Positions 1 through 64,000 of a DNA stretch of 64,000 nucleotides are shown in pieces. Numbering within the stretch: position 1 is the first letter of the stretch; the number at the start of each line of letters is the position of its first letter. This DNA is from Squalus acanthias. Lineage: Eukaryota. A model generated the notes under the pieces. It did no database searches. It had not been told where the DNA came from and saw only the letters and a list, made by a program, of their open reading frames with translations. A program made the translations under genes and the position numbers. The stretch covers positions 5,642,001 through 5,706,000 of the forward strand of contig CM059432.1 in the NCBI GenBank assembly GCA_030390025.1, in the 5' to 3' direction.

Positions 1-20
1 CGTTACACCTCTAACTTAAT

Positions 21-155
21 CCAGTTCTGACAAAAGTTCATCGACCTGAAACGTTAACACTGTTTCTCTCTCCACCGACACTATTTGACCTGCCGAGTAT
101 TTCCAGCATTTTCTGTTTTTATTTCAGATTTCCAGCATCCGCAGTATTTTGCTTT
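21..155 (+). mobile_element. Penelope-derived terminal-repeat fragment with a degenerate hammerhead
   Basis: Same unit as 23059-23195 (gacctgaaacgttaac...ttccagcattttctgtttttatttcagatttccagcat); core mutated to CTGACAA. Confidence 0.65.
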
Positions 156-359
156 TGTACCAACCTTTTTACTTCTGGCACTGCCAAGTTTAAGCTGCTT
201 CTTTAATTGCTCTCTGGGTGCGTGCCTCATGTGGATGCTCAGGAGCCATCTAATCAAGTGGCCCCACAAGCACAGAAGATCCACCCCTGCAGAAGAACTT
301 TGCCCTGCAAATTCTAGGTCGGCCCCGGCATAGCGGGGGATGTTTAAAATTGCGTTGAA

Positions 360-820
360 AGAGCTCTCCAATTAGTCCCACTCCCCCCTGCTCTTTCTCC
401 ATAGCCCTGCAAATTTTTCCCCTACAAGTATTTATCCAATTACCTTTTGAAAGTTACTATTGAATCTACTTCAGGCAGTGCCTTCCAGATCAGTAAAAAA
501 ATAATTATCCTCATCTCGCTTCTGGTTCTTTTGCCAATGACCTTAAATCTGTGTCCTCTGGTTACCAACCCTTCTGCCACTCGAAGCAGTTTCTCCTTAT
601 TTACTCAATCAAAACCCTTCATGATCTTGAACACCTCTTTCAAATCTCCCCTCAACCTTCTCTGCTCTAAGGAGAACAAGCTCAGCTTCTCCAGTCTCTC
701 CACGTCACTGAAGTACCGCATCTCTGGTACCATTCTAGTCAATCTCCTCTGCATCCTCTCCAAGGCCTTGACATCCCTTCCTAAAGTGTAGTTCCCAGAA
801 TTGGACACAATACTCCAGCT
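360..820 (-). mobile_element. CR1 LINE 3' fragment
   Basis: ORF 605-808 has ALERMQRR...FSLEQRRLRGDL, the CR1 ORF2 C-terminal signature. Confidence 0.85.
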
Positions 821-957
821 AGCTTTGCGTCAGCATTGTTTACTTCTCCATATTTCAGGGATGAACCCATTCGGAAAGGTCAGCCAGCTGCAAGATAAGG
901 TCATGTCTAGGTAATGCATGAATAACTTGATTCAGATTCCATGGTTACTGTATCCAG

Positions 958-1091
958 GTGAGACCGGAGAAAAGGTGGAAAGTGAGATAACTGTCGAAGC
1001 CGGAGTTGAAGAGGCGGAGACAAAAGAAGAGGAAACAGAAGACACGGTGGCTTCTGCAGTGAGAGAGATAAGTACGTTGAAAGTCGAATAA
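958..1091 (+). CDS. ERICH5: Terminal coding exon of glutamate-rich protein 5; upstream exons lie before the window
   Basis: Acceptor tatccag|GT at 957/958. Reads (G)ETGEKVESEITVEAGVEEAETKEEETEDTVASAVREISTLKVE-stop (TAA 1089-1091), resembling the recalled ERICH5 C-terminus GETGEKVE...AETKEEET. Tail-to-tail with RIDA, as in human. Confidence 0.8.
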
Positions 1092-1447
1092 TTACTGTTT
1101 GTACTAATTACTTTCACCAGATTAAGCATTATCCTTGGCAACATCTCATGGCCTGTCTCATGTTTCTCATTGTCTTGATCCCCCACTCACCATGCCCCCC
1201 GCCCCCCCCAACCGCACCCCTTACTCTCTACATCCTCACTTGCGTTGAAATCAATACTCATTGCCCCATCTCCCACTCTAACTCATCCATCCCCAAGTCA
1301 ACAAAACAACAGTACTCCTTCCTTTGATTCATTGATAATGCTTTAAAACCCAAGCTAGTCACCTAACCACTATGTCCTGATCTAGCTCTTCTTTCTTCCT
1401 TGGTGGTGTCCTGGTCTGTGAACTTTAGCCTTTCACCTGGGTGCTTC

Positions 1448-1453
1448 AATAAA
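1448..1453 (+). promoter_or_regulatory. Candidate polyadenylation signal (AATAAA) for ERICH5
   Basis: First AATAAA about 360 bp after the stop, followed by T-rich sequence; not verifiable without transcripts. Confidence 0.35.
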
Positions 1454-1599
1454 ATAACACTCTGCAACTTTTGTTATTCATTAATGGGTAGGCTCAAATC
1501 CCAGACTCTACACTGGTGCCTGGGATGGTAGAAACCCATGTGAGGCTGAAAGCTAGCAATCAATTTAATGCTGGGTAGTAGCTGGATTGAAAATATTCC

Positions 1600-1995
1600 T
1601 GGATTTTAAAATTCTCATCCTTCTTTTCAAATCCCTCCCTGGCCTCGCCCCCTCCCCCTCCCCCTCCCCCTCCCTATATCTGTATCCTCCTCCAGCCCTA
1701 CAACTCTCCGAGATATCTGCGCTCCTCCAATTCTGGCCTCTTGCAGGTCCCTGATTTTAATCGCTCTACCATTGGTGGCTGTGCCTTCAGCTGCCTGGGC
1801 CCTAAGCTCTGGAATTCCCTCCCTAAACCTCTCCGTCTCTCTTTCCTCCTTTAACACGCTCCTTATAACCTATCTTCATTTGCCCTAATATCTCACGCGG
1901 CTCGGCATCAAATTTTGTTTGCTAACACTCCTGTGGAGCGCCTTGGGACGTTTTACTATGTTAAAGGCGCTATATAAATACAAGTTGTTGTTCTT
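1600..1995 (+). mobile_element. L2 LINE 3' end fragment
   Basis: Matches the 3' part of the L2 at 52862-54882, including the gcgccttgggacgttttactatgttaaaggcgctatataaat(ac/gc)aagttgttg tail. Further copies at 4775-5096, 7190-7610, 25140-25325, 27480-27780, 29410-29625, 37125-37612 and 39255-39740. Confidence 0.8.
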
Positions 1996-2544
1996 GTTCT
2001 AGTTACAATGTTCAAGTGTAAATTGCTTTAAAAGCAGTTTTATTGCACAGACAAGCGTACACATGGCTATTCCCTACAGCATATCAGAATACGTCAGTCA
2101 TATAATACAATTCACAGCCACCAAGTCACACACCATCCTGACTTGGAAATATATCGGCCGATCCTTCATCGTTTCTGGGTCAAAATCCTGGAACTCCCTC
2201 CCTAACAGCACTGTGGGAGCACCTTCACCACACGGACTGCAGCGGTTCAAGGAGACTCACCACCACCTCCTCAAGGACAATTAGGGATGGGCAATAAATG
2301 CTGGCCTTGCCAGCGATTCCCACATCCCATAAAAACGAATAATAAAAGAAACCCACAGTTTTGGGAACCCCTGCCCTGAGCCATAAACACGATTCTAAAA
2401 CACTTCAGCAGTTCTTGTGCTGGAGATCTTTCGAGCAGGCAACAAAAACGTCTGGCGTGAATTTTCTATTGAAACCAATCAGAATATAAAAAATATGCTG
2501 TTAACCTCTCCTTACCCCTTCACCTCGATAATTATAGTTTTTTT

Positions 2545-3128
2545 TTATTCGCTTATGGGATCTGGGCGTCGCTGGCAAGGTCAGCATTTATTGCCCATCC
2601 CTAGTTGCCCTTGAGAAGGTGGTGGTGAGCCACCTTCTTGAACCGCTGCAGTCTGTGTGGTGAAGGTGCTCCCACAGCGCTGTTAGGGAGGGAGTTCCAG
2701 GATTTTGACCCAGCGACGATGAAGGATCGGCGATATACTTCTAAATCAGGACGGTGTGCGACTTGGAGGGGAACTTGGAGGTGGTGGTGTTCCCATGCGC
2801 CTGCTGCCCTTGTCCTTCTAGGTGGAAGAGGTGGCGGGTTTGGGAGGTGCTGCCGAAGAAGCCTTGGCGAGTTGCTGCAGTGCATCTTGTAGATGGTGCA
2901 TACTGCAGCCACAGTACGCCGGTGGTGGAGGGAGTGAATGTTTAAGGTGGTGGATGGGGTGCCAATCAAACGGGGTGCTTTGTCCTGGATGGTGTCGAGC
3001 TTCTTGAGTGTTGTTGGAGCTGCAACGCATCCAGGCAAGTGGAGAATATTCCATCACACTCCTGACTTGTACCTTGTAGATGGTGGAACGGCTTTGGGGA
3101 GTCAGGAGGTGAGACACTCGCCGCAGTG
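2545..3128 (-). mobile_element. Non-LTR retrotransposon 3' fragment (CR1/Jockey supergroup, clade uncertain)
   Basis: IYKVQVRSVMEYSPLAW and LDTIQDKA..LI...HSLHHRRTVAA are post-RT LINE motifs. Other copies at 2120-2345(+), 22385-22855(+), 26070-26510(-), 41180-41637(-) and 47365-47595(+). Confidence 0.75.
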
Positions 3129-3895
3129 ACGGTGCTCCGAGTTCTGGCCGACCACACTGCATGCTCTTTGCACAGCACTATCACTTTAATAATTAACTTG
3201 AGGCCAAACATAACCCATCTTCCTTGAAATAGAATCAAATCCATGCCCAATGTTATACCACCATCCTTCCTAATATCGTCAAATGGCCAGTCAACGTTTC
3301 AATAAAAACTTTTTTTGTCGTCATCACCTGTGTTTTACTTTTTTTTTTTAAAGTGGTTGGTCAGGGAAGTGTTTCCACTTTGTTTTGTACCCAGTTTCCT
3401 GATGTCAGGCAAATGGCTACAGAAAATGATCTCCCCTCTCAATTTTAATGTTTTTGATGTATCCTATGGTACTGTGGTATATGTCAGAAAATATGCCCAA
3501 AAGTAATTCTGCACATGCTGTACCTTATGAAGGAGATAAAGAACTATCAGCATCCCTAGAATATTTTAATTGACTCTATTTGACATTAGTAAATGAATAG
3601 TTGTATTCTGTTGCTATCTTGTTGTTTCGCCTCGATTTTAAAATTCTCATCCTTGTTTTCAATTCCCTCCATAACCTCGCCCATCCCTAGCTCTGTAATC
3701 TCCTCCAGATCCACAACACCCACCCGCCCGCCCGCCCAACCCCGAGACCTCTGCATTCCTCTAATTCTGGCCTCTTGAGCATCCCTGATTTTAATCGCTC
3801 CACCATTGGCGGCCGTGCCTTCAGCTGCTAAGGCCCTAAGCTCTGAAATTCCCTCCCCAGACCTTTCCTCCTTTAAGACGCTCCTTAAAACCTAC

Positions 3896-4607
3896 GGGGG
3901 AGAAATTGAGTCGCGCCCCCTTTAGGGCGCTAACTTCGCCGGGACACTACTTTTAGCACCCTGGAAAAATTAGCGCCCCCGCGGATGAAATTGAGTGGTA
4001 GTGCCCCAAGAGGGAAGCGGGGCGCTACTGGAAGCGCCCCTCCTCCCTCTTGGGTCGCGGCGATGGAATATTGCGGCGCTATGTGCTGCAGCGCCGCGGT
4101 ACTGCAGGCCTTCCTCCCCTTCTTAAAGGGGAGGGGCCTTGCGCAGCGTTACCCGGGGCCCAGCTGGGCCACCGGGAATTGGAGTGCCGGCAAAAGAGCC
4201 CGGCACTCAAGAGAAGTGCCGGGCTCATGCAGCGCAGCCGGCACTCCGCCGGGGGGGGGGGGGGGGGTCAGGAGGCCGGGGACGGGAGCGGAGGCAGGTG
4301 TTGGCAGGCGGCCAGCAACAAAAATGGCCGCCCAGCACCTTGCCTTTAAATAGCACCGCCCCGGCCGCAGGTAGGCCCCCCTGACCCCGTCGGACATAGC
4401 GTCCGGCGGTAAGTCAGGGGGTGCTACCGAAGATCGCGGCCAGGGCGCTGCGCATGGCGATGATGTAATCGCTGGCGGCGCAGCGCCGCGGGGCGCTAAC
4501 CTCCCGTTTAATTTCGCGGGAGGTGTTGGCGGTGCCGCGCCCGGGCGCTAGTTGCTTTGCACCCAGTTAGCGCCCTGAGAGGCGCAAAGCAACCGAATTT
4601 TTCCCCC
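3896..4607. mobile_element. GC-rich non-autonomous DNA transposon (PIF/Harbinger-like MITE) inserted in an L2 tail
   Basis: Ends GGGGGAGAAATT / AATTTTTCCCCC (inverted, 1 mismatch); 3-bp duplication TAC; the L2 sequence aaaacctac...ctttgaccaag resumes after it. Confidence 0.75.
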
Positions 4608-7600
4608 TACCTTTGACCAAGCTTTTGGTCATCTGCCCTAATATCTCCTTATGTGGCTCGGTGTCAAATTTTGTTTGATAACGCTCCTGTGAAGCGCCTT
4701 GGGATATTTTAATTGGCAATGGTATGATAGGGGGCTATAGGTAGTACAGACCTTAAGGTTCTCTATAATTTGACTAACCCTACAACCCTCCGAGATCTCT
4801 GCGCTCCTCCAGTTCCGGCCTCTTGCGCATTCCCAATTTCCATCGCTCCACCATTGGCAGCCGTGCCTTCAGCTGCCTGGGCCCCAAGCTCTGGAATTCC
4901 CTCCCTAAACCTCTCCGCCTCTCTCTCCTCCTTTACGCCGCTCCTTAAAACCTACCTCTTTGACCAAGCTTTTGGTCACCTGTCCTAATATCTCCTTGTG
5001 TGGCTCAGTGTCAAATTTTGTTTTATAACACTCCCGTGAAGTGCCTTGGGGCGTTTTACTACATTAAAGGCGCTATATAAATGCAAGTTGTTGTTGTCCA
5101 CAAAAGGACAAAATGTGCAAAATAACTCATACTTTTAATGTTTTCTTCTCTTAAGTGGCAGAAAGCAAGGAAGATTAACTTTGCTATTCCAGTCTTGGAA
5201 CGTTCTCCTGAAGATATATTTCTGCTCACCTGGAACCTGTACAGTTGCTTTATATCCTACAATTCACTGTCCTCAATGTTAAGAGATTCTGACAGCAGGT
5301 ATCAGCAATTCTGCAGAAGAAGAAAGGAGAACCTGCTTTTACTCATCAACATTCAACCTGGTGTTTCTACACACATCACTTGCCAAGCCACAGCCGTGCA
5401 ATCCATTCAATTGGATAACCCGGTGTGTTAATGATATCCATTGACTGTCCCCTTACGTCACTGTGTACAAACGAGAGAGTAACCGTTTCATTCTCGGGAG
5501 CTGGTTTTTTTCCACTACACATTTACCATCTTTTAAGCCCAAGAAATCTCGGAAAGAGCCATTCTGTGTAATTGCAAACTTGGGACTGTGACCTTGCGGG
5601 CGAAAGAATTTGTTTTTAAACTGTTAATTCATGTGGTTATTCACAATATGAAATCCAGCGACACATACCAAAAATTTAGGGACAAAAGTGTTGTACAATC
5701 ACCTTGTAATGCAAAGAGAAGTGCAACAATCTGGCAGTATTTTATAATTTGTCATTACGCTTACAGTACAAAATAGAGTATTTTTTTTAAATTGCAATTT
5801 TTTTTTGGTAACACTGCGCAAGAGCATGCTAATGACTTTACACAGGACTTTACACTGTATCTTTGTTGCTGTTGGGGGAATAGAGCTTTCGGGAGCACTG
5901 CCAAGCTGCTCGCAGTACTGGGTACTGCCCTGTGATTGAGGAGGTTTGATAATGTGCTCCACCAAAATTGTCTTTTCAACGTGCAAGGCATTGTCATAGA
6001 TACAAATTATTTTAGGGAAAAAAAATTCAGAATTTTATAAATTATTGGGTACACATTAAAAAATGATGGGACTTTATATTTATGGAATATATTTCCGCTC
6101 TAACATGTCAGATGTTAGTAAGCATGTCATTTAAGTACATTGATTGATAAATTTTTGTTAGGCAAGGGTATGAAGGGTTACAGAACCAAGGTGGCTGAAT
6201 GGAGTGAAGATACAGATCAGCCATTATCTAACTGAATGACGGCACAGGCTCGAGGGGCTGAATGGCCTACTCCTGTTCCTATGTTCAGAAGAGAAAAAGT
6301 ATGAGAAATGACGACTTCACATTAGCTACGAACCTCCTTAAAATAGTTTGTATTTTGTTTTACTTTAAAGGGTGTAAATGCTGGAGGATGTGAAATATAC
6401 AACAGCTTTCAACAATATTGAGAGCATTCATGTGGTTTATTCTTTACTTAATCGCAGTTCAACCTGGACCTCTTGAAAATACAGCGAGATATTATTATTA
6501 CACTTACTATGGCTTCCCAATGAACCACCTCCTGCAAAATAAACATGCAAGGCAATAAAACAACTTCATTTGCACTTAATGAAGGTATTAAGTATCCACA
6601 AGTTTTGCATGGTATGTCAGGTACAGTGCAGATCTCTAACAACAACAACTTGTATTTTTATAGGACCTTTAACGTAGTAAAACGTCCCAAGGCGCTGCAC
6701 AGGAGTATTGTAAGAAACAATTTGACACCGTTATGGGCCCAAGCCCTAGTTTAAGACACTTCCGGTTACCCTATTTTTATATTTTCGTTTCACATCTGAT
6801 CCATTATTAACAGAACGGAGTCTGCTCACTGAAGTCCTTCACAATAAATGAATAACAAGAAGATGTTTCAACATGCCAGAGGAAACACTGGCTGTTTGCT
6901 GGGCAAATAGCTATTGCACGGACCTGAAAGAACCCAAGTTGCGGAAAAGGTATTTAAGTTTTGGAGAGCTGAATAGTGGAACACTTCCCCTGTTTTATGG
7001 ATGAACCCTCCACAGTGAAGTAGTACTAGGCTACGCGATAACATGGACATCATCACTGAGCCCAATCCTATACTCAACCAATGACTGACAGGTGCTGCTG
7101 GATAGTGATCAGGAACCATGGCCAACTTGGCCCATCCTAGACCAGGACACCAAGACCAATTGTAGCACTCCAACTAACTACTGGCATTTATATAGCGTCT
7201 TTAACATAGTAAAACATCCCAAGGCGCTTCACAGGAGCGTTATCAGACAAAATTGGACACCAAGCCACTGATCTCCAATACTGTGTGTTATCAGGACAGG
7301 TGACCAAAAGCTTGGTCAAAGAGGAAGGTTTTAAGGAGCGTCTTAAAGGAGAGAGAGGTAGAGAGGCGGAGCGGTTTAGGGAGGGAATTCCAGAGCTTAG
7401 GGCCCAGGCAGCTGAAGGCACGGCCGCCAGTGGTAGAGCGATGAAAATCGGGGATGCTCAAGACACCAGAATTGGAGGAGCGACGAGATCTTGGAGGGTT
7501 GTAGGGCTGGAGGAGGTTTCAGAGATGGGGGGGTTGCGAGGCCATGGAGGGATTTGAATACAAGGATGAGAATTTTAAAATTGCGGTGTTGCCGGACCGG

Positions 7601-7974
7601 GAGCCAATGACAGGAAATGTTGATAGAAAGTGTTAAGCCCAATCCTGTACGCAGCCAATGATGGACAGGTGTTGCTGGACAGTGATCAGGAACAGGAACC
7701 TTGGGCAATTTGACCCGTTCCACCACTATTACAATAGAATTTAACAACACATTCCTTCTGACTAACGTAGCTTGTCAACACATGGTGTACATGATGTTGG
7801 GGTGTATGTTAAGTTTGTGATCGAAAGAGCACTTAGGGGCAGGTACAAAAAGGCATCAATGATGGGTACAGCCTATAAATGTACAATATTGCCTGCATGA
7901 TCCTCGTTAACTGCCTCCACACATTCTGCCCCCACTATTTTTACAGTCATTTCCTGTTTCCTAGTTAGGGGTGT

Positions 7975-8490
7975 CAAGGTTGTGACCAGAACAGAGAGGT
8001 TTATACCTATCGCGAAAGGTTAAACAGGCTGGGGCTCTTTAGAAGGCTGAGGGGTGGCCTGATAGAGGTCTTTAAAATGAAGGGGTTTGATAGTGTAGAC
8101 ACAGAGAAGATGTTTCCACTTGTGGGGGTTGTTCAAAACTAGGGGCCGTAAATAGAAGAGAGTCACTAATAAATCCAATAGGGAATTCAGGAAAAACTTC
8201 TTTACCCAGAGTGGTTAGAATGTGGCACTCGCTACCACAAGGAGTAGTTGAGGAGAATTTTTTTTTATTCATTCATGGGATGCGGGCGTCGCTGGCAAGG
8301 CCAGCATTTATTGCCCATCCCTAATTGCCCTGGAGACATAGATACATTTAAGGGGAAGCTAGATAAACACATGAGGGAGAAAGGAATAGAAGAATATGTT
8401 GATAGGGTGAGATGAAGCTCATGTAGAGAATAAACACCAGCATAGACCAGTTGGGCTGAATGGCCTGTTCCTGCGCTGTACATTCTATGC
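7975..8490 (+). mobile_element. Degraded CR1 3' fragment with a short LINE-tail insert (8265-8330)
   Basis: agaaggctgaggggtg..., cccagagtggttagaatgtgg and the CR1 tail gggctgaatggcctgttcctg. Confidence 0.7.
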
Positions 8491-10908
8491 TTGTGCACAT
8501 CAGTCTGGTGTAATGGGCTTCCTTTTCCTGCAATCATAAACAACCTGGTGAAGTGCAACAAGTTGAAAAGCCCCAAGATACTAATGCATGTTGTGACCCT
8601 CCCTCTCAAAAGTGTCTGAGACCACACCCAGAAATTTCATTACCTGGGTTGATCTGGTGCGGCCGGTGTCCGTGGCGGGTCGCGACCCCGCTGCTGGCTC
8701 CATCCCGCTGTAGAAAATGAACTTCCCTTAATGGGGCCTATTAAGCCCGCCCAGCGCATTACCCGGCCCAATTAGATGGAGCGGGTCTGGTGAAGTCACT
8801 CATGACACGTTTTAAGCCGGGATCCTTAAAGGGACCATGGCCACATTACATTTGAAGTTTAATCTAACAAAGTGGGTGTTGAATCTTTACTGTGCAATAA
8901 TATAATAAAAGTTATGCATGAGTGACAAATAAATATTTAAATATCATTAAGTAATATGATGCCATTTACAAATACGATTAAGAACATAATTAAAAAAGTA
9001 CATTAATTGGGAAGTTATTGGTGCTTTAGTCACAAATCTATAGACGTTTGTATCAGTAACAGGTACAAATAAAAGATGTGTGTGTGTAGGTAATATATAA
9101 AATTAAGCACATTTTAAATGTAATCGTAAAGGGATGGATTTACAATCTTATGCAAGTTCAGCGGAAGAGCTGCGGAATCCCTGACAAACAGTGTAAGTGG
9201 TGCTTACAATGTGTGTCTGGGATTTCTGCAGCTCTTTCGCTGAAGTTAACAATGGACAAGTGAGAGAACGTCTCCAGAAATTCACCCTAAAGTCTCAGAC
9301 TTAAAAACTACATTAGTCATATTCAGGGACTGAAAGCAAATTGAACCAGTGGAATGTTACAGTTGATGACTTGATTTAATGTGTAACTGGACAATCACAG
9401 CATACTGAGAGAAAATCCTGACTAGAAAAATCACAAACATTTATTTAAACGGTATAGGTCATTTTTTTTTATATAGTGCAGATCAATTCACTGCAATTAG
9501 AGTTGGAAGGCAACAGCTGAGAATGGCCAGCGAAAAATGTATTTCCCTCACCATCCAGGGTAGCACTCACATCCTTTCAGGAATTTCTGAATTAACATTT
9601 ACCAGTAGCTTTTCAAGTAGAACAGAATCTCCATCAATCTGTTAGCTGATGTAATCAACATGTTTTTATTTTGGTTTGTTTTCCATGCTGTCAAGTAATC
9701 AGCTGGAGCAATGGCCACAGAACTCCCGCCTCAGGTTGACAGACGTGGTTCCCGAGCTGCGTGAATCCCGTGGCCATGCAGGGAATTTAAAAAAGTTGGA
9801 GGGGGGAAGAAAGGCTCTTAAGTGCCTGTAAACTACCTCATAATGGAAAACTACCTCAATTGGGTCCCCCGCCGCTGCAGGTCGGGTCGGCTCCACGATG
9901 ACAGACGTGCCTGTGGTAATGGTGTGTGGGAGCGAGCTCCCAACCCGCTGACAAAAATAACAACTTTCCCACCTGACCCGCCACCGATCGCGCCTGCTAC
10001 CACCCCGGGAAAATTGAGCCCCATGAATTTGGAGCACGCCAGGTTGCTGTTGGTGGATATATTAGCAGACCACTACTAAGTGAGCTACAGCATTACAGAT
10101 TTTCCTTGAAAGATTGAAGGTGTGTCATACATCAATATGGGATACCTCGCAATGGTTTAAGTCTAGGTTTCCCACATGGGAAACATGCATGCAGTCAAGG
10201 TGTAGCTGTTCGAGGCAAGTGTGCGAGTTGCAGGCATGCTCCGCCATTTAACTTGATGCAGCTAATTGCTGGAAACGCTTTATTTGACAAACTTTGTAAG
10301 GGAAGGAAAATTTTGTTCATATCTCAGTGGCTATCCCTCTCACTAGGGACACTGCACTTACCTGCTCACTGACCTGCTCCCATGCAAATCTTGCCAAATT
10401 CTTTGCCGAAGTCTTCTACAGAAGATACCCCCCAGATCCATACAATTGCATTCCCTGCAGATCATTCTCTGTAGAAGGAGCAGTCCTCCCCCTTGTCCTG
10501 GCTGTTTACACTTCCTACAGCCATGCACCCCCCCGCCCCCCACCCCCCCCATTTCTTTGAAGTTTGGCAGCTCAATTGTTGGGACCAGTCAATTCCCTTG
10601 AAAGGCACAGCAACAGTGCTTGAATCTGCTGCTGTGCCAGATATCCTAATCTATTGCCAACAATATTCTCTGTGCAGCATCCAATCTGTCCAGAGAATGC
10701 ATGAATAATATTTAAGTGAGTGGAACTCTTCAGGTATCACAATTTGATACCGGTGCACGCTTGGCAGTGATGGGAGCCTAAAATTGAGCCTAAAGAGGCC
10801 TCATCACCTCTTCAGATTGTCCCGAAGCACTTTATAGCCAAAAAACACTATTTTTCCAAGTGAAGTCAATTTGCATACAAGAAGCATCAAATGAATTAGC
10901 CACTTAAT

Positions 10909-11717
10909 GTGCTGGATTTTGTCAATGGGGGCGCGCCTGCTGGTTTTCGGGTTTCAGTTCCGCCCCCAATGACGTCTGGCCAACCCATGCTATTTTCCCT
11001 TGATTGACCTTGTTAAGCCCGCCCTGCCGGTTTAGCCAGCCAATTAAGGGAAAGCCGGTGACAGAGGACGTCAATGTATGACGTTTCATCTGTCGAAATT
11101 TTTTTGACAGATGACTTGTCAGCGTTTGACAGCTTTGAGAAGCTGTCAAACACTGACAATCTCTGTTCTAAGGTGAGCCCTTGCACAGAAGGCTCACCAA
11201 AACCTCTCTCCTCAGCAGAAAGCAGATGGCTGCTGTATCTGAGAATGCAGCAGCGATTGTCATCTCTGCCGTTGAGATGAGGCACCTCCGCAACCCCAAG
11301 GGTTGAAGACTGCAGGAAGAAGCAAAGGTAAGGAAACTTTTCCAACACTTTACACTCACCTCTCATACTTACTTGTCCACACTTGCACCCATCACTCATC
11401 TCCACAGCGGACTTTTCGATCCCTCTCACCCCCGCAGACCCTCTGCTCACCTCGCTGACCCTGGCGGGGTATCCCGACGTCGAGAAGCCCGCACTTGCAG
11501 AGGTAAAATGAGGATAATCCTCAATACTGCCTGTTAACTACCTGTTAACAGGCAGTTAATTGGCTCTATTCCCCTTCCCGCCTCGAGGAGACGGGTCCCT
11601 GCGCATGTCGGGGACCCGCCTCCCGGGAAGATGGTTCGGAGGCGGGTTGGGACCCGCTCCCAATTTTTCCCATTTTGCCAGCAGTCCCGCCTCCTCAGGG
11701 CTGGTAAAATCCAGCCC
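10909..11717. mobile_element. Non-autonomous DNA transposon with short TIRs (Harbinger-like), inserted in a SINE remnant
   Basis: GCTGGATTTT at 10911 and AAAATCCAGCCC at 11706-11717 are inverted; interior is GC-rich; flanks resemble two halves of a minus-strand DeuSINE. Confidence 0.55.
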
Positions 11718-12214
11718 ATGTGTTTTTGGTGGTGGTGGTGGTGGATGGCTGAGGGAGGAATATTGGCACACCCGTGCTCCTCTTCAAATAGTGCCAAAGA
11801 GAGAACTTTACCTCCACCAGAATGGGCCTTGGTTTAACATTTCAGTCGAAAGACATTCCAGCATTTCCCTCAGAAGTGAACTAAAATGTCAGCCTAGATT
11901 TTGAGAGAAAGAAGAGGAAAAGCAACAAGACATCAATAACCAAAGCAAGGCCAGCTGGTCCAGTTCAGATCAGGTGTATTTCGCAAAACTTTGATCACAG
12001 AATATAAAGCATCATTAGTTACTGGAAAATAAGGGTTCTTGTTAAAGACAATTAGAAGTTAAAAACAAAATACAATCATAATGTTAACTTTGAATTCTTG
12101 TCTTTTTTTTTTTAAATGATTGATCCGTACAAAGAATACAAGACAAATGATAAAATCACAGTGCAGTGACTTCCTTGTTGCTTTTACTGTAGCCCCACAG
12201 TATTAGTCTCCCAC

Positions 12215-12289
12215 TTATAATTTCTGGTCCAAGGGTCCATCCACAATAGGCCCCAATATAGCCACAGCTTCAATCTCAACTCGGCCTCC
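12215..12289 (-). CDS. RIDA: RIDA exon 6 (GGRVEIEAVAILGPIVDGPLDQKL-stop)
   Basis: Acceptor ttttgcag|; TAA stop at 12217-12215. Confidence 0.95.
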   Translation of the reverse strand, partial: GGRVEIEAVAILGPIVDGPLDQKL

Positions 12290-12452
12290 CTGCAAAAAAG
12301 AAAAAAACAATTAAATCAGACAATTGAAGCAAATATTTGATCTGCAGACATGTCAGCAGCATGGACTCTATAACTCATTACATCCCACTAAATTCTGATG
12401 GGACCAGAAAGCTTTTAGAGACGTATAGAATTTACAGCACAGGAACAGGCCA

Positions 12453-12722
12453 CCCTGCTTCTCTTCCATGGCTGTGTCCGTGCCCAGGTGTCCCTGGGGA
12501 GGAAGCGTGCGGCGTCCGCCAGTATGCTTGAGGCTTTCTGCGACCGGTGGGCACCGGAGGGGGTCGTCGACGTGGACGATAACGTCGTGCTTTAATTTGA
12601 TACGGTTCCTTTGGTTTTATTTATAATTTGGAGTTTATTGTTTGCGCCCCTTTAATAAGGGGACACTTTTGTTAAAATTGATTTCTTTCGATGATCCTAA
12701 TTGGCACTTAAAAAAGAGTAAA
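12453..12722 (+). mobile_element. Tx1/L1-clade LINE 3' end fragment inside a CR1 tail
   Basis: Reads LLLFHGCVRAQVSLGRKRAASASMLEAFCDRWAPEG...stop, then a T-rich UTR and A-rich tail; flanked by acaggc on both sides. Confidence 0.55.
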
Positions 12723-13119
12723 GACAGGCAATTCGGCCCAACTGGTCCGTGCCGGTATTTATGTTCCACATGAGCCTCCTCCCACCCTGCTTCATCTCAC
12801 CCCATCAGCATGGGGGGGAGAGACACGTGTGGGTTGAAAGAAACTTGCAAATTTAATCTAAAAGCAAAATATTAGAGATTGAAAGCAAGATCAATGCAGA
12901 AAATTGAAACACTAATTTTTGTTCATGGAGATTGAATTTGCACCGTATTCGTAATATTCTGAGGACAGAGTTACAAGGCAAGAATGTTTGATTGTGGAGA
13001 GTGTGTATCCAGGCTGCATTCCTTCTCAATCTTTTAACATTTCCCAATTCTTTCCCTGTGAACCAATGCCTTGGATCAGCTCCCCAACACCAACACACCA
13101 AACGCCCAAAGCAACGTAC

Positions 13120-13175
13120 CCGTGGCAATGCAGCGACCTGATAGGCAGCTCTGGCTGGAAAATTGGTTTTAAAAT
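13120..13175 (-). CDS. RIDA: RIDA exon 5 (YFKTNFPARAAYQVAALPR), containing the catalytic Arg
   Basis: Acceptor ctttctcag|, donor CGG|gtacgt; 56 nt. Confidence 0.96.
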
Positions 13176-13199
13176 CTGAGAAAGAAACACAAATTTACT

Positions 13200-13790
13200 G
13201 ACATAGAAATTTACAGCACGGAAAGAGGCCATTCGGACCAACTGGTTTATGCTGCACACGCGCCTCCTCCCACCCGGCCTCATCTATCTATCAGCAGATC
13301 CTTCTTCCATTTCTTTCTCCCTCATGTGTTTATCTAGCATCCCTTTAAATGCATCTATGCTATTCTCCTCAACTACTCCATGTGGTAGCGAGTTCCATAT
13401 TCGAACCACTCTCTGGAGTAAAGAAATTTCTCCTGAATTCCTTATTAGATTTATTGGTGACCATCTTCTATTTATAGCTCCTAGTTTTGGATTCCCCCAC
13501 AAGTGGAAACATATTCTCTACGTCTACCCTTTGAAAGCTCTTCATAATTTTAAAGACTATTATCAGTTCACCCCTCAGCTTTCTCTTTCCCAGCCTGTTC
13601 AATCTTTCCTGATAGGTATAACCCCTCAGTTCTGGTATTATCCTAGTAAATCTTTTTTGCACCTTCTCCAATGCCATTCTATCCTTTCTGTAATATGGAG
13701 AGCAGAACTGTGCCCAGTACTCCAAGTCTAACCAAGGTTCTGTACAAGTTTAACATAACTTCTCGGCTTTTCAATTCTATCCCGCTGGAA
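13200..13790 (-). mobile_element. CR1 LINE 3' fragment
   Basis: EYWAQFCSPYYRKD..ALEKVQKRFTR and QRVVRIWNSLP motifs. Confidence 0.85.
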
Positions 13791-14028
13791 TAAAATAAAA
13801 AGACAAATGCGTCGGTCAAGGAGAGCAAATGCGTTTAACACAAACTGAAATAACTCCGACTGATGTAGAGTTCTGATTACCAGCAGGAAAGCCTTTCAGT
13901 ACTACAGCTAAACATAACTGCAAAAGTATCACTTCAGCATTCACCATCATGAATTGTAATTCGGGGAGTTATTATTCCCCACCGGCCCCCCCACCCCCCA
14001 CCAAAACAAACACGAGATCCACACTCAC

Positions 14029-14097
14029 ATTGCTTGTAAACATCGTTAACACAGTTGAAGTCGTTGATGTCTGCCAGCAGAACGGTTGTTTTTACAA
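14029..14097 (-). CDS. RIDA: RIDA exon 4 (VVKTTVLLADINDFNCVNDVYKQ)
   Basis: Acceptor ccttttag|, donor T|gtgagt; 69 nt. Confidence 0.96.
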
Positions 14098-14444
14098 CTA
14101 AAAGGAAGAAAGACTTGCATTTAGATAGCGCCTTTCACGACCTTAGGACGTCCCAAAGCACTTTACAGCCAATGAAGCACTTTTGAAGTGTGGTCGCTGC
14201 TGCGATGCAGGACATAATTTTTTTATTTTTTTATAAACATCTTAATAAGTGCTCAAAACTAAAACTACTGGCGACGAGAGGGCCAGTACATTAACAACTC
14301 AAAAAGCTTCATGCACTTTTCTTTAAAATTATATCTAACCTGCCAAAGTATGCTTGAAGTAGTGTTGTCTGCCACATTGTGGACTAAATTCAGCACTGCC
14401 ATACAGAGTACATCACTCCGTTAAGTACATCTTTTAAATTAAAC

Positions 14445-14660
14445 TAAAATAGAAACAGAAAATACAGGCAGCATCTGTGGAGAGAGAAACAGAGTTAACG
14501 TTTCAGCTCGATCACCCCTCCAGTTCTGATTGAAAGCTCATCGAGCTGAAACATTAACTCTGTTTCTCTCTCTCCACAGATGCTGCCTGACCTGCTGAGT
14601 ATTTCCAGCATTTTCTGTTATCATTTCAGATTATCCAGCATCCGCAGTATTTTGCTTTGG
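14445..14660. mobile_element. Inverted pair of Penelope-derived terminal repeats
   Basis: Minus copy 14445-14515 adjoins plus copy 14521-14660 of the hammerhead-bearing unit. Confidence 0.7.
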
Positions 14661-14858
14661 TCTTAAATTAAACTTCCGAGTTCTAGCCAAAAGTAGATTT
14701 TGACCATATTCCCTACTAAACACAAATCATTCTACTCTTGTTTTTTTTAAAAAAAAAGTTATTTCCTCTCCGCTTTGGTCTTCCTGATTTATGATAAAAG
14801 CTCTCCTGTTGCTGGCTGTGCGCGGCAAAAGGAGGAATGCTACATTTTAGCCTCGTAC

Positions 14859-14913
14859 CATTCGTGTAGTCACAGTTTGCAGCCTTGAGGATCTCTCCCA
14901 TGTTGATGAGCGC
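14859..14913 (-). CDS. RIDA: RIDA exon 3 (ALINMGEILKAANCDYTN)
   Basis: Poly-T acceptor ttggcag|, donor G|gtacga; 55 nt. Confidence 0.96.
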
Positions 14914-15036
14914 CTGCCAAAAAAAAAAACACAAATTAGTTCAGGCATTCTTGTTAAAAATGTGCATTCCCTCTCCCCCCCCCCAACCGATGAAAGCAGA
15001 GATAAAAATGCAGACAAAGCACCACGGTTCATTTCA

Positions 15037-15354
15037 CAGAATCACAGAATCCCCACAGCGCAGATAGAGGCCATTTCGGCCCATCGAACCTGCACCGACA
15101 CATATCCCACCCTATCCCCGTAACCCCACGTATTTAATCCCCCCCTAACACGAAGGGTCAATTTATCATAGCCAAATCAACCTAACCCGCACATCTTTGG
15201 ACTGTGGGAGGAAACCGGAGCACCCGGAGGAAACCCACGCAGACACGGGGAGAATGTGCAAACTCCACACAGACAGTCACCCGAGGCCGGATTCGAACCC
15301 GGGTCCCTGGCGCTGTGAGGCACCAGTGCTAACCACTATGCCACCGTGTTGCCC
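15037..15354 (-). mobile_element. tRNA-derived V-SINE (HE1-like) with a CR1-derived tail
   Basis: Minus strand: head ggtggcatagtggttagcactg...gggttcgaatccgg (A/B boxes), V-domain gtggagtttgcacattctccccgtgtctgcgtgggtttcctccggg, tail gatgggccgaaatggcctc...(attctgtg)n. Confidence 0.85.
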
Positions 15355-15960
15355 ATTTCTAGAGGAATAGAATTGAAAAGCAGGGAAGTTATGTCGAACT
15401 TGTACAGAACTTTGGTTAGACCACAGTTCTGGCCTCCATATTACAAAAAGGATACAGAGGAACTGGAGAAGGTGCATAAAGATTCACAAGGATGACACCA
15501 GAACTGAGAGGTTATAAATATCAGGAAAGACTGAACAGACTGGGGCTCTTTTCTCTAGAAAATAGAAGGCTGAGGGGTGACCTGATAGAGGTCTTTATAA
15601 TGAAGGGATTTGATAGGGTAGACACACCACTTATTTGGGGTGGGGGGGGTGGGGGGAGGAGTTCAAAACCAGGAGCCATAAATACAAGATGGTCAACTAA
15701 TAAATCCAGTAGGAAATTCAGGAGAAATGTCTTTACCCAGAGAGTGGTGAGAATGTGGAACTCACCATCACATGGAGTACTTGAGGTGAATAGCATAGAT
15801 GCATTTATGGGGAAGCTAGATAAACACATGAGGGAGAAAGGTATAGAAGGTTACGCTGAAAAGGTGAGATGAAGAGGGGTGGGAGGGGGCTCGTGTGGAG
15901 CATAAACACCGGCACGGACCAGTTGGGCCGAAGGGCCTGTTTCTGTGCTGTAAATTCTTT
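15355..15960 (+). mobile_element. CR1 LINE 3' fragment
   Basis: ORF 15492-15872: LGLFSLENRRLRGDLIEV, FTQRVVRMWNS. Confidence 0.85.
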
Positions 15961-16339
15961 GTCTGAACTGCAGGCCCCGTAAAATATTCAATGGCATTTC
16001 TCCACCTAAAGCATCCAGTGGTGCTTTGGAAAAGGAAATGGCTCAGCATAATTTCTATCACAAAAGCATCACACAGAAATGATAACTTTGTGGTTTACAA
16101 ACATGGCTAATAAAGCTATGCTAATAATTTTCCAAGAGTGACTGCTCCTCTGTCAAATGGTTAATGTTTTTGCCACTGTCAGAATCGAGTTTAACATGGC
16201 CCACTACTGGTGGTGCACACAGAACAGCACAGACTCTGGCTAAATTTCTCCCTGGCCAGCTCTGTAACCTGAATTCCAGGTACTACTGTGGAGTCGGCCT
16301 TACTGTGCCCCGTCCCAGCCGTGGTTGGCACCGAACGAC

Positions 16340-16910
16340 CATAGGAAAAGGAGGAGGCCATTCAGCCCCTCGAGCCTGTTCCACCATTCAATGAGATCAT
16401 GGCTTATCTGCGACCTAACTCCATATACCATCCTGTGGCCCAAATCCCTTAATACCTTTGGTTGACAAAAATCTATCAATCTCAGATTTAAAATTAACAA
16501 TGGACCTGAGATCAACTGCCCTTTGTGGAAGAGAGTCCCAAACTTCTACCACCCTTTGTGTGTAGAAGTGTTTCCTAATTTCACTCCTGAAAGGTCTGGC
16601 TCTAATTTTTAGACTCTGCCCCCTAGTCCAAGACTCCCAAACCAGCGGAAATAGTTTCTCTCTATCGACCCGATCAGTTCCCCTTAATATCTTTGAAAAC
16701 TTTGATCAAATCACCCCTTAACCTTCTAAATTCTAGGGAATACAACCCTAGTTTGTGTAATCTCTCCTCGTAATTTAACCCTTGGAGTCCAGGTGTCATT
16801 CTGGTAAATCTACACCAATATATTAATCCAAGGTTAATATATCCTTCCTACGGTGTGGTGCCCAGAACTGCTCACAGTGCTCCAGGTGTGGTCTAACCAG
16901 GGCTTTGTAT
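16340..16910 (-). mobile_element. CR1 LINE 3' fragment
   Basis: [19 protein letters not shown] motif and CR1 3' tail. Confidence 0.8.
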
Positions 16911-17732
16911 GAGGAACACAGGTACATATTATCCCACAATAGCAGAATGTTAGGAGCTGGAAGACTCAATGGCATTTCGCCACCAAAAGCAGCGCAGCCG
17001 GTGTCAGAGAGAGCAATTCTAACAAATGCTGTTTGAAAAAAGAAAAAAAGGGTTGAAAATGCAGGAGATGCACAAGTCCAGCAGCACCTGTTGAGAGAAA
17101 GATACGGAAGGATTATAATCAAAATGTTAACCTATCTTTTCTCGTCTCGTGCCGACAGGACTGCTGTGTACTTTTCTGTATGAAAGAAATGTTGAAAATT
17201 GAGGAGATTCTTCAGTACTCAGGAGGCGATAGGAATGGGAGAAGGGAGTTTGTACCTAAACCTGTTATAATTATTTAGTTTAGCGGTCAGATTCCACCAC
17301 TAGGAACTGTACGTTGTATCTCCCTCTCTGGTACACTTGTGTACCCTCCTCTTTGCCAAACATTGCGTATACTTTTTTGCGGATGTCTGTTATAATCACT
17401 CTTTCACACTCACTCACACACACGAGTAATAAAACAAAGAAAAGAAAATGAAAGAAAAAGGAAGGAAGGAAGGAAGGAAGGAAGGAAGGATTGCAGGGGC
17501 TAGAGTCTTGTGATAAGGAAGAATGTATGTAGACTGTAGAAGGACCCGTTGGGTCAAATGGCCTGTTCTTTTTCCCTGCCTTCCTATGTACCATTTCTGA
17601 CGGACAACTCATTGTAGTTGGAAGATTTCAAGTGGCCCTAAAGAACTTTGTGTTCGAGAGGAATTGGACATCACAATATTGGGAGGTCATCTACATCAGA
17701 ATACCGGGTGGTCGTTGATCTCATCTGCCACA

Positions 17733-20700
17733 CGTAGAATCGTAGAATCTTACAGCACAGGAGGCCACCATTCGGCCCGTTGTGCCTGTGCTGGCTCTTT
17801 GATAGAGCTGTCCAATTTAGTCCCAAACCCCAGCAAATTAGTTCTCTCCAAATACGTGTCCAATTGCCTTTTGAATGTTCCTATGGAATCTGATTCGACC
17901 ACCCTTTCGGGTAGTGAGTTCCAGATCATAACAACCTTTTGTGTGAAATATTTTCTCCTCATTTCCCCTCTAGTTCTTTTGCCAATTATTTTAAATCTAT
18001 GACCTCTGGTTACCGACCCACTTTCCAGAGGAAGTAGTTTCTCCCTGCTTGCTCTATCAAAACCCCATAAAATTTCAAATACCTCTATTAGGTCTTCCCA
18101 TAACCTTCTCTGCTCCAAGGAGAACAATCTCAACTTCTCCAATCTCTCCACATAACTGAAGTCTCTCATCCCTGGTATCACCCTGGTAAACTGCCTATGT
18201 GCCCTCTCCAAGGCCTTCACATCCTGCCTAAAGTGTGGTGCCCAGAATTGGACACAATACTCCAGCTGAGGCCTAACCAAGGATTTGTAAATGTTTACTG
18301 TGACTTCCTTGTTTTTTGTATTCAATGCCCCTACTTACAAAGCCAAGTATCCCAGACGCTTTCTTAACCACCTTAATCAACTTACCCTGCCACCTTCAAA
18401 GATTTGTGAATATGCACACCCAGGTCCCTCTGCTCTTGCATCCTCTCAGAATAGTACCATTAAATTATACTGCCTCTCCATATTGTTTCTCCAAAAGTGC
18501 ATCACTTCACACTTATCCACATTGAATTGCAACAGCCATGTGTCTGCCCATTTCACCAGTCTGTCTATATCATAGAATCATATAATTTACAGCACAGAAG
18601 GAAGCCATTCGGCCCATCGGCCCATCTTGTCCGTGCCGGCCGACAAAGAGCTATCCACCCTAATCCCACTTTCCAGCTCTTGGTCCGTAGCCCTGTAGGT
18701 TACGACACTTCAAGTGCCCATCCAAGTACTTTTTAAATGGGACGAGGGTTTCTGCCTCTACCACCTTTTCAGGCAGAGAGTTCCAGATCCCCACCACCCT
18801 CTGGGTGAAAAGATTTCTCCTCAAATCCCCTCTAAACTTCCGACCAATTACTTTAAATCTATGCCCCCTGGTTATTGACCCTTCTGCTAAGGGAAATAGG
18901 TCCTTCCTATCCACTCTATCAAGGCCCCTCATAATTTTATACACCTCAATTAGGTCTCCCCTCAGCCTCCTCTGTTCCAAAGAAAACAACCCCAGCCTAT
19001 CCAATCTTTCCTCATAGCTAAAATCCCCAGCCCAGGCAACATCCTCGTAAATCTCCTCTGCACCCTCTCTAGTGCAATCACATCCTTCCTGTAATTTGGT
19101 GACCAGAACTACACGTAGTATTCTAGCTGTAGCCTAACTAGTGTTTTATACAGTTCAAGCATAACCCCCCTGCTCTTATATTCTATGCCTCGGCTAATAA
19201 AGGCAAGTATCCCGTATGCCTTCTTAAGTTGTGGGCAAAATGCTGGAGTCCATCATTAAGGATGAAATAGCGGAGCACTTAGCAAATGGGGACAGGATAG
19301 GACAGAGTCAACATGGATTTACAAAGGGTAAATCGTGCTTGACTAATCTATTGGAATTTTTTGAGGGAGTAACTGGTAAAATAGATGGGGGAGAGCCAGT
19401 AGATGTGGTGTACCTGGACTTCCAAAAGGCCTTCGATAAGGTCCCACATAAAAGATTAGCAGGGAAAATTGAAGCTCATGGGATAAAGGGGAAAGTATTG
19501 ACGTGGATAGAGAACTGGCTGTCAGATAGAAAACAGAGAGTTGGAATAAACGGCTCATTTTCTGAATGGCAGGCAGTAACAAGTGGGGTACCACAGGGAT
19601 CTGTCCTGGGTCCCCAGTTGTTCACAATTTACATTAATGACCTGGATCAGGGAGTCAGATGCAGCATTTCCAAATTTGCAGACGACACTAAACTAGGAGG
19701 GGGGGTGGGCTCAGAGGAGGAGACCAGGAAGCTCCAGAGCGATTTGGACAGACTGGGTGATTGGGCGGATAAATGGCAGATGCACTATAATGTGGACAAG
19801 TGCGAAGTTATCCACCTTGGGTGCAGGAACGGGAGGGCAAATTATTATTTAAATGGCAATAAATTGGGAGAGGGGGAAGTACAGAGAGACCTGGGTGTTC
19901 TTGTACACCAGTCACTGAAGGCGAGCATGCAGGTGCAATAGGCGGTCAAGAAGGCAAACGGTATGCTGGCCTTCATAGCAAAAGGGTTGGAATACAGGAA
20001 CAGGGATACCTTGCTGCAGCTGTACAGGGCACTGGTGAGACCACACCTCGAGTACTGTGTACAGTTTTGGTCGCCTCATCTGAGGAAAGATGTTCTTGCC
20101 ATGGAGGGGGTGCAGCGGCGATTCACCAGGCTGATACCAGGAATGGCGGGATTGACCTATGAGGAGAGACTATGTAGTTTAGGGATGTACACACTGGAGT
20201 TTAGAAGATTGAGAGGGGACCTCATAGAAGTGTATAAAATTCTGACAGGTCTAGACAGACTAGATGCAGAAGGAATGTTTCCCTTGGCGGGTGAGAACAG
20301 AACTAGAGGACATAATTTAAGGATAAGGGCTAAACCATTTAGGACAGAAATGAGGGTGAATTTCTTCACTCAGAGGGTGGTGAACCCGTGGAACTCATTG
20401 CCACAGAGGGCAGTGTACGCCAGCTCATTAAATATATTTAAGAGGGAATTAGATATATTTCTACAGGCAAAAGGGGTTAAGGGTTACGGAGAGAAGGCGG
20501 GGACAGGATACTGAATTGGAGGATCAGCCATGATCTCATTAAATGGCGGAGCAGGCTCGAAGGGACGGTTGGCCTACTCCTGCTCCTATCTTCTATGTAT
20601 CTATGTATCTATGTAACCACCTTATCTGTCTGTCCTGCTACCTTCAGGGATCTGTGGACATGCACTCCAAGGTCCCTCTGATCTTCTGCACTTCTCAGTA

Positions 20701-22300
20701 TCCTACCATTTATTGTGTATTCCCTTGCCTTGTTAGCCCTCCACAAATGCATTACCTCACACTTCTCCAGATTGAATTCCATTTGCCACTGTTCTGCCCA
20801 CCTGACTAGTCCATTGATATCTTCCTGCAGTCTGCAGCTTCTTCTTTCATTATCAACCACACGGCCAATTTTTGTATCTGCAAACTTCTTAATCATACTT
20901 CCTACATTCAAGTCCAAATCATTGATATATACCACAAAAAGCAAAGGACCCAGTACTGAGCCCTGTGGAACCCCACTGGAAACAGCCTTCCAGTCATAAA
21001 AACACCTTTCGACCATTACCCTTTGTTTCCTGCCTCTGAGCCAATTTTGGATCCAACTTGCCACTTTGCCTTGGATCCCATGGGCTTTTACTTTCGTGAC
21101 GAGTCTGCCATGTGGGACCTTATCAAAAGCCTTGCTAAAATCCATATAGACTACATCAAACGCACTACCCTCATCGACCCTCGTTACCTCCTCAAAAAAT
21201 TCAATCAAGTTAGTCAGACACGACCTTCCCTTAACAAATCCATGCTGACTGTCCCTGATTAATCCCACCACCGAGGTTAGGCTGACTGGCCTGTAATTAC
21301 TCGGTCTATCCCTTTCTCCCTTTTTAAACAACGGTACCACGTTAGCAGTCCTCTGCCACCAGACCTGTAGCCTGCTGAAGTCTGCTAGTATTCTGCTCAC
21401 TATTTATTACGTTGCCAAGTTTTGTATCATCCGCAAACTTCAAAATTCTACTCCCTATAGCCAAGTTCATGTCATTGAAGGCAGCAGGACAGGTAGATAA
21501 GGTGGGTAAAAAGGCATATGGAATACTTATATTCTATGCCTCGGCTAATGAAGGCAAGAGCAGGGAGGTTATGATGGAGCTGTACAAAACGCTAGTTAGG
21601 CCACAGCTGGAATACTGTGTGCAGTTCTGGTCGCCACACTATAGGAAGGATGTGATTGCATTGGAGAGGGTGCAGAGGAGATTCACCAGGATGTTACCTG
21701 GGCTGGAGCATTTCAGCTATGAAGAGAGACTGGACAGGCTGGGGTTGTTTTCCTCAGAGCAGAGAAGGCTGAGGGGGGACCTGATTGAGGTGTACAAAAT
21801 TATGAGGGGCATAGATAGGGTAGATAGAAAGGAACTTTTCCCCTTAGTAGAGGGATCAATAACCAGAGGGCATAGTTTCAAGGTAAGGGGCAGGAGGTTT
21901 AGAGGGGATTTGAGGAAAACCTTTTTCACCCAGAGGGTGGTTGGAATCTGGAACTCACTGCCTGAAAGGGTGGTAGAGGCAGGAACCCTCACAACATTTA
22001 AGAAGCATTTAGATGAGCACTTGAAACGCCATAGCATACAAGGCTACGGAGCAAGTGCTGGAAAATGGGATTAGAATAGAGAGGGCTTGATGGCTGGCAC
22101 GGACACGATGGGCCGAAGGGCCTCTTTCTGTGCTGTATAACTCTATGACTGTATATACAAGAAAAGTAATGGTCTTAATACCAACCCCTGCGGGACCCCA
22201 CTGTCTGTATCTCTCCAGGTCATCCGTTCACCACTACTCTCTGCTGTCCTTTTAATACCACGTGCTTCAATTTCCCAAATAAGGTCATTATAAGGTACTT
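17733..22300. mobile_element. Nested stack of four CR1 LINE fragments in RIDA intron 2
   Basis: A(-) 17733-18570 + 21371-21476 + ~22155-22300; B(-) 18571-19227 + 20614-21370; C(+) 19228-20613; D(+) 21477-~22152. RT motifs QHGF, DFxKAFD, SGVPQGSVLGP and KFADDTK. Confidence 0.9.
19231..20514 (+). pseudogene. CR1 ORF2 (reverse transcriptase) 3' part, 5'-truncated, with a single in-frame stop
   Basis: ORFs 19231-19941 and 19963-20514 share a frame, separated only by TAG at 19939-19941; tail (ATCTATGT)n near 20600. Confidence 0.9.
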
Positions 22301-22934
22301 CATCACATAAGGTGCAGTAGAAAGGTTTTCAAAGAAGGATTAATTTACGGAGTGAATATTGATAAGTGTACCATTTACAAAATCCACCGCCGCAATTCAC
22401 CAAGGCTTCTTCGACAGCACCTCCTAAATCTGCAACCTCTGTCACCTAGAAGGACAAGGGCAGGAGGCGCGGGGCAATGTTTCCTGTAAACTGCACGGCC
22501 ATGCAACGGTCCTGGGGACCCGCACAGCCGGCTTTTCAATTAAAAAACCGCACATGCATGGTATTTTGAATGGGCCGGAATTATTATTATTATTTTTTTA
22601 AACAGGGAACATTGCGCATGGGATCACCTCCAAGTCACACACCACCCTGACTTGGAAATATATCGGCCGTTCCTTCACCGTCGCTGGGTCAAAATCCTGG
22701 AACTCCCTCCCCAACAGCACTGTGGGAGCACCTTCACCACACGGACTGCAGCGGTTCAAGGCGGCGGCTCACCACCACCTTCTCAAGGGCAATTAGGGGC
22801 GGGCAATAAATGCTGGCCTTGCCAGCGACGCCCACATCCCATGAATTAATATTTTTTTTTAAAAACAGAGTCAGTCAATGAGCTGAAGGTGGGGGCAGGA
22901 CTTGTGGTTTTAAATTAGAGTCCCCAGATTATTT

Positions 22935-23195
22935 CTTCAGCAAAATGCTGCTGCCTTCTATCTTATCACAGACCTTCCCTTTTGTTCTTTCATCCCCTCC
23001 CCCCTTTCCCAGCCCCTACACTTGCGTAAAAATCTGTTCCATTTCCTGCTATTTTTCCAGTTCTGACGAAAGGTCATCGACCTGAAACGTTAACTCTGTT
23101 TCTCTCTTCACAGAGGCTGCCTGACCTGCTGAGTATCTCCAGCATTTTCTGTTTTTATTTCAGATTTCCAGCATCTGCAGTATTTTCTTTTTGTA
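22935..23195 (+). mobile_element. Penelope-like element 3' end / pseudo-LTR
   Basis: Pyrimidine-rich leader, hammerhead and conserved downstream unit; homologous to 39830-40075(+) and 45615-45930(-). Confidence 0.7.
23059..23095 (+). ncRNA. Minimal type I hammerhead ribozyme motif in a Penelope-derived repeat (intact core)
   Basis: AGTT-CTGACGA-A-AGGTC-ATC-GACCT-GAAA-CG-TT-AACT: stem I AGTT/AACT, CUGANGA core, 5-bp stem II, GAAA, palindromic ACGT mini stem III. Confidence 0.75.
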
Positions 23196-23197
23196 TT

Positions 23198-23405
23198 CGA
23201 GTCTCTTCGCCGGGAGCAAGCGGAAGCCAAGCGCAAGCAGCGCACGTCAACCCAAGCACCCCACCCACCCGCCCCTTCAACCACTGTCTGCCCCACCTGC
23301 GACAGAGACTGTAGGGCCCGCACTGGACTCATCAGTCACCTGAGAACTAATTTTTAATGTGGAAGCAAGTCATCCTCGGTTCCGAGGGATTGCCTAAGAG
23401 AAAGG
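23198..23405 (+). mobile_element. RTE LINE 3' end fragment
   Basis: Closely matches 36255-36450 (gagtctcttc...ggaagcaagtcatcctcggttccgaggga..gcctaaga). Confidence 0.8.
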
Positions 23406-24956
23406 TTGTCATTGACAGATTGGGACACCCTACAGTTAAAATCGGTCCCACTGCGCGTCCAATGGACAATCGGGCCACAAAATACAGAGAAGCTCAATCA
23501 CAGAAGTCTGATTTTTTTTTTGATAAACTGGAATAAGTTAGATCTACAAAAGATTCGAAGGAGAGAAAGTGGGACTTTTAAAAAAAAAAATCATTTTAAC
23601 ACATTTCAAATTCTTGCTCTGCTCCAGCAAGAAATTTCTACCAATTTCTTTTTTTTGGACGGAGGCGGAAATAGGAAACCATCAGAAAGTCTGTTAGTGG
23701 TTTTAAGTTTCAATGTTATTGTCTTCTGATGTAGCTTTGCCCCAGATCTTAGGGGTGGGTGAGGTTAAAAAAACAAACTCTCTCCACAGGAGATTTTCTT
23801 TTTTTTGTTGCTGCTGGAGTTCAACTGTTGTACGCAAATCTACCTGGGACCCTTTAATCTGTTAATAAAAATATTTTCCCCACTCATATTGCATTTTCGA
23901 GTACAAATCAATTAAAGTCGCTACAGCTTTCTAAAGTGAAGATTAATTTATGTTAAAGTCTTGGACTGCAAAATGTTTCGTAATTAAAGCACAGGCTGCA
24001 TGCCCAAACTTGCAAATATCCTTCAAAGACTGGGTCATGGATCACAATGATTCAGAAAGTGTGCCCGCATTACCGTGCATTGGCAATGTTCATCAATGCT
24101 TCACGAAGCAAAAGGGATATGAACCATGAAAAGCATGCTCCGATTTCATCAAACCTAGCCTGGTAGGTCCAGTCAAAAAACAGTGATTTTCTCTTTTAAC
24201 TGATTAGCTGTGTTGTAGATATCAATAGAATACCAATGGTTTACAGAGAATAACCCACTTGTATCGTGGTCAACAGAACTCACTTACATTTGGGAGCATT
24301 TGCGAGCTTCCTTGTCTATCGGCCTTCAACTACCGACACATAGAGCTTAGTTTATACCCACAAACGCACTACAGATGCAACTGTCTCACTTCTGACTAAA
24401 GAGGGTTAAGGGTTGCGGTGAGAAAAGAGTGTCAAACATCACCATGCGTATTGAATCCACACATCCTCAGCTGCGGAAAGATTACTGAAGTGCTGCCACC
24501 TGCCTGCGTGATCCGGTAACCGAGCAAGCACGATGCAGAGATCTCTCCGATTATTGTTGTTCCAGAAAGCAGAAACCAGGAAGCATTCCAAGTCTACACC
24601 AGCAAAAGTTAGGACTTGGCTGATCTATCGCCCGTACGATGCAAAGAGCTGCAATGTGAACTGGAACCCTTCTACTGAGAAACCTAGGCGAAGAGGTGAG
24701 GCCAGTGGAGAAGGACAAGACATCGACTGAATAAAGTCGGAGGAAAGACGTGGTTAAATCAAGAAGTAGTGACACACAATTAAAACCAAATAAATTGCTG
24801 GAGGAAGGGCTGAGTGAAAGAAGCAAGATGCCCACAGTATTAAGGTTCTGGGAATGATTGCACAATGAAGAGCAGTCGGAGCAATATATACAGTATATAT
24901 AAAAAGTACAGTATGATTTGGCGAAGATCTTGTTTTGAATGACGCTAAGACATTAC

Positions 24957-25062
24957 CTGCGTGGTTTCCTGGGTTGCTCCTCCATTCACAAGCTGCCCAG
25001 TTGCAGGGTCCATCCCCAGCTGCCCGGAAATGTACAGGGTTCGATCCACCACCACAGCTTGG
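24957..25062 (-). CDS. RIDA: RIDA exon 2 (QAVVVDRTLYISGQLGMDPATGQLVNGGATQETTQ)
   Basis: Acceptor cctacag|, donor CAG|gtaatg; 106 nt, phase matches exon 1. Confidence 0.96.
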
Positions 25063-25564
25063 CTGTAGGATAAAATTACAAAAGCACAGAATGGTCATAG
25101 GCCTACAGCACACCACAGAATAGGAAAGTAAGCAGAGGCTCTAAGCTCTGGAATTCTCTCCACCTCTCTCCCTCTAAGAAGCTACTTAAAACCTACCTCT
25201 TTGACCAAGCTTTTGGTCACCTGTCCTAATATCTCCTTACGTGGCTTGGTGTCAAATCTTGTTTGATAATCGCACCCGTGAGCGCCTTGGGACATTTTAC
25301 TACGTTAAAAGGCGCTACATAAATGCCTTTGAGACAGCTCTCCCAACTTTGGCAGTAGTCCCCAGATGTTAGTGATGGGGGCTTTGAGGGTCGATAGGGT
25401 TGTGTGCGCCTTTGTTGTGTCCAAAATCGATGCCTAACAATTAATGCTAGTGGACTGTTATATGCTTCCACTGAATTATATCTCTTAAAATTGTATCGCC
25501 ACACATGCCAGGAAGCTCTGATTGAATCCACAGTCTTATCTTAGTTACAATGAATATATAGGCT

Positions 25565-26678
25565 GGCCCGGATTTTGCGTTAATAATAACGGTGAGGCCG
25601 TCAGCGCTCACGATTATTGTGCAGTAAATCGAACAGCAACTTCTGGAGTACGGACGTGCAGTTAAATGTGGAAATCCAGAAGTTGCGGTCCGAGTTACCC
25701 TGCTCCTCCACAGGCTGCGCTCTTATACGTGCAACGGCATGAAGTTGGGTTACTTACCCACTAAGCACGCCAAAAAAAGTTAGGGCTGGTGCATTCAGGA
25801 GTAAGTGAATTTTTAACGTCAAACAAACTCTCTGGCCCATAAAATTTAATTTTACAAGCGTGGAGTCTCATTCCTTTAGAAGCTAATTAGTGTTGGAGAA
25901 TTTTTTTTAAATTTTAAAATTTTCTTTTACTTTTTCTGTCTGTCTCTTTTATCTCTCTCTCTTAATCCCATCTGTCTTTCCCAATCTTTCTTTCGCTTTT
26001 TGTACATGATTTAAATCTAATTTATACTTCCTAGTTTAGACTCTGTGTCTCAGTGAGGATTATTTTTTTAAATTCGTTTATGGGATGTGGGCATCGCTGG
26101 CAAGGCCAGCATTTACTGCCCATCCCTAGTTGCCCTTGAGAAGGTGGTGAGCCGCCTTCTTGAACCGCTGCAGTCCGTGTGGTGATGGTACTTCCACAGT
26201 GCTGTTGGGGAGGGAGTTCCAGGATTTTGACCCAGCGACGATGAAGGATCGGCGATATATTTCCAAGTCAGGATGGTGTGTGACTCAGAGGGCAACTTGG
26301 AGGTGGTGGCGTTCCCATGTGCCTGCTGCCCTTGTCCTTCTAGGTGGAAGAGGTCGCGGGTTTGGGAGGTGCTGCCGAAGAAGCCTTGGCGAGTTGCTGC
26401 AGTGCATCTTGTAGATGGTACACACTGCAGCTACGGTACGCCGGTGGTGGAGGGAGTGAATGTTTAAGGTGGTGGATGGGGTGCCAATCAAGCGGGCTGC
26501 TTTGTCCTGGATTCCTCAATCTGATTGGTTGAAGAGCCTCGCTGTTTCTTGTCCTGCTCACAGATGTCACAGACTAGAGCAAGTCTCCGCTTTAAAGCCC
26601 ACAAAAACTCCGTGGGCAGCTGTCAGTGAGGTGAACGGAGAGAGCCGTTCCTTCGCCGCTGACCGCAAAATCAAGGCC
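25565..26678 (+). mobile_element. Non-autonomous TIR element (GGCC-ended, Harbinger-like), interrupted by a LINE fragment at 26070-26510
   Basis: Ends GGCCCGGATTTTGCG / CGCAAAATCAAGGCC; both termini homologous to the reverse complement of 63023-63744; partial copy ends at ~30441. Confidence 0.6.
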
Positions 26679-27129
26679 AATATAGCTCAGAAATGAAAAA
26701 GGGCCACTTTGGTAAAGTGACTGTGGAACTGAACCCCAGAACAACAGGAGATGGGGAAGAGAAAAGTACAAAGAAATATTGAATAATGAAAGTAAATGAT
26801 TAAATAAAATGATACATCTATAACTTGCACTCCTGGACTATGTCAGCAATTTGTTACTGATCACATGGCACTGGCAATTGAGCAGCTTTGTTAAACAGCT
26901 ACTTGTTATTTAATGGCAAATAAATAGACAGGCCAAGAATTGATATAACTAACATTGCAAAATCTGCACTGTGCACATTGCACAATTCCAAATTTATTCG
27001 ATTTGTGAGTCACCTGCAAAACCCAATTAAAACACAGTTTTACTGCTTTAAAAAAAAACTCACACCAGGTAGGTCCAATTGTAACTGAGGGCAGCAAGGC
27101 TGTTCCAGCAATTTAAGCCCTATTGTGAG

Positions 27130-27263
27130 CAATGTTCCCTGCCAGTTTTTTTTTGGGTGTGCGGCTCCTTTAAGGGTCTGCGCAGCCCATTCTAACTTCC
27201 CCGCATGCATGGTTTTCTCATTGAAGAAACCGGCAAATCGGCCTGCGCAGGAGAGGAACATCG
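27130..27263. mobile_element. hAT-type MITE
   Basis: TIR CAATGTTCC...GGAACATCG; flanks ATTGTGAG/ACTGTGAG (7/8 TSD). Confidence 0.7.
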
Positions 27264-28626
27264 ACTGTGAGCCTTTAATACCATGCTACCTTACAGGGCT
27301 CCTGCTGACTGCGGTCCCAACTTTAGCAGCTGCACTGCAAGGTAACTGACGCAGCAATTTACGCGGGATTTTCCACTAGCACCGAGGGCAGCTGCGGAAT
27401 ACTTCTTCCCCAATATGGGTGGCCATATGCTGATAACACACAAACTAGGAGAACACACAAACTAGGAGACAACTACGAGAACAACTTGTATTTATATAGC
27501 ACCTTTAACGTAGTGAAACGTCCCCAGGCGCTTCACAGGAGCGATTATCAGACAAAAATCAGACACTGAGCCACATAAGGAGATATTAGGACAGGTGACC
27601 AAAAGCTTGGTCAAAAGAGGTAGGTTTTAAAGGAGCGTCTTAATGGAGAGAGACGTAAAGAGGCGGAGAGGAAATTCCAGAGCTTAGGGCCCAGGCAGCT
27701 GAAGGCACGGACGCCGATGGTGCAGCGATGGAAATCAGGGACACGCAAGAGGCCAGAATTGGAGGAGCGCAGAGATCATCGTGCACCATATTTCCCCCAT
27801 CATCTGCGTCCTAGCGATGCTGTGATCCTGGTGATCAGTGTTGCCATTAAAAGAAAACACAAAATTAACAGCAATCTTAAGACGCTGGTTGAAGGTTTAC
27901 CGTTACCTTGCTGATGGATAGTAAGGAGCTTAAAAATCACAGGTGGTTAAGGTGTGCTATTGGGAAAAATTGGTCAGTTCAGATCATCAACCATCAGAAC
28001 AGAGCAAATGTTAACAAACATGATTCAGACACGCAGCACGTGCAGTCCATCCTGACATTTTAAAGAGATTAATATCTGCAACGGGTTATCAATTTTTTAA
28101 AACTATTAATGTGCAAGCCCTGCTGTCATTGTATCTTTGTTGCATATCACTAAAAGGCAGGGGGGCGGGGGGGGGGGGCGGAGTTAGTACAAGATTAGGA
28201 CACAAGACCAGGATACTTATAGGTACAATGAGATGGGGGGGAAACTCCTTCTTGCAAAGTTAAATCACAATTAAACTTAGTATAGTTCCTCAGTTTTGTT
28301 TTCATCAATATTTTAAAAATAAACATGATGTTCTCAAAACTCAAGTTGTAGGAAATCATGTCTAGCAGTTCCACAGCCATTCCAAACTCAAAAGATCATT
28401 GCTGCACAAGTGTGATATTTTACCATTTCCAACGCCAGCCACGCTATTGCCAATTTAGTGCTGAATTGGGGGGGGGGGGGTTTAATGCTGTGGCCTATGC
28501 TCACCAAGCGTTGCATTCAGACTACCCAAACTCATTCCACATAGAGCCCTTAACAGCCAAAGGAGTAAATTTTCATCCGATCAGCCAGATCTCTCCAAGT
28601 TAAAAACCACTGCCTTGCCATCGTCA

Positions 28627-28629
28627 GCC

Positions 28630-28671
<42 letters not shown>

Positions 28672-29087
28672 GTGGGTTCAAACCCCACTCCAGAGACTTG
28701 AGCACAAAAATCTAGGCTGACACTCCAGTGCAGTATTGAGGGGGTGCTGCACTGTCGGAGGTGCCAGTGTTTTGGATGAGACGTTAAACCGAGGCTCCGT
28801 CTGCCCTCTCAAGTAAAAGATCCCATGATATTATATTGAAGAAGAGCAGGGGAGTTCTCCCCGGTGTCCTGGCCAATATTTACCCCTCAATCAACTTCAC
28901 AAAAAAACCCAGATTATCTGGTCCTTATCACATTGCTGTTTGTGGGAGCTTGCTGTGCGCAAACTGGCTGCCACGTTTCCTACATTACAACAGTGACTCC
29001 ACTTCAAAAAGTACTTCATTGGCTGTAAAGCGCTTTGGGACGTCCTGAGGTCATGAAAGGCGCTGTAGAAATGCAAGTCTTTCTTTA
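28627..29087 (+). mobile_element. tRNA-derived DeuSINE (SacSINE1-like), full length
   Basis: A box gtggctcagtgggtag, B box gggttcaaaccc, Deu-domain ggatgagacgttaaaccgagg...gaagaagagcaggggagttctccccggtgtcctggccaatattta, L2-like tail. Confidence 0.85.
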
Positions 29088-30084
29088 AGAGAAGGCCCAT
29101 TGAGTAACTCAGTAATAGCTCAGGAGCCTGTGCGACTAATGATGTAGTCGCTCTGGCATGCAGGCGTCAGAGCACGTTATGGACTGGTCCAAAGGTTACA
29201 GGATCAGGGAAAGCTCCGCATAGCTATGTCTGGATTCTCCTGAATTGATAGATAATTCTCCAGCTACGAGGAATCAGGACAATTATCAGCAGTTCAATTT
29301 GACAGGCTACAGAACCCACTACGCTGTAGAACAGAAATCAGAACAGGAGGCAAAATACTGAGTTTTAACAATAGAGAATATAAAGTAAATCTGACCATTA
29401 CAATGTTGCAACAACTTGTATTTATATAGCGCCTTTAACATAGTAAAACATCCCAAGGTGCTTCACAGGAGCGATTATCAAACAAAATTTGACACCGAGC
29501 CACACAAGGAAAAATTAGGGCAGGTGACCAAAAGCTTGGTCAAAGAGGTAGATTTTAAGGAGCATCTTAAAGGAGGAAAGGGAGGCAGAGGCGCGGAGAG
29601 GTTTAGGGAGGGAATTCCAGAGCTTACACCCATAAACCAAAAGTACAGTACTTCAATATAACCCCAACACACTAATCTGTGTCTGCCTACAGTACCTGTA
29701 AATGCCAAGTCTGAGTGGGGCTTTGGGAGTATATGCAAAAGTCCGCTTTGTAGCCATATTGTCCCCGCTTACAGTTTTCTGGATCAGTTTAGTATTAATA
29801 GCAACAAAGTGACCTCTAGAACATGCTATTGCCAGAACATCGATAGCAGCCTTTATCACTTTACGCAACATTGCTCTTGGTGTGAAAATGTCTGAATTAT
29901 ACGACTCTTCCATTGCCAAGATTATTTTGCAGAAAATGATTTTTTTTTGCTAAACTGCTCCAGTTTTTCCTTTTCTTTTTGTCTCTTCTCTCTCAATCCC
30001 ATCTTTCTCTCTCTTTATTTTGCTTCCTGTACATGATTTTACATTGAATTAAATATTTTAACCTGGTTTAGACTGCGTCTCAGT

Positions 30085-30221
30085 CAACATTCCCGCTAAG
30101 CCTTGCACTTCTCTGCCGGTCCCGCGCAGCCCGGGACCAGCTTTTCTAATGTTAAATTTTGCGCAGTTCGCGAAACTGTGAATGGGCCGTGCACCCCAAA
30201 AAAAAGTTAGAATGAACATTG
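30085..30221. mobile_element. hAT-type MITE with a perfect 8-bp TSD
   Basis: GTCTCAGT at 30077-30084 and 30222-30229; ends CAACATTC...GAACATTG. Confidence 0.75.
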
Positions 30222-30511
30222 GTCTCAGTAAGGATTCGTCAATCGGATTGATTAATGAGATGCGCAGTTGCTTGCCCTGTTCACAGGTCCCAGAGTTCCA
30301 GAGTTCCTGTAGAGGGCGCTGGTTCGGCTCTCTAATTACCAGAAATCACAGCGTAAAATTCCACAGAAATTCTGCGGGCAAGTGTAAGGGCAATGAACGG
30401 TGAGCGCCAGGTCGTTCACCGCTGACCGCAAAATCCAGGGCATCGAGTCTCCATCTGCCCAATATGGAGTGCACTCTCTCCTCATAGGACACACCCCATT
30501 GTATGTGTCAT

Positions 30512-30803
30512 ACGTGGCTCAGTGGGTAGCACTCTTGCCTCGGAGTCATGAAGGTTGTGGGTTCAAGTCCCACTCCAGGAGACTTGAGCACAAAATAAAA
30601 ATCAATATTTATCACTCAAACAATATCACTAATACAGATTATCTGGTCATTATCACATTGCTGTTTGTGGGGGGTTGCTGTGCGCAAATTGGCTGCTGTG
30701 ATTCTGACATTACAACAGTGACTTCAAAAATACTTCACTGGCTGTAAAGTGCTTTGGGACGCCCTCTAGTTGAGAAGGGCGCTATAGAAATGCAAGTCTT
30801 TTT
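30512..30803 (+). mobile_element. DeuSINE with internal deletion
   Basis: Same head and tail as 28627-29087; central part missing. Confidence 0.75.
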
Positions 30804-31016
30804 ACACTTGAAAAGTCATGCATTGACTGCGAAGCGCTTTAGGACGTGCAAACGACACGGAAGGCACTACAGAAATGCAAGCTCCCTCTTTCCTAACACA
30901 GACTTCATTTTTTTGAAAGTTTCCATGATCTGTTGAGAGGTGAGTGGGGAAGGTGATACAGTCCTGGCTTGTTGCTCCAGAGGACCTTGTACTGTGCCCA
31001 TATGTATTTCTTCACT

Positions 31017-31053
31017 TCACCTGACGAAGGAGCAGCGCTCCGAAAGCTTGTGA
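31017..31053 (+). ncRNA. Minimal hammerhead ribozyme motif, second Penelope family
   Basis: TCAC-CTGACGA-A-GGAGC-AGC-GCTCC-GAAA-GC-TT-GTGA, followed by AATAAA (caaataaagctgttggactataacc). Confidence 0.75.
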
Positions 31054-31365
31054 TTTCAAATAAAGCTGTTGGACTATAACCTAGTGTTGTGCGACTTCTC
31101 ACTTTTGTGCAACAATTAGGCATAGCTACTTCTTTTAAAGCAACAACTTGCATTTTTATATAACGCCTTTCAGGATGTCTCAAAGTGCTTTACAGACAAT
31201 GAAGTACTTTTGAAGTGCAGTCACTGTTGCAAGGTAGGAGTTTTAATTGAAGATGCACCCAACGTGCAAAAAAAAAAGTTCCATATGTTTAAAGGAGATT
31301 GCAATCTATATCATTGTTAGAAACTATGCAATCTCACTCCTCTGGAAGCTGCCACCAGAATTTAC

Positions 31366-31430
31366 CTATAGGGACCGATTGCTCCCGGTGCCTTGCTGGT
31401 GCTGATGATCCTCCTCACTAGCGCTGCCAT
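31366..31430 (-). CDS. RIDA: RIDA coding exon 1 ([22 protein letters not shown])
   Basis: ATG at 31430-31428 with an in-frame upstream TGA at 31484-31482; donor AG|gtaaa; 65 nt. Confidence 0.96.
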
Positions 31431-32150
31431 TCTATCCGGACAAGGTTCGCAAGCTGGACGGCCACCTGACCCACCGACCCTTCAGTCCCAGAATAGCGAA
31501 TAGTGCGCGCATGCGACATCGGGTAGGTAAAGGGGAGGGGGGGAGCCGCGCTGCACCTCGGGATTCGTAGTTCCAACCGGACACATCTCCCATAATGCCG
31601 CCGTGGCGCAGCCGCAGTGCGCCGCTCTTCCACCCGGAGAGAAGGGGGCGTGCGCGCCTGTTTGATTGGCAGCGAGCGGCTCGCGATCCCCCACGTGATT
31701 GGCGGTTTGTCCCAGCCCGCTCGCTCAGTGTGCAGTTGGTTGACTGCAGTCGTTCCAACACTTTCCTGTGAAAGTGTCGTTGGAGGCTCGGTAAGTTTCT
31801 TTGACAAGTCACAATGTGACCGGGACCCGGCGGAGAGTTTCGGATTTAAAAAAAATAAAATATGAATGTTGCAGCGTCCCGTGTGGGGGGTAACTGTTGA
31901 CCACGAGTGCATAATTGCCATCGAGACGCACGCGCACTTCCACCGCATCGAGGTCGCGCATCGCCGCGGTGCACCGGGTTTGCGCACGCGCAATGCCGCA
32001 AGGCTTCGGGTTCGCGCACGCGCACTTTCACCGCATCGAGGTCGCGCACGCGCATTACCGCGGTGCGCCGAGGTCGCGCACGCGCAGTTTGCGCCCTGTA
32101 GACGCCTCCTTAACTCTTCGGCTGCCGGTCCTTGCCCGGAGTCCGCCTTC
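31431..32150. promoter_or_regulatory. CpG island and bidirectional RIDA/POP1 promoter
   Basis: CpG-dense stretch between and just beyond divergent first exons. Motifs: NRF1-like GCGCATGCG 31507-31515, ZNF143-like motifs 31560-31574 and TCCCATAATGC 31588-31598, GC box ~31645, ATTGG (CCAAT) at 31665 and 31698, TCGCGA 31681, CACGTG 31692. Confidence 0.85.
31720..31790 (+). other. POP1: Probable non-coding POP1 exon 1 (start approximate)
   Basis: Strong donor CG|gtaagt at 31790/31791 inside the CpG island. The POP1 ATG exon begins only 2 nt after an acceptor, so an upstream exon is required. Confidence 0.7.
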
Positions 32151-32515
32151 TGTGTGTGTGTTAGTTATTCACACTTATTTCCAGTATGTAAATTTTGACG
32201 TTTGATGCCCCTGCAAAGTTTGAAACTTGGTTTCCACATGAGGTAATTCTGAAGGCCGTGCCTGATCATCTTACCTTGCCCATTAGTCACGTGTCGCTTT
32301 AAAGAGCGAGTCTTGGCGAGCACTTCTTCTGTGGAAGGCTTCACAGATCCTGTTCTCTGCATGTGGGTGCCCTTTGGGAAGGGGGGGAGGGGCGATGCAA
32401 ATCCAGGTCTGAGTGTGGTTAGGTGCATAGTTGGGACTGACATATGAAAGACAACTGAACTTTAAGCAGTCTTTAACAAAAAGTGGCTAGCAAATATTCT
32501 GTTGCTCAATTGTCT

Positions 32516-32938
32516 GCCGTGGCTCAGTGGGTAGCGCAATCGCCTCTGAGTCAGAAGGTTGTGGGTTCAAGTCCCACTCCAGAGACTTAAGCAGAAAAAT
32601 CTAGGCTGACACTCCATTGTGGTACTGAGGGAGCGCTGCACTGTCGGATGTGCCATCTTTCAGTTGAAACGTTAGACCAAGGCCCTGTCTGTGCTCTCAG
32701 GTGGACTTAAAAGATCCCATGGCAATATTTCAAAGAAGAGCAGGGGAGTTATCCCCGGTGTCCTGGCCAATATTTATCTTTCAACCAACATCACTTAAAA
32801 AACAAATTATCTGATCATTTATTTAATTGCTGTTTGTAAATTACAACAGTGACTACACTTCAACAGTACTTCATTGCCTGTAAAAGGTGCTGTGGGACGA
32901 CCTGAGGTTGTGAAAGGCGATATATAAATGTGTCTTTT
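32516..32938 (+). mobile_element. DeuSINE (SacSINE1-like)
   Basis: Same head, core and tail as 28627-29087. Confidence 0.85.
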
Positions 32939-33776
32939 CAATCACCTGCAATTTTCCAGGTTGTGCCAACTTGTGTTGTCTCCCTGCACTGCCAGCAACA
33001 CAGATGTATGCGCATTCTTCCTCCCTGTGGATAGAACGGTGCCTTTTTACAATCCCAACTGCAGAGATGCTGTTTAACTATTTATTCGTATGCATATTGG
33101 ACGTCTGAAAGATTTTTTTCTTCAAAGTCGCAGCCGATATTGTGTCTAGAAACATTCATTTTTTGAGCCTTAAACAGATGCAAAATAAAATTAATTAAGG
33201 ATGCAGGCCAGCTAAGAAAATAAATGAAGTGCTCTGGGATCCCTGCAGTGATATAATGCAGTAAAGGAGATTATTGGGTGGGGTTGTGGAGACAGAATCT
33301 TCTGGCTATAAGTGGGCCAAAATATTGCTTGCTTCCTTTTCTTATGCTACCATTAATGAATGGAGTTGAGTTAATTTCCCTCAGTATTGTAAGTAAACAT
33401 CCTTACTGCACTCACTCTGGTTTCTTTTAGTCCATTAATGTCAAAAAACAAAATTTTAAAATTCTCATTGTTCTTTTACTGCGTTAAAGGCGCTATATAA
33501 ATACAAGTTGTTAATATTGGCGAATAATTTCAGGACTACCAGCTGTTAAAAGCATGCCGATTACCTTACAAGATACTTAGCAGCAACTGAAGCAGAAAAG
33601 GTGGCAAAAACATTGTCACTGCATTGCTGATGAGCTTAAATGATTCCACCCCCTTTTGTACAAGCAGCTTCACTTACCATAAGAACATAAGAAATAGCAG
33701 CGGGAGTAGGCCATGTGGCCCCTCGAGCCTGCTCCGCCATTCAATAAGATAATGGCTGAACTTCTACATCAACTAA

Positions 33777-36450
33777 GATAATCGGGGGGCAGTACTGTGT
33801 GGCGGGGGCAGGTTGGTAGAGGACCTTTGTCTCACGGATGTTTAGTGTAAGGCCCATGCTCTTGTACGCTTCGGTGAAGGTGTTGACGATGGTTTGGAGT
33901 TCGACCTCCGAGTGAGTGCAGACGCAAGCGTCGTCTGCATACTGTAATTCGACGACAGAGGATGGGACGACCTTGGATCTGGACTGGAGGCGACGGAGGT
34001 TGAACAGTTTCCCGTTTGTTCTGTAAATTAGCTCCATTCCAGTGGGTAGCTTACTGAGGGTGAGATGGAGCATTGCAGCAAGGAAGATCGAGAAGAGCGT
34101 TGGTGCGATGACACAGCCTTGCTTGACCCCGGTTCGTATGTGAATTGGGTCTGTGGTGGAACCGTTGGTCAGGATCACAGCTTGCATGTCGTCGTGAAGC
34201 AGGCGGAGGATGGTGACAAACTTTTGAGGGCAGCCGAATTTGAGGAGGACACTCCATAATCCCTCACGGTTGACAGTGTCGAAGGCCTTTGTGAGATCAA
34301 AGAAGGCCATGTACAGCGGTTGATGCTGTTCCCTGCATTTCTCTTGTAATTGACGCACGGTGAAGATCATGTCCATTGTGCCCCTTAGTGGGCGGAATCC
34401 GCATTGCGACTCTGGGAGGAGCTCTTCGGCCACTGGGAGAAGGCGATTGAGGAGGATTATTGCGATGACTTTCCCTGTGGCAGACAGCAGGGAAACTCCT
34501 CTAATTACCGCAATCTGACTTGTCACCTTTCTTGAAGATGGTCACAATTACGGCGTCTGAGATCCCCTGGCATGCTCTCCTCCTTCCAGATAAGAGAAAT
34601 GAGTTCATGAATTCGCACCAGTAGTGCTTCTCCGCCATGCTTTAGTGCCTCAGCGGGGATTCCATCTGCTCCTGAGGCCTTGTTGTTCTTCAGTTGTCGG
34701 ATGGCCTTTTCAACCTCATGCCGGGCTGGGGTTGTGCTGAGATGGTGGTGGGTAGCATGCTGCGGGATGGAGTTGAGGACACTCGCGTCGAAGACAGAGT
34801 CGCGGTTAAGGAGATCTTCGAAGTGCTCCTTCCAGCGGGCACTGACTGTCTCTCTGTCCTTGATGAGTACCACTCCGTTCTTGGCCTGCAGTGGGGTAGA
34901 GCCTTGGGTGCTTGGGCCGTAGATGGTCTTGACTGCGCTAAAGAATCCACGCACGCCGTGGTTGTCGGCTAGCTGCTGGATCTCCTGCGCTTTCTCCACC
35001 CACCATCTGTTCTTTAGGTCGCGAGTTTTTTGTTGGACCTCAGCCTTCAGGCATCTGTAGAGCTGCTTTCTTACTCTCGAGTTCTGTTGCTGTTTCCAGA
35101 TCAGGAATGCCTTGCGCTTGCGGCTTATTAGCTCCTGGATCTCCTGGTCATTCTCGTCGAACCAGTCTTGGTGTTTCCTGGTCGAGTGACCGAGCGTCTC
35201 TTCACAGGTGCTGATTATGGAGGCCTTGAGTGCAGACCAGGCGCTGTGGGCACTCTGTGTCTCTGCATCACTGGGAGTCGTCAGGTTGTTTGTGAGGCGC
35301 AGGCTGAATAGGGCTTTCTTAGCGGGGTCTTTGAGTGCTCCGGCGTTAATTTTCCTGCGGCATTGTTTCTGTTGCCGCTGCTATTTTGGGGCTACATTGA
35401 TGGCGATGACAGAGCGGATTAGGCGGTGGTCTGTCCAGCAGTCGTCAGCTCCTGTCATGGCGCGGGTGATGCGGACGTCCTTGCGGTCCCTCGCTCGGAC
35501 GATGACGTAGTCCAGCAGATGCCAGTGCTTGGAGCGAGGGTGCTGCCATGAAGCCTTGTACTTTTCTCTCTGACGGGACAAGGTGTTGGTTATGACGAGG
35601 CCATGTTCTAAGCATAAACGACAAGGCCTTGGACAACGTGGACCACTTTCCATACCTCGGGAGCCTACTGTCAACAAGGGCAGACATCGATGACGAAGTT
35701 CAACACCGCCTTCAGTGTGCCAGTGCAGCCTTCGGTCGCCTGAGGAAGAGAGTGTTTGAAGACCAGGACCTCAAACCCGGCACTAAGCTCATGGTCTACA
35801 GAGCAGCAGTGATACCCGCCCTGCTGTATGGTGTTGTGCGACCTCTCAAGTATGCCTCAGAGACATGGGCCATGTACAGCAGGCACCTCAAAGCACTGGA
35901 GAGGTACCACCAACGCTGCCTCCGCAAGATCCTGCGAATCCATTGGCAGGATAGGAGCACCAACGTCAGTGTTCTCGCTCAGGCCAGCATCCCCAGCATC
36001 GAAGCTTTGACCACGCTCGATCAGCTCCGATGGACGGGTCACATCGTCCGCATGCCCGATACGAGACTCCCAAAACAAGCGCTCTACTCGGAGCTCTGGC
36101 ACGGCAAGAGAGCCCCAGGTGGGCAGAGGAAACGCTTCAAGGACACCCTCAAAGCCTCCTTGAAAAAGTGTAACATCCCCACCGACACCTGGGAATCCCT
36201 GGCCCAAGACCGCACAAAGTGGAGGAGAAGCATCCGGGAAGGCGCCAAACACCTCGAGTCTCTTCACCGGGAGCAAGCGGAAGCCAAGTGCAAGGAGCGC
36301 ACGTCAACCCAAGCACCCCACCGTCTGCCCCACCTGTGACAGAGACTGTAGGTCCCGCATTGGACTCATCAGTCACCTGAGAACTGATTTTTAATGTGGA
36401 AGCAAGTCATCCTCGGTTCCGAGGGACTGCCTAAGAAGAGAAGGAGAAGA
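33777..36450. mobile_element. RTE-clade LINE with 5' inversion (minus 33777-35615, plus 35614-36450)
   Basis: Minus part: endonuclease end (WHLLDYVIVR, TDHRLI) and RT (PESQCGFR, FFDLTKAFDTV, GVKQGCVIAPTLF, LQYADD). Plus part: VDHFPYLGS...QLRWTGHIVRM...GGQRKRFKD, then an AAG/AG-rich tail. Confidence 0.9.
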
Positions 36451-36920
36451 ACACCTTGCCATCCCGAAAATGACCCGTTTATTCCTACTCTGTTTTCTGT
36501 CCGTTAACCAATCCTTAATGCTAATATACTACCACCAATCCCATGAGCCCTAATCTTGTGTAACAACCTCTTGTGTGGCACCTTATCGAATGCCTTCTGA
36601 AAATCCAAATATACTACATCCATTGGTTCCCTCTTATCTACCCTGCTAGTTACACCCTCAAAAAACTTTGTCAAACACAATTTCCCTTTCATAAAACCGT
36701 GTTGACTCTGCCGAGTCGTATTGTGATTTTCCAAGTGCCCTGTTGCCATGTCCAAATAATGGATTCCAGCATTTTCCCGACGACTGATGTCAGGCTAACT
36801 GGCCTATAGTTCCCAGTTTTCTCTCTTCCCTCCTTTCTTGAACAGCGGTGTTACATTTGCTACCTTCCAATCCATTGGAACCGTTCTAGAATCTAGGGAT
36901 TTCTGGAAGATCAAAACCAT
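36451..36920 (-). mobile_element. CR1 RT-region fragment
   Basis: QSQHGFMKGK, VYLDFQKAFDKVPH, DWKVANVTPLFKKG. Confidence 0.85.
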
Positions 36921-38780
36921 TACAGAAGTTCCACAACCTCCTGAAGAAATTATTGGAGCCGTAGGAAGAAGTTTAAAAATAACTTTTGTGAAGCAACTGC
37001 ATATACACAAGTAACAATGCCTTGTGTGCAGGTTAACTTTTTATTTGCTTTGCTCACTTCTGAATTGACTAGGGAAGCTCTATAAAAGAGTGATAGCAAA
37101 TTTAATGACTTCACCTCTTGCTCAGGTGAGCGGGAGTAATCTCTTGTTCTGCTGCCCATGTCCTAACACGCACCAAGTCCCGTTCACCCATCACCCGTGT
37201 GCTCACTGACCAGTTAAGCAATGCCTTGATTTTAAAATTCTCCTCGTTTTCAAATCCGTCCCTCCCTATCTCTGTAATCTCCTCCAGCCCCACAGCCCTC
37301 CGAGATCTCAGCGCTCCTCCAATTCTGGCCTCTTGAGCATCCCTGATTATAATCGCTCAACCACTGGTGGCCGTGCCTTCAGCTGCCAAGGCCCTAACCT
37401 CTGGAATTCCCTCCCTAAACCTCTCCGCCTCGCTACCTCTCTCCTCCTTTAAGATGCTCCTTAAACCCTACCTCTTCAACCAAGCTTTTGGTCACCTGCC
37501 CTAATTTCTCCTTACGCAGTTCAGTGTCCGATTTTATTTGATAACGCTCATGTGAAGTGCCTTGGGACGTTTTACTATGTTAAAGGCGCTATATAAATAC
37601 AAGCTGTTGTTGTTCAGCCTGATGTGTTTACCACTTCTCTCTTCAGTATCAGCGCCACCTTGGCACTGCTATCTGCAGCATGAGTGCAAACCCACCAACT
37701 TTATAACTCACTTGCAACAATTTCCAACACACCAAGGGTTTTACATTATTGCAAAGGTCAGCGGTGAAGTCTGCAAAGTACAAATAAAAAAAAACTAATT
37801 CTATTTATCTTGTTCCCCAGTCTTCCCAACCCTGGATTGCTGAGTGTTCACCAATGTTTGCCTGAGATGACATTTTTAAATCTCACATTGAAGGATTAAG
37901 TCCTCTACATAAAGTCCTTGCTTAGCTTCTATGACAACGGAATACTGCAGAGATTTTTTTGGTGCAAGATTGATGCCTTCTGTATGAAGCAAGGGCAGAG
38001 AGCCATGTTGTTGTTGTTCCATCTTATTGCATAATTTTATTAAATGTTCTTTAATTTTTTTTAACTCTGCATTGTGCCTAGAAGTTTATTTGTCTTAAAG
38101 ATGCTGAACCCCTCTCTCTCTTTGTTGGCCTGCAATCATTATACAGTAAATTCCATGATTTTTAAATTTATACAAATGTTTTGCGACAGGATATTATTTT
38201 GACACTTTTCTAATTAAGCATTCGGTAAATTCTAATGTATATGATAGCACACCCCTTTTATCTTGTGCAACAAGATTGTGTTATGCTTAATTTTTGTATA
38301 ATTAACAAAAAATTACTACGGTGTATCTATATTCATCCATGTTTCAGATTTTTTTTCATTCTTGGGATGTGCGTGTCGCTGGCAAGGCTGGCATTTATTG
38401 CCCATCCCAGTTGCCCTGCGAAGGTGATGGTGGGCTTCCTTGCTAAACCACAGCAGTCCATGTGATGATAACTGAGTGGCTTGCTAGGCCACCCCTGAGG
38501 GTATTTAAGAGTTGACCACGTTCGTGCAGGACTGGAGTCACACAGGCTGGACCGAGCAAGCCTCTCAGTAGTCCACTACAAAAAAACTGCAGCGGTTCAA
38601 AAAGGTGGCTCACCAGCGCATTCTCGAGGACAATTAGGGGATGGGCAATAAATGCAGGTCTTGCCAACGACGCCCACATCCCGTGAATGAATAATAAAAA
38701 AGAAGTTCATTATGTATTTCTTGTGTGTAAATTTTGTTGTGAAATTTAATTAATTAAAATTTTTTTTTTTTTGTAAAGCC

Positions 38781-38949
38781 ATGTCTGGAGTCAGTCGAAA
38801 AGAAAAGAAATATGCCAAGATGAGGAGAAACCAGCCCAGCAATATCACCTTTTCCTCATCTGATGCAGGGGCTGGCAGATCTGGAATGGGACGATCCGAC
38901 TCACAGACTGATAATCCACGTGAAGGCTGGTTTACACGCCATCGTGGAG
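38781..38949 (+). CDS. POP1: POP1 exon 2, first coding exon (MSGVSRKEKKYAKMRRNQPSNITFSSS...RHRG)
   Basis: Acceptor ttgtaaag|ccATG; RNQPSNIT resembles the POP1 N-terminus; donor G|gtacaa, phase 1. Confidence 0.88.
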
Positions 38950-39829
38950 GTACAAAATGTTTGTATAGTCTGAAGTTTTGAGCAGCCTGTACTTGGTTTA
39001 TGGGTGAAAAATAAAAGTACTGATCCAGTCACGTTGGTAAAGTATGTGTTATCTGTGGGTCCTTACGGCTTTGCTCCATCCTCCGTTGCAATCTTGTCTA
39101 GCCATACACCCTAATTCAAGCTGCCTGCTTTTGAGTCTGCAATACTGTGCACCCCTTCCTCCCTCCGTTCCACCACTAGTGGCAGAGCCTTTAGCAATCA
39201 CACCCCTGTACTCTGGAATTCCAATGCTCTCCTGACCACCCTCCATAAACTTGAGCTCATCCAAACCTCTGCTGCCCGTGTCCTAACTCGCACCATGTCC
39301 CATCACCCCTGTGCTCGCTGACCTACATTGGCCCCCGTCCAGCAACACCTCGATTTTAAAATTCTCATCCTTGTTTTCAAATCCCTCCACGGCCTCGCCC
39401 CTCCCTATCTCTAATCTCCTCCAGCCCTACAACGCCCCCCGAGATATCTGCGCTCCTCTAATTCTGGCTTCTTGCGCATCCCTGATTTTAATGGCTCCGC
39501 CATTGGAGGCCGTGCCTTCAGCTGCCTTGGCCCTAAGCTCAGGAATTCCCTCCCTAAACCTCTTTACCTCTCCTTCCTATTTTAAGACGCTCCTTAAAAC
39601 CTACCTCTTTGACCAAGCTTTTGGTCACCTGTCTTAATATTTTCTTATGTGGCTCGGTGTCAAATTTTGTTTGATAATCGCTCCTGTGAAGCGCCTTGGG
39701 ATGTTTTACTACGTTAAAGACGCTATATAAATAAATTGTTTGGCCCCCCCTTTTTTTTCCTCCCAGAAGCTGGCAGCTGTCCTTCATTCTGCCAGCGCAT
39801 TTCACACTTCATTTAGCCTCAACCTGTTA

Positions 39830-40075
39830 CATCAACACCTCCTCTTGCCTTGATTATCTCTTAATGTCTCTCAAGGTCTCCTAATCTCTCCTTTTGTTCT
39901 TTCATCCCCTCCCCCTTTTCCCAGCATTATCCTTGCTTTAAATCTATTTCATTTCCTGCTTTTTTCCAGTTCTGATGAAAGGTCTTCGACCTGAAACGTT
40001 AACTCTGTTTCTCTCTCCACGGATGCTGCCTGGCCTGCTGAGTTTTTCCAGCGTTTTCTGTTGTTATTCTGTATA
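39830..40075 (+). mobile_element. Penelope-like element 3' end / pseudo-LTR
   Basis: Homologous to 22935-23195. Confidence 0.7.
39968..40004 (+). ncRNA. Minimal hammerhead ribozyme motif, sense strand of POP1 intron 2 (intact core)
   Basis: AGTT-CTGATGA-A-AGGTC-TTC-GACCT-GAAA-CG-TT-AACT. Confidence 0.75.
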
Positions 40076-40448
40076 AATACAAGTTGTTGTTATCTCAAAC
40101 TGCTCTGACTTGCTATAAATATCCTTGCCTTCAAAAGCCGCCTCCTAACCTTCCTTTTTGACCATGATTACGTTGATCCTAACTTTCCACAAATCTTTCC
40201 TGTTGTCTATTCTCCCCTCCCCTTGAGCAAGTCCCCTTAGAATATTTTTACATTAAAGGTACCATATAAATGTAATTACTGCACCCGTTTTTTAAAAAAA
40301 ATAGTAAAGACTTCATTTAATTCCTGAGCCCTTCCACAGCACCGAGCCTTTTTCCAGTCAGCGTATATTTACTGCTTTTTTTAACCGAAATATATGGCCT
40401 TGCACTTACTGACATTGAATTCCATCTGTCACATTTAGCCCATTTGAC

Positions 40449-40609
40449 CAATGTTCCATTTAAGCTGCGTGGCTTCGCGGCGCTCTGCTGGTCCCACGCA
40501 GCCGGTGAGCTGGCTTTTAAATAGAAAAACAGCACATGATCGGAATTTTGAATGACCTGTGCAGCCCGTTAAAGGGGCCACGCAGCCAAAAAAATGAGAG
40601 GGAACACTG
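40449..40609. mobile_element. hAT-type MITE
   Basis: TIR CAATGTTCC...GGGAACACTG; flanks catttgac / cgttttgac. Confidence 0.65.
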
Positions 40610-42148
40610 CGTTTTGACCTTTTTTATTTTCTCATTCTCCTTTAGTTATTTCATTATTATTATAGTCCTTATAAGCCACCTCTTTAATTTTAATTGGTTT
40701 CTAACCTCTTTATTTATCCATGGTATCCCAAATCTATCAGTTATCCTTTTTAATGAATATTCTGTACATTTACCATCTCTTTTATATAAAAAAAAATAGT
40801 CCTAAGTGCCAATTTCTCCTTCCACCTCACCTCAGCCAGCTCGCTCTTCATCTTTCGAAAATCTGCCTTAATGCAGTCTGGTGTTCTAGCTTTTGTATTG
40901 CCTCCCCCCGCAGTGCCAGACTGGGGAGAGGGCTCACTAACCTGCTGGAATCGTTAGTGGAGCTCGGGCCTCTTTCCAGATTTATAATGTGAACTTGGTA
41001 ATGGGTTTTTCTATCTTTTTTGTCTCTTGCTAGGGCTTGTGAAGAACAGATTGGAAAGGGAAATGGATTGGGTAACTGGAGTCTTTGCTGGGATGTCCTT
41101 GTATTGTGTATGTAAAATCTTGGTCATTTGCTGAAGTTGAAGAAGTAGATATTCTCTTTGTCTGGAGTAGTGTAGTTTTTTTTTACTCGTTAATGGGATG
41201 TGGGCGTTGCTGGCAAGGTCAGCATTTATTGCCCATCCCTAACTGCCCTTGAGAAGGTGATGGTGAGCCGCCTTCTTGAACTGCTGCAGTCCGTGTGGTG
41301 AAGATACTCCCACAGTGCTCTTAGGGGAGGGAATTCCAGGATTTTGACCCAGCGACGATGAAGGATTGGCGACATACTTCTAAGTCAGGATGGTGTGTGA
41401 CTTGGAGGGGAACTTGGAGGTGGTGGAGTTCCCATGCGCCTGCTGCCCTTGTCCTTCTAGGTGGAAGAGGTCGCGGGTTTGGGAGGTGCTGTCAAAGACG
41501 CCTTGGCGAGTTGCTGCAGTGCATCTTGTAGATGGTACACACTGCAGCCACGGTACGCCGGTGGTGGAGGGAGTGAATGTTTAAGGTGGTGGATGCTTTG
41601 CCCTGGATGGTGTCGAGCTTACTGAGCGTTGTTGGAGGGTTGTTCAGAGCTGTGCACTTACTGATGTATGGGGCAGCCTTTAGTGCACCGGAATCTAGAA
41701 TTACAAACAGGTAAGTTTCAGCTTGATTTTTATCATAAGGAAGTTGCAATATCTCGGGTTCAGGCTTAACAAATTTGATTCTGGGTATTGGTGGACCTTC
41801 TCTGGCATATGTTTTTTGAAATTTGAAAATCGTCCCGATGCTTTGACTTGACATTCATGTTTATTGTTTAGTTGTTGATGTGTTCTTTCTGCCTTCCTTT
41901 TAGCCAAAGGATGATAGTTCTGGAATGATACCAGAGTAGGCCATTGAACCAGATAGTATAAATTTAGTTTCCAACAGGCAAATCAGTGCATTTATGGAGC
42001 GAGTAGGGATTGAGGCATATTGTGTGAAGGCAGGTAGCTGGGATCGAGATCTTTCAAAAAAGACAAAGACTCGTTGGCCTAATGGTCCTTTTTTTTTAAA
42101 AAACGTCTAAGAATTCAATCACTTTTGGCCTTTTCTTTTGAAATTTAG

Positions 42149-42316
42149 GTGTTAATGGCGACCATGTTCAGCAGCAGCAGGTGGGACCCAGTCATCAGCC
42201 GCCCTGTTATAGTGACCGGCAGAGAGGCTCACATAGAGGAGGATTCCGAGGATACCGAGGAAGCTCAAGAGGAAGTTATCGTGGCCATTCTCAAGAAATT
42301 CCCAAAATCCTAACTG
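42149..42316 (+). CDS. POP1: POP1 exon 3 (GVNGDHVQQQQ...RGGFRGYRG...QEIPKILT)
   Basis: Acceptor aatttag|, donor G|gtaagt; ends in QEIPK. Confidence 0.92.
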
Positions 42317-42759
42317 GTAAGTGCTCTACAGTGGACAGAATTTTACTTTATTATTACTGGAACAAATTAATTTTTAAAACGTCCGGTTCTAAAGCTCTCG
42401 TACTGTCTGGCTGTTTTATTTAATGATGCTCTTTAACCTGGGTGTCTTGTGATGGTATTGAAGAGTGAATGACCTTCAATGGGCGACTTGCATTTCCGTC
42501 AACTAATTGACTTGAGCCCTGAATTATAAATGCCAGTTTTGCTCAGCAACTTTACTTCATTGTTGGATCCTCAAATTATTCAGCAATACCCTCCATTCAC
42601 ACGCCCTCACCTCACAGAACCTTCATTTTTCTCCTTGTAATGGCTGAATGACTACATATTGGTCTCCTTCATGTCCTTCTATTCGGGCAATGACAATATT
42701 GGGGTTCAAATTCTGATGCGCTGTTGCTTGGTGCATACCTGGAGCGCATAATGCCAAAT

Positions 42760-43075
42760 TTCATAGAATAGAATAGTACAGCACAGAAGGAGGCCATTCA
42801 GCCCATCGACTCTGCACCGGCTCTTTTCGAAGAGCAATCCAGTTAGTCCCATTCCTCCCGCTCTTTCCCCATATCCCTGCAATTTTTCTCCTTCCAGTAT
42901 TTATCCAATTCCCTTTTGAAAGCTACTATTGACTCTGTATCCACTGCCCTTTCAGGCAGTGCATTCCAAATCCTAACAACTCATTGCATAAAAAATGTTT
43001 TTCCTCATGTCGCCTCTGGTTCTTTTGCCAATCACCTTAAATCAGCGCCCTCTGGTTATCAACCCTTCAGCCATT
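42760..43075 (-). mobile_element. CR1 3' fragment
   Basis: CR1 tail (atagaat)n-acagcacagaaggaggccattcagccc; homologous to 360-600. Confidence 0.75.
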
Positions 43076-43107
43076 CGTCAAAGGTCATCGACCTGAAACG
43101 TTAACTC

Positions 43108-43110
<3 letters not shown>

Positions 43111-43163
<53 letters not shown>

Positions 43164-43203
43164 TCTCCCTCTCTCCCTCTCTCCCTGTCTCCCTGTCTCT
43201 GTG

Positions 43204-43236
<33 letters not shown>

Positions 43237-43491
43237 GTCTCTGTCTCTGTCTCTCCCTCTCTCTCTCTTTCCCTCTCCCTCTGTCTCTCCCTCTGTCTCT
43301 CCCTCTGTCTCTCTCTCTGTCTCTCTCTCTGTCTCTCTCTCTGTCTCTCTCTCTGTCTCTCTCTCTGTCTCTCTCTCTGTCTCTCTCTGTCTCTCTCTCT
43401 GTCTCTCTCTCTGTCTCTCTCTCTGTCTCTCTCTCTGTCTCTCTCTCTGTCTCTCTCTCTGTCTCTCTCTCTGTCTCCCTCTCTGTCTCTG

Positions 43492-43585
<94 letters not shown>

Positions 43586-43738
43586 CCTCTCTCCCTATCT
43601 CCCTGTCTCTGTGTCTCTCTCTCTCTCTCTCTGTCTCTGTCTCTGTCTCTGTCTCTGTCTCTGTCTCTGTCTCTGTCTCTCCCTCTCTCCCTCTCTCTCT
43701 CTCCCTCTCCCTCTCTCTCTGTCTCTCTCTCTGTCTCC

Positions 43739-43773
<35 letters not shown>
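43111..43773. repeat. Compound (CT)n/(CTCTGT)n/(CTCTCTCTCTGT)n microsatellite, ~660 bp
   Basis: Directly visible; source of the ER- and SL-repeat pseudo-ORFs. Confidence 0.98.
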
Positions 43774-43778
<5 letters not shown>

Positions 43779-43864
43779 TGCCTGACCTGCTGAGTATTTC
43801 CAGCATTGTCTGTTTTTATTTCAGATTTCCAGCATCTGCAGTATTTTGCTTTGTAGTAGTGCAG

Positions 43865-44985
43865 TTTTTGTGTCTATGATCTTTCGAAAGGCGTTTAATA
43901 AAGTGTCATATAATAAACTTGTTGGCAAAATTGAAGCCCATGGGGTTAAAGGGACAGTGGCAGCATGGATACGAATTTGGCTAACGGACAGAAAGCCAAG
44001 AGTATTGGTGAACGGTTGTTTTTCAGACTGGAAGGAAGTATACAGTGGTGTTCCCCAGGGGTCGGTATTGGGACCACTGCTCTTTTTGATGTATATTAAT
44101 TACCTGGACTAGGGTATAAAGAGCATAATTTAAAAATTTGCAGATGAGACAAAACTCGGAAATGTAGTAAACAACAAGGTAGCAGACTTCAGGAGAACGT
44201 GGACAGACTGGTGAAATTTAATGCAGAGAAGTGTGAAGTAACTTTTGGTACGAAGAATGAGGAGAGGCAATATTAACTAAATGGTATAATCTTAAAGGAG
44301 TGCAGGAACAGAGACACCTGGGGGTGTATGTACACAAATCTTTGAAGGTGGCAGGATAAGTTGAGAAGGCTGTTAAAAAGGCATATGGGATCCTTGGTTT
44401 TACTAATAGAGTCCAAAAGCAAGGAAGTTGTGCTGAACCTTTATAAAACACTGGTTAGGCCCCAACTGGAGTATTGTGCCCAATTCTGGGCACCACGCTT
44501 TAGGAGGGTGTCGAGGCCTTAGAGAGGGTGCACAAGAGATTTACCAGAATGGTACCAGGGATGAGGGACTTCAGTTATGTGGAGAGACTAGAAATGCTGG
44601 GATTGTTCTTCTTAGAACAAAGAAGATTAAGAGAAGATTTGATAGCGGTGCTCAAAATCATGAAGGTTTTGATAGAGTAAATAAGGAGAAACTGTTTCCA
44701 GTGGCAGAAGGGTTGCTAACCAGAGGAGACAGATTTAAGATGATTGGCAAAACAACCAGAGGCGACATGAGGAGGAAAAAATTACGCAGCGAGTTGTTAT
44801 GATCTGGAATGCGCTGCCTGAAAGGGCGGTGGAACCAGATTTAATAGTAGCTTTCAAAAGCGAATTTGATAAATACTTGAAAGGGAGAAATTTGCAGTCT
44901 ATGGGGAAAGAGCAGGGAAGTGGGACTGACTGGAGAGCTCTTTTAAAGAATGGCTTCCTGTGGTGTATCATTCTATGATTCCATG
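43865..44985 (+). mobile_element. Degraded CR1 LINE (RT to 3' tail)
   Basis: KAFNKV, SGVPQGSVLGPLLF, KFADETK; multiple frameshifts. Confidence 0.88.
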
Positions 44986-45266
44986 AAAGCAAGTTCTGGA
45001 ATTAGCCTCCGTGGGCTAGGAAAATTTACCAGCAGTGGAAGTGTGTATGAAGGCTTTAATAGCAAATAACTTGGCAAAATTTATCGTCCAAGGTTTGCAA
45101 AGTATTGAAGTGACGTGGCTTGTGAAGTTGCCAGCTTCAGGAGAAGAAGGTGTAAAGGGGAGGAAATTGGAGAGGAAACCTGAAGGGGACAGAAGTTGGA
45201 AAAAGGAAACTTTTGTCGTCTTAAAATCGTAAATCCATTTCTTAACATTTATTTTTCATATTGCAG

Positions 45267-45439
45267 CAACAAATTTTGCTCAAGCCCGTGCTGCCGAAAT
45301 CAATGCCATGTTAAAAGCAGTCACGCACAAATCTAGTTCTCAGTTTCTGCAGTCCCTACCACCACAGATGCGCAGAAGAGCTATGAGTCACAATATTAAA
45401 CGTCTGCCACGAAGGCTTCGAGAAATTGCAAAGAAAGAG
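45267..45439 (+). CDS. POP1: POP1 exon 4 ([19 protein letters not shown]...[24 protein letters not shown])
   Basis: Acceptor ttgcag|, donor GAG|gtaaat; conserved Arg-rich POP1 motif. Confidence 0.97.
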
Positions 45440-45614
45440 GTAAATCTATTACAAGTGAATCAAAGTGATCAATACCTGGAAGGGTCTTTCTGGGTGGAGT
45501 AATGGAGGCAAAAACTCTGAAGCCATTCAGTTCTCAGTTACTTGCTATGATTGGGGCATTATGAGTTTTAATGGAAGGAAGACCTAGTTGGGATGAATGG
45601 CCTCCCGGATCTGT

Positions 45615-45930
45615 AATAAAAACAGAAAATGCTGAAAATACTCAGCAGGTCGAGCAACATCTGTAGAGAGAGAAACAGAGTTAATGTTTTCAGGTCGGTG
45701 ACCTTTCGTCAGAACTGGAAAAAGTTAGAGATATAACCGGCTTTAAGCAATTGCATAAGCTGGGGGAGGGGAGGAAAGAACAAACGAGAAGGTCTGTGAC
45801 AGGGTGGAAGGCGGGAGAGATTAAAAGACAAACGGGATGATGGTGCGAGGCAAAAGGAATAGCAGAATTAGCAACAGCTGCTGTCTGGGGGGGGTGGAAA
45901 ATGGGGGCAGAGGTTATGATCTGAAATTGG
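45615..45930 (-). mobile_element. Penelope-like element 3' end with an altered hammerhead
   Basis: Reverse complement reads ccagttctgacgaaaggtcaccgacctgaaaacattaactc, with a leader homologous to 22935-23060. Confidence 0.7.
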
Positions 45931-46414
45931 CCTCCCGTGTCTGTACTTCCCTTTTGTGATTGTAAAGCAAATTACAGGTTCTAGTTAACATAACCTTTAT
46001 GCTGAAGGTGAATAAAGAAGCCTGGGCTCCCTTGTTGGATCAGCAGATTTATCATTAAGTAGCACAGCTCTATTAGATTGTAGCAGTTGCTAATGTAAAT
46101 AGTTAATGTTCACTTGGTGCTATAGTAGCATTCAACTCTCAGCATAGCTTCCACATGCTGATGGCTTTGCTACTACATTGCATATTGTGCATGAAGTAGT
46201 TATTGGTAGATTCTCATTCCGATTTATGTTGTGAATTTTACTAAGGTCTTGCCTTGATTGTTTCAGGGTGCGGAACAAATTTTCTTTTATAAGCTGAAGT
46301 ACAGCTGTTTTAAAACTACAGTGAGAATGTTGTCCTGTGCTGAAATAGATAAACTTTATTCAAGTATTGATGATACAGATAATTATGGTTTGTCATTTGT
46401 TGAGTGGTCAATGT

Positions 46415-46850
46415 ACGAGTCAGAAGGTTGTGGGTTCAAGTCCCACTCCAAGGACTTGAGCACAGAAAGCTAGGCTGACACTCTATTGCAGTGCTGAGGG
46501 AGTGCAACACTGTCGGAGGTGCCGTCTTTCGGATGAGACGTTAAACCAAGGCCCTGTCTGTACGCTCAGGTGGACATAAAAGATCCCACGGCCACTATTT
46601 CGAAGAAGAGCAGGGGAGTTATCCCCGGTGTCCTGGGCCAATATTTATACCCTCAATCAACATCACTAAAACAGATTATCTGGTCATTATCACACTGCTG
46701 TTTGTGGGAGCTTGCTGTGCGCAAATTGGCTGCCTTGTTTCCTACATTAAAACAGTGACTACACTTCAAAAAGTACTTCATTGGCTGTAAAGCGTTTTGG
46801 GACGTCTGGTGGTTGTGAAAGGTGCTATAGGAATGCAAGTCTGTCTTTCT
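46415..46850 (+). mobile_element. DeuSINE (SacSINE1-like)
   Basis: B box, Deu core and tail as in 28627-29087. Confidence 0.85.
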
Positions 46851-46927
46851 TTACGCGAAAGAAGAGTTTGAAAATGCTTTGTGAAAGCCCTGATTGAGCA
46901 ACTTACTGACCAGGCCTTTTCTGACAG

Positions 46928-47176
46928 GTAGAAAAGATTGCACATCTGAAAAAAGAGCAATCAAAAAGCAAGTCTCGTAAAGCCCGTCGACGACATGGCA
47001 ACTTGTTACTGGAATTTAACCGAAGGCAGCGGAAAAACATTTGGCTGGAGACTCACATATGGCATGCAAAAAGATTCCACATGGTCAAAAAGTGGGGATA
47101 CTGTTTGGGCAATAAACCAACCACTAAAAGTTACAGAGCATGTTACCGTGCCATGACGAAGCATTGCCTTCTGCAG
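46928..47176 (+). CDS. POP1: POP1 exon 5 (VEKIAHLK...[23 protein letters not shown]...HCLLQ)
   Basis: Acceptor ctgacag|, donor CAG|gtaccc; Trp-rich POP1 motif; 249 nt. Confidence 0.97.
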
Positions 47177-48134
47177 GTACCCTAAAATCTGTCTGATGTT
47201 TTTATCATTCTGTGGAGGAGAATTATATTCTATACTATAAGATGTAAATTACATTTTTCAAATCCCTATAATTGAATGTTGTTTACAAATTCATCTTTGC
47301 TAAAAATGTTATGAAGCTATTTTAATATTTAATGTCCCCCGCACCCCTTTCCTTCTCCTTCCCCCCCCAAGTCACACACCATCCTGACTTGGAAGTATAT
47401 CACCGTTCCTTCATCGTCGCGGGGTCAAAATCCTGGAACACTCTCCCTAACAGCACTGTGGGACTATCTACACCACATGGACTGCAGCGGTTCAAGAAGG
47501 CGACTCACTGCCACCTTCTCGAGGGCAACTAGGGATGGGCAATAAATGCTGGGCTTGCCAGCGACGCCCACATCCCAGGAACGAATTTAAAAAAAATGTA
47601 TGGGAGAGAAAGATCATTTACAAGCAAAGGGAGAATTCTGGATGAGTATTGTATAAGTGCCAGCATTGTTCAGCATCTTCACTGAATGGTTATGATAATC
47701 TGAAAGCTCGGGACAACGTTCTGTCTCAATTTATTTCTTCCTGCTTCTCAACTGACCCTAATCTCTCAGTCACGGTGATTTTTACATAAGGTGTTTAATC
47801 GTGCAATGGCCTTGAAGGGCAATCACTTTTAGATGTAGCAGTTGAGCTGCAGAAGAATAATGAAATAATTTAGAAACTGTTATAAATTTATTAGTAGCTC
47901 ACTACATGGACTTGTAATGTGCCATAATTCAGTTACTCTGTTTTGATAGGTTTATGAAGAGAGCTATGTTCAACTCTATTCTGTAAAAGATTAATTGCAT
48001 TTTAGTGGAGGCTGCAATTGAAATTTGTCCTCTGACATTTTGTCTAGAAATTAATCTACTCCGCTGTCTAAAACAGAGAGAAAAAAATATTTAGATGGAG
48101 CTTCCAGCTAGATTGTTCACAGGATTTTGTGTCT

Positions 48135-48592
48135 GCTGTGGTTCAGTGGGTAGCACCCTCCCTCCTAGTCACAAGGTTGTGGGTTTAAGTCCCACTCCAG
48201 GGACTTGAGCACAAAAATCTAGGCTGACGTCCAGTGCAGTACCGAGGGAGCGCTGCACTGTCGGAGATGTTGTCTTTCGGATGAAATGTTAAACTGAGAC
48301 CCAGTCTGCTCTTCCAGGTGGGTGTAAAAGATCCCATGGCACTATTTTGAAGAAGAGCAGGGGAGTTATCCCCGGTGTCCTGACCAATATTTATCCCTCA
48401 ATCAGCATAATTTATGTGGGATTATCACATTGCTGTTTGTGGGAGCTTGCTGTGTGCAAATTGGCTGCTGCGTTTCCTACATTACAACAGTGACTACACT
48501 TCAAAAATAAAAGTACTTCATTGGCTGTACTTCAAAGCGCTTTGGGATGTCCTGAGGTTGTGAAAGGCGCTACAGAAATGCAAGTCTTTTTT
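48135..48592 (+). mobile_element. DeuSINE (SacSINE1-like)
   Basis: Head, Deu core and tail as in 28627-29087. Confidence 0.85.
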
Positions 48593-48924
48593 GCGTGCAA
48601 GACGATGGTTCTCGTGTACTATGATCCAACTGTGAGAGAATTTTTGTCCACACAGTTTAACAAGTGCATTTTGTAACTTTTCTAAATCTCCTAAAAGTGA
48701 AATTATATTGAAGACTGTAAATATTCAAGATCAGGACTATTTTGTCTTGTGTACTTTTTTGGGTAAAGGATAACTATATTTATCTGGACAACACAAAGAT
48801 AATTGTTTGAATCAATTCAGATAGAGATATCACTGTTTATAATTGCCAGTTTATATTCTGGGAGCTTTTGGCCGTAGTTTTCATTAGTAATCTTTCGAGG
48901 TGTTTTTGTATGCATTTCTTTCAG

Positions 48925-49012
48925 GATTTGTCTTACTATTGCTGCTTGGAGCTGAATGGTACGGAGGAGAATCTCCTGGCGGCTCTTGCACCTTTGAGTA
49001 GTAGAGATGCAG
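48925..49012 (+). CDS. POP1: POP1 exon 6 (DLSYYCCLELNGTEENLLAALAPLSSRDA)
   Basis: Acceptor ctttcag|, donor G|gtattt; 88 nt. Confidence 0.96.
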
Positions 49013-50074
49013 GTATTTTCATTGTTCTTCTCAAATCCAAAATAAATATTTAAACATTATCCTCATTTTATTCTGTTCTTCCTGATTCAAGCAGCAATGC
49101 ATCATGCTGCCAGACTTTTGACCTCAACTTTTTTGACACAGTTGCTAGGAGATATACTTCATGATGTGTGATTTAAGAAATAGGAGCAGGAGTAGGCCAT
49201 ACGGCCCCTCGAGCCTGCTCCACCATTCAGTAAGATCAAGGCTGATCTTCGACCTCCACTCCTCTTTCTCGTTCATTCCCCATTTCCCTTGATTCCCTTA
49301 GAGTCCAAAAATCTATCGAGCTCAGTCTTGAATATACCCAACAACTCAGCATCCACAGCCCTCTGGGGTAGAGAAATCCAAAGATTCACAAAGAAATTTC
49401 TCCTCATCTCAGTCCTAAAGGGCTGAACCCTGCATGAACCAGGGTTTACTGGTGTTTACTGCCTCCCCTTGGTGGCCTGATGAAGATTAGAAACTCCGTG
49501 GGGAGTCCCAGATGCACACGCTCGCCCTACTACCTATGTGACATTGTGTGTTAATTCGCCACACAAGTGCACTTAATCCAATCCATACAGCTCCCGGGTA
49601 GTAATAGGACACAGAATTCAGTGCTACTTATACTTTTCACCTCAATCACGGTGATACATTTACTTTTTCTTAACATTCTTTTTTGGCACAAATGAACTTC
49701 AAGCTAAATAAATGGCCTCTTTCTCCCTTGCCCTAGTGCAGAGAGGTTAAAGTGCCTGGGATGCCACCACCGTGAAAAAAATGACTCTTGCCACTCCATT
49801 AAGAGACCTTGCTAGACATGACATTCTCTTACATAAAAACAGAAAATGCTGGAAATACTCAGCAGGTCAGGCAGTATCTGTGGAGAGAGAGAGAGAGAAA
49901 CAGAGTTAACGTTTCAGGTCGATGACCTTTCGTCATTCTCTTGATTTCTCTCCCTTGCTGCTCCACTCTCAAGATAGCTTAATGTCCCAAACCCCTTACC
50001 CCTCTTTGTTTACTGGCCTTTGGAGCAGCATCAAGAGGCCCCCTCCCTCCAAGTTCATAGAGACAATTGGCCTA

Positions 50075-50585
50075 GAATCATAGAAATTTACAGCACAGAA
50101 GGAGGCCATTCGGTCCATTGTGTCTGTGCCAGCCAAAAAAGAGCTATTCAGCCTAATTCCACTTTTCAGCTCTTGGTCCATAGCCCTGTAGGTTACGGAA
50201 CTTCAAGTGTATATCCAAGTACTTTTTAAATGTGATGAGGGTTTCTGCCTCTCCCACTCTTTCAGGCAGTGAGTTCCAGACCCCCACCACCCTCTGGGTG
50301 AAAAAAGTTCTCCTCCACTCCCCTCTAATCCTTCTACCAATTACTTTAAATCTATGCCCCCTGGTTATCGACCCCTCTGCTAGGGGAAATAGGTCCTTCC
50401 TATATGCTCTATCTAGGCCCCCTCATAATTTTATAAACCTCAATCAAGTCTCGCCTCAGCCTCCTCTTCCAAAGAAAACAACCCCAGCCTATCCAATCTT
50501 TCCTCATAGCTAAAATTCCCCAGTCCTGGCAACATCCTCATAAATCTCCCCTGCACCCTCTCTAGTGCAATCACATCTTTCCTCT
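50075..50585 (-). mobile_element. CR1 3' fragment
   Basis: Homologous to 18571-19090. Confidence 0.85.
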
Positions 50586-50655
50586 AATGGCCTTGAAGTA
50601 AAACGTGCGACTCCCTCCAGTTGAGAGACGTTTACTTGTATTAATTGCATTTCTT

Positions 50656-50689
<34 letters not shown>

Positions 50690-51042
50690 ACCCCAATAAG
50701 AGTTTGCTGGTCATGTGGCTCTCTGTATCTGTGTGTATCCCTTTCTTCCCCCCCCCCCCCCCCCCGCCAATCCCACCCCAGTAGTACACTCCAGTTATCC
50801 CCCCATTTTATCTAAACACTGTGTTTGGTCTTGACTCGCCATGTGGCATGCCGCAGGAGGTCAACTAGTTATAGTAATTGAGACCGTTCAACAATTACCT
50901 ATTTGTGAAAATGAACAGATAACAAACTCGTAAACTTTTTTTTATCCTGTCTTGGTTCTCCACTATACGTAAAACCTGTTCTGTGGTGTACTCTTAAATG
51001 TTCTAATGAATAACTGTCCTGCTGATTTTTGTGGTACTACAG

Positions 51043-51230
51043 GTGCTACATTTGCCGCTGTGGCCTGCCTGTCTGGGAAGTGTCAAGGGTCATTGGTTCT
51101 TTACAAGGCAGACCAATATCCTGAGAAGCCACTGGGCCCAGTCACATTCCTGTGGAGGCCTAAAGCACAGACTGAAAGCCATTCTGAAAACAGACAGCTT
51201 TGGATTTGGATGCATCCAGCAGTTAAAATG
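51043..51230 (+). CDS. POP1: POP1 exon 7 (GATFAAVACLSGKCQG...LGPVTFLWRP...RQLWIWMHPAVKM)
   Basis: Acceptor ctacag|, donor ATG|gtaact; 188 nt. Confidence 0.96.
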
Positions 51231-51334
51231 GTAACTACTTTTCACTGTATGCAGTATGCAGTACTCCTATGATGTAGAGATTTACATCATGTGTTAAGGG
51301 AATTTGACAAAAATGTAGCTTTGGGAATATCTGG

Positions 51335-51770
51335 AGAATATGAGGAAAGATTGGATCGGCTGGCGTTGTTTTCTTTGGAACAGAGGAGGCTGAGAGGAGA
51401 CTTAATTGAGGTGTATAAAATTATGAGGGGCCGAGATAGAGTGGATAGGAAGCACCTATTTCCCTTAGCAGGGAGGACAATAACCAGGAGGCATAGAATT
51501 AAAGTAATTGGTAAAAGGATTAGTGGGGAGTTGAGGAGAAACTTTTTCACCCAGAGGGTGGTGGGGGTCTGGAACTCACTGCCTGAAAGGGTGGGAGAGG
51601 CAGAAATCCTCATCACATTTTTAAAAAATTCCTTGGATATGCACTTGAAGTGCTGCAACCTTACAGGGCTACGGACTGAGAGCTGGAAAGTGGGATTAAT
51701 TGGATAGCTCTTTTTCGTCCGGCACAGACACACTGGACCAAATGGCCCCCTTCTGTGCCGTAAACTTCTT
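51335..51770 (+). mobile_element. CR1 3' fragment
   Basis: YEERLDRLALFSLEQRRLRGDLIEVYKIM, FFTQRVVGVWNSLP. Confidence 0.88.
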
Positions 51771-52513
51771 CAACTGAAATTACCGTAAAATAATTTAATT
51801 GATTGCTATAACTTCCAAGAATATTATATAAGGTATGTGACGCCAGCCTGTTGTGCGTTACCCCTCCCTTCGCCCACCATTGTCGTGCCTTCAGCTGACT
51901 AGACTCTACGCACCGGAATTCCTTCTCTTAAACCCCTCTGCTTTTCCACCTCCCTCCCCTAAGACCCTCACAAATACCCACCTGTCGTCCCCGCCCCCCC
52001 CCCAGTCTCTCTTTGGCTCGGCATCCATTTTTTTCCCCCTTGTTGCGCATGTATGAAGCACCATGGGATGGTTTTATATATTAACAGCTCGAAACAAATG
52101 CAAGTTGTTGTATATGGTTTGGAAGCATTTCTAGTGCGGATATAAGGTGCAGTTATATTCGATGTAAAACATCAATGTGGAACGAGCTTCCACCAGGAGT
52201 GTTTGAGGCGAATAGCATAGGTGCATTTAAGGAGAAGCTAAATAAACGCGTGAGGAAGAAAGGAATAGAGGATATGCTGATAGGGTTAGATGAAGAGGGG
52301 TGGGAGGAGGCTCGTGTGGAAAACAAACACCGGCACGGACCAGTTGGTCCGAATGGCCTGTTTCTGTGCTGTGCATTCTATGTCCGGTACAAGTTGTGAG
52401 TAGCTTTCCATTGCCAGCTTGACTCGGTGGTAGCGCTCGGAAGGTCGTGGGTTCAAGCCCCCTCCTTCAGGACGAGTACATAATTGAGACCGACCCTTCA
52501 GTTCAGTAGGTAG

Positions 52514-52644
52514 CAGTGTTTCCCCCTGAGGTGCGCCACCACGCACCAGTTGGCAGGTCCTGCGTAGGCCGCTCGCCAGCTTCTGCCGCTGGAAGATGCC
52601 GTGCTGCAAACGTGCACTTAGACCGCAAATTAGAGGTAACATTG
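52514..52644. mobile_element. hAT-type MITE inside a degenerate SINE
   Basis: TIR CAGTGTT...AACATTG; flanks GTAGGTAG/GTAGGTTG (7/8 TSD). Confidence 0.7.
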
Positions 52645-52861
52645 GTAGGTTGTGCCGCATTTTTTTTTAAATGAGATGTTGAACTGAGGCCCTAGCTGCA
52701 TGTTCAAGTGAACATAAAAGATTACCAGTCAACCAAAAGAAGAAAGAAAGAACTTGCATTTATGAAAATTTACAAACAATTAAGAGGCACGAGCAACGGC
52801 TAAAATATGTTTAAAAAAAAAAATGTTTTCCACAGTATAAGCCATTAGATAAGAATTCTTA

Positions 52862-54882
52862 ACAGCATCTTGTATTTATACAGTGCCTTTAACATAGTAA
52901 AACGTCCCAAGGCGCTTCACACGAGTGTTATAAGACAAAAAATTTGATACCGAGCCACATAAGGAGAAATTAGGGCAGGTGACCAAAAGCTTGGTCAAAG
53001 AGGTAGATTTTAAGGAGCGTCTTAAAGGAGGAGGGAGAGGTAGGGAGGCGGACAGGTTTAGGCAGGGAATTCCAGAGCTTAGGGCCTTGGCAACAGAAGG
53101 CACAGCCACCAATGGTTGAGCGATTATAATCAGGGATGCTCAAGAGGGCAGAATTAGAGGAGCGCAGATATCTCTGGGGAAGGGTGGGGGGGGGGGGGGA
53201 ACTGAAGGAAATTAGAGATAGAGAGGGGCGAGTCCCTGGAGGGAATTGAAAACAAGAATGAGAATTTTGAAATCGAGGCCTTGCTTAACCGGGAGGCAAT
53301 GTAGGTCAGCGAGCACCGGGGTGATGGGTGAACAGGACTTGGTGTGAGTTAGGACATGGGCAGCTGAGCTTTGGATCACCTCAAGTTTACGTAGGGTAGA
53401 ATGTGGGAGGCCAGCCAGGAGTGCGTTGGCATAGTCAAGTCTAGAGGTAACAAAGGCATGGATGAGGGTTTCAGCAGCAGATGAGCTGAGACAAGGGCGG
53501 AGACGGGCGACGTTACGGATGTGGAAATAGGCGGTCTTAGTTATGCCGCGGATATGTGGTCAAAAGCTCATTTCAGGGTCAAATATGACACCAAGGTTGC
53601 GAACAGTCTGGTTCAGCCTCAGACAGATGGTCGGGAGAGGGATGAAGTCAGTGGCTAGGGAACAGAGTTTGTGGCCGAGAGTGAAAACCATGGCTTCGGT
53701 CTTCCCAATATTTAATTGGAGAAAGTTTCTGCTCATCCAGAACTGGATGTCGGACAAGCAGTCTGATAATTTAGAGACCATGGAGGGGTCGAGAGAAGTG
53801 GTAGTGAGGTAGAGCTGGGTGTCATCAGGGTACATGTGGAAAGTGACGCTGTGTTTTCGGATGATGTCGCCAAGTGGCAACATGTAGATGAGAAATAGGA
53901 GGGGGCCAAGGATAGATCCTTGGGGGACATCAGAGGTAACAATGCGGGAGCGGGAAGAGAAGCCGTTGCAGGGGATTCTCTGGCTACGATTAGATAGATA
54001 AGAATGGAACCAGGCGAGTGCAGTCCCACCCAGCTGGACGATGGTGGAGAGGCGTTGGCGAAGGATGGAGTGGTCAACCATGTCAAAGGCTGCAGACAAG
54101 TCAAGAAGGACGAGGAGGGATAGTTTACCTTTGTCACATTCGCAAAGGATGTCATTTGTGACTTTGATGAGAGCTGTTTCGGTACTGTGGCAAGGGCGGA
54201 AACCTGATTGGAGGGATTCAAACATGGAGTTGTGGGAAAGATGGGCACGGATTTGGGAGGCAACAACACATTCAAGGATTTTGGAGTGGAAAGGGAGGTT
54301 GAAGATGGGGCGGTAGTTTGCAAGGACGGAGGGTCAAGGGTTGTTTTTTTGAGGAGAGGGGTAATGATTGCAGATTTGAAGCAGAGGGAGACAGTACCAG
54401 AGGAGAGAGAACCGTTAACAATGTCAGCTAACATGGGAGCCAGAAAAGGAAGTTGGGTGGTCAGCAGTTTGGTGGGAATAGGGTCGAGGGAGCAGGAAGT
54501 GGGTCTCATGGACAAGATGAGCGTGGAGAGGTCATATGGGGAGATCTGAGAGAAACTGGAGAAAGATGTGATTTCAGGGCTAGGGCAGGGGGGAACCTTA
54601 GAGGAAGTTTGGCCCGGTGGGCTAGGGGAAGGAAGGGAAGTAGCAGAGGCAGCTGAACGGATGGTCTTAATCTTGGAGACAAAGAAGTCCATGAGCTCCT
54701 CACACTTGTTGTCGGAGGCGAGGGTGAAGGAGACAGGGGAGAGGGGTTTAAGAAGATGGTTAACAGTGGAGAATAGAAGCCGGGGTTTATCTTTGCATTC
54801 CAGAATGATTCTGGAATAGTGAGCAATTTTGGCAGACGAGAGCAGGACCCGATAATGCTTTATGTGGTCCAGCCAGATCTCA
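52862..54882 (-). mobile_element. L2 LINE, ~2 kb 5'-truncated, RT domain frameshifted
   Basis: CSLDPIP, QSGFRPCHSTETAL, LLDLSAAFD, VPQGSILGPLLF, HMYPDDTQLY, LQLNIGKTE, plus the L2 3' tail. Confidence 0.92.
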
Positions 54883-54885
54883 TCA

Positions 54886-57495
54886 AACTGGGAAAACATT
54901 GGTGGGAGTTGTTTATAGGTGCCAAAACAGTAGTTGTAATGTAGTATAAATCAGGAAATTAGAGGCGCATGTAACCAGGGTAATACAGTAATCATGGGGG
55001 ACTTTAATCTACATATAGACTGGGCAAACCAAATTTGCAGTAATAGTGTGGAGGACGAATTCATGGAATTTATACAAGATAGTTTTCGAGATCAGTATGT
55101 TGAAGAACCTAACTAGGGAACAGGCTATTTTAGATCTAGTATTGTGAAATGAGAAAGGGTTAATTAATAACCTTGTAGTAAAGGGGCCCTTGGGGAAGAG
55201 TGACCATAATATGATTTTATATTAAGTTTGAAAGTGATTTAGTTAAATCTGAAACTAGGATCTTAAATCTAAACAAAGCAAACTATGTAGGTATGAGGGG
55301 CGAGTTGGCTAAGGTAGATTGGGAAACTACATTAAAAGGTATGACGGTAGACAAGCAATGGCTAGCATTTAAAGAATGAATACATAATTTACAACAAATA
55401 TATATTCCTTTTAAGGCACAAAAACCCCACAGGAAATGTGGTCCAACCGTGGCTAACCAGAGAAGTTAGATAGTATTAAATCAAAGGAAGAGGCTTATAA
55501 TATTGCCAGAAAGAGCAGTAAGCCTGAGGATTGGGAGGATTTTAGAATTCAGCAAAGGAGGACCAAGAAATTGATAAAGAAAGGGAAAATAGGATATGAG
55601 AGTAAACTAGCGAGAGACATAAAAACAGACTGTAAAAGCTCGTTTGGTATGTAAAAAGGAGAAGATTAGCGAAAGTAAATGTGAGTCCCTTACAGGCTGA
55701 GACAGGAGAAATTATAATGGGGAATAAGGAAGTGACAGAGAAATTAAACAAATACTTTCTGTCTGTCTTCACGAAAGAAGACGCAAAAGACTTCCCGGAA
55801 ATAGTGGAGAACCAAGGGTCTAGTGAGAATGAGGAACTGAAAGAAATTAGTATTAGTAAAAAAATAGTACTGGAGAAATTAATGGGACTGAAAGCTGATA
55901 AATCCCCTGGAACTGATGGCCTACATCCTAGGGTTTTGAAAGAGGTGGCTATAGAGATTGGTTGGTTGGTTGTCATTTTCCAAAATTCCATAGATTCTAG
56001 AACGGTTCCCTCGGATTGGAAGGTAGCAAATGTAACCCCACTATTTAAGAAAGGAGGGAGAGAGAAAACAGGGAACTACAGACCAGTTAGCCTGACATCA
56101 GTAGTAGGGAAAATGCTAGAATCTATTATTAAGGATGTGGTAAAAGGGCATTTAGAAAATAATAATAGGATTGGGCAGAGTCAGCATGGATTTATGAAAG
56201 GGAAATCATGTTTGACGAATCTGTTAGAATTTTTTGAGGTTGTAACTAGCTGAATAGATGAGGGGGAACCAGTGGGTGTGGTGTATTTGGATTTTCAGAA
56301 GGCATTCGATAAGGTGCCTCACGAGGTTATTAAACATAATTAGGGCTCATGGGATTGGGAGTAATATACTAGCATGGATTGAGGATTGGTTAATGGACAG
56401 AAAACAAGAGTAGGAATAAACTAGTCATTTTCGGGTTGGCAGGCTGTAACTAGTGGGGTACAGTAAGGATCAGTGCTTGGGCCTCAGCAATTCACAATCT
56501 ACATCAATGATTTGAATGAGGGGACCAAATGTAATATATCCAAGTTTGCTGATGATACATAGCTAGGTGGGAATGTAATTTGTGAAGAGGAATCAAAGAG
56601 GCTTCAAGGGGATATAGACAGGCTAAGTGAGTGGGCAAGAACATGGCAAATGGAATGGAATGTGGAGAAATATGAAGTTATCCACTTTGGTAGGAAAAAT
56701 AGAAAAGCAGAGTATTTTTTAAATGGTGAGAGATTGGGAAATGTTGGTGTTCAGATGGACCTGGGTGTCAAACATGATTTCCCTTTCATAATCACTGAAA
56801 GTTAACATGCAGGTACAGCAAGCAATTAGGAAAGCAAATGGTATGATGGCCTTTATTACAAGAGGATTTGGTATCAGAGTAAAGACATCTTACTGCAATT
56901 ATATAGGGCCCTGGTGAGACCACACCTGGAGTATTGTGCACAGTTTTGGTCTCCTTACCTAAGGAAGGATATACTTGCCATAGAGGGAGTGCAACAAAGG
57001 TTCACCAGACTGATTCCTGGGATGGGGAGATTGCCCTATGAGGAGAGATTGAGTAGACTAAGCCTATATTCTCTGGAGTTTAGAAGAATGAGAGGTGATT
57101 TCATTGAAACATACAAAATTCTTACAGGGCTTGACAGGGTAGATGCAGGGAGGATGTTTCCCCTGGCTGGGGAATCTAGAACCAGGGGGTCACAGTCTCA
57201 GCATTATCAGCATTATCTCAGCATTCGGCCATTTAGGACTGAGATGAGGAGAAATTTCTTCACTCGGAGGGTGGCGAATCTTTAGAATTCTCTACCCCAG
57301 AGGGCTGTGGATGCTCAGTCGTTGAGTATAACCAAGACAGAGATCAATAGATTTTTGGATATTAAGGGAATCAAGGGATATGGGGATAGTGCAGGAAAGT
57401 GGAGTTGAAGTAGAAGATCAGCCATATGATCTTATTGAATGGCGGAGCAGGCTCAAAGGGCCAAGTGGCCTACTCCTAATTCTTAAATTCTTATT
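54886..57495 (+). mobile_element. CR1 LINE, ~2.6 kb (endonuclease C-terminus to tail), many stops
   Basis: [52 protein letters not shown]. Confidence 0.92.
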
Positions 57496-58263
57496 TTAAG
57501 GTTATTTTTGTGTTGCTGGAAGGGACAGATGTTTGCACCAGGAACAGAGGATATTATCATAAACTACTAAGGAAAAAGAAGGAAGGTTTTGGGAAGGGAA
57601 GATTTAACAAAGTATTTGTATTTTACGCAAATACTGGATAGAAGGAGAGCAAAAAATATAAATAACTGTAAATAAGGGGCTTTGGGGAGAGAAGAACAGA
57701 AGTTTAGTTGCACCTTAAATTTTGTAGAACAGTACATAAATATATGTGAGGTTTGTAACTTTTCAGCATCAGTAAGGTGTGTAATAAATCTTGGGTTACT
57801 GCTTTTCGCAGCCTTGTGCAGATTTGGACATGTCATCGTAACTCTTCCTAAATTTCAACATGCTGAATACCAAGTGCCATCTGATTGGTGGTTCCTTTCT
57901 CATGTGTAACCTCCAAACTCTCTCTATTTAATACAATAATATATTATCTCTCTCCTGCTGAATCAGGAGATATTAAACTTTACATTTATTTTTAATTGCA
58001 AAGTTTAAATATTAATTGTTTTGGCCCCTTTTAATTCATGTGATCTATTGCTTCAGTGTATTTGCTGCAGGAATATTTCCTCCTGAAGAACGAAGATAAC
58101 GGAGGAGGATTTCATATGGTGTCGTCCTGTAACTGAGAATGACCTCATGCTGGATGGCAAACCCGGCTGGAGTAATTCTCAGTGCATCTGCACCCGCTGT
58201 GAACTTGTTGCAAAAGACCTCGTATCTATATTTGCATTTATAATTGTACTTTGTTTTCTTTAG

Positions 58264-58502
58264 GATGTATTAACTGAGCTTCAGTTAGTCTGTCAATGTT
58301 TGGATGTCCCTTTACCTGAACCAGCTCCTAGTGAATGTAAAGCTATAACAGAAAAAGAGGCCAAAGTAGTTGGCTTGAAAAGAAAACTGCAGGATAAAGC
58401 TGGAGAGGAGGTCATTCCCGAGAAAAAGATTATAGGCGATGGTACCAGAGATCCATTGAAAACAGTGTCTTGGACATCATTAACTACCGGCATTGTCATA
58501 GA
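58264..58502 (+). CDS. POP1: POP1 exon 8 (DVLTELQLVCQC...KKIIGDGTRDP...TTGIVI)
   Basis: Acceptor ttctttag|, donor GA|gtgagt; 239 nt, phase 2. Confidence 0.95.
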
Positions 58503-59249
58503 GTGAGTATCCTATCTTTATGGAGGATGAGCACGGCTAGAAACCTACATGTTAATGACTAGTCAGATGGCATTGTTGACATTACCAGAAATGGACCAGT
58601 GCGGACTGCTTGTTGCCACACCAGATGCTTCTATTATTCTGGGTCCCCAATTCAGACATCCCAAGCGTGACTTCTGACATGTGAAATTGCGTAACTAGGT
58701 TTGTGGGATGCTTTATTATTAGAAATGGCACAGCTGAGTTTTGCAAGCTCCATTCAGCTCAAACTCCAAAGCACTCGATTCACAACACATTTGCTGCTAT
58801 ATGGAAAAACAACTCCGTATTCAGAGGGCCTTATGAGCTCCAAAATGCGTGGCTAAATTTGCTCTGTAGTACTAGAATTCAGCTTTTGAGTGTGCACTGA
58901 ATGAAAGTTTAGATTCTTAAGGTTGGCATTCTCTTGCGATCAGAGCAAATTATAATGCCACCTTTCTCAAAGGGGCCATACGTATGCATTAAGTACATTC
59001 ATTCTGATTGGCCAGAATGTGCCTGAAAAATCACTGGAGCAAAGGCGTAATCTTGTATCAAGTGGCAGAAAGCTTTTGCATAAAGTTTCCTGCTTTGATA
59101 GCTTGGAGAACTGTGAGAATGTAACCGCAGAATAAAAATATCCTTTCTCTGATCTTTATCAGTGCAGGCTAGATTTGAATCCAGAAATGCGAGTTGGCAG
59201 AATAGTTTTCCAATCCACTTTGCCGCTCAGTTTCCCAAACTCTACCACT

Positions 59250-60552
59250 ACAAAAGCAAAATACTGCGGATGCTGGAAATCTGAAATAAAAACAGAAAAT
59301 TCTGGAAATACTCAGCAGGTCAGACAGCATCTGTGGAGGAAACGTGGAGTTTCTCTCTCCACAGATGCTGCCTGACCTGCTGAGTATTTCCAGCATTTTC
59401 TGTTTTTATTTCATATTTCCAGCACCCGCAGTGTTTTGTTTTTATATTAGTGTTTAATTCACTGCCACTTCTCTTCTAGGAATGCCCATCTTGAAGTTCT
59501 GCTCTTCTCCGACGGGATTTCAGTTTGTCTCTTTTACCTTGTTCATCCTCATTGCTTTCTGTTTCCCTTCTCGTGTTTGCTCAGGTATCTACCAAAGCTC
59601 GCTTTCACAGCCACATCTCTTTCCGCCACATCTCTTTCCGCCACATCTCTTTCCGCCACATCTCTTTCCGCCACATCTCTTTCCGCCACATCTCTTTCCG
59701 CCACATCTCTTTCCGCCACATCTCTTTCCTCAACATCTGTCTCCGGCTCCGACATATTCCACGTGGATTCCAACTGAAATTCCACCCTGCATGTTTCGGA
59801 TCCACCCAGGATTACAGATATCTCCAAGATATTTAGCTTTCCTCGAACCACTGCTCTCGCTGCAGCCTGAGATCCACGCTCAACGCCATGCACCGCCACA
59901 TGAACACTCTCAACCTCTCTCTTCAGCAGCACTGACTCACTCTATCTCAAAGCTGTCCAGGTCCGCAGTTCCATTTCATCCTGCGCCTCATCCGGCACTT
60001 CAACAAAATACTTTTTTTCGTCCTTTCTGGTGTCCAGGATCGCAAGCCTCAACAACTCTTGGACACCAACGCCCCTCCAGAACCTTCTTCCCCCCGCCAC
60101 TTTCCTCTGACCCTATCCCTTCTTCCAATCTCACCCATTGCCGTGTTTTCACTATCCCCTTTCTGACCCTGAACGATCAGCCATCAGCAAAGGCCTGAGC
60201 TTCATCCCCCTCAATGAATTTCGAGCTCGGCACGACGCTGAGCTCTTTTTTCCATTGACTTTGTCTCTGTGCCCACTTCTTTGGCCAGAAGTCGTCTCCC
60301 CCCCGCACAGCGGATCCTTTCTCCCGTTTTTCAGAATCCTCATTCTACCTGGACCCCTCCCTCTGGCCTCTTGCTCTCTCTGGATCTTTTCATTGCGAAG
60401 TGCCGGCGTGACATCGGCCGTCTCAATTTCTCTGCTCCCCTCACTCCAACCTACCTCCCCAGTTCTAACGAAAGGTCATCGACCGAAACGTTAACTCTGT
60501 TTCTCTCTCGCCACAGATGCTGCCTGACCTGCTGAGTATTTTCTGTTTTTAT
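59250..60552 (+). mobile_element. Internally deleted Penelope-like element: inverted 5' terminal repeat, ORF N-terminal remnant, 3' terminal repeat
   Basis: Terminal units at 59250-59340(-), 59350-59445(+) and 60461-60552(+). Remnant peptides HISFLNICLRLRHIPRGFQLKF, LSDPERSAISKGLSFIP (SKGLxF motif of PLE ORFs) and STWTPPSG..LDLFI. Confidence 0.75.
59611..59730 (+). repeat. 15-bp minisatellite (CCACATCTCTTTCCG) x8
   Basis: Seven identical units plus an eighth ending in T. Confidence 0.98.
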
Positions 60553-61306
60553 CCCACGCTCCACCATTGTGTTCTCGTGCACCGGTGCCAAAATACATTG
60601 GGCTGCTGATATTTGAGAGTTAGATCCGTGTTGGCTATCTGATGCTGTTAAGTTGTAGAAAGACTTCTTATAACTCAAAGGAAGGCTGGATCAAGGTCTT
60701 TTTTGCTGCTGGTTTATGGATTATCTCGTTGACTTTAATCTTCCCTTACTACCCTTTATATATCAATTCATCCTCAGTGATGCCTCTATAGGATGCTCAT
60801 GTCATAGAAGCAATGATACTTATCCACGCACCTCAGTTTAGGTGAGCTGCTGCTGTGTTCACTTGAGTGCTGTTGCTAATCTGCAACTGAATCTTTCTTG
60901 GCCTTTCTCTACCTTCATGCTCTCCTTCAGGTAAATACTTTGTGGCATTTTCAGATCATGAAAGAACAAAAATACAAAAACAGTTGACATAGGTATTTAA
61001 TTTGCACAAAAGGAATAATACCAAACATGAGGGATACCTGTGAGGAGAAAAGTACATTACAGCAGTGACTGCACTTCAAAAAGTACCTCATTGGCTGTAC
61101 AACGCTTTAGGACATCTTGAAATTGTGACAGGTGCTATAGAAATGCAAGTTCATTCTTTCGTTCATTTTTTTTCTCTCTTTCTTCCTTTCTTATAAATTG
61201 GTGGTGTTTGAGGAAGAAGGGCATCATCTTAACATAAGTGAATAGGTTTATTGTATGCGATTGCTCTGTTTCATACTACATAACTTGTGGGATCATCTTG
61301 TTTCAG

Positions 61307-61400
61307 AGATCTGACCATGGAAATCCTGAGGTATCGGCTGATTGGCCCTCTATCCCACTGTGTGATACCTGAAGCTTTGCAAGCTGCTGCTGTCCTGGAA
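61307..61400 (+). CDS. POP1: POP1 exon 9 ([32 protein letters not shown])
   Basis: Acceptor gtttcag|, donor GAA|gtgagt; 94 nt. Confidence 0.95.
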
Positions 61401-62324
61401 GTGAGTCTTTTCTTTTGAGTCATCCTGTTGTGCAGTAATGAAAGATTCACCACAGCCTCAAACAGTTAGGCAGTGCATTAATTATAATTGAGTGTTTAAT
61501 ACTTGGCTCTCTTTTCCTGAGTGCCTGTGCCACCAGTAAACCTGCAGGTCCAATGCTGCTATTCACTTGTAGCTGAGCGAAATGGTTATGCATTACTATG
61601 CTAGTTGAGTCAGTTTTTAAGATAAAAGTGTAGTGTCCCAGCATGAGCATTGTGACCATGTAGCACTTCAATAAGTTATTACAGTACAATAACAGAAGAA
61701 CAAAAGAAATAAGAGCAGAACGAGGCCATACGGCCCCTCGAGCCTGCTCCGCCATTCAATAAGATCCTGGCTGATCTTCTGCCTCAACTCCACTTTCCCG
61801 CCCTATCCCTTGATTCCCTTAGTGTCCAAAAATCTGACAATTTGCTTCTACATCATCATGTCTGGGGCGAAATCACACTTTCCAATATTTGAAGAAGGTA
61901 CTAACCTGTTCAAAATAAACAGATGAATACTTTTGGTAAATTAGTGACCAGAGGCATTTTGTGTGAATGCTTAATTACCTCACAGCATGATTTCAATCCC
62001 TCAACAAATATTGCTGACTCTTGCTCCCATTAGTCAGCTCCTACTTGCTGTTTAGGTCCCTTGGTCCTGTCGCTAGAATGTGAAATGAAAGGTACTATTT
62101 AAAAAAGAATTTTGACTAGTTTTGTGCATGCAGCGTAGAATTTTAAAAAAGTGTGTTGCAGCCTTGTAAATATAACACGATAGCGAAATACTGCGGATGC
62201 TGGAAATCTGAAATAAAAACAGAAAACGCTGGACACGCGCAACAGGTCAGGCAGCATTAAGGTTTCGGGTCAATGACCTTGCGTCAGAACTGGTAAAAGT
62301 TAGAGAGATCCCTATCGTTTTTCC

Positions 62325-62361
62325 AGTTCTGACGAAAGGTCATCAACCTGAAACGTTAACT
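62325..62361 (+). ncRNA. Minimal hammerhead ribozyme motif (one stem II mismatch)
   Basis: AGTT-CTGACGA-A-AGGTC-ATC-AACCT-GAAA-CG-TT-AACT. Confidence 0.65.
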
Positions 62362-62841
62362 CTGTTTCTCTCTCCACAGATGCTGCCTGACCTGCTGAGC
62401 GTTTCCAGCGTTTTCTCTTTTTATTGTAAATATAACAGATTATTTCCTGGTAATCAGTTGGAAAATATTTAATGGTAATACTGAAGCGCTGAGATCCGCA
62501 AGGTGCTGGTTCCTTTCGAAGACCACTTTCTGCATCAAGCATTACTAGTAGCACAGGCATCTGTGCTGTGCCTTTAAAGAGGAAAGAAACTGATCCACAA
62601 AGGAAATCGTATTTGTGATTTAAAGTATAACCAGTGCTAGACCGTAAACTAAGTGGTGTAACACTATTGAGTTTATTATGTTCTTAAATAATAATTCTAA
62701 AATTTCAGCTTTGCTCTTCTGACTCCTGAAGCCCTGTAATACTGGACTCTGTGATGCTGTCTATCTTCGATTCCTATGTCTCACATCCTTTTGTTGCCCA
62801 TCTCTAGTAGACCCAGGCAGCATCTGTGGAGAGAGAAACAG

Positions 62842-62878
62842 AGTTAACGTTTCAGGTCATTGACCTTTCGTCAGAACT
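62842..62878 (-). ncRNA. Minimal hammerhead ribozyme motif (intact, minus strand)
   Basis: Reverse complement reads AGTT-CTGACGA-A-AGGTC-AAT-GACCT-GAAA-CG-TT-AACT. Confidence 0.7.
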
Positions 62879-63022
62879 GGAAAAATGATAGGGATATCTC
62901 TAACTTTTACCAGTTCTTACGAAAGGTCATCGACCTGAAACCTTAATCCTGCTGAGCGTTTCCAGCATTTTCTGTTTTTATTTCAGATTTCCAGCATACG
63001 CAGTATTTTGCTATTATATTTA

Positions 63023-63744
63023 GGCCCTTAATTTGCAGTCAACGGCGATCACCGCTGACCTCGAAGAAAGCCGCCCACAAAGATCTAGCGATCTCCGTGG
63101 TGAAAACTTTAGCTTTCTCAACCTTAATTTGATTGTAGCGCCGCCAAAAGGGGATCTCCAGGGTACATTAGCAGTGATGTCATCAAACTGTCTAAGCAGC
63201 CAATCACATTGAAGAATTCTCATAGATAGCAAACCCAGAAATAAAAAGCATTGATTATCACTCACCTTTTTAAACATTTTACAGAGAGCGAAATAAAGAT
63301 TTGGACATACACATGGGGGTTAAGGTAGAAGCTGAAATATCACAAACAAACTTTAAAAAAATTAAAATATTTTTAAAAATCTAGTCATTTTTATCATAAT
63401 GGAGAAATTTGACATTCCAAAAATACAAAATTAGTTTTTCAGGGCCCGAACGGTGGTTCAGCAGTCAATAGGCCGTTAAAACCCCAGTGACACCTATTTA
63501 TTAAGGCTTAACTGTTTGTGGGGTATTTAACAGTGTAATTAGAGTGGGAAAGGGGAAGTTTTTGTCAGTTCAAGTGGTTTCACTGATTGCCGGCTACGGG
63601 GAGTTCCACATGCAGCCTGTGACGGCGCAGGGAATGACTGACTGGAACTTCAGGATTTCCGCATTTATCTGCGCATGCACTAAATCCTGAAGTGACGGCG
63701 AACGCTGACAGTTTCACCATCATTACCATCGCAAACTCCGGGCC
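63023..63744 (-). mobile_element. Non-autonomous TIR element, same family as 25565-26678
   Basis: Ends GGCCCTTAATTTGC / GCAAACTCCGGGCC; sub-terminal homology to 25565-25690 and 26655-26678. Confidence 0.6.
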
Positions 63745-64000
63745 AATAATTCCACAGTGAGTTAACTGCTTGAGCAATGTATTTTAATCCGAGAATACTG
63801 TCATTTTGCCCATGTTCCACTCATTTGAGTATTGGTATAAATAGTGTGGCCGCTGTGCTCCTGCTCTCTGGAATTCTTGCCCATGTTCCCTCTACCTTGT
63901 TATGACCTTTGCTCTTTTCGAAACCCTCCTCTTCGAAAGTACCTTTTTGGTTCCCCATTCCCAACCTTTCCATTTCTCTCGCCTTTTCGAAGCTCGTGTC

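Follow-up and report, generated by a model that had tools for sequence, protein, structure and literature searches.

The closest described system is the minimal hammerhead ribozyme (min-HHR), a class defined by Cervera and De la Pena in 2014 (PMC4209133). The available parts of that paper report thousands of dispersed vertebrate copies derived from truncated Penelope-like elements (PLEs), with opposite-strand pairs among them and 4,000-9,000 motifs in coelacanth and Xenopus; min-HHR monomers were inactive and dimers weak. The Fig. S3 and Table S1 lists in these parts contain no cartilaginous fish. According to an excerpt of a review (PMC6765202; for hammerheads see also PMC6155905), Lunse et al. 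placed min-HHRs in the pseudo-LTRs (pLTRs) of PLEs. For the Poseidon element of Anolis carolinensis (PAc; Frangieh et al. 2024, PMC11167929, in part) the hammerhead cleaves only with protein present and is dispensable for insertion in vitro, and public data held no corresponding RNA ends. Inverted 5' copies and an optional tail of 30-40 bp are hallmarks of PLEs in the accessible sections of PMC8557442 and PMC11167929. Type I hammerhead retrozymes are reported from the one chondrichthyan sampled in a preprint (bioRxiv 10.64898/2026.07.22.740005, in part), and an intronic expansion of Penelope-like elements from the whale shark (10.1101/443036, in part). A literature search of limited coverage found no paper dedicated to PLE hammerheads of sharks.

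The motif analysed here belongs to this known class: PLE hammerheads have been described since 2014, and this one comes from a hugely amplified chondrichthyan element. The window, i.e. the whole 64,000-nucleotide stretch of the Squalus acanthias assembly under study, holds 13 hammerhead-bearing copies of one 140-320 bp repeat (pieces of 110-320 bp, found by BLAST, mismatch scan and alignment), referred to as family 1, and one copy of a second family. Judging from the sequence evidence, we regard it as very probable that the motif is a Penelope-like pLTR hammerhead whose fold is kept in master elements, and that the copies inserted in the introns of RIDA and POP1 are inert. The features of the window are the following.

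20-159 (+): decayed family-1 copy with G8 changed (mismatch scan, alignment)
12266-31430 (-): RIDA (Pfam PF01042; PDB 1oni_A)
14445-14664 (pair on opposite strands): head-to-head pair of a partial copy, 14465-14516 (-), and a broken copy from 14522 (+) (alignment)
22953-23194 (+): 5'-truncated pLTR fragment with the 23059 motif and the long 3' end (self-BLAST, loose contig ends)
23059-23095 (+): intact minimal type I hammerhead (core pattern and descriptor)
31017-31053 (+): family-2 minimal hammerhead, single copy (descriptor)
38781-61400 (+): POP1 (Pfam POP1_N; PDB 6ahr_B)
39890-40068 (+): pLTR fragment with an intact hammerhead at 39968-40004 and the short 3' end (BLAST, alignment, descriptor)
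43080-43861 (+): copy truncated within the core, with an expanded TC tract and its tail at 43755-43861 (BLAST)
45608-45927 (-): longest pLTR fragment in the window, its hammerhead at 45680-45716 broken (alignment, descriptor)
49827-49937 (-): copy truncated within the core, with a 9-bp target duplication (alignment)
59237-60552 (+): internally deleted Penelope-like element with a broken hammerhead at 60461 (protein and sequence matches)
62180-62424 (pair on opposite strands): block A, head-to-head pair of a broken hammerhead, 62255-62291 (-), and an intact one, 62325-62361 (+) (alignment, descriptor)
62814-63018 (pair on opposite strands): block B, inverted sibling of A, with an intact hammerhead, 62842-62878 (-), and a broken one, 62912-62948 (+) (self-BLAST)

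The 37-nt unit from which the preliminary description started is present at 23059-23095 (+) as first described. It consists of a 4-bp stem I, the core CUGACGA, an extra A at 23070, a 5-bp stem II with a 3-nt loop, GAAA and the palindromic ACGU, with the cut predicted after the U at 23091. The proposed minimal type I anatomy (core, 4-bp stem I, extra A, loopless palindromic stem III) is thus confirmed at 23059, and all 12 positions named for the recurrent unit were recovered by BLAST, mismatch scan and alignment. The core pattern with up to three mismatches matched nine times in the window and never in 100 shuffles. A descriptor search, as the preliminary description had proposed, was run on the 64-kb window with a generic minimal-hammerhead descriptor and returned five motifs; 100 dinucleotide shuffles all returned none. 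Four of the five are family 1, at 23059(+), 39968(+), 62325(+) and 62842(-), and the fifth, at 31017-31053(+), is of unrelated sequence. The strict descriptor is accordingly passed by four of the 13 family-1 copies and by the sole family-2 copy, and it is in these that the CUGANGA...GAAA...NUH core is intact. Three copies had been called intact (23059, 39968, 62842), and all three pass; the copy at 62325, called near-intact, is scored intact as well, with a 4-bp stem II and a 5-nt loop, and the 31017 motif had been missed. All five motifs use an extra base after the core, and in all of them helix III lacks loop 3 and is palindromic (ACGU in family 1, AGCU in family 2). The family-2 motif is antisense to RIDA and starts ~315 nt from the beginning of intron 1 of that gene. 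An Rfam scan of the window gave 12 matches at E up to 5, none of them to a hammerhead family; the miRNA matches at 14476-14578 were rejected, as they represent the inverted pLTR pair. Elsewhere in the window, a near-perfect 88-nt inverted repeat at 9157-9244, unrelated to the hammerhead repeat, gives a weak mir-192 model match far under the gathering score.

Every feature of the window motif is covered by the consensus and the examples listed in the available part of PMC4209133. Both are of type I, with CUGANGA followed by one extra nucleotide, GAAA and a palindromic loopless helix III; also shared are the 4-bp helix I, the U-rich 5' flank, the dispersed single copies and the close opposite-strand pairs. 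A departure from the published consensus is seen at the 10.1-11.1 pair, which is G-C in over 80% of min-HHRs and A-U in the family-1 copies of the window, whereas family 2 has G-C. A-U is also found in D. willistoni and in Latimeria 2, so G10.1-C11.1 is a consensus and not an absolute trait of the class as that paper presents it; A10.1-U11.1, U17 and 3-nt loops all occur in its Fig. S3.

The 13 copies comprise the 12 that the preliminary description had counted in 64 kb and a partial one at 14465-14516(-). They correspond to only about ten insertions, because several form inverted pairs, and two further pieces consist of tail only (59249-59338(-) and 59349-59452(+)). Nine of the 13 are broken or truncated. 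Head-to-head arrangements occur four times, as three hammerhead pairs and one inverted tail pair; thus an inverted, 5'-truncated copy beside the 5' end, a PLE hallmark, is found at 14445-14664, 59237-59452, 62180-62424 and 62814-63018. Four insertions are bounded by target duplications, of 14, 12, 10 and 9 bp respectively: block A (at 62164 and 62424), the 14445-14664 pair within a RIDA intron, the 45608-45927 copy antisense in a POP1 intron (at 45598 and 45928) and the copy at 49827. The 39968 copy has a 7-bp flanking match at most, and 23059, block B, 43080 and 59237-60552 showed no duplication; the copy at 23 lay outside this test. Loose contig ends in runs X1, X6 and X9 fall on the 22953-23194 fragment at 23160, 23186 and 23194, followed by T-rich sequence. 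These alternative 3' ends lie 26 and 34 bp apart and so match the optional 30-40 bp tail of PLEs (PMC8557442, PMC11167929, both in part); the short and the long type both occur among the aligned window copies. In the copy at 43080 a short TC tract has grown to a microsatellite of ~660 bp (43112-43773) that parts the hammerhead from its tail, and CR1-like fragments flank this copy on both sides.

One copy is fused to coding remnants. The order in 59237-60552 is an inverted tail at 59249-59338(-), a tail at 59349-59452(+), an ATG at 59482, open reading frame (ORF) remnants at 59633-60067, 60159-60251 and 60344-60430, and a pLTR fragment; the copy at 60461 begins 30 nt after the last remnant. Remnant 59633-60067 has ~40% matches to two shark proteins, P0002 (E ~1e-19) and P0004 (E ~1e-20). 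Three of its five HMMER matches were kept as credible relatives (Chiloscyllium, Hemiscyllium, Amblyraja), which point to a cartilaginous fish as the host, and P0001, a repetitive protein, and P0005, an Mrr-domain protein, were dropped as unrelated. Word-based protein searches with this remnant gave no match, and Pfam recognised none of the three PLE remnants of the window that were tried. The remnants 60344-60430 and 60159-60251 match the N-terminal ORF of a metagenome locus, L005 (E=7.8e-06 and 0.004), whose next, overlapping ORF contains RVT_1 (E=5.4e-05) and GIY-YIG (E=0.001), both under the curated Pfam cut-offs. This reverse transcriptase (RT)/GIY-YIG ORF ends 132 nt ahead of a minimal hammerhead, and an inverted hammerhead lies on its 5' side. 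No RT or GIY-YIG remnant of the family-1 element was found in the window by matching to L005 (E<0.05). The link to a full element is accordingly indirect. The Penelope-like origin put forward in the preliminary description is nevertheless supported: one copy joins onto coding remnants with matches to an RT+GIY-YIG element, and inversions, target duplications and alternative 3' ends are all present. Within the first remnant, a 15-bp in-frame tandem repeat occupies 59610-59738 (8.6 copies, 98% match). The element resembles PAc in three respects: its pLTR hammerhead lies close to where the ORF begins, RT has two start sites, which give the optional tail of 30-40 bp, and the targets are AT-rich. 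In PAc, however, the ORF starts within stem II, whereas the ATG of the window element (59482) is ~30 nt past the tail and more than 100 nt downstream of the position of the motif.

A metagenome scan for minimal hammerheads found at least 123 eukaryote-like loci. Among the matches listed, L005, L006, L037, L043 and L112 carry two minimal hammerheads per contig in opposite orientation, and L005/L006 represents a near-complete RT+GIY-YIG element. By eye, none of the loci listed was assigned to the shark family; they represent other families and therefore bear on the class only. Viral contigs gave no match.

Is the fold maintained? The numbering of hammerhead positions, and the rules on which of them tolerate change, are established. 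Among the 40 variants listed of 88 in the contig comparison, ten fall in the 37-nt unit, five of them CpG transitions, including one at G8 (7-9% in the three non-RNA runs, X1, X6 and X9). The remaining five comprise C>A at N7 (24% in X9), A>G at 10.1 (22-49% of depth), A>T in loop II (11-22%), U>C at 17 (0.4-9%) and A>G at 1.1 (3-7%). The hammerhead model tolerates each of these; it would tolerate 23 of the 105 possible non-CpG changes (P ~0.0005, or 0.002 with transition weighting, for the 40 of 88 listed). Since the listed non-CpG variants are all tolerated, the active element appears to keep the fold; for 40 of 88 variants this evidence is suggestive of maintenance in the active lineage, and the other 48 could include a core variant. 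Family 2 points the same way: its stems I, II and III all differ from those of family 1, every pair and the palindrome are kept, and all 11 core positions are shared by the two families with their different stems. In other families, searched with a pattern free of stem I, a stem I of at least 3 bp is found in 46 of 71 distinct flank pairs among the matches listed, compared with a mean of 12.5 and a maximum of 23 in 2,000 shuffles, which supports the class and not family 1. Conservation of core and paired positions over flanks, which the preliminary description had expected, is thus seen at the family level, in the tolerated variants and in family 2; among the window copies it is not significant. 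There, non-CpG changes affect two of 110 core positions (1.8%) versus 40 of 868 in the 3' flank (4.6%; p=0.22 in a low-power test), and nine of 295 in core plus stems (p=0.31 versus flank). This comparison covers 14 of 15 aligned pieces, leaving out 62912, the sibling of 62255, despite a core change, and counts substitutions but not indels, by which three further copies are broken. The core tends to be more conserved, a trend that is not significant and is compatible with weak constraint.

The repeat is very abundant. The ~10 insertions per 64 kb amount to roughly 150 per Mb, and a 300-bp stretch of the repeat, the final ~40 bp of which belong to a different repeat, matches 74,218 contigs in X1, 84,542 in X6 and 88,952 in X9, from three organisms. 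These contig counts are not a copy number; they show a very large family common to the three organisms, as the preliminary description had suspected from the window. Family 1 probably exceeds the 4,000-9,000 motifs of coelacanth and Xenopus. Run X18 is RNA by guess only and is made up of contigs, so that neither its 3,271 matching contigs nor an empty table of molecule ends speaks for or against expression.

The host genes were identified from their exons. For RIDA these are 31368-31430 and 13114-13173 (PDB 1oni_A) and 24966-25064 (Pfam PF01042); short keywords mark what we take to be further RIDA exons near 14899, 14083 and 12270. POP1 exons lie at 45233-45448 and 46925-47179 (POP1_N) and at 61299-61400 (PDB 6ahr_B, E=2.3e-06), and 38781-38939 (E=0.2) is the probable first coding exon. 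POP1 probably continues past 61400, and copies beyond that point are counted as intronic on this assumption. The two genes stand head to head around a GC-rich region, 31430-32200, the probable bidirectional promoter of both, with an imperfect 32-bp repeat at 31955-32024. Directly 5' of the probable first POP1 coding exon, at 38349-38701, lies an inverted fragment pair of another abundant short repeat. Decayed LINE RT frames at 16.3-22.2, 33.7-36.3 and 53.2-57.5 kb are presumably CR1-, RTE- and L2-like. The intronic location given in the preliminary description applies to 12 of the 13 family-1 copies; the copy at 23 is downstream of the last RIDA-like peptide (~12270) and so probably outside both genes. 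Six of the 12 are sense and six antisense to their host gene.

How the element might produce this pattern can be outlined from the PLE literature. The active element most likely has the order ORF end, ~200 nt, hammerhead, tail and next ORF start. Reverse transcription would begin at more than one point of the pLTR 3' end and mostly stop early or invert; the fragments that this would leave are observed, at 110-320 bp and nearly all with the hammerhead. By analogy, cleavage after GUU would most likely happen in the RNA of the element itself, and only in a dimer formed through the ACGU palindrome or with the aid of protein. Selection would act on master elements, and inserted copies would be dead on arrival and then decay; those in RIDA and POP1 introns most likely have no host function.

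One alternative is that host pre-mRNA is cut by the intact sense copies, either dimerised in cis or in trans or with help from PLE protein where the element is expressed, so that the family would be a latent cleavage system throughout the genome with effects on host transcripts. The sheer abundance would suit it (ten insertions in 64 kb, 74,218 contigs in X1), as would the Anolis hammerhead, which cleaves when PLE protein is present (PMC11167929, in part). The best candidate is 39968, an intact copy that appears to lie in sense orientation within a POP1 intron and whose stem II is predicted to form (p 0.82-1.0). Yet the pairing probability of stem I is 0 in local context for both sense copies (39968 and 62325), and 62325 loses stem II too, because blocks A and B, 87% identical over 223 bp, are the arms of an 870-nt inverted repeat (predicted fold -426.7 kcal/mol); full pairing with antisense copies is predicted for 62325. 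By nearest-neighbour energies, which are crude and ignore the tertiary core, the core of an isolated monomer pairs with the cleavage strand (-9.1 kcal/mol, compared with -5.9 for the open hammerhead), and a dimer in its active form (-9.7) lies far above the dimer minimum of -22.9 kcal/mol. The inactive monomers and weak dimers of PMC4209133 and the lack of RNA ends at the cleavage site in the Anolis data of PMC11167929, as far as these sources are available, argue in the same direction. Nor, in the window, are intact sense copies biased or lost: two of six sense and two of six antisense family-1 copies are intact, 23059 being antisense to the RIDA pre-mRNA, and with family 2 three of the five intact motifs are antisense and two sense. 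With nine of 13 copies broken or truncated and decay not significantly different from neutral, the reading of the dispersed copies as a latent ribozyme family of consequence for RIDA and POP1 is not supported, and we consider host cutting very unlikely. A bolder version, that the very many palindromic half-hammerheads, intact and sense, in the pre-mRNAs of this genome are cut in trans when Penelope protein or pLTR RNA is abundant (in germline or under stress) and so shape shark introns, is a long shot; if true, it would mean a switchable, transcriptome-wide cleavage system in shark pre-mRNAs.

As for blocks A and B themselves, they lie 390 bp apart in inverted orientation within 62164-63022 and share a private deletion. 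In POP1 pre-mRNA they are predicted to form a hairpin with arms of ~220 bp, probably an ADAR substrate. A search for a POP1 exon in the hairpin loop (62.4-62.8 kb) covered one of three candidate frames and gave no POP1 match.

The repeat could also be an independent, non-autonomous SINE or retrozyme that uses PLE machinery instead of representing PLE ends. Nearly all copies are short and free of coding sequence, and the private deletion and junction shared by blocks A and B imply at least one round of copying of a short composite. Animal non-LTR retrozymes, moreover, stem from pLTRs (bioRxiv 10.64898/2026.07.22.740005, in part), and share with the window repeat the type I hammerhead and this PLE ancestry. 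Retrozymes are, however, head-to-tail tandem units, whereas the window copies are dispersed, variably truncated or head-to-head, and the unit is in none of the seven tandem arrays of the window. The 5' ends differ between copies, and in one copy the tail leads directly to the ORF start (59482). We regard this explanation as highly improbable. A vestigial or accidental likeness, with the motif never cleaving and kept for another role such as a protein-binding hairpin or promoter element, could point to the missing Rfam match, a fold z-score of only -1.68 (14 of 200 shuffles as good), the unimpaired in vitro insertion of Anolis hammerhead mutants (PMC11167929, in part) and the Naiad PLEs that lack hammerheads (PMC8557442, in part), but is scarcely credible when two families that differ in their stems keep 11 of 11 core positions, stem I pairs so far above the shuffle mean in the other families listed, and relatives cleave in vitro.

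The preferred reading remains that of a Penelope-like pLTR hammerhead with inert intronic copies. The finding would be of greater importance only if inserted copies cut host transcripts, to which our analysis lends no support. What it does is to add cartilaginous fishes, with a very high copy number, to the range of a described class; this is of use in annotating repeats and gives studies of hammerhead covariation a large natural data set.
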